Part shown: positions 1 to 64,000 of the stretch, piece after piece
How the letters are laid out: each line of letters opens with the position of its first letter
How positions within the stretch are numbered: position 1 is the stretch's first letter
Assembly (NCBI GenBank): GCA_016125475.1
Contig: WGLR01000008.1
Coordinates: 137,723-201,722, forward strand
Reading direction: 5' to 3'
DNA: 64,000 nucleotides
Source: Betaproteobacteria bacterium
Lineage (GTDB): Bacteria > Pseudomonadota > Gammaproteobacteria > Burkholderiales > Ga0077523
The notes under the pieces: generated by a model
What the model saw: only the letters and a program-made list of their open reading frames with translations
What the model was told of the DNA's origin: nothing
Databases searched by the model: none
Made by a program: the position numbers and the translations under genes

Positions 1-149
1 AAGAAGGGCGGGAGATACCTGCACGACACGTAACAGTACTTGTCGATCGTGGTCGCGAGGACGGCTCCACCGTTCTGGCGATACCAGCCTGGATAGTCGG
101 TTCCGCCGCCGAAAAACGAGATCCGGAACGGAGTTCTGGTAATTATCAT
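1..149 (-). CDS. GHMP-family sugar kinase, N-terminal fragment (D-glycero-D-manno-heptose 7-phosphate kinase-like); gene runs off the left edge
   Basis: Manual reverse translation from the ATG at 149 gives [30 protein letters not shown]. This is the typical N-terminus of HddA-like GHMP kinases (RISFxGGGTD). It is absent from the ORF track because it is truncated. It lies directly downstream of the radical SAM gene on the same strand. Confidence 0.6.
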
Positions 150-212
150 GAAGACTCGGCGCAGCGGTTGGGGGCGTGATGCCGACCCTGCGGGTTCCGA
201 CCTCGAAAGGCG

Positions 213-1718
213 TCAGGCCGCGCGGGAGGCACCAGTATCGTCGTAGAGCTGACGCTTGAGCTTGATGCGTGTCATGTCCTTGACGTGTGAGACGACCTTC
301 TCTCCGAAACGACGGCGGACGAGTTCGAGATAGCGCGCGTTCGTGAAGTATTCGTGGAACGCGTCGTCCCGGAACTTGAGGACCTCCGCATTGGTGAGGG
401 CCTCCGTCCGGAGCGGAAACGTCTCGAAACTGTGCTGGGAGTAACCGATCCAGGAAGGCGGCAGTTCCCAGCCGTTCTCCTGGGCGAACGTGTAGAGCTT
501 CGACCCAGGATAGGCCATGGCACAGTAGAAGTTCGCGAACTCGCAGTTCGCCTCGAGGGCCAGATCAAGCGTCTCGCGCATGGAATCGTAGGTGTCGTCC
601 GGCAACCCGAAAATGTAGTTGCCGATCACGTTGATGCCAGCATTCTGGATCTTTCGCACGACCTGGATGATCTCCGACGAACCGAACCGTCCCTTCTCGA
701 CACCATCGCGCACGTGCTTGCTGCCGGATTCGATGCCGAGGGCGAGCCAGCGGATGCCCGCCCGGTTCAGCTTGTCCAGGAACTCGTCCTTGACCGTGTC
801 CACCCGGGCGTAGGCCCAGATGTTCAGCTTGTAGCCCCGCTCGATGATGTGATCACAGATGCCGAGGACGTGCGCCCGGTTGAGGACGAACATCTCGTCG
901 ACGAACTTGATGTTCCTGACGCCGTACCTGTTGACGAGCACGTCGATCTCCTTGATCACCGCCTCGGGAGACCACATCCGGTAGGACGACTTTCCGAAAG
1001 GAGCATTGATGCAGCAGAAAGTGCACTTGTAGGGGCAGCCCAGGCTCGTGTGCATGGACACGTACGGACTGCGTTCATCGATATGCTCGAAACAGTGCCA
1101 GTTGTGTGCGCGGTACTTGTCCATGGGCAAGAGGTCCCATGCGACGGACGGCATCTGATGATCCAGATTGTCCATGAGCGGTGCGGGCGGATTCGACACG
1201 ATCGCGCCGTCGCGTCGATACCAGAGGCTCGGAATGCCGTCGAACGCCGTCGCTCGGGCCTTCAGTGCGCGTGCAGTCAGCAGGATGGTTTCCGGGCCTT
1301 CGCGATCGCACACGAAGTCGACCGGTTCTTCCCGCATGGTCCGTTCTGGCAGCGCGGCGGGATGCGTCCCCGTCATCATGATCCGGCATCCCGGGTCGAG
1401 CGCCTTCAGCGCCTCGCACGTCTCCCGCGCGGCCGGCATGTTCTGGGTGGACGCCGACGGCTGAAAACCGTAGACCACCATCACGACGAGCGTCGGGGAG
1501 TACTCGGCGTGCACGAGTTCCGCGACGGCCTGGGGACTGAGGTTGTGAGCAGGTGCGTCGACGATCTGCACGCTCAGCCCGTTGCGACGAACATATTCGG
1601 CGAAGAGGCCCGCGAGCGACGGCGGTTCAATCGCCGAGAACTCGTTCCCGAGCTCCTGGTACACGGCCGCCCGGCTGCCGGGATTGATCATGAGCACGTC
1701 TACCGATGACTTTGCCAT
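213..1718 (-). CDS. B12-binding-domain radical SAM protein (class B rSAM)
   Basis: The ORF is 213..1928. The internal ATG at 1718 (MAKSSVDVLMINPG...) starts the B12-binding-like N-domain. A CxxxCxxC-type cluster motif is present (GCPYKCTFCC), followed by an elongated rSAM core. Confidence 0.85.
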   Translation of the reverse strand: MAKSSVDVLMINPGSRAAVYQELGNEFSAIEPPSLAGLFAEYVRRNGLSVQIVDAPAHNLSPQAVAELVHAEYSPTLVVMVVYGFQPSASTQNMPAARETCEALKALDPGCRIMMTGTHPAALPERTMREEPVDFVCDREGPETILLTARALKARATAFDGIPSLWYRRDGAIVSNPPAPLMDNLDHQMPSVAWDLLPMDKYRAHNWHCFEHIDERSPYVSMHTSLGCPYKCTFCCINAPFGKSSYRMWSPEAVIKEIDVLVNRYGVRNIKFVDEMFVLNRAHVLGICDHIIERGYKLNIWAYARVDTVKDEFLDKLNRAGIRWLALGIESGSKHVRDGVEKGRFGSSEIIQVVRKIQNAGINVIGNYIFGLPDDTYDSMRETLDLALEANCEFANFYCAMAYPGSKLYTFAQENGWELPPSWIGYSQHSFETFPLRTEALTNAEVLKFRDDAFHEYFTNARYLELVRRRFGEKVVSHVKDMTRIKLKRQLYDDTGASRAA

Positions 1719-1833
1719 AGCCTGACTCTGTTGCGTTTTCTCTTCGGGACGATACCAGAAATGACTGTTGCAGGGCCATCGGACCACACGCGGGAGCCTC
1801 GCCCGGCTCGCATCCGTGCCACCAAAAACTATA

Positions 1834-2892
1834 ATGGCATGCGCCATCCGCCCCACGAATCGTGATCGAACCTTGCGTCCATCCTTCCTGCTGGTCAAGA
1901 CGTCTTCCCTGGGCGACGTCGTCCACAATCTCCCGGTCGCCTCGGATCTGGCTCGCGCCTACCCGGGATGCCGCATCGACTGGATCGTGGAGGAAACGTT
2001 CGGGGCAATTCCGGCGATGCACGCGAACGTCGACAGGGTGCTGCACAGTGCAGTCCGCAGGTGGCGTCGCAGTCTCTGGCGCGCAGAAACGTGGCGGGAG
2101 ATCTCCGACCTGAGGAATGCCCTCCATGAACGACGCTACGACGCCGTCATCGACACGCAGGGCCTGCTGAAGAGCGCGCTGCTCTGCACCCTGGCCGAGG
2201 GCCCCCGGCACGGACTCGACTGGCGCAGTTCGCGGGAGCCGCTCGCGCTCTTCTACTCGCGGACGCATCGTGTCCCGTGGGGACAGCACGCGGTCCTGCG
2301 CAATCGTGAGCTCGCCGCCCGGTCGCTCGGGTTCGAACCGGCGAGCGGGATCGACTACGGCATCACCGCGCCGGCATTTCCCCCTGCGGAGTCACGTGAC
2401 GACTCCCCTCCCGATCCGGACCACCCCTGGGCAAGGGGATCCGCGCGATTCGCGTGGGTCCCGGATGGCCCATTTGCCGTTCTGCTGCACGCGACCAGCG
2501 CCGACCGGAAGCTGTGGCCGGAACACCAGTGGAAGAAGCTCGTCGCCCAGCTCGGTGCGGACGGCGTCGAAAGCGTGCTGCCGTGGGGTTCGCCCGCGGA
2601 GCACGAGCGCGCGCGACGCATCGCATCCGGCCTGCGCCACGCGCACGTACCGCCTCGCCTCGGTCTGCACACGATGGCAGGCCTGCTCGGACGCGCGCAC
2701 GCCTGCGTCGGCGTGGACACTGGGCTCACGCACCTCGCCGCAGCCCTGGGCAGGCCGACCGTGGGCATCTACGTCTCGACCGATCCGGACGCTACCGGTG
2801 TGCTCGCCCCCGGAAAGGCCGTGAACGTGGGCGGCAGGGAGGGGGCTCCCGGCCTGGCGGACGTGCTCGACGCCCTGTCGACCGTCACATGA
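1834..2892 (+). CDS. waaC: ADP-heptose:LPS heptosyltransferase I
   Basis: The LLVKTSSLGDVVHNLP N-terminal motif and GT9-family C-terminal GVDTGLTHLAAALG are present. The stop overlaps the waaA start (ATGA). The start is uncertain: ATG 1834 overlaps a TATAAT box, and TTG 1873 (xRPSFLLVKTSS) is an alternative. Confidence 0.85.
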   Translation: MACAIRPTNRDRTLRPSFLLVKTSSLGDVVHNLPVASDLARAYPGCRIDWIVEETFGAIPAMHANVDRVLHSAVRRWRRSLWRAETWREISDLRNALHERRYDAVIDTQGLLKSALLCTLAEGPRHGLDWRSSREPLALFYSRTHRVPWGQHAVLRNRELAARSLGFEPASGIDYGITAPAFPPAESRDDSPPDPDHPWARGSARFAWVPDGPFAVLLHATSADRKLWPEHQWKKLVAQLGADGVESVLPWGSPAEHERARRIASGLRHAHVPPRLGLHTMAGLLGRAHACVGVDTGLTHLAAALGRPTVGIYVSTDPDATGVLAPGKAVNVGGREGAPGLADVLDALSTVT

Positions 2893-4160
2893 GCCGGCTG
2901 TGGTTCGCGATCTATTCGGCGATCGCAACGCTCCTCGTGCCCGTCGGCCTGGTGCACCTCTGGTTGCGGAGCCGGCGCCAGCCCGAGTATCTCGAGCACG
3001 TGCCCGAGCGGCTCGGGCGGTACGGGATCACGCCTGCGCGGCCCGTCATCTGGATTCACGCCGTGTCCGTGGGAGAAACCCGAGCGGCACAGCCCCTCGT
3101 GCACGCGCTCGCGGAGCACCACCCCGGGTACGACATCCTCGTCACGCACACGACGCCCACGGGCCGTGCCACGGGCACGCAGCTTTTCGGCGAGTCCGTC
3201 CTGCAGGCCTATCTTCCGTATGACGCACCGTTCCTCGTGACGAGGTTCTTCGGACGGTTCGCTCCCGCCGTGGGCATCCTCATGGAGACGGAGATCTGGC
3301 CGAACGTGCTGCGGACGGCGGCACGCCGGGGAACGCCGGTGTTTCTCGTGAACGCGCGGATGTCGGCGCGATCGGCACGCGGCTATGCGCGGGTATCGGG
3401 CCTGACACGCCCCACCCTGCGCCTGCTGACCGCCATCGCGGCGCAGACGGAAGCCGACGCACGGCGAATCGCGGAACTGGGCGGCAGAGACATCGAGGTG
3501 ACCGGAAGCATGAAGTTCGACGTGTCGCCCCCGGAAACCGCGGTGCAGCTCGCCCGCGAGTTCCGGGCGCGATTCGGCGGCGAACGCCCGGTCTGGATCG
3601 CGGCCAGCACTCGCGAGGGCGAGGAAGCGCTCGTTCTCGATGCGCTTCGGGAAATCGATGTCCCCGGCGTGCTGCTGATCCTGGTGCCTCGACATCCGCA
3701 GCGCTTCGACGAGGTGGCCGGCCTCCTGGCCGAGCGCGGCCTGACGTACCAGCGCCGTAGCCGGAACGAGACGATCCGTCCGACGACGCGCGTGGTGCTC
3801 GGCGACAGCATGGGCGAGCTGTTCGCGTACTACGGTGCGAGCGATGTAGCCTTCGTGGGGGGGAGCCTGCTGCCGCTGGGGGGGCAGAATCCCATCGAGG
3901 CGTTCGCGATGGGCACACCCGTGATCGTGGGACCGCACACCTTCAACTTCCTCGACGTCACGCGCGCTGCATGCGAAGCCGGCGCAGCCGTCGAGGTCGG
4001 CGGCCCCGCGGAGCTCGCGCGGCAGGTGTCACGCCTGCTCGCACGGCACGCCGAGCGCGAGACCATGAAACGCTCCGGGCTCGAATTCGCGTCGCGACAC
4101 CGGGGCGCCACGAGCCGGATCGTCAGGTTGATCGAGTCCAGATGGGACCGTCCTCGGTGA
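2890..4160 (+). CDS. waaA: 3-deoxy-D-manno-octulosonic acid (Kdo) transferase
   Basis: MSRLWFAIYSAIATLLVP... has an N-terminal TM segment, then IWIHAVSVGE and a GGSL..GGQNPIEA KdtA-like C-terminus. The start is an internal ATG of ORF 2454..4160 and is coupled to the waaC stop. Confidence 0.9.
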
Positions 4161-4722
4161 TCACGGCGTCCATCCCGAGATCGTGCGGCTCCGTCGGCAC
4201 GACGTCCAGGACCTGCACGCCGAACGCGCCCGATACCGTCCGGCCGACGGACACGCGCGCGAGCATCCGGTCGTAGAAGCCCGCCCCGTACCCCAGCCGA
4301 CGCCCACACCTGTCGAAGGCAACACCCGGCACCAGGGCCCAGTCGATCGGATAGTCCCCCTGCCAGCGCACGCAGAGGCCGGGATCGGGCTCGCCGATCC
4401 CCCAGACGCCAGGCGTAAGCTGACCGGAAAGGTCGGTGACGCGATAGAGCTCGAGTACACCGGCATCGCGATCGATCCGCGGCAGCAGAAGCGCGCGGGA
4501 GGCGGCGAGAACGGCTTCGTTGAATGCACGGACGTCCAGTTCGCTGCCGAACGATACGTAGCTCAGCACGACGCGGGGCGCATCGTGCAGGACGGCTGAC
4601 AGGAGATGCGTGCACACGCGGGCCGACAGGTCGGCGCGCTCGGCGTCGGAGAGGGCATCCCGACGCGCGCGCACCAGCTGCCGGAGACGCTTCTTCGCGT
4701 CGCGCGCGTCGTCCTCGCCCAC
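4123..4722 (-). CDS. 5-formyltetrahydrofolate cyclo-ligase
   Basis: 199 aa with KKRLRQ..R..L, a GYGAGFYDR motif and typical length. It has a GTG start and is convergent with waaA, overlapping its end. Confidence 0.85.
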   Translation of the reverse strand: MGEDDARDAKKRLRQLVRARRDALSDAERADLSARVCTHLLSAVLHDAPRVVLSYVSFGSELDVRAFNEAVLAASRALLLPRIDRDAGVLELYRVTDLSGQLTPGVWGIGEPDPGLCVRWQGDYPIDWALVPGVAFDRCGRRLGYGAGFYDRMLARVSVGRTVSGAFGVQVLDVVPTEPHDLGMDAVITEDGPIWTRST

Positions 4723-4745
4723 GAATCCGTGACCGCGAGGGGCCG

Positions 4746-6080
4746 TTACTTCGCGGGCTCCTGCAGGAGACGGTTGACGGCGTCGAGATCGTCGACCGTG
4801 AGCCGCCCCACGGCCTGCTTCAGGCGGAGCTGGGCGACGATCGAGTCGTAGCGCGCCTTGGCCAGATCCCGGCGGGCGTTGGCGACCTGCTGCTGGGAAT
4901 TCAGCACGTCGACGGAAGTGCGAACCCCGACATCACGTCCGAGCTTCGTCGACTCGAGGGATACGAGGGAGGACTTCAGGGCCTGCTCGAGTGCCTTGAC
5001 CTGCGCAAGACCCGAGGTCACGCCGAGGTAGGCCTGCTGGGTCGCGAGGACCGCGCTGCGGCGGGCGGATTCGAGATCGTCCTCGGCCTTGGTCTTGTTC
5101 GCGACGGCCTCCCGGACGCGGGAATTCACGCTGCCTCCCAGGTACAGAGGCATGTTGACCTGGACACCGATCGCCACCTGATGGAGGCGAGTCCCGATGT
5201 TCAGGGCACTGGAATTGACCTTCGAATCGGTGTAGCCGGCGACCGCGTCGACCGTCGGCAGGTGTCCGGCCCGCTGCTTGGAGACTTCCCGATCGGCGAT
5301 CTCCACCGCCGTCTTCTGTGCCTCGACCTGGAGGCTGCTGGCCTGCGCCTGATCGACCCATGCGCTCATGTCGGCAGGCTCGGGACGGTGCAGGACGATG
5401 GGCTCCACGGGAGCCGCGAGTGATCCCGGCGACTTGCCGATGATGGCGGCGAGCGCGCGGTTCTTCACTTCGAGATCGTTGAGTGCAGCGACCTCCTGGG
5501 CGTTCGCGAGGTCGTAACGTGCCTGGGCATCATTCGTGTCGGTGATCGTCGCGGTCCCGACGATGAAGTTGCGCTTCGCCTGCGCGAGTTGCTCGGCGAT
5601 GGCGGATTTCTGCGCGCGGATGAAGGTGAGGTTCGCCTCGGCCTGCAGCACGTCGAAGTACGCCTGCGCGACCCGGACCATGAGGTCCTGCGCTGCCGCA
5701 TTCAGCTGGATCTCCGACACGAGAGCCTGAAGCTTTCCCTGTTCGTAGGTCTCGCGGTTCTGCGGCCGGTAGAGCGGCTGGGTGAGCTGCACGCCGAACG
5801 CGCGGCTGCCGAAATCCTTCTGGGCTGCGTACGTCGAGTTGCCGAAGTTCTGCGCGTCGAGATTCGTGTACGTGACATTCGCGTTGGCGGTCACCTGCGG
5901 CAACAGACCGGCCTTGCCCTGCGCCACGCGCTCCTGGCCTGCAAGATACGAGGCCCGTGCCGACGCGTACTGTGCGTCGGACACGACGGCTTCCCTGTAC
6001 ACCGACATGAGATCCGCCGCCGCCGCATTTCCGGCGCCCCACAAGGCGAACAAGGCGATGACGATTTTGGCTTTGCGCAT
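4746..6080 (-). CDS. tolC: TolC-family outer membrane channel
   Basis: It has a signal peptide (MRKAKIVIALFALWGAGNAAAA). Duplicated OEP repeats show the typical ...AQYASARA.. / ...LPQV.. pattern. Length is 444 aa. Confidence 0.9.
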   Translation of the reverse strand: MRKAKIVIALFALWGAGNAAAADLMSVYREAVVSDAQYASARASYLAGQERVAQGKAGLLPQVTANANVTYTNLDAQNFGNSTYAAQKDFGSRAFGVQLTQPLYRPQNRETYEQGKLQALVSEIQLNAAAQDLMVRVAQAYFDVLQAEANLTFIRAQKSAIAEQLAQAKRNFIVGTATITDTNDAQARYDLANAQEVAALNDLEVKNRALAAIIGKSPGSLAAPVEPIVLHRPEPADMSAWVDQAQASSLQVEAQKTAVEIADREVSKQRAGHLPTVDAVAGYTDSKVNSSALNIGTRLHQVAIGVQVNMPLYLGGSVNSRVREAVANKTKAEDDLESARRSAVLATQQAYLGVTSGLAQVKALEQALKSSLVSLESTKLGRDVGVRTSVDVLNSQQQVANARRDLAKARYDSIVAQLRLKQAVGRLTVDDLDAVNRLLQEPAK

Positions 6081-6116
6081 GACTGTGTGCTCTTCCTTCA
6101 GATTCGATGTATCGGT

Positions 6117-6440
6117 TCAGTATCGCGCGATCGCAGGATCCACGTCCCGCGCCCAGGCGTCGATACCCCCCTGGAGATTGAAAACCCGCGGAAAACCCAG
6201 CCGTTCGAGAAACGAGGCCGCGTGCAGGCTCCGGACCCCGTGATGACAGACGACCACCCAGTCGCGTTCCGCATTCAGGTCGCCCGCACGCGCGGGCAGC
6301 TCCGCCAGTGGCACCGCGACGGATCCCGCGAGCGCGCAGAGGGCGTGCTCCCAGGGCTGTCGCACGTCGAGGATGTCCGGCGGATCACGCGTCTCGTCAT
6401 CCAGCCACGACTTGAGCTCCGTCGGAGCGAGCTGTCGCAT
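6117..6440 (-). CDS. rhodanese-domain protein (single domain sulfurtransferase)
   Basis: 107 aa with the active-site loop VVVCHHGVRS. Its ATG overlaps the stop of the upstream pcm-like gene (ATGA). Confidence 0.85.
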   Translation of the reverse strand: MRQLAPTELKSWLDDETRDPPDILDVRQPWEHALCALAGSVAVPLAELPARAGDLNAERDWVVVCHHGVRSLHAASFLERLGFPRVFNLQGGIDAWARDVDPAIARY

Positions 6441-7093
6441 CAGAACACGAATCGCTCGGGTGCGCGCGCATGACGCAGCGGCGGAATGCTCGTCTCGAAC
6501 AGGCCCTCTTCCGTGAACGTTCCGGCCGCGATGCAGGTGACCAGCCGGGCCGTCATGATGGGAGGAGAGCCGACGACCGCCAGCAGCCTGCCACCGACGG
6601 CAAGCTGCTTCCTGAATTCGTCCGGCAGGACCGGCACCGACCCCGTGAGCAGGATGGCATCGTACGGCGCATTGCGTTCCCAGCCGGTGGCACCGTTCGC
6701 CGTCTCGACGGTCACGTTGCGGATGCCGCAGCTCGCCAGGGTCTGCCTCGCGGACCGGGCGAAGTCGTCCACGATCTCGACGCTGTACACGTGACCCGCC
6801 ATGCCCGCGAGCAGAGCCGCCTGGTAGCCGGAGCCCGTGCCGATCTCGAGGACCTTGTCGCCGGGCTTGAGCCCGAGTGTCTGAAGCAACCGGGCCTCGA
6901 GCTTGGGCGAGAGCATCACCTCGCCACGCCCGAGCGGTATCTCCATGTCGGCAAATGCAAGGTTGCGGAAAGCGGCGGGCACGAAATGCTCTCGCTTGAC
7001 CTCGCCCAGCAGATCGAGCACGCGCTGATCCAGCACCTCCCAGGTGCGGATCTGACTCTCGATCATGTTGGCCCGCGCCAACTCAATGTCCAT
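6440..7093 (-). CDS. protein-L-isoaspartate O-methyltransferase family protein
   Basis: It carries the SAM-binding motif VLEIGTGSGYQAALLA. I chose the internal ATG at 7093 (MDIELARANMIESQIRTW). The tolC-rhodanese-pcm-like arrangement is conserved. Confidence 0.85.
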   Translation of the reverse strand: MDIELARANMIESQIRTWEVLDQRVLDLLGEVKREHFVPAAFRNLAFADMEIPLGRGEVMLSPKLEARLLQTLGLKPGDKVLEIGTGSGYQAALLAGMAGHVYSVEIVDDFARSARQTLASCGIRNVTVETANGATGWERNAPYDAILLTGSVPVLPDEFRKQLAVGGRLLAVVGSPPIMTARLVTCIAAGTFTEEGLFETSIPPLRHARAPERFVF

Positions 7094-7291
7094 GGGTGAT
7101 TCGATGGGAGCGCCTGTTAACTTTGGATTATGGCACAGGAGTGCTCGCGGCAACGAACTGTGCTCGAGAGGCCGGCCCCGACGGACCATTTGCGCGGAGA
7201 CTGGCGCTGCGGTAGCCTGCACCAAGCAGACACAGGGGTCCGCTGCAGGGCGGCGACACCGTGCCGGTTCGCCCGTGCGACTACCCGCCGC

Positions 7292-7384
7292 ACCGGTGTT
7301 CAGGGTGCGGAGTCGCTTCGACCGTCGCCCCGCGCGGTGAGACAGTCCCTTTGAACCTGAACCGGATCATGCCGGCGTAGGAAG
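7292..7384 (+). promoter_or_regulatory. TPP (THI-box) riboswitch controlling thiD-thiC
   Basis: The sequence is CAGGGTGCGG...GGTGAGACAGTCCCTTTGAACCTGAACCGGATCATGCCGGCGTAGGAAG. It matches the conserved GGGGUGC / CUGAGA / ACCCUUUGAACCUGAUCUGGAUAAUGCCAGCGUAGGGA core. It ends at AGGAAG, immediately before the thiD ATG. Boundaries are approximate. Confidence 0.85.
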
Positions 7385-8257
7385 ATGTCGCGACAGCAAA
7401 CCCTCTCCCCCACAGTCGTCAATGCGTTGTCCGTTGCCGGGATCGATCCTTCCGGCGGCGCGGGGCTCATCGCCGACATCAAGACCTTCTCGGCGCTCGG
7501 CGCGTACGGGTGCGGCGTCGTGACGGCCGTCACGGCCCAGAACACCTGCGCCGTGACCGGCGTGCACCCCGTGCCGGGGCCGTTCCTCACGCTCCAGCTG
7601 GACACGCTCTTCTCCGACGTCCGGGTGGACGCGGTGAAGATCGGGATGCTGGCCAACGCCGAGATCGTCGGTCGCGTTGCCGCCGCGATCAGGGCCAGCC
7701 GGCCGCCGTTCGTCGTGCTCGACCCGGTCATGGTTGCGAAGAGCGGCGACCGGCTGCTGGCGCCGGATGCCGTCGACGCACTCAGGGCCGAACTGCTGCC
7801 TCTCGCGACGATCGTCACGCCGAATCTTCCCGAAGCGGGCGACCTGATCGGTCGCGTCGTCTCGGACGACCCCGAGGACATGCGGGCGGCCGCCGAGGAG
7901 ATCGCCGCCCTCGGCGCCACGAACGTGCTCGTCAAGGGAGGACATGGCGAGCGCTCCCGTCTCACCGACGTGCTGTTCGACGGCAGGCTGACATCGGAAC
8001 TTCATTCGGACCGCGTGGAGACACGCAACACGCACGGCACCGGCTGCACGTTCTCCGCGGCCATCGCGGCACTCGCCCCCGCACGGCCGACCATGCGCGC
8101 CGCCGTCGAGGATGCCCACGCCTACGTGGCGGGCGCGATCCGGCACGCCGATGCACTCTCGGTCGGCCGGGGCCACGGCCCCCTCCATCACTTTTTCTCG
8201 CTCTGGCCGCAAGTGCCGAGCCGACCACCGCCAACGGATCAGGAACTGTCGAGGTAA
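7385..8257 (+). CDS. thiD: hydroxymethylpyrimidine/phosphomethylpyrimidine kinase
   Basis: LSVAGIDPSGGAGLIADIKTF and HGTGCTFSAAIAA motifs are present. Length is 290 aa. Confidence 0.9.
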   Translation: MSRQQTLSPTVVNALSVAGIDPSGGAGLIADIKTFSALGAYGCGVVTAVTAQNTCAVTGVHPVPGPFLTLQLDTLFSDVRVDAVKIGMLANAEIVGRVAAAIRASRPPFVVLDPVMVAKSGDRLLAPDAVDALRAELLPLATIVTPNLPEAGDLIGRVVSDDPEDMRAAAEEIAALGATNVLVKGGHGERSRLTDVLFDGRLTSELHSDRVETRNTHGTGCTFSAAIAALAPARPTMRAAVEDAHAYVAGAIRHADALSVGRGHGPLHHFFSLWPQVPSRPPPTDQELSR

Positions 8258-10132
<1,875 letters not shown>

Positions 10133-10195
10133 GGCTCGGCCACCGCCACAAAGTCGGGACTCGGCGGCGCGGGCCCGCTATAATCCGCGCCGCCC

Positions 10196-11020
10196 ATGGA
10201 TCCGATCGTTCTCGTCAAGGCACTGATCCTCGGTATCGTGGAGGGTCTCACCGAATTTCTCCCGATCTCGAGCACCGGCCACCTCATCATCACGGAGCAG
10301 CTGCTTCAGTTCAATGACGAGCGGGCGAAGGTCTTCGCGATCTTCATCCAGCTCGGTGCGATCCTCGCGATCTGCTGGGAATACCGGGAGCGGCTTCTCC
10401 GCTCGATCGAGGGCATCCGATCGGAACCGCAACAGCAGCGCTTCGTGCTGAACCTGATGGTCGCATTCATGCCGGCAGCCGTGCTCGGGCTGCTTTTCGG
10501 CAGTTTCATCAAGGCGCATCTGTTCCAGCCCATTCCGGTGGCACTCGCGTTCGTGATCGGTGGTGTGCTGATCCTCTGGGTCGAGCGCCGCGAACACCGC
10601 GTCTCGGTCGACCGCGTCGACGACATGACCACTCTGGACGCGCTGAAGATCGGGTTCGCCCAGGCACTCGCACTGATTCCCGGCACGTCCCGGTCCGGAT
10701 CCACGATCATCGGCGGACTGTTCTTCGGCCTTTCACGCAAGGCCGCCACCGAGTTCTCGTTCTTCCTCGCCATTCCGACACTGACGGCCGCGGGCTTCTA
10801 CGACCTCTGGAAGCACCGCGCCCTCCTGTCCCACGACGACCTCGAAATCTTCGGTGTCGGGTTCATCGCGGCGTTCCTGAGTGCCATCGTCGCCGTGCGG
10901 GGCCTCATCCGCTACGTGGCGAATCACGACTTCACGATATTCGCGTGGTACCGGATCGCATTCGGCATCCTGGTGCTGGTGACCGCCTGGACGGGCTGGA
11001 TCCAGTGGACGCCGGACTGA
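10196..11020 (+). CDS. uppP: undecaprenyl-diphosphate phosphatase
   Basis: [18 protein letters not shown] and PGTSRSG motifs are present. It is a polytopic membrane protein of 274 aa. Confidence 0.95.
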
Positions 11021-11132
11021 CGCCAGCCGTTCTCCCGCACGATCACGACAGCCTGCGCGCCCCAACCGGGACCCGGCGCGTGCCCGACGTTGCGGCACGC
11101 GCGGATCGTTACGCCCGAGGTCTGGCCGGCCG

Positions 11133-11585
11133 TCAGCTCTGGATCCAGGGAAGCCCCGAGAAACGCCAGCCTCCCACGGTGTTGCGATGACTCTGCGGGT
11201 CCTTGTCCCCCTCGAAACCCTGGAGCACGTTGTAGACTTCCGTGTAGCCGAACTGCTTCGCGGCCGCGGCCGCGGCGTGCGAGCGCCCACCGCTCCGGCA
11301 GAGAAACATGACGAGAGATTCCCGATCCACCTGATGCGTCAGTTCGGCCTCGAAGTCCGGGTTCGGTTGCCCACCGGGGTAGGTTTGCCACTCGATCTCC
11401 ACGCTGCCAGGAACCCGTCCTACCCATTCCAGTTCGGCGCGCGTGCGCACGTCGACGAGCCGCGCCCCCGGCGCGAGGGACAGGAGTTCGTGAGCCTCCG
11501 CCGGCAGGAGTGCCCCGTCGTATGGCAGACCGAGTTCCTTCGCCCTGCCCTGAGCCCCTTCGAGAATCTGTGTCAGTCTGCCCAT
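11133..11585 (-). CDS. rhodanese-domain sulfurtransferase
   Basis: 150 aa with VDVRTRAELEWVG and the active-site loop FLCRSGGRS. It is divergent from glnA. Confidence 0.8.
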   Translation of the reverse strand: MGRLTQILEGAQGRAKELGLPYDGALLPAEAHELLSLAPGARLVDVRTRAELEWVGRVPGSVEIEWQTYPGGQPNPDFEAELTHQVDRESLVMFLCRSGGRSHAAAAAAKQFGYTEVYNVLQGFEGDKDPQSHRNTVGGWRFSGLPWIQS

Positions 11586-11648
11586 CGGTTACCCCTTCAT
11601 GCTCAATGGTTTGGTCTTCCCGGGCGTCGCTCCGGGCCTCCGAAGCTC

Positions 11649-11694
11649 GCACCAAATTTGTGCGCGAGCCACCGGGCACGCACCCGAACGGTGC
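11649..11694. promoter_or_regulatory. two NtrC-type enhancer sites upstream of glnA
   Basis: GCACCAAATTTGTGC lies at 11649-11663 and GCACCCGAACGGTGC at 11680-11694. Both fit the TGCACC-N5-GGTGCA dyad. They sit about 65-110 bp upstream of the sigma54 promoter. Confidence 0.55.
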
Positions 11695-11756
11695 CGAGCG
11701 CACTCGATACGGAGTGTTAACGGATTGTGGCACAATGTTTTTTCGGCCAGAAGTGA

Positions 11757-11772
11757 TGGCATGGAATCTGCA
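11757..11772 (+). promoter_or_regulatory. sigma54 (-24/-12) promoter of glnA
   Basis: TGGCATggaatCTGCA has correct GG-N10-GC spacing against the consensus TGGCAC-N5-TTGCW. It lies about 85 bp upstream of the glnA ATG. Confidence 0.6.
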
Positions 11773-11858
11773 CCAAGGCGGACTTGTCAGCCAAGCCCGT
11801 GACTCGTCACGGGATTTGTTTGTTTTCCAATACCCTACCCAGTTCTAGGAGAGAAAGG

Positions 11859-13268
11859 ATGTCCCCAGCCGACGTCATGAAGATGGTCAAAGACAACGAG
11901 GTCAAATTCGTTGACTTCCGGTTCACCGATACCCGCGGTAAGGAACAGCACGTTTCGGTGCCGGCCAAGGCCTTCAACGAGGACAAGTTTGTCGACGGGC
12001 ACGCGTTCGACGGGTCCTCGATTGCCGGCTGGAAAGGCATCCAGGCCTCCGACATGCTGCTGATGCCCGATGCAGGGACCGCCCGCCTCGACCCGTTCAC
12101 GGACGAGTCCACGCTCATCCTCACCTGCGACGTGATCGAACCGGCGGACGGCAAGGGCTACGACCGTGACCCGCGCTCCATCGCGAAGCGCGCCGAAGCG
12201 TTCCTGAAGTCCTCCGGGATCGGCGACGTCGCCTACTTCGGTCCGGAGCCGGAGTTCTTCGTGTTCGACACCGTTACCTGGAACGTGGACATGTCCGGAT
12301 CCTTCGTCCGGATTTCCTCGTCGGAGGCGCCCTGGTCGGCCGGCCTCGACATCGACGGTGGAAACATGGGGCACCGCCCGGCGGTGAAAGGCGGGTACTT
12401 CCCCGTGCCGCCCGTCGATTCCCTGCAGGACCTCCGCTCGGCCATGTGCCTCGCCCTCGAGGAGCAGGGCGTCGAGGTCGAGGTGCACCACCACGAAGTG
12501 GCCGCGCCCGGTCAGTGCGAGATCGGCACCATGTTCGCGCCGCTGGTCCAGCGTGCGGACTGGCTGCAGATCCTCAAGTACACGGTCCACAACGTCGCCC
12601 ACCAGTTCGGCAAGACCGCGACGTTCATGCCGAAACCGATCGTCGGTGACAACGGCTCGGGCATGCACTGCCACCAGTCGATCTGGAAGGACGGCAAGAA
12701 CCTGTTCGCGGGCAACGGCTACGCAGGCCTGTCCGAGTTCGCGCTCTACTACATCGGCGGCATCATCAAGCACGCCCGCGCACTGAACGCCCTGACCAAT
12801 CCGTCGACCAACTCCTACAAGCGGCTGGTTCCGGGATTCGAGGCACCGATCAATCTCGCCTACTCGGCGCGCAACCGTTCGGCGTCCATTCGCATTCCGT
12901 TCGTCCAGAGCGAGAAAGCTCGCCGGATCGAAGTGCGTTTCCCGGATCCCACGGCGAATCCTTATCTGGCCTTCACGGCAATGCTCATGGCTGGACTCGA
13001 CGGCGTCCAGAACAAGATTCACCCGGGCGATCCGATCGACAAGAACCTGTACGACCTTCCGCCCGAAGAGGCCAAGATGGTTCCGAACGTCTGCTCGTCC
13101 CTCGACATGGCGCTCGAGGCCCTCGACAACGACCGCGAGTTCCTCACGCGTGGAGGCGTGTTCTCCAACGAGATGATCGACGCCTACATCGCACTCAAGA
13201 TGGAGGAAGTCACCCGGTTCCGCATGACGACCCATCCGGTCGAATTCGAGCTCTACTACAGCGCCTGA
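11859..13268 (+). CDS. glnA: glutamine synthetase type I
   Basis: [31 protein letters not shown] is the N-terminus. The adenylylation-site region NLYDLPPEE is present. The product is 469 aa from an internal ATG preceded by GGAGAGAAAGG. Confidence 0.97.
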
Positions 13269-13305
13269 CCGGAACGCACCACATCGCGGTTCCCATCGCG
13301 ACTCG

Positions 13306-13338
13306 AAAGGCGGGGCCGATACCCCGCCTTTCTTTTTT
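13306..13338 (+). terminator. rho-independent terminator after glnA
   Basis: AAAGGCGGGG-ccgata-CCCCGCCTTT forms a 10-bp GC-rich stem, followed by CTTTTTT. Confidence 0.8.
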
Positions 13339-13442
13339 CCTCCCGTGGTCCCTGCGATTGCAGAGCCCCGAGCCCTCGCATAGACTCGTCCGACGAGAGG
13401 GCCTCGCCAGGGCGGCCGAGTCCCGACGCACCGAGAGCGACC

Positions 13443-13901
13443 ATGCGATTCATCACACTCGCTGCACTCACTGTCGCCTGCATCGCACCGGCGCTGGCCG
13501 GGCAGACATGCAAGTACGTGGATGCCGACGGGCGGATCACGTTCGCCAATGTCCCGGTGAAGAATGCCCGAAAGGTGATGTGCTTCGAACCGGTGCCCCA
13601 TGCCGCACCAAAACGGCTTGGCCATGCACCAGGATCGAGCGCGCAGCCCCCCGGGCAGGATCGGGAGACCGTACGGATCGATCCTGCCACGCAACAGCGG
13701 CGCGACCTGGACCGGCGTCAGATTCTCGAGCGGGAACTCGCGGAGGAGCGACGTCTGCTCGAAGCGGCTCGCCGCACGCTTTCGCAGAGTACCTCCACGA
13801 GCGGTCGCGAGCGCGAGTCTCCCGATCCGGCGCTCGAAGCGGTGCAACGCCATCAGCGCAACGTGGAAGCGATCGAACGCGAGCTGTCGGCCATCCGCTG
13901 A
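13443..13901 (+). CDS. DUF4124-like secreted protein
   Basis: It has a signal peptide (MRFITLAALTVACIAPALAG) followed by CKYVDADGRITFAN, the DUF4124 signature. The C-terminus is a charged coiled region. It sits between glnA and ntrB. Confidence 0.75.
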   Translation: MRFITLAALTVACIAPALAGQTCKYVDADGRITFANVPVKNARKVMCFEPVPHAAPKRLGHAPGSSAQPPGQDRETVRIDPATQQRRDLDRRQILERELAEERRLLEAARRTLSQSTSTSGRERESPDPALEAVQRHQRNVEAIERELSAIR

Positions 13902-13959
13902 ACGCCGCCCTCGGGAACCGTTCGACTTTCTCGCGCTGGCCTCACATTCCCAACTCCGG

Positions 13960-13975
13960 TGGCGCGCTAATTGCA
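13960..13975 (+). promoter_or_regulatory. sigma54 (-24/-12) promoter immediately upstream of ntrB
   Basis: TGGCGCgctaaTTGCA is a near-perfect match to TGGCAC-N5-TTGCW with correct spacing. Confidence 0.65.
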
Positions 13976-14007
13976 AAGCCACCGTCATGGCTCCGGAGCG
14001 CATACAA

Positions 14008-15102
14008 ATGAAACCAGATGCTCTCCAAGGTCTGGACCTCCTCTCGACCGCCGTGCTGCTCGTCGACACGGAACAGCGCGTGAGATATCTGAATCCCGCT
14101 GCGGAAGATCTGTTTCGCACGAGCAGGAAGAGCATGATCGGGCAAACCCTCCAGGATGCGTTCGTTGATTCCCACGACCTCGAGGCCGCGGTGACGGCGG
14201 CCCTGCGTGATCGTGCGACGGTTACCCAGCACGATCTGGCGCTCGTCGCGAACACGGGGACGGCGCTCCAGCGGACCGTGATGACCTGCACGGTCACGCC
14301 GTACGAGAGCGACGGTGAATCGGGCACGCTCGTGGAACTCTCGCCGACGCAGCAGCAGCTCCGCATCGCACGCGAGGAACGCCTGCTCGGTCAGACGCAG
14401 GCCAACCGCGAACTGCTCAGAAACCTCGCACACGAGATCAAGAATCCGCTCGGTGCGCTGCGTGGTGCGGCTCAGCTCCTGGAGCGCGAACTCGACCGCG
14501 CGGACCAGCGGGAATACACGCAGGTGATCATGAGCGAGGCGGACCGCCTCCAGTCGCTCATGGATCGCATGCTCACTCCCCATCGGCTGCCGAAGCCGGT
14601 CGCGCTAAGCATCCACGAGGTCACCGAGCGGGTCAGGACGCTCCTTCTCGCGGAGTTCCCCGGCATAGCGATCAAACGCGACTACGACTCCAGCCTGCCC
14701 AACATCGTGGGAGACCGCGAGCAGCTGATCCAGGCGGTACTGAACGTGGCCCGCAATGCCGCGCAGGCGATGAAGGGCCACGGGACGATCACTTTTCGCA
14801 GCAGGATCCTGCGCCAGCTCACGCTCGGCAAGAAGCTCTACCGCCTCGCCGTGTCCCTGGACGTGATCGACGACGGTCCGGGCATCCCCGACGAGATCAA
14901 GGAACGCGTGTTCTTCCCGCTCATTTCCGGCCGGGAAGGCGGAACCGGGCTGGGCCTCACGATCGCCCAGACCTTCGTGCACCAGCATCATGGAATCGTG
15001 GAGGTCGAGAGCCGTCCCGGTGAAACCTGCTTCACGATTCTTCTGCCGATCACGGAGACGGTCGTGACCAACGGCGACTCCAACCGCAACCAGAGGCACT
15101 GA
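14008..15102 (+). CDS. glnL: nitrogen regulation sensor histidine kinase NtrB
   Basis: It has a PAS domain, an H-box (LAHEIKNPLGALRGAAQLL) and N/G boxes (DDGPGIP, GGTGLGL). I chose ATG 14008 because GGAG lies 9 nt upstream and the sigma54 promoter would make ATG 13987 leaderless. ATG 13987 remains an alternative. Confidence 0.9.
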   Translation: MKPDALQGLDLLSTAVLLVDTEQRVRYLNPAAEDLFRTSRKSMIGQTLQDAFVDSHDLEAAVTAALRDRATVTQHDLALVANTGTALQRTVMTCTVTPYESDGESGTLVELSPTQQQLRIAREERLLGQTQANRELLRNLAHEIKNPLGALRGAAQLLERELDRADQREYTQVIMSEADRLQSLMDRMLTPHRLPKPVALSIHEVTERVRTLLLAEFPGIAIKRDYDSSLPNIVGDREQLIQAVLNVARNAAQAMKGHGTITFRSRILRQLTLGKKLYRLAVSLDVIDDGPGIPDEIKERVFFPLISGREGGTGLGLTIAQTFVHQHHGIVEVESRPGETCFTILLPITETVVTNGDSNRNQRH

Positions 15103-15110
15103 GCCGAGCC

Positions 15111-16517
15111 ATGAGACCAGTCTGGATCATCGATGATGACCGCTCCATAAGATGGGTGTTCGAGAAGGCCCTTGCACGGGAAGACATCCCGTACCACACG
15201 TTCTCGAGCGCCCAGGAAGCCCTTGCCGCACTCGGGTCGACACCTCCGCAGGTCGTGGTGAGCGACATCCGGATGCCCGGCGGCTCCGGCATAGAACTGC
15301 TGCAGCAGCTCAAGACACGGTTTCCCATGCTGCCCGTCATCATCATGACGGCGTACTCGGACCTCGAGAGCGCGGTCTCCGCGTTCCAGCACGGCGCTTT
15401 CGAGTATCTCCCGAAGCCTTTCGACGTCGACCAGGCGGTCGACCTGATCAGGCGCGCGATGACCGAAGTCGGCCAGGCAGAAGAAGTCGGCGACGCCATG
15501 GAGAGCGCGCCGGAGATCCTCGGCCAGGCCTCGTCGATGCAGGAGGTCTTCCGGGCGATCGGACGACTGACCCAGTCCCAGGCCACGGTACTGATCAACG
15601 GCGAGTCCGGAACCGGCAAGGAACTCGTTGCGCGGGCACTGCATCGCCACAGCCCGCGGGCCGCCCACCCGTTCGTCGCGATCAACACGGCTGCAATCCC
15701 GAAGGATCTCCTGGAATCGGAGCTGTTCGGGCACGAGCGCGGCGCATTCACGGGCGCACAGACGACACGCCGCGGACGGTTCGAACAGGCGGAAGGCGGC
15801 ACGCTTTTTCTCGACGAGATCGGCGACATGCCGTCGGACCTGCAGACACGCCTGCTGCGCGTATTGTCGGACGGCCAGTTCTATCGTGTGGGTGGCCATC
15901 AGCCCATCAAGGCCAACGTCCGGATCATCGCCGCCACGCACCAGGATCTGGAGTCCCGCGTGAAGCAGGGGCTGTTCAGGGAAGATCTGTTCCACAGACT
16001 CAACGTGATCCGCCTGCGACTGCCGAACCTTCGGGAGCGTCGTGAAGACGTACCACTGCTCGCCCGGCACTTCCTCGCGAAAAGCGCACGGGAACTCGGT
16101 GTCGAGCCGAAGCGACTGACCGACGCCGCGATGAAATATCTCACGACGCTCGACTGGCCCGGGAACGTTCGTCAGCTCGAGAACATCTGCCACTGGGTCA
16201 CGGTGATGGCACCGGGATCGAACGTGGACGTCGCCGATCTGCCCGGCGAGATTCGGGAGAAACCGGACTCGAGTGCGGGAGAGAACTGGATCGGGGCGCT
16301 CGAACGTGAGGCCGAGAGCGCGCTGAAGCGCGGCGAGCGTCGCATCATGGACGACATGACCCGCGCCTTCGAGCGCGCGCTCATTCTCAAGGCGCTGGCC
16401 CACACGGGCGGCCGTCGCATCGAGGCCGCGAGCCTGCTGGGCCTTGGCAGGAACACACTGACGAGGAAAATCCAGGAACTCGGCCTCGACGAACGGTCAC
16501 ACCCGGATCCCGGATGA
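15111..16517 (+). CDS. glnG: nitrogen regulation response regulator NtrC (sigma54 enhancer-binding protein)
   Basis: It has a receiver domain, an AAA+ domain with GESGTGKE and the GAFTGA motif (ERGAFTGA), and a C-terminal HTH. Length is 468 aa. Confidence 0.95.
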   Translation: MRPVWIIDDDRSIRWVFEKALAREDIPYHTFSSAQEALAALGSTPPQVVVSDIRMPGGSGIELLQQLKTRFPMLPVIIMTAYSDLESAVSAFQHGAFEYLPKPFDVDQAVDLIRRAMTEVGQAEEVGDAMESAPEILGQASSMQEVFRAIGRLTQSQATVLINGESGTGKELVARALHRHSPRAAHPFVAINTAAIPKDLLESELFGHERGAFTGAQTTRRGRFEQAEGGTLFLDEIGDMPSDLQTRLLRVLSDGQFYRVGGHQPIKANVRIIAATHQDLESRVKQGLFREDLFHRLNVIRLRLPNLRERREDVPLLARHFLAKSARELGVEPKRLTDAAMKYLTTLDWPGNVRQLENICHWVTVMAPGSNVDVADLPGEIREKPDSSAGENWIGALEREAESALKRGERRIMDDMTRAFERALILKALAHTGGRRIEAASLLGLGRNTLTRKIQELGLDERSHPDPG

Positions 16518-16575
16518 CATGCGGCGCGGGCCGTCCCCATGGCCCCCGAGGTCCGCACCTCGTCGCCGGCGGGGT

Positions 16576-17349
16576 TCACGACTCCAGTGCGAGCTCCGCC
16601 ACGACGGGCGCGTGATCGGACGGGCGTTCGAGAGCACGCATGCCCGTCTCGATCGTGCAGGCTCGGCACGCCGGCGCGAGAATCTCCGAGACCAGGATGT
16701 GATCGATGCGCAACCCCATCTTCCGTCGGAAGGCGTTCATCCTGTAGTCCCACCACGTGAACGAACGCTCCGCCTGTGGGAAGAGCCGGAAGCTGTCACG
16801 AAAACCGAGCTCGCAGATGCCGCGAAAGGCCGCACGCTCGGCCTCGCTCACGAGCACCTGACCTTCCCACGCCTTCGGGTCGTGGACGTCCTGGTCTTCG
16901 GGTGCGATGTTGAAATCGCCCAGGACGGTGACACGCCCCCAGTCGGAGAGTTGTGACTGGAGCCAGCGCTGGAACGCCGACAGCCACTCCAGCTTGTACC
17001 GGTACTTGTCGGAATCGACGCTCTGACCATTGGGTACATACGCGCACACGACGCGCACACCGCAGATCGTCGCGCTGAGCACCCTCTTCTGCGGGTCATC
17101 GAACGAGGGGATGCCACTCTCGACGTGCTCGGCCGGGTATCTGCTCAGGATGGCCACGCCGTTGTAGGTCTTCTGGCCGGTGAACGACGAATGGTAGCCC
17201 AGGGCGTCGAGTGCCTCGACCGGAAACGCCGAGTCCTCGAGCTTGGTCTCCTGCAGACAGACGACGTCGATCGCTTCCCGCGCCAGCCACTCCTGCAACT
17301 GGCCGAGCCGCACCTTGAGCGAATTGACGTTCCACGTTGCAATCTTCAT
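16576..17349 (-). CDS. xthA: exodeoxyribonuclease III
   Basis: MKIATWNVNSLKVRL and the C-terminal SDHAPV are present. I chose the internal ATG of ORF 16576..17538. Confidence 0.9.
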   Translation of the reverse strand: MKIATWNVNSLKVRLGQLQEWLAREAIDVVCLQETKLEDSAFPVEALDALGYHSSFTGQKTYNGVAILSRYPAEHVESGIPSFDDPQKRVLSATICGVRVVCAYVPNGQSVDSDKYRYKLEWLSAFQRWLQSQLSDWGRVTVLGDFNIAPEDQDVHDPKAWEGQVLVSEAERAAFRGICELGFRDSFRLFPQAERSFTWWDYRMNAFRRKMGLRIDHILVSEILAPACRACTIETGMRALERPSDHAPVVAELALES

Positions 17350-17350
17350 G

Positions 17351-17947
17351 TCACTTCGGGGATGTCGGTCGCTCCGCGGTCGCGGCCGTCCCCGCCGGGT
17401 TGCCGGAGGCCGACGCCCCGGGTGCACCGACCGCGCTCCCTGTCGCGGATCGCGCCTGCACGCCGGGCGGCAGCCTCGATGCCCGCGGATAATCGGCCGC
17501 GTCGAGCGCGGCGTTCCATTGCCCGGCCTCCCAGCCACGGGTCACGGACTGCCCGACGATCAGGATGGGCACTTCCACCGACGACGAGCCGGTACGACCT
17601 CGAATCTCGGCCTGAACGACAGGGTCACGTGCGTCCTTTTCCGTGTAGGGCACCCCTCTCGATTCGAGGAGCTTTCGCGCGCTGTCACAGGGCGTTCCGC
17701 AGTCGGACGCGTAGACCGTTACCGGGAAGAGCTTCATTGCGCGCTGCAGGTCATACGGTAGAGATCCGCTCCCGGGCCGGTCGCCGAGCGCCTTGCGTTC
17801 GACATTCCGGGCCTCCCCGGGTGGCACGCGATCCGTGTAGAAGACCCTGCCGTCCGCATCGGTCCAGCGGTAGAGCTTCTGTTGAGCCACTGCGGTGCCG
17901 CTCAGCACCACGAACACCGAAAACCCCATCAACCAGAGCCTGCTCAT
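17351..17947 (-). CDS. secreted DUF4124 / glutaredoxin-like fusion protein
   Basis: It has a signal peptide, then YRWTDADGRVFYTD (DUF4124 signature). A Grx-like fold follows, VTVYASDCGTPCDSARKLLESRGVPYTEKD. Confidence 0.75.
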   Translation of the reverse strand: MSRLWLMGFSVFVVLSGTAVAQQKLYRWTDADGRVFYTDRVPPGEARNVERKALGDRPGSGSLPYDLQRAMKLFPVTVYASDCGTPCDSARKLLESRGVPYTEKDARDPVVQAEIRGRTGSSSVEVPILIVGQSVTRGWEAGQWNAALDAADYPRASRLPPGVQARSATGSAVGAPGASASGNPAGTAATAERPTSPK

Positions 17948-17977
17948 CGCACGTGTCTCCCGACGCTTCGTGAACTC

Positions 17978-20014
17978 TCAGGCAGCGACCATGCCATTGT
18001 GTCTCAGGAGGGCATCGATCGACGGCTCGCGCCCGCGAAACGCCACGAAGGACTGCATGGCAGGACGACTGCCGCCGACGCCGAGAATTTCCTTCCAGAA
18101 CCGGCGGCCCGTGTCACGATCGAGAACCCCTGCTTCCTCGAACAGCCCGAAGGCGTCGGACGAAAGCACCTCCGCCCACTTGTAGCTATAGTACCCGGCC
18201 GCGTAGCCGCCCGCGAAGATGTGGGCGAAGCTGTGCGGAAAGCGGTTGAATGCGGGCGGATGCACCACCGCGACCTCCTTCCGGACTTCCTCGAGCAGAT
18301 CCATGATCGACACGTCTCGCGCAGGCACGAAGTCGAAATGCGCGCGGAGATCGAAGAGCGCGAACTCGAGCTGCCGGGCCATCTGCATGCCGCTCTGGAA
18401 GTTTCTCGCCGCAAGCATCTTGTCGAAAAGGCCGCGGGGGAGCGGATCCCCGGTCGACACGTGTCCGGTGAGACCGCTCAGCACCTCCCATTCCCAGCAG
18501 AAGTTCTCCATGAACTGGCTCGGCAGTTCGACGGCATCCCATTCGACGCCGTTGATGCCGGACACGGCCAGGTCGTCCACCTGCGTGAGCAGGTGGTGCA
18601 GGCCGTGTCCGAACTCGTGGAACAGGGTGGCGACCTCGTCGTGCGTGAAAAGCGCCGGCCTGCCCGGCAGCGGCGCCGAGAAGTTGCAGTTCAGATAGGC
18701 CACGGGGGTCTGCACACCGCCGGCGAGGCTTCGCCGCGCGCGCGCGTCGTCCATCCATGCGCCACCGCGCTTGGACGTCCGCGCATAGAGATCCATGTAG
18801 AACTGACCCACGGTCTGTCCACCCTCGGACACGACCCTGAAGAAACGCACGTCGGGATGCCAGACCGGCGCGTCGTCGGGCTGGATGCTCAGGCCGTAGA
18901 GCGTCTCGACCAGACGGAACATGCCGGCGACCACGCGATCCTCGGGGAAGTACTGCTTCACCTCCTGTTCGGAAAAGGCATAGCGCTCCTGGCGCAGCTT
19001 CTCCGAGGCCCAGGCGATGTCCCATGCCTCGAGCTCGTCGAGCCCGAGAGTCGCACGAGCAAACGCCTTCAGGTCCGCGAGGTCGCGCTCGGCAAATGGC
19101 CGGGCGCGGGCCCCGAGGTCCCTCAGGAACTCGAGGACATGCTCCGGCGACTCCGCCATCTTCGGCACCAGCGACACGTCGGCGTAGCTGCGGTACCCCA
19201 GCAACTCGGCCTCCTCGCGGCGCAACGCCAGAATCTCGGCAATGACCGGCGTGTTGTCCAGACGTGGATCGCCGAACTCGGACGCCCGCGTCACGTACGC
19301 CCGGTACATGCGTTCGCGGAGGCGGCGACAGTTCCCGTACTGCATCACGGGAAGGTAGGACGGAATCTGCAGCGTGAACTTCCACCCTTCGCGCCCCTCC
19401 CGCGCCGCCGCGCCTCGGGCCGCCTGCAGGTCGTCCTCCGGGATGCCTGCCACGTCGTCAGCGTCGGACGTATAGAGCGCAAAGGCATTCGTGGCATCGA
19501 GAACGTTGTCGCTGAAGCGCGACGACAGGTCCGCGAGACGCTCCGCCACGGCCTTGAAGCGATCCTTCTTCTCGGGCGGGAGCTCCGCACCACCGAGCCG
19601 GAAATCCCGGAGCCGGTTCTCGACGATCCGCTGCCTGGCCGGTCCGAGTGTCGCGAACGCCGCCTGATCGTGCAGGGCCTTGTACTTCCTGTAGAGACCT
19701 TCGTTCTGGGACAGCTCCGTGCCGTACTGGGCGATCTTCGGCAGGGTCGAGTTGTACGACGCGCGAAGTTCGGGGCCGTTCATGACGGCGTTCATGTGCG
19801 CGACCTGACCCCAGGCGCGATACAGGCGTTCGTTCGCGTCATCGAGAGGCTGAACGAACGAGTCCCAGGTCGGCGCGCCGGCATCGTTGACGATGCGATC
19901 GATGATCCGGCGGTTCTCGTCGAGCAGCGTGTCGACGGCCGGCGCGACGTGCTCGGGACGGAATTCGTCGAATTTCGGCAGACCCGAAAAATCAAGGAGC
20001 GGATTCATAGGCAT
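17978..20014 (-). CDS. prlC: oligopeptidase A (M3 family)
   Basis: 678 aa with the zinc motif HEFGHGLHH and M3-family conservation. Confidence 0.95.
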   Translation of the reverse strand: MPMNPLLDFSGLPKFDEFRPEHVAPAVDTLLDENRRIIDRIVNDAGAPTWDSFVQPLDDANERLYRAWGQVAHMNAVMNGPELRASYNSTLPKIAQYGTELSQNEGLYRKYKALHDQAAFATLGPARQRIVENRLRDFRLGGAELPPEKKDRFKAVAERLADLSSRFSDNVLDATNAFALYTSDADDVAGIPEDDLQAARGAAAREGREGWKFTLQIPSYLPVMQYGNCRRLRERMYRAYVTRASEFGDPRLDNTPVIAEILALRREEAELLGYRSYADVSLVPKMAESPEHVLEFLRDLGARARPFAERDLADLKAFARATLGLDELEAWDIAWASEKLRQERYAFSEQEVKQYFPEDRVVAGMFRLVETLYGLSIQPDDAPVWHPDVRFFRVVSEGGQTVGQFYMDLYARTSKRGGAWMDDARARRSLAGGVQTPVAYLNCNFSAPLPGRPALFTHDEVATLFHEFGHGLHHLLTQVDDLAVSGINGVEWDAVELPSQFMENFCWEWEVLSGLTGHVSTGDPLPRGLFDKMLAARNFQSGMQMARQLEFALFDLRAHFDFVPARDVSIMDLLEEVRKEVAVVHPPAFNRFPHSFAHIFAGGYAAGYYSYKWAEVLSSDAFGLFEEAGVLDRDTGRRFWKEILGVGGSRPAMQSFVAFRGREPSIDALLRHNGMVAA

Positions 20015-20071
20015 TCCTTCGGTATCGATTTCGTTGGGGCGCCGCGAACGGCCCCCGCCGGAGTTCGCGAG

Positions 20072-21355
20072 TCAACGCTCGAACACGACCTGACCGCTCA
20101 CGAGCGTGTAGCAGGCACGGCCCTGAAGCTCGTAACCCAGGTGAGGAGTGTTCTTCCCCTGACTGCGCAGGGCCGACGGTTCCACGCGCCACCATAGCGA
20201 TGGATCGAAGACGCAGAGGTCCGCCCGGGCGCCTGCGTCCAGTGTCGGAGCCGGAATGCCGAGGACGCGTGCAGGCCCCACCGTGACGGGCCGCAGCACT
20301 TCGGGCAGCGGTCGGCCCCCTCCCCACTTGATGGTGAGAGGCAGCAGGAGTTCCAGCCCGGTCGCCCCCGGTTCGGCCTCCGAGAACGGCAGATCCTTGC
20401 CGTCCTCGTCCACCGGCGTGTGATCCGAGCAGATCGCGTCGATCGTCCCGTCCACCAGCCCCGCCACCAGTGCGTCGCGATCGCGGGGATGGCGCAACGG
20501 TGGCGAGAGGCGACAGTTCGAATCGAAGAACCCGATGTCCATTTCGGACAGGTGCACGTGATTCGCGGACACGTCGCAGGTGACGGGCACGCCGTCGGCC
20601 TTCGCCTCCCGCACCATGGACACGCCCCTCGCGGTCGAGATCCGGCACAGATGCACCCGTGCACCGGTTTCGCGTGCGACCAGGAGAATCGTCGCGATCG
20701 CGACGGTCTCCGCAAGCGAGGGTATTCCGGGCAGCCCCAGGCGGGTAGCGACCTCTCCTTCGTGGGCGACGCCCCGGGACGCGAGCGCGGAATCCTCCGG
20801 CCTCAGCCAGACCGCGAGGTCGAACGTGGCGGCGTACTGGAGTGCCCGGAGCAGCACGGTGAGATCCGCGAACGGTGCATCCGCCTGCGAGAACGCGACG
20901 CAACCGGCCTCGGCGAGTTCCATCATCTCCGCGAGCCTTTCGCCGCCCAGCGATCGCGTCAGGGCTCCGACGGGATACACGTTCGTGAGCGCAAGGCTCG
21001 ACGCGCGACGCTTGAGCATTTCGACGAGACCGGGCTCGTCGAGCGGCGGATCGGTGTCGGGCGGGCACGCGACGGAGGTGATGCCGCCTGCCGCCGCCGC
21101 CACGAGTTCGCTCTCGAGCGTCGCGCGGTACTCGAAGCCGGGTTCCCTCAGACGAACCCCCAGGTCCACTAGTCCCGGCGCAACCACGAGTCCGGTCGCG
21201 TCGATCACCCTGTCGGCGGTGAATCCGTCGGGCGCACGACCGGAGGCGACGATCGCGCCGTCGGCGACGAAGAGGTCGCCGACCTCGTCCCGACCGGAAG
21301 CCGGATCGACGAGACGCCCGTTCGAGATGCGGACACGGACCACGTCAGCCTCCAC
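20072..21355 (-). CDS. dihydroorotase-like protein (pyrC'-type, ATCase-associated)
   Basis: It is an amidohydrolase-fold protein of 427 aa directly downstream of pyrB and overlapping it, as in the Pseudomonas pyrB-pyrC' arrangement. It has a GTG start; GTG 21343 is an alternative. Confidence 0.85.
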
Positions 21356-22298
21356 CCGCGAGAATCGCCATGACCGCCATCCGGACCGCGATGCCGAACG
21401 TGACCTGCGGAAGGATCACGGACTGTCGGCCGTCGGCTACCGCGGAATCGATCTCCACGCCCCGGTTCATCGGCCCCGGATGCATGACGATCGCATCGGG
21501 TTTCGCGAGAAGCAGCCGCTCGGGCGTGAGTCCGTAGGTCTTGAAGTATTCCTGAGCGGAAGGCAGGAGCGCGCCGTTCATCCGTTCGTTCTGCAGTCGG
21601 AGCATCATGACGACGTCCGCGCCGCGCAGTCCGCGCGCCATGTCGTGATGGACATGGACGCCCAGCTTCTGGACGTCCGGTGGTATCAGTGTCTTGGGGC
21701 CGATCACCCGGACTTCCGGGACGCCCAGGGTGGTCAGCGCGTGAATCTCCGATCGTGCCACTCGCGAATGCATGAGGTCGCCGACGATCGCGACGGTGAG
21801 CTTCGTGAAGTCCTCCTTGAAATGGCGGATCGTGTACACGTCCAGGAGGCCCTGGGTGGGATGCGCGTGGCGCCCGTCTCCTGCGTTGATGACGTGGATG
21901 TCCTGAGACAGGTGACGGGCGATGAGATAGGGGGCGCCGCTGGACGCGTGGCGTACCACGAACATGTCGGCCTGCATGGCCGCAAGGTTGGCCACGGTGT
22001 CGAGCAGGCTCTCGCCCTTCGTCTGCGACGACGTCGCGACGTTGAGATTGATCACGTCGGCCGACAGGCGCTTCGCCGCAATCTCGAAGGTCGTCCGCGT
22101 ACGCGTCGACGGCTCGAAGAATACGTTGAAGACCGACTTGCCGCGCAGCAGCGGCACCTTCTTCACCTCACGCTCCGTGACCGACACGAACGACCGCGCA
22201 GTGTCCAGGATGTTCACGAGCACGTCCCGGGGCAGGCCGTCGATCGACAGGAGGTGACGCAGTTGCCCATCCTCGCCCAGCTGCGGATTACGCTGCAC
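21345..22298 (-). CDS. pyrB: aspartate carbamoyltransferase catalytic chain
   Basis: STRTR and HPTQ motifs are present ([23 protein letters not shown]). It has a GTG start overlapping the pyrR stop. Confidence 0.95.
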
Positions 22299-22797
22299 CG
22301 CGCGGCTCCTTCATCGCGAGTGCCAGTGTGCCGTCGTCGGCCCGCGCGAGCGATACCACGCGCCGTTCCTCGCCCAGATCCACGGCCCCGCCCACGAACT
22401 GGGCGCAGATCGGCAGCTGCCTGCCGCCGCGATCCACGAGCGCGGCAAGACGCACACGCCCCGGGCGTCCATAGTCGAACAGGACGTTGAGCGCCGCCCG
22501 GACCGTGCGCCCGGTGTAGAGAACGTCATCCACGATGATCACGTCGTGCCCCGAGACGTCGAACGGAATGGCCGACGGCTGGACCTCGGGTTTCAGGCCG
22601 CGCTGACCGTAGTCGTCGCGATAGAACGCGACGTCGATCGTGCCCAGTGGCGTCTCGAGGCCGAGCATGTCGTGCAGGCGTTCGGCCACCCACACGCCGC
22701 CCGTGTGGATACCGATGAGACCGGTGTCGGAAGCGACCTCGGGCCTCATCGAGTCGGCGAGCCGTGCCAGCAGGGCTTCCGGGTCAGGCAATCGCAT
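22288..22797 (-). CDS. pyrR: bifunctional pyrimidine regulatory protein / uracil phosphoribosyltransferase
   Basis: 169 aa with the PRPP-binding motif [13 protein letters not shown]. Confidence 0.9.
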
Positions 22798-23263
22798 GCT
22801 GCCCGTCCATGAAATCCTGCAGGATCTGCTGCGCCGCCACCGCGTCGAGATGGCGTTTCTGGCGAACGCCGCGCACGCCGGTCTCCGCGAGGGCCAGACC
22901 GGCCGCGTGCGAGCTCAGGGATTCGTCCACGAACCGGAGGGGTACCCGGTAGCGGTCGTGCAGCCGTCCCGCCCAGGCCCTGATCGTGTCCGCGAGCCTG
23001 TGCGGCCTGCCGTCGTCCGTGGTCGGCATGCCGACCACGAACATGACCGGCTCCCATTCGGAGACGAGCCGGTCGAGATCCCGCTCGAGAGCGTGCCCGT
23101 CGCCCGATGCGAGCGTCACGAGGGGATGCGCGACGCCGAGAGCGAGATCCCCCACGGCGACCCCCGTACGCTTCAGGCCGAAATCGAATGCGAGCACCGT
23201 GCCGCTCGCGGGCACGGCCGCCGCGCCGTCGTCAGGTTTCGAGGCGAGGGTCCCGGGGTTCAC
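22784..23263 (-). CDS. ruvX: putative pre-16S rRNA nuclease / Holliday junction resolvase-like YqgF
   Basis: [17 protein letters not shown] is the N-terminal motif. GTG 23263 overlaps the yqgE stop (GTGA). The rest of ORF 22784..23944 is read-through of the yqgE antisense frame. Confidence 0.85.
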
Positions 23264-23820
23264 GCGTGACCCGCCTCGTCCGACAGAAAGGCGGGCGAGA
23301 TTCCGAGAAGGTCCATCGCGGCAGCGAAGCGTTCCTCGGGCTGCATGCCGAAGATGAGCCCGGGCCGGGCGACGACGGTGAGCCACGCGTTCTGCTTGAT
23401 CTCCTCCTCGAGCTGCCCCGGCGCCCAGCCGGCGTACCCGAGGCTCACGAGCAGGTCTTCGGGTCCGCGGCCCTCCGCGACCGCCTGGAGAATGTCGCGG
23501 GAGGTCGTGAGACCGATCTCGTCCGCGACGGCCAGCGTCGACTGCCATTCTCCCAGGGGCCGGTGCAGCACGAACCCGCGATCGACCTGCACGGGGCCGC
23601 CGTAATAAACGGGCTGGTTCAGCAATTCGTTGTCGGTCAGATCCAGCTCGATCTGGGCGAACAGTGCCCCGAGCGTCATGTCGATGGGACGATTGACCAC
23701 CACCCCCAGCGCGCCCTGCTCGTTGTGCTCGCAGACATACGTCAGAGTCTTCGAGAAATTGGGGTCCGCCATGCTGGGCATGGCGATCAGGAAATGATGG
23801 GTGAAATTGATCGTTTGCAT
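23260..23820 (-). CDS. yqgE: YqgE/AlgH family protein
   Basis: [38 protein letters not shown] is the typical UPF0301 signature. Confidence 0.9.
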
Positions 23821-23934
23821 CGGTTTGCGCCGAGTGGCCTATTCTAGACCGGAAATCCGCCGGTCCCTCCGGTTCGCCCACGTCATCGCATCGGCTCCGC
23901 GGGCGGCCATCGGAATCGATGGAAGCGTCTCGGG

Positions 23935-24570
23935 ATGCTAACATCCGCCCCGCTTCGCCGGGACCTCCAGCGCTCCGTCCGACCCCTAGAAAGGCTCAAG
24001 AATCTGGCTACCGAGCAGGAAATTGCCAATTTTCTCGCAAGCGTGGAACGTCGTGCGTTCAAGCATGCGGTATTCGCTGTCCGCGACGATCATCTCGCCC
24101 TGGACCTCGTCCAGGACTCGATGCTGAAGCTCGCCGAGAAGTACGCGGACAAGCCTGCCCCGGAACTGCCCCTGCTTTTCCAGCGAATACTCCAGAACAC
24201 GATCCGGGATCACTTTCGTCGCCAGAAGGTCCGGAATCTCTGGAGCACGCTGCTGTCCTCCCTCGGCTCCGGACCCGAGGATGACGACTCCGATCCGCTC
24301 GAGCACATCGAAGTCACCGAGGGCAGCAACCGGGATGGCGGGCCTGCCGAACAGGTCGAGCGTGCCCAGGTCGCCGGCATGATCGGGGAGGCCATCGAAA
24401 AGCTCCCCACGCGTCAACGGGAGGCATTTTTGCTCCGTTATTGGGAAGAACTGGATGTCGCGGAAACGGCTGAAGCAATGGGTTGCTCGGAAGGCAGTGT
24501 GAAGACGCATTGCTCGCGGGCAACGCATGCCATTGCGGCATTTCTGCGGAAAAGGGGTATCGAGCCATGA
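23935..24570 (+). CDS. ECF-type RNA polymerase sigma factor
   Basis: Sigma70 region 2 (LDLVQDSMLKLAEKY...) and region 4 (QREAFLLRYWEELDVAETAEAMGCSEGSVKTHCSRA) are present. The true start may lie downstream near LATEQEIANFL. Confidence 0.85.
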   Translation: MLTSAPLRRDLQRSVRPLERLKNLATEQEIANFLASVERRAFKHAVFAVRDDHLALDLVQDSMLKLAEKYADKPAPELPLLFQRILQNTIRDHFRRQKVRNLWSTLLSSLGSGPEDDDSDPLEHIEVTEGSNRDGGPAEQVERAQVAGMIGEAIEKLPTRQREAFLLRYWEELDVAETAEAMGCSEGSVKTHCSRATHAIAAFLRKRGIEP

Positions 24571-24944
24571 ACGAACACGAGGTGGGGGCACGCGTCGCCC
24601 AATATCTCGACGACACAGTGGCCGACCTGGATCCCCGAATCCTGCGCCGCCTTCAGACTGCTCGCGAGAGTGCGGTCGTTCGCGCTCGCGAGCGCGAGGC
24701 CGCAGGTCGTATCGGCTGGTCGTCCGGCGGCGCACATCTGTCCGGTCACTCGCGCTTCGGCGCAGCGAAGATCCTGGTCCCGGCCACGGCACTCCTGGTG
24801 GCCCTTGTCGGCATCTACGTCTGGCAAGAGTCGATGTTTCCTCCGGAGACGGAAGAGCTGGAGCTCCTGGCGGATGAGCTCCCCCTCAATGCCTACCTCG
24901 ACAAGGGTTTTCATCAATGGATTTCCGCATCGCTGCAGGACTAG
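24567..24944 (+). CDS. DUF3619-like single-pass membrane protein (candidate anti-sigma partner)
   Basis: Its ATG overlaps the sigma factor stop (ATGA). It has a cytoplasmic N-domain, one TM segment (ILVPATALLVALVGIYVW) and a short periplasmic tail. Confidence 0.7.
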   Translation: MNEHEVGARVAQYLDDTVADLDPRILRRLQTARESAVVRAREREAAGRIGWSSGGAHLSGHSRFGAAKILVPATALLVALVGIYVWQESMFPPETEELELLADELPLNAYLDKGFHQWISASLQD

Positions 24945-25345
24945 CCTTCGTCGGCTTGCTCACCGTAGGCCCGACGGCCGGCCACGCCGAGGGGACCTTC
25001 TCCGCCCCGACATGGGGCCAGCTGAGCACCCAGCAAAAGGAAATCCTCCAGCCCTTCGAGCGTGACTGGGACTCGCTCGAACCCGAACGTCGCGAGCGCT
25101 GGCTCGTGATCGCGCAGAAATATCCCTCGCTCAGTCGGGCACAGCAGCGCCGGATCCAGAACCGGATGCAGCACTGGGCGTCCCTCACCCCTCAGCAGCG
25201 GGCGGAAGCCAAGGAAATCTTCAAGCAGATCCAGCACCTGCCGAAGGACAAGCGGCGCGAGATCCTGCAGAAGTGGCTCGAATACGAACAGTTCCCGCCC
25301 GAACTCAAGGACGCGTTGCGGGACGCCCGGACACGCCACCCGTGA
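24917..25345 (+). CDS. DUF3106-like periplasmic repeat protein
   Basis: It has a signal peptide and repeated W..L.pqq+...... units (WGQLSTQQKEIL, WDSLEPERRERW, WASLTPQQRAEA). It overlaps the preceding gene by 28 nt. Confidence 0.7.
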   Translation: MDFRIAAGLAFVGLLTVGPTAGHAEGTFSAPTWGQLSTQQKEILQPFERDWDSLEPERRERWLVIAQKYPSLSRAQQRRIQNRMQHWASLTPQQRAEAKEIFKQIQHLPKDKRREILQKWLEYEQFPPELKDALRDARTRHP

Positions 25346-25830
25346 GCGGCGCACAACCCGCCGCCACCGATTCCTCCCCCCCCCCACCCGGGGGAAGCGG
25401 CGACGTGCCGCATGGCAACGCCAACGCTCGCCTCTGGCCGCGGTTCGGAGCCTTCGTCTACGACGGGATGCTGATGTTCGGCCTGACCTTCGTGGCCTCG
25501 TGGGCATTCACCGTGCTGCTCGGGGATGCGACCCACGGCCCGCTGCGCGTCGTGTACCAGCTGTATCTCGTCGTCGTGGCCGGCGCGTATTTCGTCTATT
25601 GCTGGCACCGGACCGGACAGACGCTCGCGATGAAGACCTGGGGGCTGAGGGTCGTCGGACCAGCGGGGCGCCCTCTCTCGATCGGACGGGCGACCCTCCG
25701 CTACGTCCTGGCACTCGCGGGGCTGCTCGCTTTCGGCCTGACCTTCTGGTGGGCCCTGCTGGATCGCGAGAGGCAGTTCCTGCACGACAGGGTGCTCCGT
25801 ACGCGCGTCGTCCGCGCGCCCACGAGCTGA
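25342..25830 (+). CDS. RDD family membrane protein
   Basis: The GTG start overlaps the previous stop (GTGA). RFGAFVYDGMLMFGL and the later RQFLHDR are typical RDD features. There are 3 TM segments. Confidence 0.75.
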   Translation: MSGAQPAATDSSPPPPGGSGDVPHGNANARLWPRFGAFVYDGMLMFGLTFVASWAFTVLLGDATHGPLRVVYQLYLVVVAGAYFVYCWHRTGQTLAMKTWGLRVVGPAGRPLSIGRATLRYVLALAGLLAFGLTFWWALLDRERQFLHDRVLRTRVVRAPTS

Positions 25831-25846
25831 CCCGGGGCGGCCGGCC

Positions 25847-26923
25847 CTACCGTCTCTCCACCTTCCAGAGCAGTACGCCGCCGGCGAGGAGGAACAGCAG
25901 CGTCGGAAATGCCGCGCTGAACAGTGGCGGCCACGCGTTCAGCAGTCCGAGGTGTCCGAACAGACGCGATATCAGGTGGAATCCGAGGCCCAGCATGATG
26001 CCGACGAACAGCTTGCCGCTGATGCCCCCTTCCCTCACGCGCACGTAGCCGAACGGCAGGGCGAGGATCATCATCACGATGACGGCGACCGGGTAGGTGA
26101 TCTTCGAATACAGCGCGATCTCGTGCCGCGAAGTGGCCTGGTGGTTTTCGCGGAGGTGGCCGATGTAGGTGTACAGGTCCGCCAGGGACATCCGCTCGGG
26201 CACCACCATCAGCACATTGAGGATGGAGGGGTTCAGGACCGAACGCCAGGTCGATTCGGCCTCGTGCCCGGCCTCGGTGTGATCGCCGAAGAAGCGCGTT
26301 CGCGCGACATCCTTCAGCAACCACCGGTCACTGCCCTGGTACTCGCCCGTTCGCGCCTCGCTTATGGCCCGCAGCCGGTAGTTGTCGTCGAATTCGTAGA
26401 TGCGCACCGAACTCAGCACGGCATCCGTGCTCACCTGCGCCACGTTCACGAAGCTGTTGAAGTCCTTGACCCAGAGGCCCGACCGGAATTCCTGGGCCAC
26501 GACACGGGTGTTGGTGGCACGCAGCAGCAGTCTCTGGGCGGCCGTCTCCGAGTAGGGCACGACGAACTCCCCGATCATGAAGGTGACCGCCGCGAACGCC
26601 ATGCCGAGCGGGAGGATCGTCGCGATCATCCTGAATGCCGACACGCCCGAGACCCGCATGACGGTGTATTCGGAATGGGCCACCATCTGCGCGAGCGCGA
26701 ACAGCGTCCCGAGCAGCGCCGCGATGGGAAACAGCTCGTAGATGTGCCCCGGGATCGACAGCGCCACTTTCAGCAGGGCGAGCATCAGCCGGTACTTGCC
26801 GCGCCCCACGTCGCCCAGTTCCTGGATGAAGTCGAAGAACGAGAAGAGCATCAGCAGCGCAACCATCACGAGCACCGTCGACGTGAGGATCTGACGCGTG
26901 ACGTACCGGCGCACCGTCTTCAT
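25847..26923 (-). CDS. lptG: LPS export ABC transporter permease LptG
   Basis: MKTVRRYVTRQILTSTVLV starts a YjgP/YjgQ-family product. The ATG overlaps the lptF stop. It is downstream of lptF and divergent from pepA, as in E. coli. Confidence 0.9.
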   Translation of the reverse strand: MKTVRRYVTRQILTSTVLVMVALLMLFSFFDFIQELGDVGRGKYRLMLALLKVALSIPGHIYELFPIAALLGTLFALAQMVAHSEYTVMRVSGVSAFRMIATILPLGMAFAAVTFMIGEFVVPYSETAAQRLLLRATNTRVVAQEFRSGLWVKDFNSFVNVAQVSTDAVLSSVRIYEFDDNYRLRAISEARTGEYQGSDRWLLKDVARTRFFGDHTEAGHEAESTWRSVLNPSILNVLMVVPERMSLADLYTYIGHLRENHQATSRHEIALYSKITYPVAVIVMMILALPFGYVRVREGGISGKLFVGIMLGLGFHLISRLFGHLGLLNAWPPLFSAAFPTLLFLLAGGVLLWKVERR

Positions 26924-28002
26924 CGCCGACTCCTGGCGAGCAGCGGCCGGACCGAGATTCTCCTCCACAGCAGGAAGGCGAGCAGGACGAGCATCGCTCC
27001 GTGAACGCCGGTCCAGCCCAGCCAGGTCGGCAATCTTCCCTGGCTCACCCAGGACTGGAAGATCGACAGCAGGTTGCTGTAGACCATGTAGATCAGCATC
27101 GCGAGGATGAGATTGAGCGAGCGCCCGGCCCGCGGATTGACGAAGCTCATCGGGATCGCGAGCAGCGAGAGGATAAGCGCGCTCACGGGAATCCCCACGC
27201 GCCAGGTGAGTTCGGCCTGATTTCTCGCAGTGGGATCACGTACCAGATCCAGCGAAGGCACGGAACTGATCGAGGGCACGAACTTGCCCGATTCCTTGGT
27301 CTCGATGCGCACGGCGTAGCGGCCGAACTCCGTGATCCGGTAGTCGGCCGAGCCGGGCCGACCCTCGTAGCGCCGACCGTTGAGCAGAACGAGAAAGCGG
27401 TCCCCGTTGGGCGCGGTTTCGGCGTGCCCCCGCGCAGCCACCATGACCCCCGTACGCCCGTTCTGCTTCGAATACACGAATATGTTGGACACCATGGACA
27501 GGTCGGCGGTGAGCTTCTCGACGAAGTAGACGCGGTCAGCGTCCCTCGACTCCTTGAACACGCCGGGCGAGATGGCCGAGACGTCGTCCCGATTCTCCAG
27601 CTGGTGACGATAGACCTCGGCCTTCCGCACGGACCACGGCGAGAGCACGAGTGACAGCACGGCGATCGTGACGACGAACGGCAGGCAGAACGTCAGTACC
27701 GGCCGTACCCAGGCCGCGAGACTGCGGCCAGACGTGAACCAGACGACCATCTCCGAGTCGCGGTAGCTGCGCGTGAGCGCCGTGAGCACGGAGATGAACA
27801 CCGTGAGCGCGAGCAGGATGGGAAGATAACGAAGCGCGGCCAGCGACAGCAGCACGAGAACGCCGTCAGGGGGGATCATCCCCTGGGCAGCCCATCCCAG
27901 CATGCGGATGAGCTGGGTGGTCACCGTGATCATGAGCAGCACCGCGAACACGACTACACCGGTATTCGTGAACTCACGCAGTAGAGCGCGGTGAAAGATC
28001 AC
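26920..28002 (-). CDS. lptF: LPS export ABC transporter permease LptF
   Basis: It is a YjgP/YjgQ-family protein. I chose GTG 28002 (xIFHRALLREF) by analogy to the usual MIFxRYLxRE start. The track ORF begins at TTG 28053. Confidence 0.88.
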   Translation of the reverse strand: MIFHRALLREFTNTGVVVFAVLLMITVTTQLIRMLGWAAQGMIPPDGVLVLLSLAALRYLPILLALTVFISVLTALTRSYRDSEMVVWFTSGRSLAAWVRPVLTFCLPFVVTIAVLSLVLSPWSVRKAEVYRHQLENRDDVSAISPGVFKESRDADRVYFVEKLTADLSMVSNIFVYSKQNGRTGVMVAARGHAETAPNGDRFLVLLNGRRYEGRPGSADYRITEFGRYAVRIETKESGKFVPSISSVPSLDLVRDPTARNQAELTWRVGIPVSALILSLLAIPMSFVNPRAGRSLNLILAMLIYMVYSNLLSIFQSWVSQGRLPTWLGWTGVHGAMLVLLAFLLWRRISVRPLLARSRR

Positions 28003-28071
28003 GGCTTTGACTTTTCTCTGACGCGGCGGGGATAATTTTCGAGCGGGCGCCAACCGGCGGCGCCCTCCTCA

Positions 28072-29577
28072 ATGCTAACAGGAGCGCTCGTGGAATTCAG
28101 CCTAAAACACACTTCTGCCGACCGCGCGCGGAGCGCGTGCATCGTCGTCGGGATCTATGAAGGTGGCAAGATGTCTCCGTCGGCGAAGGCCGTCGACAAG
28201 GCCTCGTCAGGCTATCTCGCGACACTCGCGCGTCGCGGCGACATCAGGACGAAGGCCGGGGACTGCACGCTTCTCCACTCGGTCCCCGAGGTCGGCGCCA
28301 CCCGCGTGCTGGTCGTCGGCCTGGGCAAGGCCGATCAGCTGGGACTGAAGGGTTTCCGGGACGCCGTCGCCGCCGCGGTCAAGACCGCGGCGAGTTCGGG
28401 GGCGCACGAGATGCTCCTTTTCAGCCTGGAGTGGGAGAGCGGGGACATGGCGCCGGCCGACCGCGCGATGCACTCCGTCCTGGTTACCGGCGACGTCTCC
28501 TATCGCTTCGACCGCTTCAAGAGCAGGAAGCCGGACGGTGGCGCAACCCTCTCCAGGCTCGTGATCGGAGCGTCCGGAAAGCCTTCGGCCGCCGAAGACC
28601 GCGCCGTCGCTGAGGCTGCAGCGCTCGTGGAGGGCGTGTCGCTCGCGAAGGACCTCGGCAACCTGCCCAGCAACGTGTGCACGCCGTCGTACCTCGCCGC
28701 CACCGCACGCGGCATCGGCAAGGAGCACAAGTTCAAGGTGACCGTGCTCGAACGCCGGGACATCGAGAAGCTCGGCATGGGGTCGTTCCTGTCGGTGACC
28801 AGCGGCACGCAGGAACCGCCGAAATTCATCGTGATGGAGTACTCCGGCGGCAAGAAGAAGGACAAGCCCGTCGTGCTGGTCGGCAAGGGCATCACGTTCG
28901 ACACGGGCGGCATCTCGCTGAAACCCTCGGCGGACATGGACGAGATGAAGTACGACATGTCCGGGGCAGGCAGCGTCCTCGGCACCATGAAGGCCGTCGC
29001 CGGGATGAAACTGCCCGTCAACGTGGTGGCGCTCGTTCCGACGTGCGAGAACATGCCGAGCGGAACGGCCACCAAGCCGGGCGACATCGTCACGTCGATG
29101 TCGGGGCAGACGATCGAGATCCTGAACACGGACGCGGAAGGTCGCCTGATCCTCTGCGACGCACTCACGTACGCCGAGCGCTATGACCCGAGCGCGGTCA
29201 TCGACGTCGCGACCCTCACCGGCGCATGCGTGATCGCACTCGGCCACGTGGTCACCGGCATGTACGCGAACAGGCCGGAACTCGCGGCGGAACTCGAGGC
29301 GGCGGGTTCGTCGATCTGGGATCGTGTCTGGCACATGCCGCTTCTCGACGACTACCAGGAACAGCTGAAGAGCCCGTTCGCAGACATCGCCAATATCGGC
29401 GGTCGCCCCGCCGGAAGCGTGACGGCTGCGTGTTTCCTTGCCCGTTTTGCGGAGAAGTACGCGTGGGCTCACCTGGACATCGCGGGCACGGCCTGGAAAT
29501 CGGGGCGCCACAAGGGTTCCACGGGGCGGCCCGTGCCACTGCTCACATCGTTCCTGATGCGTCACGCGAGCCGGTGA
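28072..29577 (+). CDS. pepA: leucyl aminopeptidase (M17)
   Basis: VGKGITFDTGGISLKP and NTDAEGRL motifs are present. GTG 28090 (xEFSLK) is an alternative start. Confidence 0.95.
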   Translation: MLTGALVEFSLKHTSADRARSACIVVGIYEGGKMSPSAKAVDKASSGYLATLARRGDIRTKAGDCTLLHSVPEVGATRVLVVGLGKADQLGLKGFRDAVAAAVKTAASSGAHEMLLFSLEWESGDMAPADRAMHSVLVTGDVSYRFDRFKSRKPDGGATLSRLVIGASGKPSAAEDRAVAEAAALVEGVSLAKDLGNLPSNVCTPSYLAATARGIGKEHKFKVTVLERRDIEKLGMGSFLSVTSGTQEPPKFIVMEYSGGKKKDKPVVLVGKGITFDTGGISLKPSADMDEMKYDMSGAGSVLGTMKAVAGMKLPVNVVALVPTCENMPSGTATKPGDIVTSMSGQTIEILNTDAEGRLILCDALTYAERYDPSAVIDVATLTGACVIALGHVVTGMYANRPELAAELEAAGSSIWDRVWHMPLLDDYQEQLKSPFADIANIGGRPAGSVTAACFLARFAEKYAWAHLDIAGTAWKSGRHKGSTGRPVPLLTSFLMRHASR

Positions 29578-29588
29578 CCGACGCACCG

Positions 29589-30017
29589 ATGACGCGCATC
29601 GACTTCTACACGCGCGCGCCGAACAAGCTCCGGACCGCGTGCAGCCTGTGCCACAAGGCCGTCTCGCGCGGCATGCGCGTGGCCGTGCTGACACCCGACG
29701 CGGCCACAACGGAAGCCGTCGGCCGGGAATTGTGGAGCGTGCCGCCCACGGGGTTTCTCCCGCACGTACGCGCCCGTCACAGGCTCGCGGGCGTGACCCC
29801 CGTCATCGTGGATCACGATCTCGCGGAGCTGGACCGCGACGAGGTGCTGGTCAACCTGCGCCTCGACACGCCCGATGTCTTCAGCCGTTTCCACCGGCTC
29901 GTGGAAATCGTTTCGCTGGACGAGGAGGACCTCGTCGCGGGTCGGCTGCGGTACCGCTTCTATCGCGACCGTGGTTACGACATACATTCCCACGATCTGA
30001 GCAGGAGCCCGACGTGA
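29589..30017 (+). CDS. holC: DNA polymerase III subunit chi
   Basis: MTRIDFYTRAPNK..., a length of 142 aa and the position between pepA and valS all fit. I chose an internal ATG of ORF 29226..30017. Confidence 0.85.
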   Translation: MTRIDFYTRAPNKLRTACSLCHKAVSRGMRVAVLTPDAATTEAVGRELWSVPPTGFLPHVRARHRLAGVTPVIVDHDLAELDRDEVLVNLRLDTPDVFSRFHRLVEIVSLDEEDLVAGRLRYRFYRDRGYDIHSHDLSRSPT

Positions 30018-30529
30018 CCGACCGGCCGACGATCGGCTCCGAGGACGGGCAACCGGACGAGGATCCCGTACTGGACCGCGTGGAATCACTGATTCGCCGC
30101 CACAAGGGCGTGCACGAGCGCTGGCTTCCGGCCGCCCTGCCGACGGAAACCGACGAGACGCCGATCCCCACCCTCACGGATCTCGTGAGTCCGGGTGCCC
30201 GCACGTCCGAGCCGTCGTGCAGCGACGCGCGCGATCCCGCGCCGCCAGTGACACGGCAGCAGACCCAGGATCTGGAAAACGAGGTCTATCGCCGCCTCCA
30301 GGACCGACTCGACCGGGAAATCGGCGCACTCCTGGAACGGCGAGTCATGCCGGAGCTGGCGGGCTCTCTTGACTATGCGCTGAACCACATCGCCCGGGAG
30401 CTGAAGGGCAGCGTGCGGCAACTGGTGCGCGAGGCGATCGAGGAAACGCTCAACAGCCGTGTCAGGAACCTGGCGCTACCTCTCGACGACGCGTCGCACG
30501 AAGCCCCGCCGGGTTCCGGGGAGTCATAG
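30014..30529 (+). CDS. hypothetical acidic protein, translationally coupled to holC
   Basis: The GTG start overlaps the holC stop (GTGA). The 171-aa product is D/E/P-rich at the N-terminus with a predicted helical C-terminal half. I recognise no family. Confidence 0.5.
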   Translation: MTDRPTIGSEDGQPDEDPVLDRVESLIRRHKGVHERWLPAALPTETDETPIPTLTDLVSPGARTSEPSCSDARDPAPPVTRQQTQDLENEVYRRLQDRLDREIGALLERRVMPELAGSLDYALNHIARELKGSVRQLVREAIEETLNSRVRNLALPLDDASHEAPPGSGES

Positions 30530-30663
30530 CAGGCCGGACGCGAGAGCACGCGTCGCCCGGACCGTCGACCGGTCATGGGAAACGAGCGTCCCGTCGAAGG
30601 CCGGAGATGTAATGATGCCCGCTATAATCGGGCCCCGTTGTCTGTCCCCATCCGTAGGCCCAC

Positions 30664-33480
30664 ATGGACCTCCCCAAGAGTTTTGAGCCGGCCGAGATCG
30701 AGCGCCGGTGGTATCCCTTCTGGGAATCGCAGGGTTATTTCGGCGCGGCCTATGCGCCCGACAAGGCCGGATTCTGCATCCAGCTCCCGCCTCCGAACGT
30801 GACCGGCACGCTCCACATGGGGCACGCGTTCAATCAGACGATCATGGACGCGCTGACGCGCTATCACCGGATGCTCGGCCTGAACACGCTGTGGCTGCCG
30901 GGCACGGATCACGCCGGCATCGCCACGCAGATCGTCGTGGAACGTCAGCTCGAGACGGCCGGCACCAGTCGTCGCGACCTGGGTCGCGACGCGTTCATCC
31001 AGAAGGTGTGGGCCTGGCGGGAAGAGTCCGGCACGACGATCACCCGGCAGATGCGTCGCCTTGGAGACTCGTGCGACTGGAAGCGCGAATATTTCACGAT
31101 GGACGCGAAGCTCTCGCACGTCGTGACCGAAACCTTCGTGCGGCTCTTCGAACAGGGCCTCATCTACCGCGGCAAGCGGCTCGTGAACTGGGATCCGGTC
31201 CTGCGAACGGCAGTGTCCGACCTCGAAGTCGAGAGCGAGGAGGAAGACGGCCGGATCTGGAACATCCTCTACCCGTTCGCGGACGGCCCCCAGGACGGTC
31301 TGCCCGGACTCACGGTGGCCACGACGCGCCCCGAGACGATGCTCGGTGACGTGGCCGTCGCGGTCAATCCGGACGACGACCGTTACAGACACCTCGTCGG
31401 CAAGCGTCTCGTGCTCCCGCTCACCGGCAAGACCATCCCGGTCATCGCGGACGAATACGTCGACCGGGAGTTCGGCACCGGCTGCGTGAAGATCACGCCG
31501 GCGCACGACTTCAACGACTATGCCGTCGGCACCCGTCACGACCTGCCGCTGATCAACATCTTCACGCTCGACGCGAAGATCAACGACAACGGTCCCGCGG
31601 ACTATCGCGGTCTGGATCGCTACGATGCGCGGAAGGCGATCGTCGCCGATCTCGACTCGCAGGGGCTGATCCAGGGCGTCAAGGCGCACCGGATGATGGT
31701 CCCGCGCTGCGCGCGAACCAGTGCCGTGGTCGAGCCGATGCTCACGGACCAGTGGTTCGTGGCCATGTCCAGGCCCGCCCCCGACGGCACGCTGCATCCG
31801 GGGCGTTCCATCGCGGAGGTGGCACTCGACGTCGTACGCAAGGGCGACGTGACGTTTTTCCCCGAGAACTGGGTGAGCGTCTACAACCAGTGGCTCACGA
31901 ACATCCAGGACTGGTGCATCTCGCGCCAGCTGTGGTGGGGCCACCAGATTCCCGCCTGGTACGACGCGGACGGCAACGTGTATGTCGCGCGGGACGAGGA
32001 TCACGCGCGCGAACTGGCACGTCAGGCAGGTCGCGACGGTCCCCTGACCCGCGACGAGGACGTGCTCGACACCTGGTTCTCTTCCGCACTGGTCTGCCAC
32101 TCGACGCTCGGCTGGCCATCGCCCGAAGGCGAGGACGAGAAGGCGTTCGACCTCTACCTGCCTTCGACCGTGCTCGTCACGGGATTCGACATCATCTTCT
32201 TCTGGGTCGCCCGGATGATCATGATGACGACTCATTTCACGGGCCGTGTCCCGTTTCGCCATGTCTACATCCACGGCCTCATCCGGGATGCGGAAGGCAA
32301 GAAGATGTCGAAATCGGAGGGCAACACGCTCGACCCCGTCGACCTGATCGACGGCATCGGGCTCGACGCACTGGTCGCGAAGCGGACGACGGGGCTGCGC
32401 AAGCCCGAGGACGCACCACGGATCGAAGCGAAGACCCGCAAGGAGTTTCCTGACGGAATTCCGGCGTTCGGCGCCGACGCGCTGCGCTTCACGATGGCCG
32501 CGTACGCGACGCTGGGACGCAATATCAACTTCGACCTGAAGCGCTGCGAGGGGTACCGGAACTTCTGCAACAAGCTCTGGAACGCGACCCGCTTCGTTTT
32601 GATGAACACGGAAGGCGAGGACTGCGGACGGGACGAAGGGGCCTCCGTGTCGCTCTCCCACCCGGACCGCTGGATCGTGAGCGCGCTGCAGCGTACCGAG
32701 GCGGAGGTCGCGAAGGGCTTCGCCGATTACCGCCTCGACAATGTCGCAACGGCTCTGTACCGGTTCATCTGGGACGAATACTGCGACTGGTACCTCGAAC
32801 TCGCCAAGGTGCAGATGCAGAGCGGAGACGACGCACAGCAGCGAGGCACGAGGCAGACGCTGGTGCGGGTGCTCGAGGCCGTCCTGCGTCTGGCGCATCC
32901 TGTCATCCCCTTCATCACCGAGGAACTCTGGCAGAAGGTCGCGCCGCTGGCCGGCAGGCAGGGACCGAGCATCTGCATGGCGCCGTTCCCGCGTTCGGAA
33001 GAACACAGGATCGACGCGGCCGCCGAAGCCTGGGTAGCACGGCTCAAGGGTATCGTGGATGCCAGCCGCAACCTGCGGGGCGAGATGAACATCGGTCCGG
33101 GAGAGCGTGTCCCGCTCCACGTCGCGACCCCGGAGGACTTCGCGGCCTTCGTCCCGTACGTGAAGGCGCTGTCTCGCCTCTCCGAGGTTCAGGTTGCCCC
33201 TTCGCTGCCGGACGTCGAAGCGCCGGTTGCCGTCGTCGGAGAGACCCGTCTCCTGTTGCACGTGAAGGTGGATGTGGCAGCGGAGCGCGAGCGGCTCGCG
33301 AAGGAGATCGCCCGGGTGGAAGCCGAACTCGCCAGGGCACAGGGCAAGCTCGCGAACCGGGCTTTCGTCGACAAGGCACCGGAGAAGGTCGTGGCGCAGG
33401 AACGCGAACGCGCAGCCGCTTTCGAGGCAACACTCGCGAAGCTGCGTCCCCAGCTCGAGAGACTGGGCAGGCACGGCTGA
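30664..33480 (+). CDS. valS: valine--tRNA ligase
   Basis: 938 aa with a HIGH motif ([12 protein letters not shown]), KMSKS and a C-terminal coiled coil. Confidence 0.98.
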
Positions 33481-33614
33481 TCGCCGTCCGGGCGGCAATG
33501 CGCGCGACCGGCAGTGCACCCGTTCACGCCTGACGGTCACCGCTTTCCGCGCGCGCCAATAGGCTTTCGGCACGCCGCCCTGGCGTGCCAGCCGTGCGCC
33601 TCCTCCTGCGGGTG

Positions 33615-34880
33615 ATGGCCATGTACCGCCTGCGTCACACCACGAGAGCGTTCCGGCACCGCGCGTTCCGACGCTTCTACGCCGGCCAGTCGATCTCCGT
33701 GATCGGGTCCTGGATCCAGACGATCGCGCTGTCGTGGCTCGTCTATCGCCTCACCAGTTCACCGACGCTGCTGGGGCTCACCACGTTCCTCACGCAGGCG
33801 CCGATCCTGCTGATCGGCTCGGTCGCGGGTACGTTCGGCGACCGATTCGATCGCAAGCGCCTGCTGCTCGTCGCGGAGGCCCTGCTTGCCTGCCAGGCCC
33901 TGGTGCTGGGTGCGATGACGCTCGCCGGCGTATCCGACATACGGGGATATCTCGCGATCGCTCTCGTCCAGGGCCTGATCGCGTCCGTCGAAACCCCGGT
34001 CCGCCAGTCGTTCCTCGCCGTGCTGGTCCCGGAACGCGAGGATCTTCCCAACGCGGTGGCGCTGAACTCGTTTCTCATGAACAGCGGCCGGCTGTTCGGC
34101 CCGGCGATCGCGGGCCTGCTGCTCTCTCTAACCAGCGAGGGCGTGTGCTTCCTGATCAACGCGTTCAGCTTTCTGGCAGTGATGGCGGCGGTGGCCGTCA
34201 CGGACTCTCCATCGGTGACGCCGAACGTCCGGGCATCCTCTGCGGCGCACAACGCGTGGCGGGAGGGGCTGCGGTATGCGAGCGGGCATCCTGTCATCCG
34301 AACACTCCTGCCCGTGGTCGCAATCGTGAGCTTCTTCGGGAGCCCTTACGTGACACTGATGCCGGCCGTCGTCGGAGAATCGTTCGGAGGGGATGCCCGT
34401 ACGCTCGGCTGGCTCGTCAGCAGCGCGGGGCTGGGCGGCATTGCGGGAACGGCCTACCTCGCGAGTCATCCGCGTGTGCAGGCGCTGCCGATGGTCACCG
34501 TATTTGCCTGCGTGATGCTCGGATCGAGCCTGGTGGCGTTCTCGGTTTCGCATGCCCTCTGGTTCTGCGTGCTCATGATGCCGGGCATCGGCTTCGGGGT
34601 AATCGCTGCCGCCGCTTCCGTGAACATGCTGATCCAGTTCGGAACGCCCGACCACATCCGGGGCCGGATGATCGGGCTCTACATCACCAGTTTCCTCGGC
34701 GTCGCGCCGCTGGGCGCCCTGGCCGCCGGCATCGCAGCCCAGCACATCGGCACCAGACACACTCTCGCAGTGGGTGGCGTCGTGTGCATCCTCACGGCGC
34801 TACTTCTCCGTCGGCGGCTCCCCGCCCTGCTCGCGCAGACACGTGACGATCACCTGCCCGACCAGGCAAGCGGCCGATAG
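33615..34880 (+). CDS. MFS transporter (EntS/MFS_3-like)
   Basis: It has 12 predicted TM segments and the N-terminus FRHRAFRRFYAGQSISVIGSWIQ, typical of this MFS subfamily. ATG 33615 or ATG 33621 is the start. Confidence 0.85.
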   Translation: MAMYRLRHTTRAFRHRAFRRFYAGQSISVIGSWIQTIALSWLVYRLTSSPTLLGLTTFLTQAPILLIGSVAGTFGDRFDRKRLLLVAEALLACQALVLGAMTLAGVSDIRGYLAIALVQGLIASVETPVRQSFLAVLVPEREDLPNAVALNSFLMNSGRLFGPAIAGLLLSLTSEGVCFLINAFSFLAVMAAVAVTDSPSVTPNVRASSAAHNAWREGLRYASGHPVIRTLLPVVAIVSFFGSPYVTLMPAVVGESFGGDARTLGWLVSSAGLGGIAGTAYLASHPRVQALPMVTVFACVMLGSSLVAFSVSHALWFCVLMMPGIGFGVIAAAASVNMLIQFGTPDHIRGRMIGLYITSFLGVAPLGALAAGIAAQHIGTRHTLAVGGVVCILTALLLRRRLPALLAQTRDDHLPDQASGR

Positions 34881-35077
34881 CACGCCGGACCGCGGCCGTC
34901 CGGCGTCCACGTCAGCGCGCAATTGACTGCTCACGCGAGAGCCATACCGGTACGAGCGCTTCGAAATTCGTCCGGAACCCTGCCGTTCCGGATGGCGGAA
35001 GGGATGCCGCGTCCGGCTCGTTCGCGCAGAGGAAGATGAGATCCGGAAACAGTCGCGTCCTGCGGACAACGGAGGCC

Positions 35078-35108
35078 GAAACGAAAACGGGCACCCGAAG
35101 GTGCCCGT
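35078..35108 (-). terminator. rho-independent terminator of the porin gene
   Basis: On the minus strand, ACGGGCACC-ttcg-GGTGCCCGT is followed by TTTCGTTTCGG. It lies 22 nt after the porin stop. Confidence 0.75.
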
Positions 35109-35129
35109 TCTTTCCAAGAAACGGAGTTC

Positions 35130-36359
35130 TTAGAAGGAGTGCTTGACGAGAATTGCGATGCTGCGGACATCGCCGCCCGTGTTGGTACGGGCCGCGTTCG
35201 TCGGCGTGCCGACACCGGCGATCACGTAGCGGGCCAGCGGGTCGTTGTTGACGAGCGTGCCGTAGAACAGCAGCTGAGTCTGCTTGCTCAGGTTGTGCTG
35301 ATAACCAAGGGCATACTGCGTGGAGCCGCTGTCGTTCGCGTTACACGCGGCGCCGCCGGCGATCTGGCACTTGCCGTCGTTCGCGATGCCGAACTGGGCC
35401 ACGATGGCGCCCGTCGACACGTTGTACTTGAAGCCGAACCACGTCGCATCACGCTTGTACTCGTTGATGTTGCCGGTAGCGAGGCCGTCGGACTTGTACT
35501 TGAGCTGCTCGTAACGCGCGAAGAGCGACATGTCGCCAAACATCAGGCCACCGCCGAGCTGCATGCCCGTATCGGTCGAGCCCGACGCACCAGCAGTACC
35601 CGTGATGACGTTCAGACCGAAGAAGTCCTTGTGACGCTCGTACGCGGCGTTCACGAAGAACGGCAGGTCGGCGGGCTTGTACTGGACGCCCATCGACGTG
35701 AAGGTCGGCTTGGCACCGCCGGCCGAAGACTGGTAGGCGTTCAGGCCCTGGGCGATACCGAACGTGAAGCCGTTGATGTCGGGGCTGTCGTACCAGATCG
35801 AGTTGCCGGAACGGCGATAGAAGCCCGCGCAACCAGCGTTCTGGGCGCAGCTGCCGTTGCCGTTGTCGAACACGACGCCGTAGCCGGGCGAGCCGAGCAT
35901 CTGGAGGTTGCCACCGATACCGGCCGCGCCGTCGAAGACGTCGGACTGATACATGTAGCGTTCGTAGATCTGCTCGTTGATACCCATGCGCAGGCTACCC
36001 CAGCCACCTTCGAAGCCGAGGAACGTGTTGCGCTGACGCAGCGCGCCGGACGTGTCGTGCACGGTCGAGCCCGTGTTCGAGAAGTCGAGCTGCGCGTTGA
36101 ACACGACCTTGTTGCCGTCACCGATGTCTTCGGTCGAGTTCAGGTTGACGTTCGAGTAGTTGGACGTGAAGCCCAGCGTGCTCCAGCCCTGACCACCGGC
36201 GGACGTGACGACCGAGTTGCTCTGGCCGGCTGCCGTCGGGTTGGTCCCGGACGCGTACTGCGGACCCATGTTGATCGTGCCGCTGATCGTGACGTCCGCC
36301 ATGGCGGCCGGCGCGACGAACGCGCTGGCGATCGCCAGAACGAGTAGCTTCTTGCTCAT
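35130..36359 (-). CDS. general diffusion porin (Gram-negative porin family)
   Basis: It has a signal peptide (MSKKLLVLAIASAFVAPAAMA), G/N/Y/F-rich amphipathic strands and a C-terminal ...LVKHSF. I chose an internal ATG preceded by AGGAGAAG. Confidence 0.9.
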   Translation of the reverse strand: MSKKLLVLAIASAFVAPAAMADVTISGTINMGPQYASGTNPTAAGQSNSVVTSAGGQGWSTLGFTSNYSNVNLNSTEDIGDGNKVVFNAQLDFSNTGSTVHDTSGALRQRNTFLGFEGGWGSLRMGINEQIYERYMYQSDVFDGAAGIGGNLQMLGSPGYGVVFDNGNGSCAQNAGCAGFYRRSGNSIWYDSPDINGFTFGIAQGLNAYQSSAGGAKPTFTSMGVQYKPADLPFFVNAAYERHKDFFGLNVITGTAGASGSTDTGMQLGGGLMFGDMSLFARYEQLKYKSDGLATGNINEYKRDATWFGFKYNVSTGAIVAQFGIANDGKCQIAGGAACNANDSGSTQYALGYQHNLSKQTQLLFYGTLVNNDPLARYVIAGVGTPTNAARTNTGGDVRSIAILVKHSF

Positions 36360-36703
36360 CTCTTCTCCTGAGTGGTTGGTAATCAAGTGTGGGCACGGTT
36401 GTCCGCACCTCCCCTAGAGACGCGCTGCGTTTGCGCCCCCACAGATACCTCTCCAGGTTGGACAGGTGGCCGGATTCTGCCCACGCCCCCGGGGAGACAC
36501 AAGCGGAATCACGTGTCTTTTTTCATGCCGACGGGCTGAGTGTTGCATTTCTGCCACACATTGCAGTCTTTCCGGGTACTGGGGAGGGAATTTCTTGTTT
36601 CGGCCGAACAGAAAAAGAATTAACCGACAAAGTTAAAGTGAATTCTATTGCCGCAGCGCAACATTCGTGGCGACGCTACAACACCGCCCGATCGCGCCGC
36701 CGC

Positions 36704-37498
36704 CTAGCCGATGGCGAACAGGCGGGCGAGTTCCCGGCCCGGATCGGGCGCACGCATGAATGCCTCGCCGACGAGGAACGCATCGACCGCGTGCCGGCGC
36801 ATTCTCGCGACGTCTTCGGGGGCGTGGATTCCGCTCTCGGTCACGACGATGCGGTCGGCGGGCACCGCCTCCAGCAGCCCGAGCGTGGTATCCAGCGAGG
36901 TATTGAACGTCCTCAGATCCCGATTGTTGATACCGATCAGTGGCGTACGCATCGCCAGCGCGCGTTCCAGCTCGGAGGCGTCGTGGACCTCGACCAGCAC
37001 CGAAAGACCGAGATCGAGCGCCACGCGCTCGAGTTCGATCATGGCATCCTGTTCCAGCGCCGCGACGATGAGCAGGATGCAGTCGGCCCCCATCGCGCGT
37101 GCCTCGGCGACCTGGTAGGTGTCGATGGTGAAGTCCTTGCGGAGGACCGGCAGGCTGCACGCCTCGCGTGCCAGCCGGAGGTAGTCGGGACTACCCTGGA
37201 AGAACTGCTCGTCCGTGAGGACGGACAGGCACGTCGCACCGTGACGCTCGTAGGTCCGCGCGATGTCGGCGGGCAGGAAGTTCTCGCGGAGCAGCCCCTT
37301 GCTCGGACTCGCCTTCTTGATCTCCGCGATCACGGCCGGCGCACCACTCGCGATGCGCGTCCGGATGGCGCCGACGAAGTCCCGACAAGGGGGCATCGCT
37401 CGTGCCTGGGCCTCGACCATCGGCAGCGGCACGGCATTGCGGGCCGCGAGAATCTCTTCCCGCTTCACGGCAAGGATCCTGTCGAGAATGTCGCTCAC
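36704..37498 (-). CDS. trpC: indole-3-glycerol phosphate synthase
   Basis: [16 protein letters not shown] and [11 protein letters not shown] motifs are present. GTG 37498 overlaps the trpD stop (GTGA). Confidence 0.93.
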
Positions 37499-38532
37499 GC
37501 AGCGCCTCCCTCCGCGAAGGTCTGCGTGAACGCGACGAATTCGTCGAGCTTGCGTCTGGCCGCCCCGCTCTTCATCGTCTCGAGCGCCTTCCGCACACCC
37601 GCTTCGTGGCTCGGACAGACACCCGCCGTGTAGATGGCGGCCCCGGCATTCAGCGCGACGATGTCCCGTGCCGGACCTTCCTCGCCACTCAGGGCCGCCA
37701 GCACGAGATCTCGCGAGATCTCGCCCGTGGGAGCCTTGATCGCGTCGATCGGCGCCCGGCTCATGCCGAACTGCTCGGGCGTGATGGTGTACTCGCGAAC
37801 CTCCCCGTCCTTGAGTTCGCCCACCAGGGTCTCGTCTGAAATCGAGATCTCGTCGAGCCCCTCCGAACCGTGCACGATCATCACATGGCGACTGCCGAGC
37901 CGCTGCAGAACGCGCGCCTGGATGCCCACGAGATCGGGATGGAACACGCCCATCAGCTGATTCTTCGCACCCGCGGGATTCGTGAGCGGCCCGAGGATGT
38001 TGAAGATGGTCCGCACGCCCAGTTCCTTGCGTACGGGCGCCGCGAACTTCATCGCACCATGGTGGTTGGGTGCAAACATGAAACCGACTCCCAGCTCGTC
38101 GATGCACTTCGCGATCTGGGACGGAGCGAGGTGGATGTTCGCGCCAAAGCCCTCGAGCACGTCCGCACTCCCGGACTTGCTCGAGACCGATCGACCGCCG
38201 TGCTTCGCGACCTTCGCACCCGCTGCCGCGGCGACGAAGACCGATGCCGTCGAAATGTTGAACGTGTGCGCCTCGTCGCCTCCGGTCCCGCCGGTATCAA
38301 CGAGATTCGCGTGGTCCGCGACCTCGACGCGGGTCGCGAACTCGCGCATGACCGTGGCCGCCGCCGTGATCTCCCCGATCGTTTCCTTCTTCACCCTCAG
38401 GCCGATCACGATGCCGGCGATCAGTGTCGGCGACAGTTCGCCCGTCATGATCGATCGCATGAGGGACAGCATCTCCTCGTGGAAGATCTCGCGATGCTCG
38501 ATCACCCGCACGAGCGCCTCTTGTGGTGTCAT
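37495..38532 (-). CDS. trpD: anthranilate phosphoribosyltransferase
   Basis: [18 protein letters not shown] and [18 protein letters not shown] motifs are present. Length is 345 aa. Confidence 0.95.
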
Positions 38533-39101
38533 GCTCCGGCCTCCTCCAGGAAATTCTTGAGAAGCGCGTGTCCATGCTCCGTCAGGATCGATTCCGGGTG
38601 GAACTGCACGCCTTCGACCATCATCGTACGATGCCTCACGCCCATGATCTCGCCATCGTCCGTCCAGGCAGTGATCTCCAGTTCGGCCGGCAGCGAGTCG
38701 CGCGCGATCACGAGCGAGTGATAGCGCGTGGCGGTGACCGGGTTCGGCAGCCCCCGGAACACCCCTTCGCCACGATGATGCACCGGGGACGTCTTGCCGT
38801 GCATGAGCTGCTTTGCGTGGACGATCCTGCCGCCGAACGCCTCACCGATGGACTGGTGACCCAGGCAGACGCCGAGCAGCGGGATGCGGCCGGCGAATTC
38901 CCGGACGAGGGGCACGGAGATCCCAGCTTCCTTCGGGGTGCAGGGTCCGGGCGAGATCACGATACGAGCCGGGTGCATCCGACCGACGTCCTCCAGGGTG
39001 ATCTCGTCGTTGCGGAAGACCCGCACGTCCTCACCCAGCTCGCCCAGATACTGCACGAGGTTGTAGGTGAAGGAATCGTAATTGTCGATCATGAGGAGCA
39101 T
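38529..39101 (-). CDS. trpG: anthranilate synthase component II (glutamine amidotransferase)
   Basis: [19 protein letters not shown] is the N-terminus and the catalytic GVCLGHQ is present. Length is 190 aa. Confidence 0.93.
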
Positions 39102-39171
39102 GACTCACCTCCTCCGTGAACGGGCTTTCCCGGTCCCGCGCAAGGGCCGGTCACGGCTGATTCGATCGTCA

Positions 39172-40650
39172 TCATTTGCTGCGCCCCGCGGACAGTCCGG
39201 CCTGAGCCAGTTCGGCCGCCCTGAGAATGGCTCTCGCCTTGTTCTGTGTCTCGACCCATTCGTTCGCCGGGACCGAATCGGCCACGATGCCCGCCCCGGC
39301 CTGGACGAACAGGCGGCCGTCCTTCACGACCGCCGTCCGGATCGCGATCGCGAGATCCATGTCGCCGTTGAAACCCAGGTAGCCGACGGCACCCGCATAG
39401 ACGCCCCGCTTCGTCGGCTCGAGTTCGTCGATGATCTCCATCGCGCGCACCTTCGGCGCGCCGGACACGGTGCCCGCGGGGAAGGTCGCCTTCAGCACCT
39501 CCACGGCGTCGAGCCCGGGCTGCAGACGCCCTTCCACGTTCGAGACGATGTGCATCACGTGCGAGTAGCGCTCGATGGTCATGTTGTCGGTGACCCTGAC
39601 CGTTCCGGTCTCGGCCACCCGCCCCACGTCGTTGCGCCCGAGGTCCATGAGCATGACGTGCTCGGCACGCTCCTTGGGGTCGGCGAGCAGCTCGTGCTCG
39701 AGGGCGTCGTCCTCTTCCCGGGTGCCGCCGCGCGGGCGCGTACCGGCAATGGGCCTGAGCGTCACGACGCCGCTCTCGAGCCGCACGAGGATCTCCGGAC
39801 TGGCCCCCACGATGTGGAAACCGCCCATGTCGAAATAGAACATGTAGGGCGACGGATTCAGCGCGCGCAGCGCCCGGTAAAGCGCGAGCGGGGATGCCGG
39901 ATAGTCGTGGGACAGTCGCTGCGAGAGCACGACCTGCATGATGTCCCCGTCGAAGATGTAGCGCTTCGCACGCTCCACGGCATCGAGAAACTTCTGCTCG
40001 CTGAACTCCGATACCGCAGGCACCGATGCGCCCGGCACCTCGACCGGAACGCCGACCGGCTGCCGCAGGGCCGTCAGGAGGGCTTCCAGCTCGCGTTGCG
40101 CGCCAGCGTATGCGCCTTCCTCGTTGGGATCCGCGTAGACCACGAGGTAGAGCTTGCCGGAAAGGTTGTCGACGACTGCGAGCCTGTCGGACAGCATGAG
40201 CATGATGTCCGGACAGCCGAGCGCGTCGGGCTTGTCCGTGTGGGCGAGGCGCTTCTCGATGTACCGGACCGTCTCGTACCCGAAATATCCGACGAGCCCG
40301 CCGACGAATCGCGGCAGCCCGGCGAGAGGGGCGGCGCGATACCGGGCCTGGCAGGCCCTCACCCAGTCGAGGGGGTCGGTCTGCTCCGACTGCGAGACCA
40401 GCGTGTCGCCGCGGTATTCGGTACAGACGTGGCCGCGAACCTCGAACCTCACGTCCGAGGGCAGGCCGATGAAGGAATAGCGCCCGAACCGCTCACCGCC
40501 CTGGACCGACTCCAGGAGATACGAGAACGGACGATTCGCAAGCTTCAGATAGACGGAAAGCGGCGTGTCCAGGTCCGCGAGCGTCTCGAGAACAACGGGC
40601 ACCCGGTTGAAACCGCGCCCGGCAAATTCCTTGAATTCCACTTCTGTCAT
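39172..40650 (-). CDS. trpE: anthranilate synthase component I
   Basis: 492 aa with a chorismate-binding domain and the LESVQGGE feedback-site motif. Confidence 0.95.
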
Positions 40651-40727
40651 GGTGACTCCGGTCGATCATCCGTACGACACTACGGCGGGAAGGCGAGGCG
40701 ATGCCTCGCGATGGCAGGGGCTGGGTC

Positions 40728-40802
40728 CTATCGGCGCCAGGGACGCCAGATGGCCGCACAGCCGAGCCAGCCCACGCGGAAGAACGGATACGGAAGCACC
40801 AT
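40728..40802 (-). promoter_or_regulatory. candidate Trp-rich leader peptide ORF upstream of trpE
   Basis: Manual translation gives MVLPYPFFRVGWLGCAAIWRPWRR*, with 3 Trp in 24 codons and two in the last six. It starts 1 nt after the gph stop. A 7-bp GC hairpin (40693-40709) follows, then a GGAG before the trpE ATG. No U-tract is present, so the mechanism is unproven. Confidence 0.3.
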
Positions 40803-40803
40803 G

Positions 40804-41487
40804 TCAGGTCAGGAGACGGACTAGATCAGGGATTCCCGCGACTATAGCATCGGCCCCGAGATCGCGCACATCGTGCCTCCCGGCATAGCCATAGGGCACG
40901 CACACGACCTGGCAACCGGCCACGCGCGCAGCCGCGACATCGTTTGCGGAATCCCCGACGTAAAGGAACTCCACCGGCGACGTCGCGAATCGGTCCATGC
41001 AGTGGACGAGCGGCAGGGGGTCGGGCTTCCTGCGCGGCAGCGTATCCCCCCCCAGCACCACCGCGAACAGGTCGGCAAGGCCCTGATCGCGCAGCAGCGC
41101 GAGCGTGAAGCGCTCGGCCTTGTTGGTCACGCACGCCATCCGCATGCCCTCGGCATGCAGTGCGCGAAGCGCGTCGACCACCCCCGGAAACGGCTTCGTC
41201 AGGCGGCTCACCCCCGCGAAATAGTGGCGCTCGAACGCCGCGAGCGCCGTCGCGAAGAGGCCTTCTTCCGGCTCCGCATCCATCGACCCCGTCAGCAGAC
41301 GTTTCGTCAGACGACCTATGCCGTCGCCGATGTAGCCACGGACCACGTCCGCGGCAACGACGGGACGCCCGATGTCCCGAAGCATCGCGTTCGCGGCGGC
41401 GGCGATGTCGGGAAGCGTGTCGAGCAGTGTACCGTCGAGGTCGAAGCCGACTGCGCGGATCGCCCGCGGATCGAACGTCACGGGCAC
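40804..41487 (-). CDS. gph: phosphoglycolate phosphatase (HAD)
   Basis: The DLDGTL motif is present ([10 protein letters not shown]), with VGDS.NDV near the C-terminus. It has a GTG start overlapping the rpe end. Confidence 0.9.
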
Positions 41488-42143
41488 GCGAGGGCGAGTT
41501 CGGCACGCATGGCGTCAATCGTCCCCTTGTAGTCCTGGCTGTTGAATATCGCGGAGCCCGCGACGAATGTGTCGGCACCCGCGGCCGCGACCCGCGCGAT
41601 GTTGTCCACCTTGATGCCGCCGTCGACCTCGAGCCAGATGTCCCGACCGGTCGCTGCAATCCGGCTGCGAACCAGCCGGACCTTCTCGATCGTCGACTCG
41701 ATGAAGCTCTGCCCGCCGAAGCCCGGGTTGACGGACATCACGAGCACGAGGTCAAGACGATCCATGACGTGATCCAGATGATTCAGCGGTGTCGCCGGAT
41801 TCAGCACGAGCCCGGCCCGGCAGCCGTGGTCACGGATCAGGGACAGGGTGCGGTCGACGTGATCACTTGCCTCGGGATGGAAGGAAATGATGGAGGCACC
41901 GGCATTCGCGAACATCGGCACCAGGGCATCGACCGGGCGGACCATGAGGTGCACGTCGACCGGAACCGTTGCATACGGCCGAATGGCCTCGCACACGAGC
42001 GGCCCGACCGTGAGATTCGGCACGTAATGATTGTCCATCACGTCGAAATGGATCAGGTCCGCCCCGGCGCTCACCACCCGCGACACCTCGTCACCGAGGC
42101 GCGCGAAATCCGCCGAGAGGATGCTGGGGGCAATGCGAAACAT
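41478..42143 (-). CDS. rpe: ribulose-phosphate 3-epimerase
   Basis: [29 protein letters not shown] and VDGGI motifs are present. I chose an internal ATG of ORF 41478..42875. Confidence 0.95.
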
Positions 42144-42230
42144 GATCTGAACCGGAAGATGTCGAACGGGAATTCTACCCGGCCCGACTCCCGAGTTGAG
42201 CAAAGGGCCCGTTTGTTGTGCAATACCGTG

Positions 42231-42614
42231 ATGGACCAGCCCAAACGATACGAGATCTCCGTGACCACGCAGTGCCGGTTCGTTCCCGAACAGTCGGATG
42301 TCGAGGAAGGCCGGTACGTGTTCGCCTACACCATCAGGATCCGCAACACGGGCAACGTCGGCGCGCGGCTTCTCAGCCGGCACTGGATCATCACCGACGC
42401 CAACGATCACGTCCATGAAGTCCGCGGTGAAGGCGTCGTGGGCGAGCAGCCCTTCCTGGAGCCCGCCGAACAGTTCGAATACACGAGTGGTGCCGCCATA
42501 CTCACCCCGGTCGGCACGATGCGCGGAAGCTATCGCATGGAGGCCGAGGACGGCGTCACGTTCGAAGCCTCCATCCCGGAGTTCGTGCTCTCCATGCCGA
42601 GGGTGCTCCACTAG
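42231..42614 (+). CDS. apaG: ApaG (DUF525) protein
   Basis: 127 aa with [13 protein letters not shown]...[10 protein letters not shown]...[11 protein letters not shown], the characteristic ApaG signature. Confidence 0.9.
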
Positions 42615-42619
42615 CGTGC

Positions 42620-43972
42620 ATGCGAGCCGTTCAGTCCGAAGCTGCCCGAGGGTTCGTGGTGGAACGCAGGCCATCGTCACGAGGCCACGCACATCGCCGA
42701 CGCCTCCTGCCAGGCGCCCGCCTCGCATCGATCCGTCCTGCAAACCTTCCCGACGTGCCTGAGTTCCACCCGCCTCCCGTTCCCACGGACACCGGTGCGA
42801 GCCTGACCGGACGTCTGGCAGCCTGCCTGCTTGCGGCAGTACTGGGAGCCTGTACGACGACCGTGCCCCGGCCATCGGAGCGCATCACCGTGCCGGAATC
42901 CCCGGCCCCCTCGAGCGGCGTACCGCCGGTTGCCGCGCCCCGCCTCGTCGAGAGGCCCTTCTCCGATCTCCCGGGCTGGACCGCCGACGACCTGACGGCC
43001 GGACTCCGGGCATTCGTCAACGGGTGCCGCGCACTCTCGGCGCAGGCCCGGTGGGCCACCGTCTGCGCGGCTGCGAGTGGCGACGCGTTGTCGGACGCCG
43101 ACCATGCGCGAGCGTTCCTGGAGACGTACTTCGTGCCGTACGAAGTCGCGGCTGCCGACGGTCGGGCAGAGGGACTGCTCACCGGATACTACGAACCCCT
43201 GCTGCACGGCAGCCGGTTGCCGACGGCTCGTTACCGCTATCCGCTCTATGCCCCGCCCGACGACCTGATCACGGTCGACCTCTCGTCGGTCGTACCCGAG
43301 ACGAAGCACATGAGACTCAAGGGCCGGCTGAACGGACGAAAGCTGGTTCCCTACTGGACGCGAGCCGAGATCGACAGCGGGCAGGCCTCGCTCGCGGGCC
43401 GGGAACTGCTCTGGGTCGACGACCCGGTGGAACTCTTCTTCCTGCAGATTCAAGGGTCGGGCCGCATCCAGCTGCCGGATGGCGAGACCATTCGCGTCGG
43501 TTACGCCGACCAGAACGGTCAGCCCTACCGGTCGATCGGCAAACTGCTCGTCGAACGCGGAGAACTGCGGCTGGATCAGGCGTCGATGCAGGGAATCAAG
43601 GCGTGGGGCGAATCACACCCGGACAGGCTGCGGGCACTGCTGGACGAGAATCCGTCGTTCGTGTTCTTCCGGGAACTGCCGGGCTCGGACACAGGGCCAC
43701 CCGGGTCGCTCGGCGTACCGCTGACGGCGGGCCGGAGCATTGCGGTGGATCCTTCGGTCGTACCGCTCGGCGCTCCGGTCTACATCGCGTCGACGACGCC
43801 TGGCGACGAGATGCCCCTCGACAGGCTGGTGGCCGCACAGGACACGGGCGGCGCGATCAAGGGTTCCGTGCGCGCCGACTTCTTCTGGGGATTCGGCGAT
43901 CGCGCCGAGACGATGGCGGGGAAAATGCATCAGCCCCTTCGCATGTGGGTACTCCTGCCGAAGCACGACTGA
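42620..43972 (+). CDS. mltA: membrane-bound lytic murein transglycosylase A
   Basis: A lipobox-like AAVLGAC is present. MltA-specific (TGYYEPLL) and 3D-domain ([17 protein letters not shown]) motifs are also present. The exact start is uncertain. Confidence 0.85.
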
Positions 43973-44011
43973 ACCGCTTCCGGAACGTCAGCCGCCGCCC
44001 CCCCGCCCGCT

Positions 44012-44773
44012 TCACTGCTTCATCGACTCCGTGTGCGCGTCGAAGGTGACTTCCACGGGCAGTCTGCTCCGGACGGCACGACCGTTCTTGCGCCCGGGAT
44101 GGAAGAGCGTTCCCCGGAAACTGTCGATGGCAGCCTGTTCGAAGTACCCCGGCGGATCCGCACTGATCACGGACGCGTCCACCACCATCCCGAGTTCGTC
44201 GATCTTGAGCAGCAGCGTCACGGTCCCGCTCACCCCGCCCGTCGCCGCGGCATCCGGGTAGTGCAGGGTGATCTCGCCGACCGGCCTGGGCAGGACGTCC
44301 AGCGCGCGCGCCGGATAGAACTCCGGATCACTGACCTGCGGGACTTCGACTGCGGGCCCGTCGCGCTCCGGTGCGGGCCGCAGCGCGAGGCTCGGCCGTT
44401 CAGGCTGCCACGGCCCCGAGGGACGCGAAGGAAGGTCGGGAGGCCGCACCGCGACGACCGCGCCAGCCGCCGGGGACGCCGCTTCGGGAACCGGCAGGGC
44501 CTCCAGCGACGGCAAGGGCGCCACGCGACGCTCGACCGGTTTCCGCCCGCGTTCTGCAGGCAGGCGATCCGTCGCCCTGACGGACGGGCGCCGCGGCGCG
44601 GGTTGCGAATCGTCGGGGCGCCCGAGGTCCACGTTCATCACGAACCCGGGAACGCTCGATCCGGCCCGAGGCGGCACGACACGGACCGACGTGATGAGCC
44701 ACGCGTGAATCATCGCAGATGCCGCGATCGCGACGACAAGCCTGCGAGCCCCGTTTGGCGGAAGCACGGCCAC
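44012..44773 (-). CDS. TonB-family energy transducer-like protein
   Basis: It has an N-terminal TM anchor, a long Pro-rich linker and a C-terminal TonB_C-like domain (YPDAAATGGVSGTVTLLLKIDELGMVVDASV). Confidence 0.75.
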   Translation of the reverse strand: MAVLPPNGARRLVVAIAASAMIHAWLITSVRVVPPRAGSSVPGFVMNVDLGRPDDSQPAPRRPSVRATDRLPAERGRKPVERRVAPLPSLEALPVPEAASPAAGAVVAVRPPDLPSRPSGPWQPERPSLALRPAPERDGPAVEVPQVSDPEFYPARALDVLPRPVGEITLHYPDAAATGGVSGTVTLLLKIDELGMVVDASVISADPPGYFEQAAIDSFRGTLFHPGRKNGRAVRSRLPVEVTFDAHTESMKQ

Positions 44774-44824
44774 GGCGCCTCCGCAGCGGACTCGGCGATG
44801 GCTGCCCGGGCCGACCGTGCAGCG

Positions 44825-45565
44825 TCACTTGCCCGAAGCCTTGGCCGCGTTCGCGAGCTGTGTCTCCAGCTGGGAGGCGTTCAGTGCGCCCGGGACCCGG
44901 GTGCCGTCGGCAAACACGAGCGTCGGCGTGCCGTTCACGCCCTTCCTGGCACCATAGGCGACGAGGTCGGCGACGGGATTCGGGCAGTCACCCTTCGCGG
45001 TGGGCGTGACACCGCGCAGCATGTAGTCGTCCCACGCCTTGACGCGGTTCGGAGAACACCAGATCGCCTTCGCGTGTTCGACGGCTTTCGGGTGCAACTG
45101 CTCGATCGGGTAGAGGAGGACGTAGATCGTGACGTTGTCGAGTTTCTCGAGTTCCTGCTCGATACGCCGGCAATAGGGGCAGTCCGGGTCGGAGAAGATC
45201 GCGAACTTCCTGGACCCGTCACCCTTCACCTTCTTGATGGCACGGTCCAGAGGGAGGCTGTCGAAGTCGATCGCCGTCAGCCTGTTGCGCGTCTGCTCCG
45301 TCAGGTCGGTCATCGTCTTCGTGTCGACGAGACTGCCCTGCATCATGAAGCGGAAATTCTCGTCGGTGTAGATGATCAGTGGCTCGCTGCCCCGGGGAAT
45401 CACGATCTCGTAGAGACCGAGATCGGGCAGGGCGTGGACGCTTTCGACCTTCGCCTTCGGAAACTTGGCCGTGAAAGCGGCCTTCACCGAGGCCTCGTCG
45501 GCGTAGGCCGCGGCGGAGACCAACAGCAGCCCCACGAGGGCCTGCGACAACATGCGCTGAATCAT
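44825..45565 (-). CDS. dsbC: thiol:disulfide interchange protein DsbC/DsbG family
   Basis: It has a signal peptide, an N-terminal dimerisation domain and a thioredoxin fold with CPYC. Confidence 0.85.
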   Translation of the reverse strand: MIQRMLSQALVGLLLVSAAAYADEASVKAAFTAKFPKAKVESVHALPDLGLYEIVIPRGSEPLIIYTDENFRFMMQGSLVDTKTMTDLTEQTRNRLTAIDFDSLPLDRAIKKVKGDGSRKFAIFSDPDCPYCRRIEQELEKLDNVTIYVLLYPIEQLHPKAVEHAKAIWCSPNRVKAWDDYMLRGVTPTAKGDCPNPVADLVAYGARKGVNGTPTLVFADGTRVPGALNASQLETQLANAAKASGK

Positions 45566-45609
45566 GAAAAGCTCCTAAATGGGGAACTGGAAAATTCGTT
45601 CGGAAAGCA

Positions 45610-46779
45610 TCACGCCAGGGCATGCCGGGCGAGAGCCCGCCTCAGGATCGGCAGTCGATCCGTCAGGGACAGGCCGAGATTCCGGAGCCCCTCGAGGCCC
45701 GGAACCCGGCTCGAGAACAAGCGCTGGAGACCATCCGTGACCGCGATCATCGACGACACATCCTCCCGCCGTGCCCGCTCGAACCGGCGCAGCAGTGCCA
45801 GACTGCCACAATCCACTTCGGCGCCGCGCCCCCGGAGGACGGCCGCGATTTCCCTCACATCGCGGAAACCGAGGTTGACACCCTGCCCCGCGAGCGGGTG
45901 AACATTGTGTGCGGCATCACCGATCAGGGCAAGGCGTGGCCGCACGTAATGGCGTGCGTCCATCCACCTGAGCGGGAATTGTGCCGAGTCGCCGACCTGC
46001 GCGAGTTCGCCGTGGACCCCGCCCGACGCGGCTCCCACGCGCGCTCCGAGTTCCGCGGGATCGAGCGCGCGCAGTTCGTCCGCGAACGCGGCCGGGGCCG
46101 ACCACACCATCGACACGTGCCGGCCGGGCAACGGCAGCAGCGCGAGCACGCCTTTGTCCGCGAACCACTGTCGCGCTGCCCCGCCGTGATCCCGCGATGC
46201 GAGAAAGTTGGCCACGACGGCATCCTGAGGATACCGGCGCTGCCGCACCTCGATACCGCACTGCTGTCTCACCCACGACCGGGCGCCATCGGCGCCGATG
46301 ACCAGCGCCGCATCGATGCCTCCCCCGGCCTCGAGCGTGATCTCGACGGTGTCGGCGTGAATGCGAAGGCCGGCAGGACGCTCGGGCACGCGAAGCTGGA
46401 CGCCGCCACTTCGCTCCAGCACCGCAGACCAGATCGCTCGCCAGAGTTCGCCGGACTCCACGATGTACGCGAGGCACGGCACGCCGGACTCCACCGCGTC
46501 GAAGCCGAGGCGCACGTCCCGCCGGTCACCGAACACTTCCATTCGGGACACGCACTGCACGCGCGCGGGATCGAGACGCCTCCAGACGCCGAGTGCTGCG
46601 AGGAGGTCCCGACTTCCCGGGCTGAGTGCGTAGATCCTCGTGTCCCATGTGTCCCCGACCCTTGCGGCGGGCTCCTCCGCACCGACCAGGCACACGCTCA
46701 GACCTTCGGCGGAAAGCGCGAGCGCCGCACAGCTCCCCACGAGCCCGGAACCCACGATCGCCACGTCGAAATCGCTCAT
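45610..46779 (-). CDS. UbiH/UbiF/VisC/COQ6-family FAD-dependent ubiquinone hydroxylase
   Basis: The GxGxxG motif (VAIVGSGLVGS) and GDAAHNVHPLAGQGVNLGFRD are present. Confidence 0.85.
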   Translation of the reverse strand: MSDFDVAIVGSGLVGSCAALALSAEGLSVCLVGAEEPAARVGDTWDTRIYALSPGSRDLLAALGVWRRLDPARVQCVSRMEVFGDRRDVRLGFDAVESGVPCLAYIVESGELWRAIWSAVLERSGGVQLRVPERPAGLRIHADTVEITLEAGGGIDAALVIGADGARSWVRQQCGIEVRQRRYPQDAVVANFLASRDHGGAARQWFADKGVLALLPLPGRHVSMVWSAPAAFADELRALDPAELGARVGAASGGVHGELAQVGDSAQFPLRWMDARHYVRPRLALIGDAAHNVHPLAGQGVNLGFRDVREIAAVLRGRGAEVDCGSLALLRRFERARREDVSSMIAVTDGLQRLFSSRVPGLEGLRNLGLSLTDRLPILRRALARHALA

Positions 46780-46869
46780 AAGGCCTTCATCATTGCGAGA
46801 ATTTCAGGTACCACGGTTGACAACCGGGGGAGGTGACAGTAGATTTTGCCCCCCTGTCGAAAGGCACGT

Positions 46870-46945
46870 GGCGAATTAGCTCAGCGGTTAGAGCAGCGGA
46901 ATCATAATCCGTTGGTCCGGGGTTCAAATCCCTGATTCGCCACCA
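46870..46945 (+). tRNA. tRNA with anticodon CAT (Met by anticodon; body resembles lysidine-type tRNA-Ile2)
   Basis: It was folded by hand. The acceptor stem is GGCGAAT/ATTCGCC. The D-arm is GCTCAGCGGTTAGAGC. The anticodon stem is GCGGA/TCCGT with loop ATCATAA. The variable loop is TGGTC and the T-arm is CGGGG-TTCAAAT-CCCTG. ACCA is encoded. Confidence 0.9.
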
Positions 46946-47000
46946 TCTCTCATTCTCGTATGGTTGCCGCACGGCAGTTCCTGCTGGGGTCCTGTTAACC

Positions 47001-47345
47001 ATGGCCGACAAGTTTTCGTGGCACCGGCTCGCAGCCCTCGTGCTCGGCATCTTCGTCCTGTCGACGTCCACCGCCCAGGCCTTCCGGCTGTTGCCGGACA
47101 ACATCCGCCTCGGCGAGCTGCAGGGCATCGAGCAGAACAGGATCACGATCAGCGGAAAGACCTACAGGATCGCCCCGGGTTCCAGGATACGCGATCGAAA
47201 CAACAGGATCGTGGTTCCGGGGTCGGCCCCCGCGACCGGAAGCATCGCCTTCAACGTGGACTATCTGGGCCAGGTTCTCGGTGTCTGGATCCTGACACCG
47301 CAGGAAGCCGAGACGCTGTCTCGCCGCCTTTCACCCCCGGACTGA
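47001..47345 (+). CDS. hypothetical secreted protein
   Basis: 114 aa with a clear signal peptide (LAALVLGIFVLSTSTAQA). I recognise no family. Confidence 0.6.
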   Translation: MADKFSWHRLAALVLGIFVLSTSTAQAFRLLPDNIRLGELQGIEQNRITISGKTYRIAPGSRIRDRNNRIVVPGSAPATGSIAFNVDYLGQVLGVWILTPQEAETLSRRLSPPD

Positions 47346-47354
47346 GGGCCGCCG

Positions 47355-48692
47355 ATGTCGCACAAGGTCTACATCAAGACGTTCGGCTGCCAGATGAACG
47401 AGTACGACTCCGAAAAGATGCGCGACCTCCTGACGGTGGAGGAAGGGTATCAGGTCACGGATGACGCTTCGGCAGCGGACCTCATACTGTTCAACACCTG
47501 CTCGGTCCGCGAGAAGGCCCAGGAGAAGGTCTTCACCGATCTCGGGATGGTACGCAAGTTCAAGAACGACAATCCGGACGTGATGATCGGCGTCGGCGGC
47601 TGCGTCGCGAGCCAGGAGGGCGCCGCGATCGTCGCGCGAGCGCCGTTCGTCGACCTCGTGTTCGGCCCGCAGACCCTGCACCGGATTCCCGAAATGATCC
47701 GCGCACGGCGTACGTCCGGGAAGCCCCAGGTGGACATCACGTTCCCCGAAATCGAGAAGTTCGACAGCCTGCCGCCGCCCGCCGCGGTCGGTGGCCAGGC
47801 CTTCGTCTCGATCATGGAGGGGTGCAGCAAGTACTGCAGCTTCTGCGTGGTTCCGTACACGCGCGGCGAGGAAGTGTCGCGACCGTTCGAGGACGTGCTG
47901 ACCGAGGTGGCCGATCTCGCCGAGCACGCCACGAAGGAAGTCACGCTGCTCGGCCAGAACGTGAACGCCTACCGCGGACCGATGGCAGACGGCACGATCG
48001 CCGATTTTGCATTGCTTCTGGAATACGTTGCCGAAATCCCCGGTATCGAGCGCATCCGCTTCACGACCTCTCACCCGAAGGAGTTCACCCAGCGACTCAT
48101 CGACGTGTACGCGCGTGTGCCGAAGCTCGCGTCGCACGTGCATCTGCCCGTCCAGTCGGGGTCCGACCGCGTGCTGGCCGCCATGAAGCGGGGCTACACG
48201 GCGCTCGAGTACAAGTCCACGATCCGTCGACTCCGCGAGGCGAGGCCCGACATCTCGCTGTCGTCCGACTTCATCGTCGGATTTCCGGGCGAAACCGAGC
48301 GCGAGTTCGAGCAGACGCTCCGGCTCGTGGAAGACGTCGGCTTCGACGCCAGCTTCAGCTTCGTCTACAGCGCCCGGCCCGGAACGCCGGCGGCCGAGCT
48401 GGCCGATCCCGTGCCCAGGGCGGAAAAGCTGCGGTGGCTTCAGCGCCTTCAGTCACAACTCGAAGTGCAGGCGTCTCGCATCAGCGAGTCGATGCTGGGG
48501 AGCCGGCAGCGCGTGATCGTCGAGGGGCATTCGAGGAAGAATCCGGCGGAGCTGGCGGGGCGGACCGAGAACAATCGCGTCGTGAACTTCGGAGGTCCGG
48601 AACGCCTGATCGGACAGTTCGTGGACGTCGACATCACCGCCGTCCTCCCGCATTCGCTCCGTGGCGTCGTGCTCACGCGGGAACCTGCCTAG
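47355..48692 (+). CDS. miaB: tRNA-2-methylthio-N6-dimethylallyladenosine synthase
   Basis: [20 protein letters not shown] is the N-terminus. The radical SAM motif [11 protein letters not shown] and a TRAM C-terminus are present. Confidence 0.95.
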
Positions 48693-48766
48693 ACGGCGCC
48701 GGACCACACCCCCGGTGGGCCGGTCGGCTTGTCTCTATAATCGCCCCTGATACCACCGGACGGAGG

Positions 48767-49771
48767 ATGGGTCCCGGGGCCCGTCCGGGCCCCGACCAAG
48801 ACCATCGCGACACCATCGAACCCTTGGAACTGACGCTTTCCCCGGTCGACAATGACCGGCTTGCGAATCTCTGCGGCGTGCTCGACGAGAATCTGCGCCA
48901 GATCGAGAACGCCCTCGATGTGAGCATCTCGCGCCGGGGCGAACATTTCCGCATCGCGGGCGACGCGGGACAACAGCGGCTCGCCGTACAGATACTCCAG
49001 CGGTTCTACTCGCAGGCCGATCAGGACCTCGCAGTCGAGGACATACAGCTCGGGTTGATAGAAGTCGGGCACGAGGACTCCGCCACCGTGGAGGACGAGC
49101 CGCAGCTTCTGACCAAGCGCAGGGACCTCCATGGCCGGACCCCGACACAGGCGGAGTATCTTCGCGCCATTCTCGGCCACGACATCAGCTTCGGCATAGG
49201 GCCTGCCGGGACCGGCAAGACGTACCTCGCAGTGGCCTGCGCGGTCGACGCACTGGAGCGCGATACGGTCAAACGCATCGTCCTGGTCCGTCCGGCCGTC
49301 GAAGCGGGCGAACGCCTCGGCTTCCTGCCGGGCGATCTCACTCAGAAGGTGGATCCCTATCTGCGACCGCTCTATGACGCCCTGTACGACCTGATGGGAT
49401 TCGAGAAGGTCGGAAAGCTCTTCGAACGAGGCACGATCGAGATTGCTCCGCTCGCCTTCATGCGTGGCCGCACGCTGAATCACAGTTTCGTGATCCTCGA
49501 CGAGGCGCAGAACACGACGCCCGAGCAGATGAAGATGTTCCTCACGCGCATCGGCTTCGGGTCCAAGGCCGTACTCACCGGTGACGTGACCCAGATCGAT
49601 CTGCCTCGCGGGCACAAGAGCGGCCTCGTCGAGGCGAGCGAAGTTCTCGCTCAGGTGCGGGGAATCGCATTCGTGCGATTCACCGCCAGGGACGTCGTGA
49701 GACACCCGCTCGTGCAGAGAATCGTGAACGCGTACGAGGCCTTTTCGCAGAAATCCGGTCCGGATTCGTGA
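48767..49771 (+). CDS. ybeZ: PhoH-like ATPase
   Basis: Walker A GPAGTGKTYLAV is present. The ATG is preceded by GGAGG. I chose an internal start of ORF 47822..49771. Confidence 0.92.
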   Translation: MGPGARPGPDQDHRDTIEPLELTLSPVDNDRLANLCGVLDENLRQIENALDVSISRRGEHFRIAGDAGQQRLAVQILQRFYSQADQDLAVEDIQLGLIEVGHEDSATVEDEPQLLTKRRDLHGRTPTQAEYLRAILGHDISFGIGPAGTGKTYLAVACAVDALERDTVKRIVLVRPAVEAGERLGFLPGDLTQKVDPYLRPLYDALYDLMGFEKVGKLFERGTIEIAPLAFMRGRTLNHSFVILDEAQNTTPEQMKMFLTRIGFGSKAVLTGDVTQIDLPRGHKSGLVEASEVLAQVRGIAFVRFTARDVVRHPLVQRIVNAYEAFSQKSGPDS

Positions 49772-50220
49772 CACGCCACCGACCCGTTCTCTCGCTCGAT
49801 GTCCAGGTCGCGACCCGCAGCGCGAACCTGCCGTCGGCGGAAGTGCTGCGCGAATGGTGTCGTGCGGCGCTGGTGCGCGATTGCGAGGTGACCATCCGGC
49901 TCGTGGGCACGCGTGAGGGCCTCGCACTGAATTCCGCGTTCCGGGAACGAGACTATCCTACAAACGTACTCACGTTCGTGTACGAAACAAGCCCCGCGTG
50001 CGTGGGGGACATCGCAATCTGCGCGCCGGTCGTCCGCCGGGAAGCCCGAGCCCAGGGCAAGGCGCTCGAAGCCCATTGGGCACACCTCGTCGTTCACGGG
50101 ATGCTGCACCTGCAGGGATACGATCACCTCCGCGACGCGGACGCACGTCTGATGGAACAAACGGAAGCACAAATCCTCGCCGATCTCGGGTATCCTGATC
50201 CCTATGCAGTAGCGGCCTGA
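49768..50220 (+). CDS. ybeY: rRNA maturation endoribonuclease YbeY
   Basis: The HGMLHLQGYDH zinc motif is present. The GTG start overlaps the phoH-like stop. Confidence 0.92.
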   Translation: MTRHRPVLSLDVQVATRSANLPSAEVLREWCRAALVRDCEVTIRLVGTREGLALNSAFRERDYPTNVLTFVYETSPACVGDIAICAPVVRREARAQGKALEAHWAHLVVHGMLHLQGYDHLRDADARLMEQTEAQILADLGYPDPYAVAA

Positions 50221-50262
50221 CAGAGCCGCAGCGGGCCCGCCCGACGGCCCCCGATCCTTTCT

Positions 50263-51096
50263 ATGGACAGTGCCCAGACGGACAAACCTTCGTTGCTCGA
50301 AAGGCTCAGTGCCTTCCTCATGCGCGAGCCGGAGGACCGCGACCAGCTCATCCATCTGCTGCACTCCGCCTACGAACGACACATCCTGGATGCCGATGCC
50401 CTTTCGATGGTCGAAGGCGCGCTCCAGATGTCCGAATTGCAGGCGCGAGATGTCATGGTGCCTCGCGCGCAGATGGACCTGATCGACATCAGCGAACCAC
50501 CGGAACAGTTCATTCCGAAAGTGATCGAAACCGCCCACAGCCGTTTCCCGGTTATCGACGGCTCCAAGGACAAGATCATCGGGATCCTGCTCGCGAAGGA
50601 CCTGCTGCGCTACTACGCCGGCGAAGAATTCAACGTCCGGGACATGCTCCGCCCCGTCGTGTTCATCCCCGAGTCCAAGCGACTCAACGTCCTGCTCAAG
50701 GAGTTTCGCTCCGCCCGCAATCACATGGCCATCGTCGTCGATGAATACGGCGGAGCGGCGGGGCTGGTCACGATCGAGGACGTGCTCGAGCAGATCGTCG
50801 GAGACATCGAGGACGAGTACGACTTCGACGAAACAGAGGGCAACATCGTCTCCCAGCCGGGAGGGCGATACCGGGTGAAGGCGACGACGGAAATCGCGGA
50901 CTTCAACGAGGCGTTCGGGACCGGATTCTCCGACGAGGATTTCGACACGATCGGCGGCGTTGTCGTGAGCGAGTTCGGACGCGTCCCGAAGCGCGGCGAG
51001 GAAATCGCCCTGTCCGGACTGCGTTTCCGGGTCCTGCGGGCCGACAGTCGTCGCGTGCACTCCCTGCTCGTGGACAGGATCATTCCCTCCGAATGA
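50263..51096 (+). CDS. corC: CBS/CorC_HlyC-domain magnesium/cobalt efflux-associated protein
   Basis: It has a CBS pair plus a transporter-associated C-terminal domain. Length is 277 aa. Confidence 0.92.
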   Translation: MDSAQTDKPSLLERLSAFLMREPEDRDQLIHLLHSAYERHILDADALSMVEGALQMSELQARDVMVPRAQMDLIDISEPPEQFIPKVIETAHSRFPVIDGSKDKIIGILLAKDLLRYYAGEEFNVRDMLRPVVFIPESKRLNVLLKEFRSARNHMAIVVDEYGGAAGLVTIEDVLEQIVGDIEDEYDFDETEGNIVSQPGGRYRVKATTEIADFNEAFGTGFSDEDFDTIGGVVVSEFGRVPKRGEEIALSGLRFRVLRADSRRVHSLLVDRIIPSE

Positions 51097-52607
51097 TCCC
51101 GAGCGCGTGGGCGCGCGCGATCGCTGCCTTCGTCTGTGGCGCGGTAATGGTGCTCGGTTTCGCGCCGCTGCGCCTGTTCCTCGTTCCCGTTCTCGGCACG
51201 GCTTTGCTGTTCTCGCTCGTGTCGACCGAGGACCGCCCACGCAGGTCAGCCGTCACCGGGTTCGCGTTCGGACTCGGCCTCTTCGCCGCGGGTATCGGCT
51301 GGATATACGTCGCGCTGCACACGTATGGTGGCATGCCGCCCTGGCTGGCCGCGGTGTCCACGCTGGTGTTCGCCAGCTTCCTCGCGCTCTTTCCGGCGAT
51401 CGCATGCGCCGCCACCGCGTGGTTTCCACGTGAGTTGCGCTGGGCGGCTTTCGCACCACTGTGGGTACTGACGGAATGGCTGCGCAGCTGGATCTTCACG
51501 GGCTTCCCGTGGCTGTCGCTCGGTTACTCCCAGATTCCGGCCAGCCCGCTTTCCGGCCTCGCGCCACTCCTCGGCCTGTTCGGCGTCACGTACGCGGTCG
51601 TCCAGACCGGCGCCTGCCTGGTCGCCCTGTTGTCGGGACGCAGCCGGGGCGCTCCGGCCGTCGTGCTGGTCGGGATCGTCGCAGTCGCCATCGGATCGTC
51701 TGCGGTGCAGTGGACTCGCCCGGATGGCCCGGAAATCACGGTGTCCCTCGTCCAGGGTAACGTCGCACAGGACCTCAAGTTCCGCGAGGATCGCCTGATC
51801 AAGACCCTGACGTTCTACGAAGCGGCGGTTCTCGCGTCGAAGTCGCGCCTCACGATCCTCCCGGAAACCGCACTGCCACTCTTCGTCCACGAGATTCCGC
51901 CGGCTTATCTGCAGAGACTGAAGGAAAGCGCCACCTCGAGAAAGGCGGACGTGATCGTCGGTGTGTTCGAGAACGATCCCGTCGGAAGCGATCGCTACTT
52001 CAACGCCGTGATCAGTCTCGGAGACTCTCCGACACAGACCTACCGCAAGCATCACCTCGTCCCGTTCGGTGAATTCATCCCTCTGAAGACTTTCCTCGCA
52101 CCCATCATCAACGACTGGCTTCACATCCCCCTCGCCGACCAGACGCCCGGGGCGGCCCGTCAGCCGCCACTTCGGGTCGCGGGCGAGAGGATCGCGATGG
52201 ACATCTGCTACGAAGACGTGTTCGGCAGGGAAATCATTCGCTCGGCCCCCGAGGCGACGATCCTCGCGAACGTGAGCAACGATGCGTGGTACGGCCGCTC
52301 GTGGGCGGCGGAACAGCACCTCCAGATTGCCCAGATGCGCGCGCTGGAAAGCGGGCGCTGGATGCTCCGCGCCACCAACACCGGCGTGACCGCGATCATC
52401 GACGAGACCGGTCACGTCCGGAAGGTGCTGCGTCAGTTCGAGGCAGGCGTTCTCGAGGGCGTGGCGCAGGGCCGAACCGGCGAAACGCCCTACGTCAGGA
52501 CCGGCAACGCCGCCGTCGTGGTCTTGTGCACGGGGACGGTGTTCACGCTGTGGTCACGCAGGCGCCCCGGACGCCGGAATCACGACACCCGGAAACGTCA
52601 GGCCTGA
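51093..52607 (+). CDS. lnt: apolipoprotein N-acyltransferase
   Basis: It has a polytopic N-terminus and a CN-hydrolase domain (ICYEDVF). The ATG overlaps the corC stop. Confidence 0.92.
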   Translation: MIPSAWARAIAAFVCGAVMVLGFAPLRLFLVPVLGTALLFSLVSTEDRPRRSAVTGFAFGLGLFAAGIGWIYVALHTYGGMPPWLAAVSTLVFASFLALFPAIACAATAWFPRELRWAAFAPLWVLTEWLRSWIFTGFPWLSLGYSQIPASPLSGLAPLLGLFGVTYAVVQTGACLVALLSGRSRGAPAVVLVGIVAVAIGSSAVQWTRPDGPEITVSLVQGNVAQDLKFREDRLIKTLTFYEAAVLASKSRLTILPETALPLFVHEIPPAYLQRLKESATSRKADVIVGVFENDPVGSDRYFNAVISLGDSPTQTYRKHHLVPFGEFIPLKTFLAPIINDWLHIPLADQTPGAARQPPLRVAGERIAMDICYEDVFGREIIRSAPEATILANVSNDAWYGRSWAAEQHLQIAQMRALESGRWMLRATNTGVTAIIDETGHVRKVLRQFEAGVLEGVAQGRTGETPYVRTGNAAVVVLCTGTVFTLWSRRRPGRRNHDTRKRQA

Positions 52608-52832
52608 CCTGCAGCGACGGATCGGGAACGTCGCCACCCCACGGCGTTCGAGGTCCCGCCGACGTAGTCGGCAATTCGTGAGACCGTCGCGCACTCCGGG
52701 CAGGCACCTGAGGAAGTCCGTCTGAAGCTGGTCGCGGGCCCGCCGCCCTCTCGCGTGACACATCCGGCGAACCGAACGGCGATCGCGCCCCCGGCGAGCC
52801 AACCGGTCGGACCGGTCTTCCCGATCCGGATG

Positions 52833-53636
52833 TCACTGAAGCTTCTTGAGGTATTCCTTCGTGAAGATCTTGTCGGGCAGGTCGACCATCTTCATGCCGC
52901 CGTACTCCATCACCGAATGCGTATCGGCGCGAATCGCATCCGTCATGACCAGCCTGGTCGGCCGGACCCTGCCGCCGAGCGACTTGTACCCTTCGTACGA
53001 ACAGGTCTTGAGCAGGCGATCGGAGATCGAATAGAACTCGGCCTTCACCGGCGCGTCATCCGCGATCCGCACCCAGTACTTCACCTTCTGGTATGCCACG
53101 CCACGTTCGGTGGCCGAGAGTTCGAGAACGTGGCACTTTTCGCCCCCCACTGCCTCCGATCCCGTGATCCTGGGCGAGTAATCGCCGCTAAAGTTTGCCC
53201 GGGCGATGTCGCCATTAGAGACCACGCCCGTCAGGCGCTGCGCCAGGGACAACCGTACCGGTTGTGACACGTTGGGAACGAAAAGCCACAGATCACGCCC
53301 CTTCATCAGCAGTATCTGCCCTCTCTCCGAGGCGGGTGCGAGTGTCTGGACGATCGTGTTGTCGTTGCCCTTCGACCAGACACGGAGATCCCGCGTTTCC
53401 AGGCTGCCGCCGCTCTCGACCGAACGGATCTTGACGAAGACTTCGAACGCCCGTGAAGGAAAACGGATCTCGTCTGCCCGGCGAACGATGGAGACCGCCT
53501 TTTCATCGACCTCGCCGGACACCGGCTCCTCCGCGCGAACGAGCCCTCGCGGGATGCCCGCCACCGGCATGGCCAGCGCCCCGAGCAGGAGCGCTCGGCG
53601 TCTCGCGACTCCCTGTTCGGAAAGATGAAAACGCAT
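52833..53636 (-). CDS. LolA-fold 'outer membrane lipoprotein-sorting protein'-like periplasmic protein
   Basis: 267 aa. The N-terminus ARRRALLLGALAMPVAG...VRA resembles a Tat signal. The body matches the LolA_like family pattern (...LLMKGRDLWLFVPNVSQPVRLS...NFSGDY...YWV...). It is divergent from the ABC operon. Confidence 0.78.
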   Translation of the reverse strand: MRFHLSEQGVARRRALLLGALAMPVAGIPRGLVRAEEPVSGEVDEKAVSIVRRADEIRFPSRAFEVFVKIRSVESGGSLETRDLRVWSKGNDNTIVQTLAPASERGQILLMKGRDLWLFVPNVSQPVRLSLAQRLTGVVSNGDIARANFSGDYSPRITGSEAVGGEKCHVLELSATERGVAYQKVKYWVRIADDAPVKAEFYSISDRLLKTCSYEGYKSLGGRVRPTRLVMTDAIRADTHSVMEYGGMKMVDLPDKIFTKEYLKKLQ

Positions 53637-53706
53637 TTCGGAACTCCTCGTTTTTGGGCAATCATCACCTTATCATAATGCCCTGATCGAACTAGGGACA
53701 CACCGC

Positions 53707-54462
53707 ATGTCGATTGTAGTTCTGGAGCACGTCACCAAGGAGTACCGGCTTGGAGAACACATGGTTCGCGCGCTCGATGACGTATCGCTGTCGATCGAAA
53801 GCGGCGTGTTCCTTGCCATCGCAGGCCCGTCCGGCAGTGGCAAGTCCACCATTCTCAACATCATCGGCTGCATCGACACGCCTTCGAGCGGAAAGGTCCA
53901 CGTCGCGGGGCACGATGTCAGCGGCCAGAACCCCGACCAGCTGGCAAGCCTGCGGGCTCGCACGATCGGGTTCATCTTTCAGACCTTCAATCTTCTCCCG
54001 GTCCTCACGGCGGCCGAGAACGTCGAGTATCCGCTGCTCCAGATGGAGGAACTCGACAGGGAGGACCGGAAGGAACGGGTCCAGGAGATGCTCGAACTCG
54101 TACAGCTCTCCAAGTACGCGAAACATCGTCCGAACCAGCTGAGCGGCGGACAGCGCCAGCGGGTAGCGATTGCCAGGGCGCTCGTGACGAAGCCGGACAT
54201 CGTGCTGGCCGACGAGCCCACCGCGAACCTGGACCACAAGACGGGCGAGGGGATACTGGCGCTCATGCGCGAGATCAATCGAAAGTTGCGGACTACGTTC
54301 ATCTTTTCTACCCACGACAAGAAGGTCATCGACGCCGCTGACCGCCTGATCGGGGTGGAGGATGGTACCGTCAGGCTGCTCGGCGTTCGCAAGGAAGGGC
54401 AGTGGGCCATCACGAACGTTGCGCGCAAGGCGCCTGCCGCGCAGGCGCAGGGCAAACCATGA
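53707..54462 (+). CDS. ABC transporter ATP-binding protein (LolD/MacB-type)
   Basis: Walker A GPSGSGKST, the signature LSGGQRQRVAIARAL, Walker B ILADEPT and an H-loop (STHD) are present. It has a C-terminal tail of about 25 aa. Confidence 0.93.
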   Translation: MSIVVLEHVTKEYRLGEHMVRALDDVSLSIESGVFLAIAGPSGSGKSTILNIIGCIDTPSSGKVHVAGHDVSGQNPDQLASLRARTIGFIFQTFNLLPVLTAAENVEYPLLQMEELDREDRKERVQEMLELVQLSKYAKHRPNQLSGGQRQRVAIARALVTKPDIVLADEPTANLDHKTGEGILALMREINRKLRTTFIFSTHDKKVIDAADRLIGVEDGTVRLLGVRKEGQWAITNVARKAPAAQAQGKP

Positions 54463-55946
54463 GGACCGGAATGGACACGCACGATCGTCTCGGACTGCTA
54501 TCTTTCTGGCTCGCCGCGAGCCTGCTTCCCTGGCTGGGGTCGGTGCCCACCGCCCACGCAGTGGACACGATCGTGGTGGCCGAAGGCGATGCACCGGACG
54601 CGTCATCCCGGGGGGACACCGAACCGGCGGAACCGGATTTCACGCTCCCGCCGCTCGACAGCGCGAGCACCGGTCAGCCGAGTGACGTCACCGGCTTGCC
54701 CGATGTCCTGGGGGGTGAGCAGCAAGGTCTGCGCTTGGTGGGCTTCGCCCAGCAGACCACGGCTTACACGTATGCGGATCCGGGCCACTGGTCGACTGCG
54801 GTCTTTCGCGCCCAGGTAGGTTCGTCCGGACGAATCGGCCCGAACCTGAAATGGCACGCGTCGGTGCGCGGCGAGTTCGATCCCGTCTACGCCTGGACCG
54901 ATTACTACCCCGACAATGTCCGGCGAGACCAGCGTGTCTACGGACTGATCGGGGAGACGTACATCGACACCAGCCTCAAGGGATGGGACCTCCGGCTCGG
55001 GCGTCAGAATGTCGTATGGGGAGAGATGGTGGGCCTCTTCTTCGCGGACGTCGTGACCGCGAAGGATCTGCGGGAGTTCATACTTCCGTCGTTCGACGTC
55101 ATCCGGATCCCGCAGTGGGCCGCACGCGGGGAATACTTCTGGGGGGACTCGCACGTCGAGCTTCTGTGGATTCCCTATACCAGTTTCGACCGGATCGGAA
55201 AGCCCGGAGCCGAGTTCTACCCGTTTCAGGTGCCGGCACCCCCTGGATTCGTCAACAGATTCCAGGACGATCAGATACCTGCGCGCAGCGTCAGCAACTC
55301 CAACGTGGGGGCACGCTTCACCACCCTGCAGAACGGCTGGGATCTGTCGGCGTTCTTCTACAAGAGCATGGACAGTTCGGCCACCTTCTATCGGGAAGTC
55401 ATCCCGACAGGACCAGCCTCCGGCACGATTCTCTACACGCCGCGACACGACCGCATCTGGCAGACCGGAGGCACCGTTTCGAAGGACGCGTCCACGGCAG
55501 ACATCGTGAAGGCGGAACTCGTCTTCACGTCGGGACGCAGCTTCAACGTGACCCGTCTGGGCGACGCCGACGGGGTCGTCGCGAAGGACACGATCGACTA
55601 TGCCATCGGCGTCGATCACACCCTCCCGGAAGACGCAAAGCTGAACGTCCAGTTCTTCCAGCGTGTCTATTTCAATCATGACCCGGACATGCTCCAGGAC
55701 CAGTTCGAGAGCGGTTTCACCGTTCGTTACAAGCGTCCGCTGCGACCGAAGCTCGATGCCGTGATTCTCTGGATCCAGAGCATCAACCGCTGGGAGAACC
55801 TCGTACGCCCACGCATCACGTGGGACGCCGGACACAACCTGCACATCGCCTTCGGAATCGACATCTTCAACGGGCCGGTGACGGGTTTCCTGGGTCGGTT
55901 CCGTGACCGGGACCGCATCTATGTGGAATCCCGGTATGACTTCTGA
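54459..55946 (+). CDS. predicted outer-membrane beta-barrel protein (DUF1302-like by motif)
   Basis: The ATG overlaps the ATPase stop (ATGA). It has a signal peptide ending AHA|VD and alternating aromatic/polar strands. An LRLGRQNVVWGE motif is present and the C-terminus is ...ESRYDF. Confidence 0.7.
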   Translation: MRTGMDTHDRLGLLSFWLAASLLPWLGSVPTAHAVDTIVVAEGDAPDASSRGDTEPAEPDFTLPPLDSASTGQPSDVTGLPDVLGGEQQGLRLVGFAQQTTAYTYADPGHWSTAVFRAQVGSSGRIGPNLKWHASVRGEFDPVYAWTDYYPDNVRRDQRVYGLIGETYIDTSLKGWDLRLGRQNVVWGEMVGLFFADVVTAKDLREFILPSFDVIRIPQWAARGEYFWGDSHVELLWIPYTSFDRIGKPGAEFYPFQVPAPPGFVNRFQDDQIPARSVSNSNVGARFTTLQNGWDLSAFFYKSMDSSATFYREVIPTGPASGTILYTPRHDRIWQTGGTVSKDASTADIVKAELVFTSGRSFNVTRLGDADGVVAKDTIDYAIGVDHTLPEDAKLNVQFFQRVYFNHDPDMLQDQFESGFTVRYKRPLRPKLDAVILWIQSINRWENLVRPRITWDAGHNLHIAFGIDIFNGPVTGFLGRFRDRDRIYVESRYDF

Positions 55947-56047
55947 GCCTGCACGACTGACATGATGTGGCTGCACCATGCTCGAGTGACGGAACGCCGG
56001 TCCGGCCATCGCCGTTTCGTGCGGGTAGAGACGACGACGGTGTCCGC

Positions 56048-57328
56048 ATGAGTCGGTTACGGGAGAGGCTCCAGGACTGGTTCGACGAGTGGAAGAAGAC
56101 CGCCCGACTGGATTACTGGCTCGCGCTGCGCAGCGTCACCAGACAGGGACGCCGCTCGGCCATCGGGCTCGTGGCGATTGCCGCAGGCGTCGTGTCGATG
56201 TTGCTGGCCGCCGGATTCTTCGAGTGGAACTACAACGGTCAGCGCGAGGCCACGATCCGATCGCGGATCGGCCACATCGAGGTCGTGCGGAAGGGTTACA
56301 TGGATGCCGGTGCGGCCGATCCCTTCGGTTACCTGATCCCGGAACACTCGCCGGCGCGAAAGCTGATCGAGACGTTTCCGCAAGTGGACACACTCGCCCC
56401 GCGATTGTCCTTCAACGGGTTGATCAGCCTCGGTGAATCCACGATTTCCTTTCTCGGAGAAGGCGTGGACCCCGACAGGGAGAAGAAGCTCAGCGGCGCC
56501 CTGACGATACTGCAGGGTCAGAATCTTTCGTCGTCCGACGCGAAGGAAGTCATTCTCGGACAGGGGCTCGCCCAGACTCTCGGCGCGAAGGTCGGGCAGA
56601 ACGTGGTGCTCCTCACGAACACCAAGTCACGGGGCATCGGTGCAGTCGAGGTACGAGTGGCCGGAATATTCTCCACGGTCACCAAGGCCTACGACGACTA
56701 CGCACTGCGGTTGCCGCTCAGGACTGCCCAGCAGTTGCTGAAGACCGACGGCGTGCACATGTGGCTCGTGCTTCTGCACGAGACCAGCCAGACGGATTCC
56801 ACGCTGGAGAAGATGCGGGAGAAGGTCGGAGACGACTCTCTGCAGTTCGTACCCTGGTACGACACCGCGGCCGCCGATCTCTACAACAAGACGGTCGAAC
56901 TCTTCTCCCGTCAGGTCTTCGTCGTGAAAGTCATGATCGCGATCATCATCATCCTGAGCATCACCAACACGATGACGACGGCAGTCCGCGAGCGGACTGC
57001 CGAGATCGGCACCTGCATGGCGCTGGGCGACACCCGCCGGACGGTGATGAGGCGGTTCCTGGCAGAAGGCGTGGTCATGGGACTCGCCGGATGCATCGTG
57101 GGGGTCATCGCAGGCCTCATCCTCGCGAGGGTGATCACGGCGATCGGCATTCCCATGCCGCCGCCACCGGGGATGGCGCAAGGCTATATCGCCGGAATTC
57201 TCGTCACGCCCCGACTCGTTTTCGATGCCGTGGTGCTGTCGGTCGTGACGGCGTTCATAGCCGGCCTCTATCCGGCATGGAAGGCCTCGAGACTGGAGAT
57301 CGTGGATGCCCTCAGGCACGCGCGCTAG
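56048..57328 (+). CDS. FtsX/MacB-type ABC permease 1 (LolC/E-like topology)
   Basis: TM1 is followed by a periplasmic domain of about 230 aa, then three TM segments of an FtsX domain (ERTAEIGTCMALGDTRR...). Length is 426 aa. Confidence 0.88.
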   Translation: MSRLRERLQDWFDEWKKTARLDYWLALRSVTRQGRRSAIGLVAIAAGVVSMLLAAGFFEWNYNGQREATIRSRIGHIEVVRKGYMDAGAADPFGYLIPEHSPARKLIETFPQVDTLAPRLSFNGLISLGESTISFLGEGVDPDREKKLSGALTILQGQNLSSSDAKEVILGQGLAQTLGAKVGQNVVLLTNTKSRGIGAVEVRVAGIFSTVTKAYDDYALRLPLRTAQQLLKTDGVHMWLVLLHETSQTDSTLEKMREKVGDDSLQFVPWYDTAAADLYNKTVELFSRQVFVVKVMIAIIIILSITNTMTTAVRERTAEIGTCMALGDTRRTVMRRFLAEGVVMGLAGCIVGVIAGLILARVITAIGIPMPPPPGMAQGYIAGILVTPRLVFDAVVLSVVTAFIAGLYPAWKASRLEIVDALRHAR

Positions 57329-58574
57329 ACGACCCAAGCGAACGTCGCTGCCCTGGACGACGACGTTCGCTCTGGCCATCAAGAACGTCCTGCGGCAGAA
57401 GGGGCGAACCGCTTCCATCGTCGCGGCGGTCGTCGCGGGCACCGCAGGCCTCATTCTGAGTCAGGGATTCATCCGGGACGTCTTCGTGCAACTGGCCGAA
57501 GCAATCGTCCACTCGCAGTCCGGGCACATCCAGCTGGCAAAGGGCGGGTATTACACCTACGGGGTGCACCAGCCGGACAAGTTCCTGGTTTCGGACCCGG
57601 AAGGCGACAAGGCACGCATCGCGTCCCTGCCAGAGGTGGAGGATGTCATGGCGAGGCTCGGTTTTTCGGGCCTGCTCAGCAATGGCCGGGCCGATCTCGC
57701 GGTACTGGGCGAAGGAATCGAGCCGGACAAGGAGGCCAAGCTCAGCAGCTTCATGAGAATCGCGGAAGGAAGGCGCCTGAGGTCCGATGACCGGTACTCG
57801 GCGCTCGTGGGCAAGGGGGTAGCGGACGCACTCAGGCTCCACATCGGAGACCGCGTGGTGCTGATGGTGACCACCTCGGACGGTGCAATGAACACGGCCG
57901 ACCTCGAGATCGTCGGCATCTTCCAGACATTTTCCAAGGACTACGACAACCGGGCGGTGAAGATGCCCCTGAGTGTCGCGCAGGAACTCATCAACACGAA
58001 CAGCGCGAACACGCTGGTCATCTCGCTCAAGCACACGTCGGACACGCAACGCATCGCGGCATTGTTGCGGGAACGCACGGTTTGGCGCGACCAGGAAGTG
58101 CGCACGTGGGACCAGCTGAACGACTTCTATCCGAAAACCGTCGAAATGTACAAGAAGCAGTTCGGGGGGTTGCGCCTGATCATACTGCTGATGGTTCTGC
58201 TGGGCGTGGTCAATGCCGTCAATTCATCCGTGTTCGAGCGAACCGCCGAGTTCGGAACGCTTCGGGCACTGGGCAACAAGGGACGGCACATTCTTCGGCT
58301 CGTGATGGTGGAATCGTTCATCATCGGTGCGACCGGCGTGACGCTCGGCATCGGGGTCGGCGCCGCAGGCGCCTACCTGATCTCGAAGATCGGCATCCCG
58401 ATGCCGCCTCCACCGAATGCCGATCTGCCGTACACCGCATACATTCGCTTCTCCTGGGATGCGGCCTGGACGGCGGCCGCGATCTGCCTGAGCGCCACCG
58501 TGCTCGCGGCCATCATCCCTGCGATCCGTGTGGCGCGGATTCAGATCGCACACGCCTTGCGTCAGGCGATCTGA
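57306..58574 (+). CDS. FtsX/MacB-type ABC permease 2 (LolC/E-like topology)
   Basis: It is a paralogue of permease 1 with the same topology (ERTAEFGTLRALGNKGR...). It overlaps the upstream gene by 23 nt. Confidence 0.88.
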   Translation: MPSGTRARRPKRTSLPWTTTFALAIKNVLRQKGRTASIVAAVVAGTAGLILSQGFIRDVFVQLAEAIVHSQSGHIQLAKGGYYTYGVHQPDKFLVSDPEGDKARIASLPEVEDVMARLGFSGLLSNGRADLAVLGEGIEPDKEAKLSSFMRIAEGRRLRSDDRYSALVGKGVADALRLHIGDRVVLMVTTSDGAMNTADLEIVGIFQTFSKDYDNRAVKMPLSVAQELINTNSANTLVISLKHTSDTQRIAALLRERTVWRDQEVRTWDQLNDFYPKTVEMYKKQFGGLRLIILLMVLLGVVNAVNSSVFERTAEFGTLRALGNKGRHILRLVMVESFIIGATGVTLGIGVGAAGAYLISKIGIPMPPPPNADLPYTAYIRFSWDAAWTAAAICLSATVLAAIIPAIRVARIQIAHALRQAI

Positions 58575-58719
58575 CTGGCCATCGCAGACCCGACACGATC
58601 TCCGGCGTGATCGCCCGGATCTCGAAGCGATGCGTGCAGCACCGGAGCCGACCGACGTTCCGTCTCGGTTGCAGGGCGCGCATCCCCGAGTGCGCGACGC
58701 ACTCGCATTCATGGCTCTC

Positions 58720-58747
58720 ACAGCCCGCGGGGCTGTCCTTTCTTTCC
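58720..58747 (+). terminator. probable terminator of the ABC operon
   Basis: ACAGCCC-gcg-GGGCTGT forms a 7-bp stem, followed by CCTTTCTTTCC. It lies about 145 nt after the permease 2 stop. Confidence 0.5.
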
Positions 58748-59115
58748 GTGCGGGTCGATTGCCGTTCAGAGCCCTTCGTGACGAACGTGGAGGCACCACG
58801 CACTCTAGCTGGCCCGGTCATCTCTCGGGGCGTCACGGGTTTCAGCTGGTGCCGGCGATCCCGATCAGGGGGCAGGAGACCAAACGACCGCAGGGCAGAC
58901 ATCCCCCGGCCACGGACAACGCCACGACGGACGCTCGGGCGGACAAAGCTGAAGCCGGTGTCTTCGACCAGCGGGTTCGTGCCCCTTCCGGAATACCCCC
59001 GGAAGCGAGACGTTCCAGGCCAGGATCGACGACCCGGTTCACGCCGGAAACGTTGGACCCCCGGCCAGCGACGCAGGAGTGATGCCGGCCGGAGGCTGGC
59101 CGGCAGGGCCAGACG

Positions 59116-59147
59116 AAAAAAAAGCCCGCTCGAATGAGCGGGCTTTT
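59116..59147 (-). terminator. strong (bidirectional) rho-independent terminator downstream of the PEP-CTERM gene
   Basis: A8-AGCCCGCTC-gaat-GAGCGGGCT-TTTT forms a 9-bp stem. The T-run is long on the minus strand and shorter on the plus strand. Confidence 0.85.
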
Positions 59148-59200
59148 CAGCTTTGATAACCGGGCGCGTTGGTCAACCCAATTGTTGTGGAACTCGAGAC

Positions 59201-60124
59201 TCAGGCCTTGCGGCTGCGGCGACGGGCGAAGGCACCAGCCGCGAACAGGGCGAGACCCGTCAGGGCGATGCCCGCAGGTTCCGGAGTCGTCAGACGGAAC
59301 TGACCGTTGTTCGAAATCACGAACCGGCCCGTGCCGTCGGCACCGGTACAGGGGCTGCCGGGAACCGCGCCAGCAACTTCACCGGGCAGACAGTTCGTGA
59401 ACGGAAGCTGCATGCCCGCGTTGATCGAGGGCGACTCACCCACGACTTCGGTGAGCACAGTGGTCGTCGGGTTCACCACACGCGAGGCGTTCGTCGTCGC
59501 GAAGCCGAACAGGTTGCCACCGACGTTCGCGGACAGGTCGTTGCCGAGGCTGTCGAAGAAGTAGCCGGCGGCCAGGAACGTCGCCTGGGCGGAGATGGTC
59601 TGCTGACCGTTCGGGATACCCGTCGGATCGATGTTGCCGCCACCGGTCACCGGCGAGAACGTTCCGATCAGGATGCCGTTGTTGGCACCGTACATCGAAC
59701 CGGCCGTGACCGTACCGAAGTCCTGGGAACCAGCCTGGGCGTAGACATTGATGGAACCGGCGGTGTAGGCGACTGAGCCACCCAGCGTCCCGGCACCGGT
59801 AAGATCGAACACGGCCGTGACTTCACCGGTCAGGTTGAAGTTCGAGCTGATGAGACCCGACTGGTCGACCAGGCGCCCGGAACCGTCCGCACCGGTGATC
59901 TGGACCGCGCCGACTTCGTTGAACGAGAAGTTGCCGGCGGCCGGAGTCGTGGTCGACACGTAGCTGGGACCGACCAGATCCAGAAATTCGGCAACCGACG
60001 TACGCTGATTGTTGAAACCCGTACCGTACGGGTTGAGGGACCAGTTGGTCAGGAAATAGGCAGAAGCGTGTCCGCTTGCCAACGATCCGGCCACCGCCGC
60101 TGCAACCAAAACTTTCTTCAACAT
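59201..60124 (-). CDS. PEP-CTERM sorting-domain secreted protein
   Basis: It has a signal peptide (MLKKVLVAAAVAGSLASGHASA) and a G/T/N/S-rich body. The C-terminus TPEPAGIALTGLALFAAGAFARRRSRKA is a PEP motif plus TM plus basic tail. A strong AGGAGG RBS precedes the ATG. Confidence 0.88.
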   Translation of the reverse strand: MLKKVLVAAAVAGSLASGHASAYFLTNWSLNPYGTGFNNQRTSVAEFLDLVGPSYVSTTTPAAGNFSFNEVGAVQITGADGSGRLVDQSGLISSNFNLTGEVTAVFDLTGAGTLGGSVAYTAGSINVYAQAGSQDFGTVTAGSMYGANNGILIGTFSPVTGGGNIDPTGIPNGQQTISAQATFLAAGYFFDSLGNDLSANVGGNLFGFATTNASRVVNPTTTVLTEVVGESPSINAGMQLPFTNCLPGEVAGAVPGSPCTGADGTGRFVISNNGQFRLTTPEPAGIALTGLALFAAGAFARRRSRKA

Positions 60125-60177
60125 CGTAAGCCTCCTAATGGCTGGGAAATGATGCGATCAACGCGCACCCTTCTATT

Positions 60178-60193
60178 AGCAAAGCACGGGCCA
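60178..60193 (-). promoter_or_regulatory. sigma54 (-24/-12) promoter of the PEP-CTERM gene
   Basis: The minus strand reads TGGCCCgtgctTTGCT, with correct GG-N10-GC spacing. It lies about 55 nt upstream of the ATG. An AT-rich tract (60195-60235) sits upstream of it. Confidence 0.6.
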
Positions 60194-60322
60194 ACAAATT
60201 AAGGGACTGTTTTATATACGATAAAAGCAGAGGAAACCGGCTGCCGAGGAGGTTCCAGGGGCCCCCTGTAAAGCGCGTCGACAGAGGGCTGCACCGTTCC
60301 ATACGGGGCGCCGGCACGGTGG

Positions 60323-61993
60323 TCAGCGGAATCCGTACTTCCCCGGCGCCAGGACGCCGTCGGGATCGATTGCCCGCCTGATCCTCGACATCATTTCGAA
60401 GAACTCCGGATTCTTCTCCGAAAGGGTGGTCATCCCTGCCGTACTCACTCGGTAGGACTGGTACCCGGCATCCGCGGTCTTCCTCGAAAGGCTCCCGTAC
60501 AGCGCGGCGGCCCTGTCGCACTGCACAGGGTCATCCTTCAGAAAGAAGATCGCGGTGAGAACGATCATGGATCGGGGGTTCTGGATCAGCAGGGCCACGT
60601 AGAAGTCGAAATCGAACGCCTTGAATTCGGCCTCGCAGAGATCGACCATGAATCGAACGTGGCTACCCGTCATCGGCACGATGGGAGCGAACCAGATCAG
60701 CCCGCAGCCATCCCGGTCCGGATGGGCATCCCGGGGCTTGGGGAGCGGGGATTTGAAATAGGCGTGGCGAACGAAGTAGTCGCTCGGCACACCCTTCAAC
60801 ACGTCGTGAATCTCGGGGGCGGCGGCGAGCATCTCCGGCGACTTCCCGCTCGCAGCCCTCACGGCCCAGTCCACGGGACCTCGCCACAGCGGATTCTGCC
60901 GCCACACGAGAAGACGCCGGACGAGTCCGATCGTGCGGTCGTCCACGAATACCAGTCGCCCGAGCGGGGCAAGCCGACGTCTGAGTTCCCGCTTCGCGGC
61001 GCGCACGAAAGCACGCCTGCCCTGAAGACCGCCACCGAAACTCCAGCGGGCGATCCCGAAGTGTGCCCGCATCGGGGCAAGTTCCTCCTCGGGCAGCCGG
61101 GAAAACCTGCGAAGCTGGTCGGGCGTGTACTGCGACATCACCGCCAGCGAAACGACGTCGTTGATGAGGTGCACTGCGCTCGTCACGACGCCGGTCAGCG
61201 CGAGGTCCCGGATGATGTCCACCAGTTCGGGCAGCGTTTCCGGTCGCGCCAGGTCGAACGTGAACGACACGAACGCTTCCGGTCTGGGCATGAGCCACAC
61301 GCCGGCCTTCACGACGATCCCGAGGCTCGACTGGCTGAACAGGCCCTCGGCGTAGGGTCCGACACCCCACTTGTGGGTGTGCCATGTCTTGCATCCCGGC
61401 ACCCCGCCACCCGTTCTCACGATTTCACCGGTCGGAAGGACGACCTCGAGACCACAGAGCGTCGCGAAGTGATCCGCGTAGTGCGTCGTTCCCAACCCCC
61501 GGTCCAGTGCGTTACCGATCACGCTGCCTTGCGGTGTCCCGTCGGTGCAGTCGCACCAGAGCTCCGGATGCTTCGCCTCCAGATGATTGCGAAGCTGCCG
61601 ATAGGTCACACCAGGCTCGACCACCGCGTAGGCGAGTTCGTCGTTCACCTCGAGGATACGATCCATTCTTTCGAGAACGACGACGACGGACCCCCCGACC
61701 ACGGGAGTCGCCGACCCGTAACCCCAGTTTCGCCCGCGGCTGCACGGCCACAGCGGTATCCCGTACCGCCGCGCGATGCCGACGACCGCGGCGACCTCCT
61801 CGGCGGTCGATGGATATACTACGGCAGAGGGCCGCCGGGACTGCGGCAGGGTCGATCTGGACAGCACGTCGACGTCGCCTGGAAGCGATTTCACATGTTC
61901 GACACCGAGAACGTCCTGCAGCGCCTCCACGGCGGCAGACAGGACCTCGCCGGAGATCGACGCCTCTGCCTTTTCCCAATCGATATCGAGCAC
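60323..61993 (-). CDS. FAD-linked oxidase, vanillyl-alcohol oxidase / p-cresol methylhydroxylase (VAO/PCMH) family
   Basis: It has a PCMH-type FAD-binding domain (PSAVVYPSTAEEVAAVVGIARRYGIPLWPCSRGRNWGYGSATP). Length is 556 aa with a GTG start. Confidence 0.85.
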   Translation of the reverse strand: MLDIDWEKAEASISGEVLSAAVEALQDVLGVEHVKSLPGDVDVLSRSTLPQSRRPSAVVYPSTAEEVAAVVGIARRYGIPLWPCSRGRNWGYGSATPVVGGSVVVVLERMDRILEVNDELAYAVVEPGVTYRQLRNHLEAKHPELWCDCTDGTPQGSVIGNALDRGLGTTHYADHFATLCGLEVVLPTGEIVRTGGGVPGCKTWHTHKWGVGPYAEGLFSQSSLGIVVKAGVWLMPRPEAFVSFTFDLARPETLPELVDIIRDLALTGVVTSAVHLINDVVSLAVMSQYTPDQLRRFSRLPEEELAPMRAHFGIARWSFGGGLQGRRAFVRAAKRELRRRLAPLGRLVFVDDRTIGLVRRLLVWRQNPLWRGPVDWAVRAASGKSPEMLAAAPEIHDVLKGVPSDYFVRHAYFKSPLPKPRDAHPDRDGCGLIWFAPIVPMTGSHVRFMVDLCEAEFKAFDFDFYVALLIQNPRSMIVLTAIFFLKDDPVQCDRAAALYGSLSRKTADAGYQSYRVSTAGMTTLSEKNPEFFEMMSRIRRAIDPDGVLAPGKYGFR

Positions 61994-62245
61994 CAGTCTC
62001 TGTCTCCCCTACGGATTTCCGAACCTTGAACGACCTGCTTCCAGCGACCACGTTCCTACCGCAGAAATCGACGGGTGCGGGGTTGCCGCCGTCATGCGAC
62101 ACTTCCGACGGGTGTCGCGCGCAGATACTCGCCCCCGGTGGCACGGGACCTCGATCGAATCACGGAAGCGCATCCATTTTCGAGAGTATGCACCAGAGGA
62201 TGAGCAGCTGCCGCCGCTCCGGACGCTCCGGCAAGTGAGAGTCCC

Positions 62246-64000
62246 ATGAGCGTCAGCCCCACCATCGCCGACACCCTGCCAGGGCTCCTGGCGTACCGGC
62301 AGCGACAGAGCCCCGACCTGCCGGCATACCGCGAATGGACGGGCCCCGGCGTCACGGGCGACACCTGGACCTGGGGCCGGTTCGGCTCCGCGGTCTCCCT
62401 GCTGGCAGCGCGGATGGCAGGCGCCGGCCTCCGGCCAGGCGATCGTCTCGGAATCCTTTCTCCCACCAGCATGAGGTGGGAACTGGTTCAGATGGCGGCC
62501 CTCGCGTGCGGCGCCTCGGTGGTGGGCCTTGACCCGCATCATCCGGCCGAGACGGTGACCAGATTGATCGAAAACACGGAAACCAGGTGGCTCGCCGTCG
62601 ATCGCGAGGAAAGGATTGCCGGCATCGGCGCGCGCGCACTCGGTGCGCTGGAGGGCGTCGTGCTGCTCGCAGGCGACACCACCCGGACCTGGCCCGCCCC
62701 AACCGTTCGCGTCGAGGAAATCGTGGCACGGCCCCATGACAGTTCGGGCCCGGCGACGCCAGGCATCGAGAACCATTCCAGGCCGGACGGCGCGGCACTC
62801 GTGACGTTTTCCTCGGGTACCACGGGAACGCCCAAGCCGATCGAATACACGCACGCGCAGGTGCTCCATGCGGTGCAGTGCATCGTCGAAAGCTTTCCCC
62901 GCCTCGCTTCTCCGGCACAGTTGCTCTGCTGGCTACCGCTCGCAAACCTGTTTCAGCGCATGATCGACTTCTGCGCGATGGCGCGAGGGGATTGCAGCTG
63001 GATGGTGGGTGATCCCCGGGCAGTGATGGATGCAGTCAGGGATGCAGATCCGCATCTGTTCGTCGGCGTGCCCCGTTTCTTCGAGCGCGTTCATGCCGGT
63101 GCTTCGGAGCGAATCGCGCAACTGCCGGGACCGGCAGGATGGTTCACTCGCCGTTGCGTCGCGAAGATCGTCGGAAAGGCGCACCGTCGCCGGCTCGCCG
63201 GCCAGACGTCCCCGAGGAACACCTGGATCGAGAATGCCGTGGCCAGTCGGCTTCGCGAGCTCTTCGGGCGGAACATCCAGTATCTGGTCAGTGGGTCCGC
63301 CCCGCTCGCTCCCGCGATTCACGATTTTTTCGACGCGATCGGCATTCCCGTTTACGAGGCGTATGGCGTCAGCGAAAACGTCGTCCCGATCGCGCTCAAC
63401 CGCCCAGGCGCGCGACGCCCCGGCTCCGTGGGGCGGCCGGTGTCGCGCAACGAGGTGAGCCTCTCCGCGGAAGGGGAGATCATGGTGCGGGGACCCGGCG
63501 TCTTTTCCGGCTATCTGGGCACGGAAGGCACGGCACCGAAACCCGACGCATCGGGTTACTGGGCCACCGGGGATCTCGGCGCTTTCGACGACGACGGGTA
63601 TCTGTACGTCAAGGGACGCAAGTCGGACGAATTCAAGCTGTCGACCGGCCGGTGGGTCTCGCCTCCGGCGATCGAGCGTCATCTGGCCGGCCTGCATTTC
63701 GTGGATCACGCCGTGATCGGGGGCGAATCCCGCAAGGCGGTGATCGCGTTGCTGGTACTTTCCGGAGACCACGATTGGTCGCGCACGTCCCGGAGCGACA
63801 TGGAACGGCAGCTGGCGCAGTCCCTGCGGGAACTCGCAGGGGACTTGCCCTCCTATCAGGTCCCGGCAGGTATCCTTCTCAGACGCGAGCCGCTTTCCAT
63901 TGCGGATGGCGAACTGACCACGAACCTGAAGGTACGTCGAAGGGCGATCTGGGACAGGCACCAGGCCGACACGGATGCACTCTATGACCGAATCGACAAG
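62246..64000 (+). CDS. AMP-dependent long-chain acyl-CoA synthetase/ligase (3' end beyond window)
   Basis: It is absent from the ORF track because it has no stop in the window. I translated it manually from ATG 62246, and the frame stays open for 585 codons to the edge. Motifs include TFSSGTTGTPKP, YGVSEN, GDLGAFDDDGYLYVKGRKSDEFKLSTGRWV and TTNLKVRRR. Confidence 0.88.
   Translation, partial: MSVSPTIADTLPGLLAYRQRQSPDLPAYREWTGPGVTGDTWTWGRFGSAVSLLAARMAGAGLRPGDRLGILSPTSMRWELVQMAALACGASVVGLDPHHPAETVTRLIENTETRWLAVDREERIAGIGARALGALEGVVLLAGDTTRTWPAPTVRVEEIVARPHDSSGPATPGIENHSRPDGAALVTFSSGTTGTPKPIEYTHAQVLHAVQCIVESFPRLASPAQLLCWLPLANLFQRMIDFCAMARGDCSWMVGDPRAVMDAVRDADPHLFVGVPRFFERVHAGASERIAQLPGPAGWFTRRCVAKIVGKAHRRRLAGQTSPRNTWIENAVASRLRELFGRNIQYLVSGSAPLAPAIHDFFDAIGIPVYEAYGVSENVVPIALNRPGARRPGSVGRPVSRNEVSLSAEGEIMVRGPGVFSGYLGTEGTAPKPDASGYWATGDLGAFDDDGYLYVKGRKSDEFKLSTGRWVSPPAIERHLAGLHFVDHAVIGGESRKAVIALLVLSGDHDWSRTSRSDMERQLAQSLRELAGDLPSYQVPAGILLRREPLSIADGELTTNLKVRRRAIWDRHQADTDALYDRIDK

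Follow-up and report, generated by a model that had tools for sequence, protein, structure and literature searches.

Five adjacent genes in a 64,000-nucleotide stretch of DNA (the window) are co-inherited and encode an accessory transport route that has no experimental characterisation in the searchable literature. We put at roughly one half the probability that this route is an accessory, adaptor-less trans-envelope export system on the Lol plan, which serves an XrtA/PEP-CTERM exopolysaccharide/floc system and moves an amphipathic lipid. An initial annotation had described a Lol look-alike with one component per envelope compartment, i.e., an ABC extractor organised as a LolC/LolE-like heterodimer, a soluble LolA-fold protein and an operon-encoded outer-membrane barrel. 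All five genes lie where it had placed them and the architecture was confirmed. It knew of no characterised system of such composition, and the searchable literature yielded no experimentally characterised one. The module consists of the following features.

52833..53636, minus strand: carrier, a soluble periplasmic LolA-superfamily protein of 267 aa with PF17131 and PDB 3BUU matches
53637..53706, no strand: divergent intergenic region of 70 bp separating the carrier gene from the ATPase-barrel operon, presumably a bidirectional promoter
53707..54462, plus strand: ABC ATPase of type VII (LolD/MacB/DevA-like), 251 aa, ABC_tran E 1.4e-35
54459..55946, plus strand: outer-membrane beta-barrel of a divergent DUF1302 subfamily, 495 aa, with signal peptide, disordered periplasmic linker of ~55 aa and ~18 strands
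56048..57328, plus strand: permease P1, MacB_PCD + FtsX, with one TM, a periplasmic domain and three TMs
57306..58574, plus strand: permease P2, a P1 paralogue, MacB_PCD + FtsX, overlapping P1 by 23 bp

Conservation of the module

Related loci in other genomes were collected by a search anchored on the barrel in a collection of 185,579 species. At least 599 stretches matched and at least 580 were confirmed as relatives; this count is a lower bound, and the confirmed relatives are a small minority of the collection. The 80 related loci described below are the best 80 of these at least 580 relatives and are almost all betaproteobacterial. Among the 46 of them with ample flanks, an ATPase homologue is present in 45, a carrier homologue in 44, the permease pair within 10 kb in 38 and the complete set of barrel, ATPase, carrier and permease pair in 37, although these counts come from closest relatives (mostly MAGs of Rhodocyclales, Nitrosomonadales and Burkholderiales) and are not phylogenetically independent. 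The five-gene set occurs far more than chance would allow, because dozens of further genomes have these genes together. The initial annotation had reckoned with the case that the LolA-like and barrel genes are not co-conserved with the ABC genes; across genomes, they are.

The gene order around the module differs widely among related loci, while the linkage within the module persists. The carrier and ATPase genes are divergent in 65 of the best 80 loci, and P1 is directly followed by P2 in all 38 pairs. Two overlaps in the window, that of the barrel ATG with the ATPase stop codon (as ATGA) and that of P1 with P2, are signs of an operon and count in favour of the preferred explanation. The triad of carrier, ATPase and barrel is linked more tightly than the permease pair in the related loci, which counts against it. 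Two look-ups were anchored on the permeases and read from independent Pfam annotation. In one, a locus with intact flanks (L089) contains the full set, i.e., P1-P2, DUF1302, ABC_tran and PF17131, together with FeeM and ThiF. In the other, an Accumulibacter contig (L087) contains P1-P2, FeeM and ThiF and stops just past P2.

The cluster had also been described as lying immediately downstream of lnt. This is physically true, but the carrier gene and lnt are convergent, and among the best 80 loci their adjacency is retained only in L004 and L005, besides the window. The adjacency is incidental and lineage-specific, and the implied functional tie to lnt and lipoprotein maturation is not supported for these reasons.

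Properties of the five proteins

The carrier matches PF17131 LolA_like with 156.7 bits (cut-off 30) and aligns over residues 47-267 with PDB 3BUU, the 'LolA superfamily protein NE2245' of Nitrosomonas europaea (E 7.8e-77), of which it is a close, orthologue-level relative. Its N-terminus is a hydrophobic, Tat-like signal with an RRR motif, in which no lipobox was found; Tat-type signals are frequent in the carrier family. The barrel has a signal peptide ending in AHA and the C-terminus ...RYDF. Its AlphaFold2 model, whose pLDDT exceeds 90 over residues 90-495, is an antiparallel barrel, and its closest fold in the PDB is that of the 18-strand AlgE (E 1e-11, TM about 0.5). PF06980 DUF1302 is matched by all 45 aligned members of the barrel family. 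NCBIfam holds no model that names the carrier or the barrel. Both proteins were correctly read at first sight, the former as a divergently encoded soluble LolA-fold periplasmic protein, the latter as a signal-peptide-bearing beta-barrel ending in F.

The inner-membrane part likewise agrees with the initial annotation, which had proposed a cytoplasmic ABC ATPase and two paralogous FtsX/MacB-type permeases in a LolC+LolE-like layout. The translated ATPase contains Walker A, signature, Walker B and H-loop motifs, and its profile scores are 231 bits for LolD, 220 for MacB and 219 for DevA, each under its own equivalog cut-off. In P1 and P2 alike, one TM is followed by ~230 periplasmic residues and then by three TMs. 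The AlphaFold2 model of P1 (pLDDT 88.8) has LolE and LolC as top PDB matches (TM 0.66-0.71). P1 and P2 sequences each form a monophyletic clade, and their duplication is independent of the one that gave LolC and LolE. Where LolC has the Hook that recruits LolA, the corresponding hairpin is six residues shorter than in LolC; this counts against the preferred explanation, and docking of the carrier on the permease stays a proposal because of it. As had been claimed, there is no HlyD/MFP adaptor gene: tblastn found no MacA/HlyD-type gene in the 64-kb window or in the best 80 related loci.

Genomic context

The region 3′ of the module in the window contains the following features.

59119..59148, no strand: strong GC-rich hairpin between A and T runs, probable bidirectional terminator for the ABC operon and for the PEP-CTERM gene convergent with it
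59201..60124, minus strand: PEP-CTERM protein resembling flocculation protein PepA (NCBIfam floc_PepA, PEP-CTERM domain)
60179..60193, minus strand: sigma-54-type -24/-12 element TGGCCCGTGCTTTGC, ~55 bp upstream of the PEP-CTERM gene
60323..61993, minus strand: FAD_binding_4 oxidase, a recurrent module neighbour
62246..64000, plus strand: FadD11-like fatty acid AMP ligase, truncated at the end of the window (tblastn 62273-64000, 38% identity to family 24)

The hairpin also gives sub-threshold Leu_leader-like Rfam matches on both strands. The PEP-CTERM protein, which ends in TPEP...RRRSRKA, scores 72 bits against floc_PepA (cut-off 80) and 18 bits against the PEP-CTERM domain (cut-off 16), and homologues of its gene occupy the same position in two related loci (L073 and L021). 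The element TGGCCCGTGCTTTGC has one mismatch compared to the sigma-54 consensus; as the number of such matches window-wide is not above chance, its position alone gives it meaning. Neither a sigma-54 motif nor a match to the sigma-70 consensus is present in the carrier/ATPase intergenic region of the window. In the corresponding region of the 65 divergent loci among the best 80, a sigma-54-like match occurs in seven, each time with two mismatches. The absence of a sigma-54/PrsR-type promoter before the core operon counts against the preferred explanation. Homologues of the FAD_binding_4 oxidase lie within 10 kb of the module in 19 of the best 80 loci. The representative of family 24 scores 264 bits against FadD11. 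In related loci, the gene after the FadD11-like ligase encodes a NAD_binding_4 thioester reductase.

The XrtA/PEP-CTERM exopolysaccharide locus is the conserved setting of the module, a point that the initial annotation had missed. XrtA hallmarks or PEP-CTERM ORFs are found in 43 of the 52 loci among the best 80 that span 15 kb or more, the hallmarks above NCBIfam cut-offs being PrsT, TIGR03007, TIGR03027, TIGR03018, TIGR03016, TIGR03015 and PrsR. Genes for N-acyl amino acid synthases (TIGR03694, FeeM) lie within 10 kb of the module in 44 of the best 80 loci, at a median gap of 79 bp from a core gene. They are the immediate neighbour in 27 of the 80, the commonest annotated neighbour class and, among enzyme genes, the most tightly linked to the module. 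These synthases narrow the question of the cargo, which the initial annotation had left open. Two observations count against the preferred explanation, i.e., the absence of a synthase gene within 10 kb in 20 of the 52 large loci and within the entire 64-kb window, where only the PEP-CTERM gene, the FAD oxidase and the fatty-acid AMP ligase lie beside the module.

Proposed export route and alternatives

The type VII ABC systems characterised so far (LolCDE, MacB, HrtBA, BceAB, FtsEX) are all known to act outward or in mechanotransmission, and none as an importer. We infer that the five proteins form one outward pathway, in which the ABC extractor would hand a lipid to the soluble LolA-superfamily carrier, the carrier would bring it to the DUF1302-type barrel, and the barrel would put it into the outer membrane or free it at the surface. 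The module probably serves to bring a lipid-like product to the cell surface, because in related loci it lies inside a PEP-CTERM/exosortase floc locus beside N-acyl amino acid synthase genes. Long-chain N-acyl amino acids are the most likely cargo.

Lipid-linked PEP-CTERM proteins are a less likely cargo for the same machine. XrtA would cleave PEP-CTERM proteins and attach them to a lipid-like acceptor that might come from N-acyl amino acids, and the module would extract the C-terminally lipidated products, chaperone them and expose them at the surface, as Lol does for N-terminally lipidated proteins. Substrates of archaeosortases carry a C-terminal lipid modification. The embedding in XrtA/PEP-CTERM loci, the PEP-CTERM genes that are immediate neighbours in eight of the best 80 loci and in the window, and a permease fold nearest to the lipoprotein extractor LolE/LolC all suit this idea, and both the acceptor nucleophile and the outer-membrane route were left open by Haft et al. 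(2006; PMC1569441). Nevertheless, lipidation of PEP-CTERM proteins is without any evidence, N-acylated amino acids other than those of Lys or Orn offer no free alpha-amine as acceptor, and the 18-strand AlgE/Occ-like barrel is narrow for folded proteins; a protein cargo is unlikely. Similarly doubtful is an AmeABCD-like role in efflux of or tolerance to hydrophobic compounds (solvents, terpenes, surfactants). In that case, the position in exopolysaccharide loci would stem from co-regulation or from chance ancestry, and not from a chemistry common to the substrates. AmeA/AmeB, a DUF1302 barrel and a LolA-superfamily periplasmic protein that confer monoterpene tolerance (PMC6394551), are homologous in kind to the outer module, and some exporters of drugs and toxins are MacB-type ABC proteins. 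However, the linkage to XrtA and N-acyl amino acid synthases survives many rearrangements, catabolic or solvent-response genes are not recurrent nearby, and an MFP or TolC-type duct is missing.

It is quite improbable that the genes are neighbours without a common pathway, the carrier and barrel being a pair for uptake or assembly at the outer membrane and the ABC proteins serving something else. The permease pair is often several kb away from the triad, in either orientation, and the shortened Hook equivalent fits as well; yet the ATPase, useless without permeases, is the part coupled most tightly to the barrel (by the ATGA overlap in the window and in 45/46 loci), the permease pair stays within 10 kb in 38/46, and other permease types do not recur at related loci. 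Divergent housekeeping LolA/LolCDE orthologues are hardly conceivable. LolD and LolC/E are the top-scoring named families for the ATPase and permeases, and the cluster adjoins lnt in this genome, but the LolCE model TIGR02212 gives 128 and 90 bits (cut-off 362) and the LolD model TIGR02211 gives 231 (cut-off 308). With every LolC/E/D equivalog score far under its cut-off and a separate permease duplication, this identity was rejected, and the look-alike status of the initial annotation holds. Moreover, an E. coli LolA query finds no match in the window or the best 80 loci, the NCBI pipeline labels are 'FtsX-like permease family protein' and 'outer membrane lipoprotein-sorting protein' rather than Lol, and the rarity of the relatives, the almost exclusively betaproteobacterial nature of the best 80 and the restricted lnt adjacency are unlike a housekeeping set.

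Comparison with known systems

Like E. coli LolABCDE, the module has a LolD-like ATPase (44% identical to E. coli LolD), two paralogous 4-TM permeases with periplasmic domains, of which P1 superposes best on LolE and LolC, and a soluble LolA-superfamily protein, and lacks a membrane-fusion protein. It differs in its non-orthology, in a PF17131 carrier, often with a Tat-type signal, instead of a LolA family member, in an 18-strand barrel instead of the lipoprotein LolB, in the shortened Hook, and in being accessory, patchily distributed and located in an exopolysaccharide locus. With MacAB-TolC and DevBCA, it shares the ABC superfamily (MacB_PCD + FtsX permease, MacB/DevA-like ATPase). However, the missing MFP gene, the separate ATPase and permease polypeptides, the two different permeases, and a soluble carrier with a porin-like barrel in place of a TolC duct set it apart, which bears out the earlier statement that this is not such a tripartite pump. 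The XrtA/PEP-CTERM system shares its genomic neighbourhood in most related loci, and its TIGR03694 'exosortase system-associated acyltransferase' is often the immediate neighbour of the module, but its description contains no ABC, carrier or barrel genes (Haft et al., 2006; PMC1569441).

The pairing of a barrel with a LolA-superfamily protein has a parallel in the DUF1302/DUF1329 pair of AmeABCD-type RND systems, which the initial annotation did not mention. In AmeABCD of Castellaniella defragrans, DUF1302 and DUF1329 (LolA superfamily) proteins work with an inner-membrane exporter (PMC6394551), and cofitness links the pair to an RND protein in the DUF1302/DUF1329/BNR/RND clusters of Shewanella and Pseudomonas (bioRxiv 10.1101/072470); export of hydrophobic or envelope compounds was proposed for such clusters (PMC6394551; bioRxiv 10.1101/072470). 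A DUF1302-DUF1329 complex reached an AlphaFold-Multimer ipTM of 0.84 (PMC13499233). The outer module is of one kind and is encoded with an inner-membrane exporter in both cases, whereas our module has a heterodimeric type VII ABC engine instead of HAE3 RND, no BNR/Ycf48-like protein, a PF17131 instead of a DUF1329 carrier, a shorter, divergent DUF1302 barrel, and an XrtA/PEP-CTERM context instead of catabolic islands. Borrelia BBJ23-BBJ29, likewise known from an in-silico proposal (2026) without experimental characterisation, would extract a non-polar ligand for transfer to the outer membrane (PMC13078400). In this unrelated phylum, the barrel is of the Omp85 family, the permease is homodimeric, extra chaperone-like proteins are present, and neither PEP-CTERM genes nor N-acyl amino acid synthases form part of the context. 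The closest known systems are AmeABCD, with the same outer module and an RND engine, and this Borrelia proposal.

The five-gene module

Five genes of the window form a real and conserved module, for which a concrete cargo hypothesis can now be given. All five, proposed in the initial annotation as a look-alike of the Lol pathway, were recovered by ORF listing and domain scans. They are as follows (window positions).

52833-53636, minus strand: carrier, 267 aa, PF17131 LolA_like (domain scan)
53707-54462, plus strand: ABC ATPase, with Walker A, signature, Walker B and H-loop motifs intact
54459-55946, plus strand: barrel, with a signal peptide, a disordered linker of ~55 residues and C-terminal RYDF
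56048-57328, plus strand: permease P1, MacB_PCD and FtsX (domain scan, TM layout)
57306-58574, plus strand: permease P2, MacB_PCD and FtsX (domain scan, TM layout)

The carrier and ATPase genes are divergent with a gap of 70 bp, and the ATPase stop codon overlaps the barrel ATG in the sequence ATGA. Product names given by the NCBI pipeline are 'FtsX-like permease family protein', 'outer membrane lipoprotein-sorting protein' and 'hypothetical protein'.

The carrier and the barrel

The carrier matches PF17131 over the whole profile length with 156.7 bits (Pfam cut-off 30), and its residues 47-267 match PDB 3BUU at E 7.8e-77. This Nitrosomonas europaea protein, entered by structural genomics as 'LolA superfamily protein NE2245', is a solved close relative on which the assignment of a LolA-type fold rests, and the crystal structure of an orthologous carrier is already at hand to build on. 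P. aeruginosa LolA (PDB 2W7Q) matches the carrier at E 0.53 only, and tblastn with E. coli LolA gave no match in the 64 kb of the window, nor in any of 80 related loci. The carrier has a hydrophobic N-terminal segment without a lipobox. Of 120 homologues, 43 have RR within their first 25 residues, and a lipobox is seen in none of them. These N-terminal sequences suggest that the carrier may be exported in folded form via Tat, as opposed to the Sec-exported LolA. The twin-arginine motifs of the homologues are of the RRxFL type, and several other homologues look N-terminally truncated, as by gene calling.

Since the barrel sequence had no match in a sequence search of the PDB, structure prediction was needed. 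The AF2 model (mean pLDDT 80.6, above 90 from residue 90 onward) is an all-antiparallel barrel, with the 18-strand alginate exporter AlgE as the top Foldseek match (E 1e-11, TM ~0.5), followed by general porins and Occ channels. The model and its matches describe an outer-membrane barrel of ~18 strands that resembles the AlgE/Occ channels, and a LolA-superfamily carrier is encoded next to it. The published fold and top structural matches of DUF1302 are the same (PMC13499233). Against PF06980 (DUF1302), the window barrel scores 19.3 bits, with a Pfam gathering cut-off of 23.2. The search for homologues returned more than 2,100 at E <= 1e-3, and all 45 that were aligned match PF06980 at E <= 0.01 (best E 6.5e-16); the domain is also precomputed on most database homologues. 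Judged from these profile matches, the barrel probably represents a divergent DUF1302 subfamily. Its C-terminal residue is F in 113 and Y in 7 of 120 homologues. An additional N-terminal periplasmic FimV_N Ig-like domain is found in 11 of the 45 aligned homologues (e.g., residues 30-134 of homologue P0045), and at this position the window barrel carries its acidic, proline-rich disordered linker.

Conservation within the barrel family (alignment A1) peaks at LGRQNxVWGEMVGLFFADVV[ST]A, residues ~179-201 (window ~54993-55061). This stretch falls in a long region, ~184-218, that is modelled with little regular secondary structure and at lower confidence (pLDDT 57-76), and it may form a loop folded inwards, or a plug, that defines function.

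The permeases and the ATPase compared with housekeeping Lol

Each permease consists of one TM segment, ~230 periplasmic residues and three TM segments, and the LolC/E feature of two paralogous permeases with one TM, a periplasmic Sabre/Porter domain and three TM is thus present. Domains of the type VII ABC (MacB/FtsX) superfamily score above gathering (FtsX 69 and 64 bits, MacB_PCD 62 and 59, ABC_tran 123). For the P1 model (pLDDT 88.8), the best superpositions are those with LolE and LolC (E 1e-26, TM 0.66-0.71), ahead of MacB, which makes its shape Lol-like; the permease fold matches comprise LolE, LolC, MacB, HrtB and YbbP. Where the LolC Hook aligns, at <25% identity, each of the two permeases has a hairpin that is 6 residues shorter than the Hook and ~6 longer than that of MacB. 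The Hook hairpin of one Lol permease recruits LolA.

That the module is simply housekeeping Lol is unlikely. LolD and LolC/E are the top named families for the ATPase and the permeases, yet all scores stay far under the NCBIfam equivalog cut-offs. The ATPase reaches 231 bits against LolD (TIGR02211, cut-off 307.75), barely over MacB (220) and DevA (219). Against LolCE (TIGR02212, cut-off 362), P1 and P2 score 128.5 and 89.6 bits, and against the LolC- and LolE-specific models 48-89 bits (cut-offs 473 for LolC, 540 and 439 for LolE). When 89 permeases of the related loci were placed in a neighbour-joining tree with three outgroups (E. coli LolC, LolE and MacB), P1 and P2 came out as two monophyletic clades that join each other before LolC and LolE, which with these outgroups argues for an independent duplication and not for orthology to LolC and LolE. 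P1 and P2 are adjacent in that order in 38 of 38 pairs. Besides, canonical Lol uses the LolA carrier and the lipoprotein receptor LolB, whereas the module has a PF17131 carrier and an outer-membrane barrel. Finally, housekeeping Lol is expected to be universal in Proteobacteria, whereas barrel relatives (at least 580) were found in a small minority of 185,579 species. The model scores and the tree thus bear out the distinction from housekeeping Lol made in the initial annotation.

Conservation of the module

A scan with the barrel alignment of one genome per species, covering 185,579 species, matched at least 599 stretches, at least 580 of which were confirmed as relatives. The best 80 of these relatives were analysed together with flanks of up to 10 kb, genes being called by ORF clustering in GC-rich DNA. 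They are nearly all from Betaproteobacteria, mostly MAGs of Rhodocyclales, Nitrosomonadales and Burkholderiales, and the isolates among them include Nitrosomonas halophila Nm1 and Propionivibrio soli. Among these loci, which as nearest relatives are not phylogenetically independent, 46 have ample flanks; the ATPase is present in 45 of them, the carrier in 44, the permease pair in 38 and the complete set in 37. The divergent triad of carrier, ATPase and barrel is nearly invariant (65/80 loci), and the permease pair shifts position within ~10 kb, in either orientation. Two look-ups anchored on the permeases made use of independent, precomputed Pfam annotation: one locus with intact flanks (L089) shows the same set, and in the other (L087) the contig ends just past P2. 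The parts are thus kept together in related genomes, and that the five genes are unrelated neighbours is unlikely.

Genomic context in related loci

All ORFs of the loci were clustered and representatives annotated. The module normally sits inside the exopolysaccharide locus of the PEP-CTERM system with the exosortase XrtA. PrsT, the TIGR03007 chain-length determinant, the TIGR03027 exporter, the TIGR03018 kinase, the TIGR03016 outer-membrane protein, the TIGR03015 ATPase and PrsR were all found above NCBIfam cut-offs, and XrtA hallmarks or ORFs with a PEP-CTERM motif occur in 43 of the 52 loci of at least 15 kb.

The tightest enzymatic partners of the module are N-acyl amino acid synthases. 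One family matches TIGR03694, 'PEP-CTERM/exosortase system-associated acyltransferase', with 198 bits (cut-off 112), and two more match PF21926 FeeM (E 6e-49 and 4e-44). A synthase lies within 10 kb in 44/80 loci, with a median gap to a core gene of 79 bp, and is the immediate neighbour in 27 loci, which ranks it top among the annotated classes. A link between N-acyl amino acid synthases and PEP-CTERM was reported by Craig, Cherry and Brady (2011), as related in PMC4897644 and PMC11072679; a transport route or function for these PEP-CTERM-linked synthases was not found described in the papers covered.

One of the two FeeM families has a C-terminal PilZ-like region, read from the sequence as a candidate fusion (L026, L031, L033, L036, L039, L043, L044, L056, L057, L072 and L073); Pfam matched FeeM and GNAT only. 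If real, this fusion would hint at c-di-GMP control of N-acyl amino acid synthesis beside the transporter.

Further genes that recur nearby encode a ThiF-like E1 enzyme (PRK08223, 396 bits), an Acg/Rv1355c-like nitroreductase, a FAD_binding_4 oxidase, a FadD11-like AMP ligase with a NAD_binding_4 thioester reductase, a GMC oxidoreductase and an MGT-type glycosyltransferase. The trio of FeeM-type synthase, ThiF-like E1 (PRK08223) and Acg/Rv1355c-like nitroreductase recurs, e.g., in related loci L008, L017, L025, L046 and L056 and in both permease-anchored look-ups (L087 3563-7676, L089 4771-7380); parts like these three occur fused in the NCBIfam models PRK14851 and PRK14852. Next to the module, the FAD_binding_4 oxidase, the FadD11-like AMP ligase, the NAD_binding_4 thioester reductase and a PP-loop-like protein recur as a small block (L031, L051, L062, L064, L073); in L073, the AMP ligase is followed by a thioester reductase and a FeeM synthase.

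Surroundings of the module in the window

Three associated genes are found in the window, together with a hairpin and a sigma-54-type element.

59119-59148, in the gap where the ABC operon and the PEP-CTERM gene converge: hairpin with a GC-rich stem of 13 bp, bordered by runs of A and T
59201-60124, minus strand: PepA-like PEP-CTERM gene, the sole one adjacent to the module
60179-60193, minus strand: sigma-54-type -24/-12 element TGGCCCGTGCTTTGC, one mismatch from consensus
60323-61993, minus strand: FAD_binding_4 oxidase, a recurrent neighbour
62246-64000, plus strand: FadD11-like AMP ligase, a recurrent neighbour, cut by the window end

Synthase, exosortase and EPS genes were not found in the 64-kb window, and of the recurring four-gene block it shows only the oxidase and the AMP ligase before its end. 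Some 55 bp separate the sigma-54-type element from the start codon of the PepA-like gene, and the element fits the RpoN-dependent PEP-CTERM genes known from the literature. Control of the core operon by sigma-54 and PrsR was considered and rejected: the 70-bp divergent region has no motif, only the PEP-CTERM gene having the element, and a sigma-54-like match in the divergent region occurs in 7/65 loci, each time with two mismatches. The hairpin is likely a bidirectional terminator. Rfam gave no match at gathering score in 51000-64000, the sub-threshold Leu_leader-like ones all falling on this hairpin, on both strands.

To the left of the module lies the housekeeping block miaB-phoH(ybeZ)-ybeY-corC-lnt (47355-52607, plus strand), and corC and lnt also adjoin the module in its two closest syntenic relatives (L004 and L005). 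The initial annotation had drawn attention to the position next to lnt. As the carrier gene and lnt are convergent, and adjoin each other only in the window and these two loci, their adjacency is treated as incidental.

Proposed function and alternative explanations

From the parts, their folds and their linkage, we infer a relay, its direction and its cargo. The permeases have the fold of the lipoprotein extractor and the carrier that of the LolA superfamily. All characterised type VII ABC systems are known to act outward or by mechanotransmission. The most economical reading of the module would be a relay across three compartments, in which P1-P2 and the ATPase would pass an amphipathic lipid to the carrier and the carrier would deliver it to the barrel. 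The neighbouring genes point to long-chain N-acyl amino acids, or to derivatives of these, as the best candidates for this cargo. For the outer half of such a relay there are precedents, as DUF1302 barrels have already been paired with periplasmic proteins of the LolA superfamily and an inner-membrane exporter (PMC6394551; bioRxiv 10.1101/072470). Cofitness in Shewanella and Pseudomonas joins DUF1302, DUF1329, a BNR protein and an RND protein, for which export of an envelope component has been proposed (bioRxiv 10.1101/072470), and AlphaFold-Multimer predicts a DUF1302-DUF1329 complex (PMC13499233).

The cargo could also be PEP-CTERM proteins after exosortase processing, for which Haft et al. 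(PMC1569441) leave both the acceptor and the route across the outer membrane open. An extended version makes the module the outer arm of PEP-CTERM/exosortase sorting: lipids derived from N-acyl amino acids, made by the adjacent synthases with the ThiF-like and nitroreductase-like enzymes, would serve as the acceptor to which exosortase transfers PEP-CTERM proteins, and these proteins, then lipidated at the C-terminus, would cross the periplasm by the Lol-like route and become exposed via the DUF1302-type barrel. We regard this as quite improbable; if true, it would amount to a new class of bacterial lipoproteins with its own dedicated trafficking route. Alternatively, the module could be a general efflux system for hydrophobic compounds like AmeABCD, the deletion of which lowers monoterpene tolerance (PMC6394551). 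AmeABCD-type cassettes combine an HAE3 RND engine with a BNR/Ycf48-like periplasmic protein, neither of which was found among the annotated neighbours in the window or the loci, whereas the engine of the module is an ABC transporter.

Among the questions that become directly testable are how material of the XrtA system reaches or crosses the outer membrane, and how the widespread DUF1302 barrels and PF17131/DUF1329 LolA-like proteins work. Since the hosts (relatives of Accumulibacter, Propionivibrio, Nitrosomonas and Dechloromonas) drive floc and granule formation in wastewater treatment, a role of the module in surface lipids or flocculation would matter in practice.

Comparison with known systems

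MacAB-TolC and DevBCA pumps have an adjacent gene for an HlyD-family adaptor, whereas none was found beside the module. E. coli MacA, the sole membrane-fusion protein used as tblastn query, gave no match in the 64-kb window or the 80 related loci, and the recurrent neighbours that were annotated (~30 of the families that occur in at least three loci) include no such protein, in agreement with the absence of an adaptor gene noted initially. The module itself and its links to XrtA and to N-acyl amino acid synthases were not found described in the literature searched. A conceptually similar arrangement has been proposed in silico for Borrelia clusters, which combine a MacB-like ABC transporter with a LolA-like protein and an Omp85 barrel (PMC13078400), and the outer module of barrel and carrier is already known from RND systems. 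The module is therefore a variant and not a wholly new kind. It would also mean that an outer unit of barrel and carrier can work with two unrelated kinds of inner-membrane engine, either RND or type VII ABC, which suggests that diderm bacteria have a general, modular lipid-export route running alongside Lol, Lpt and Mla.
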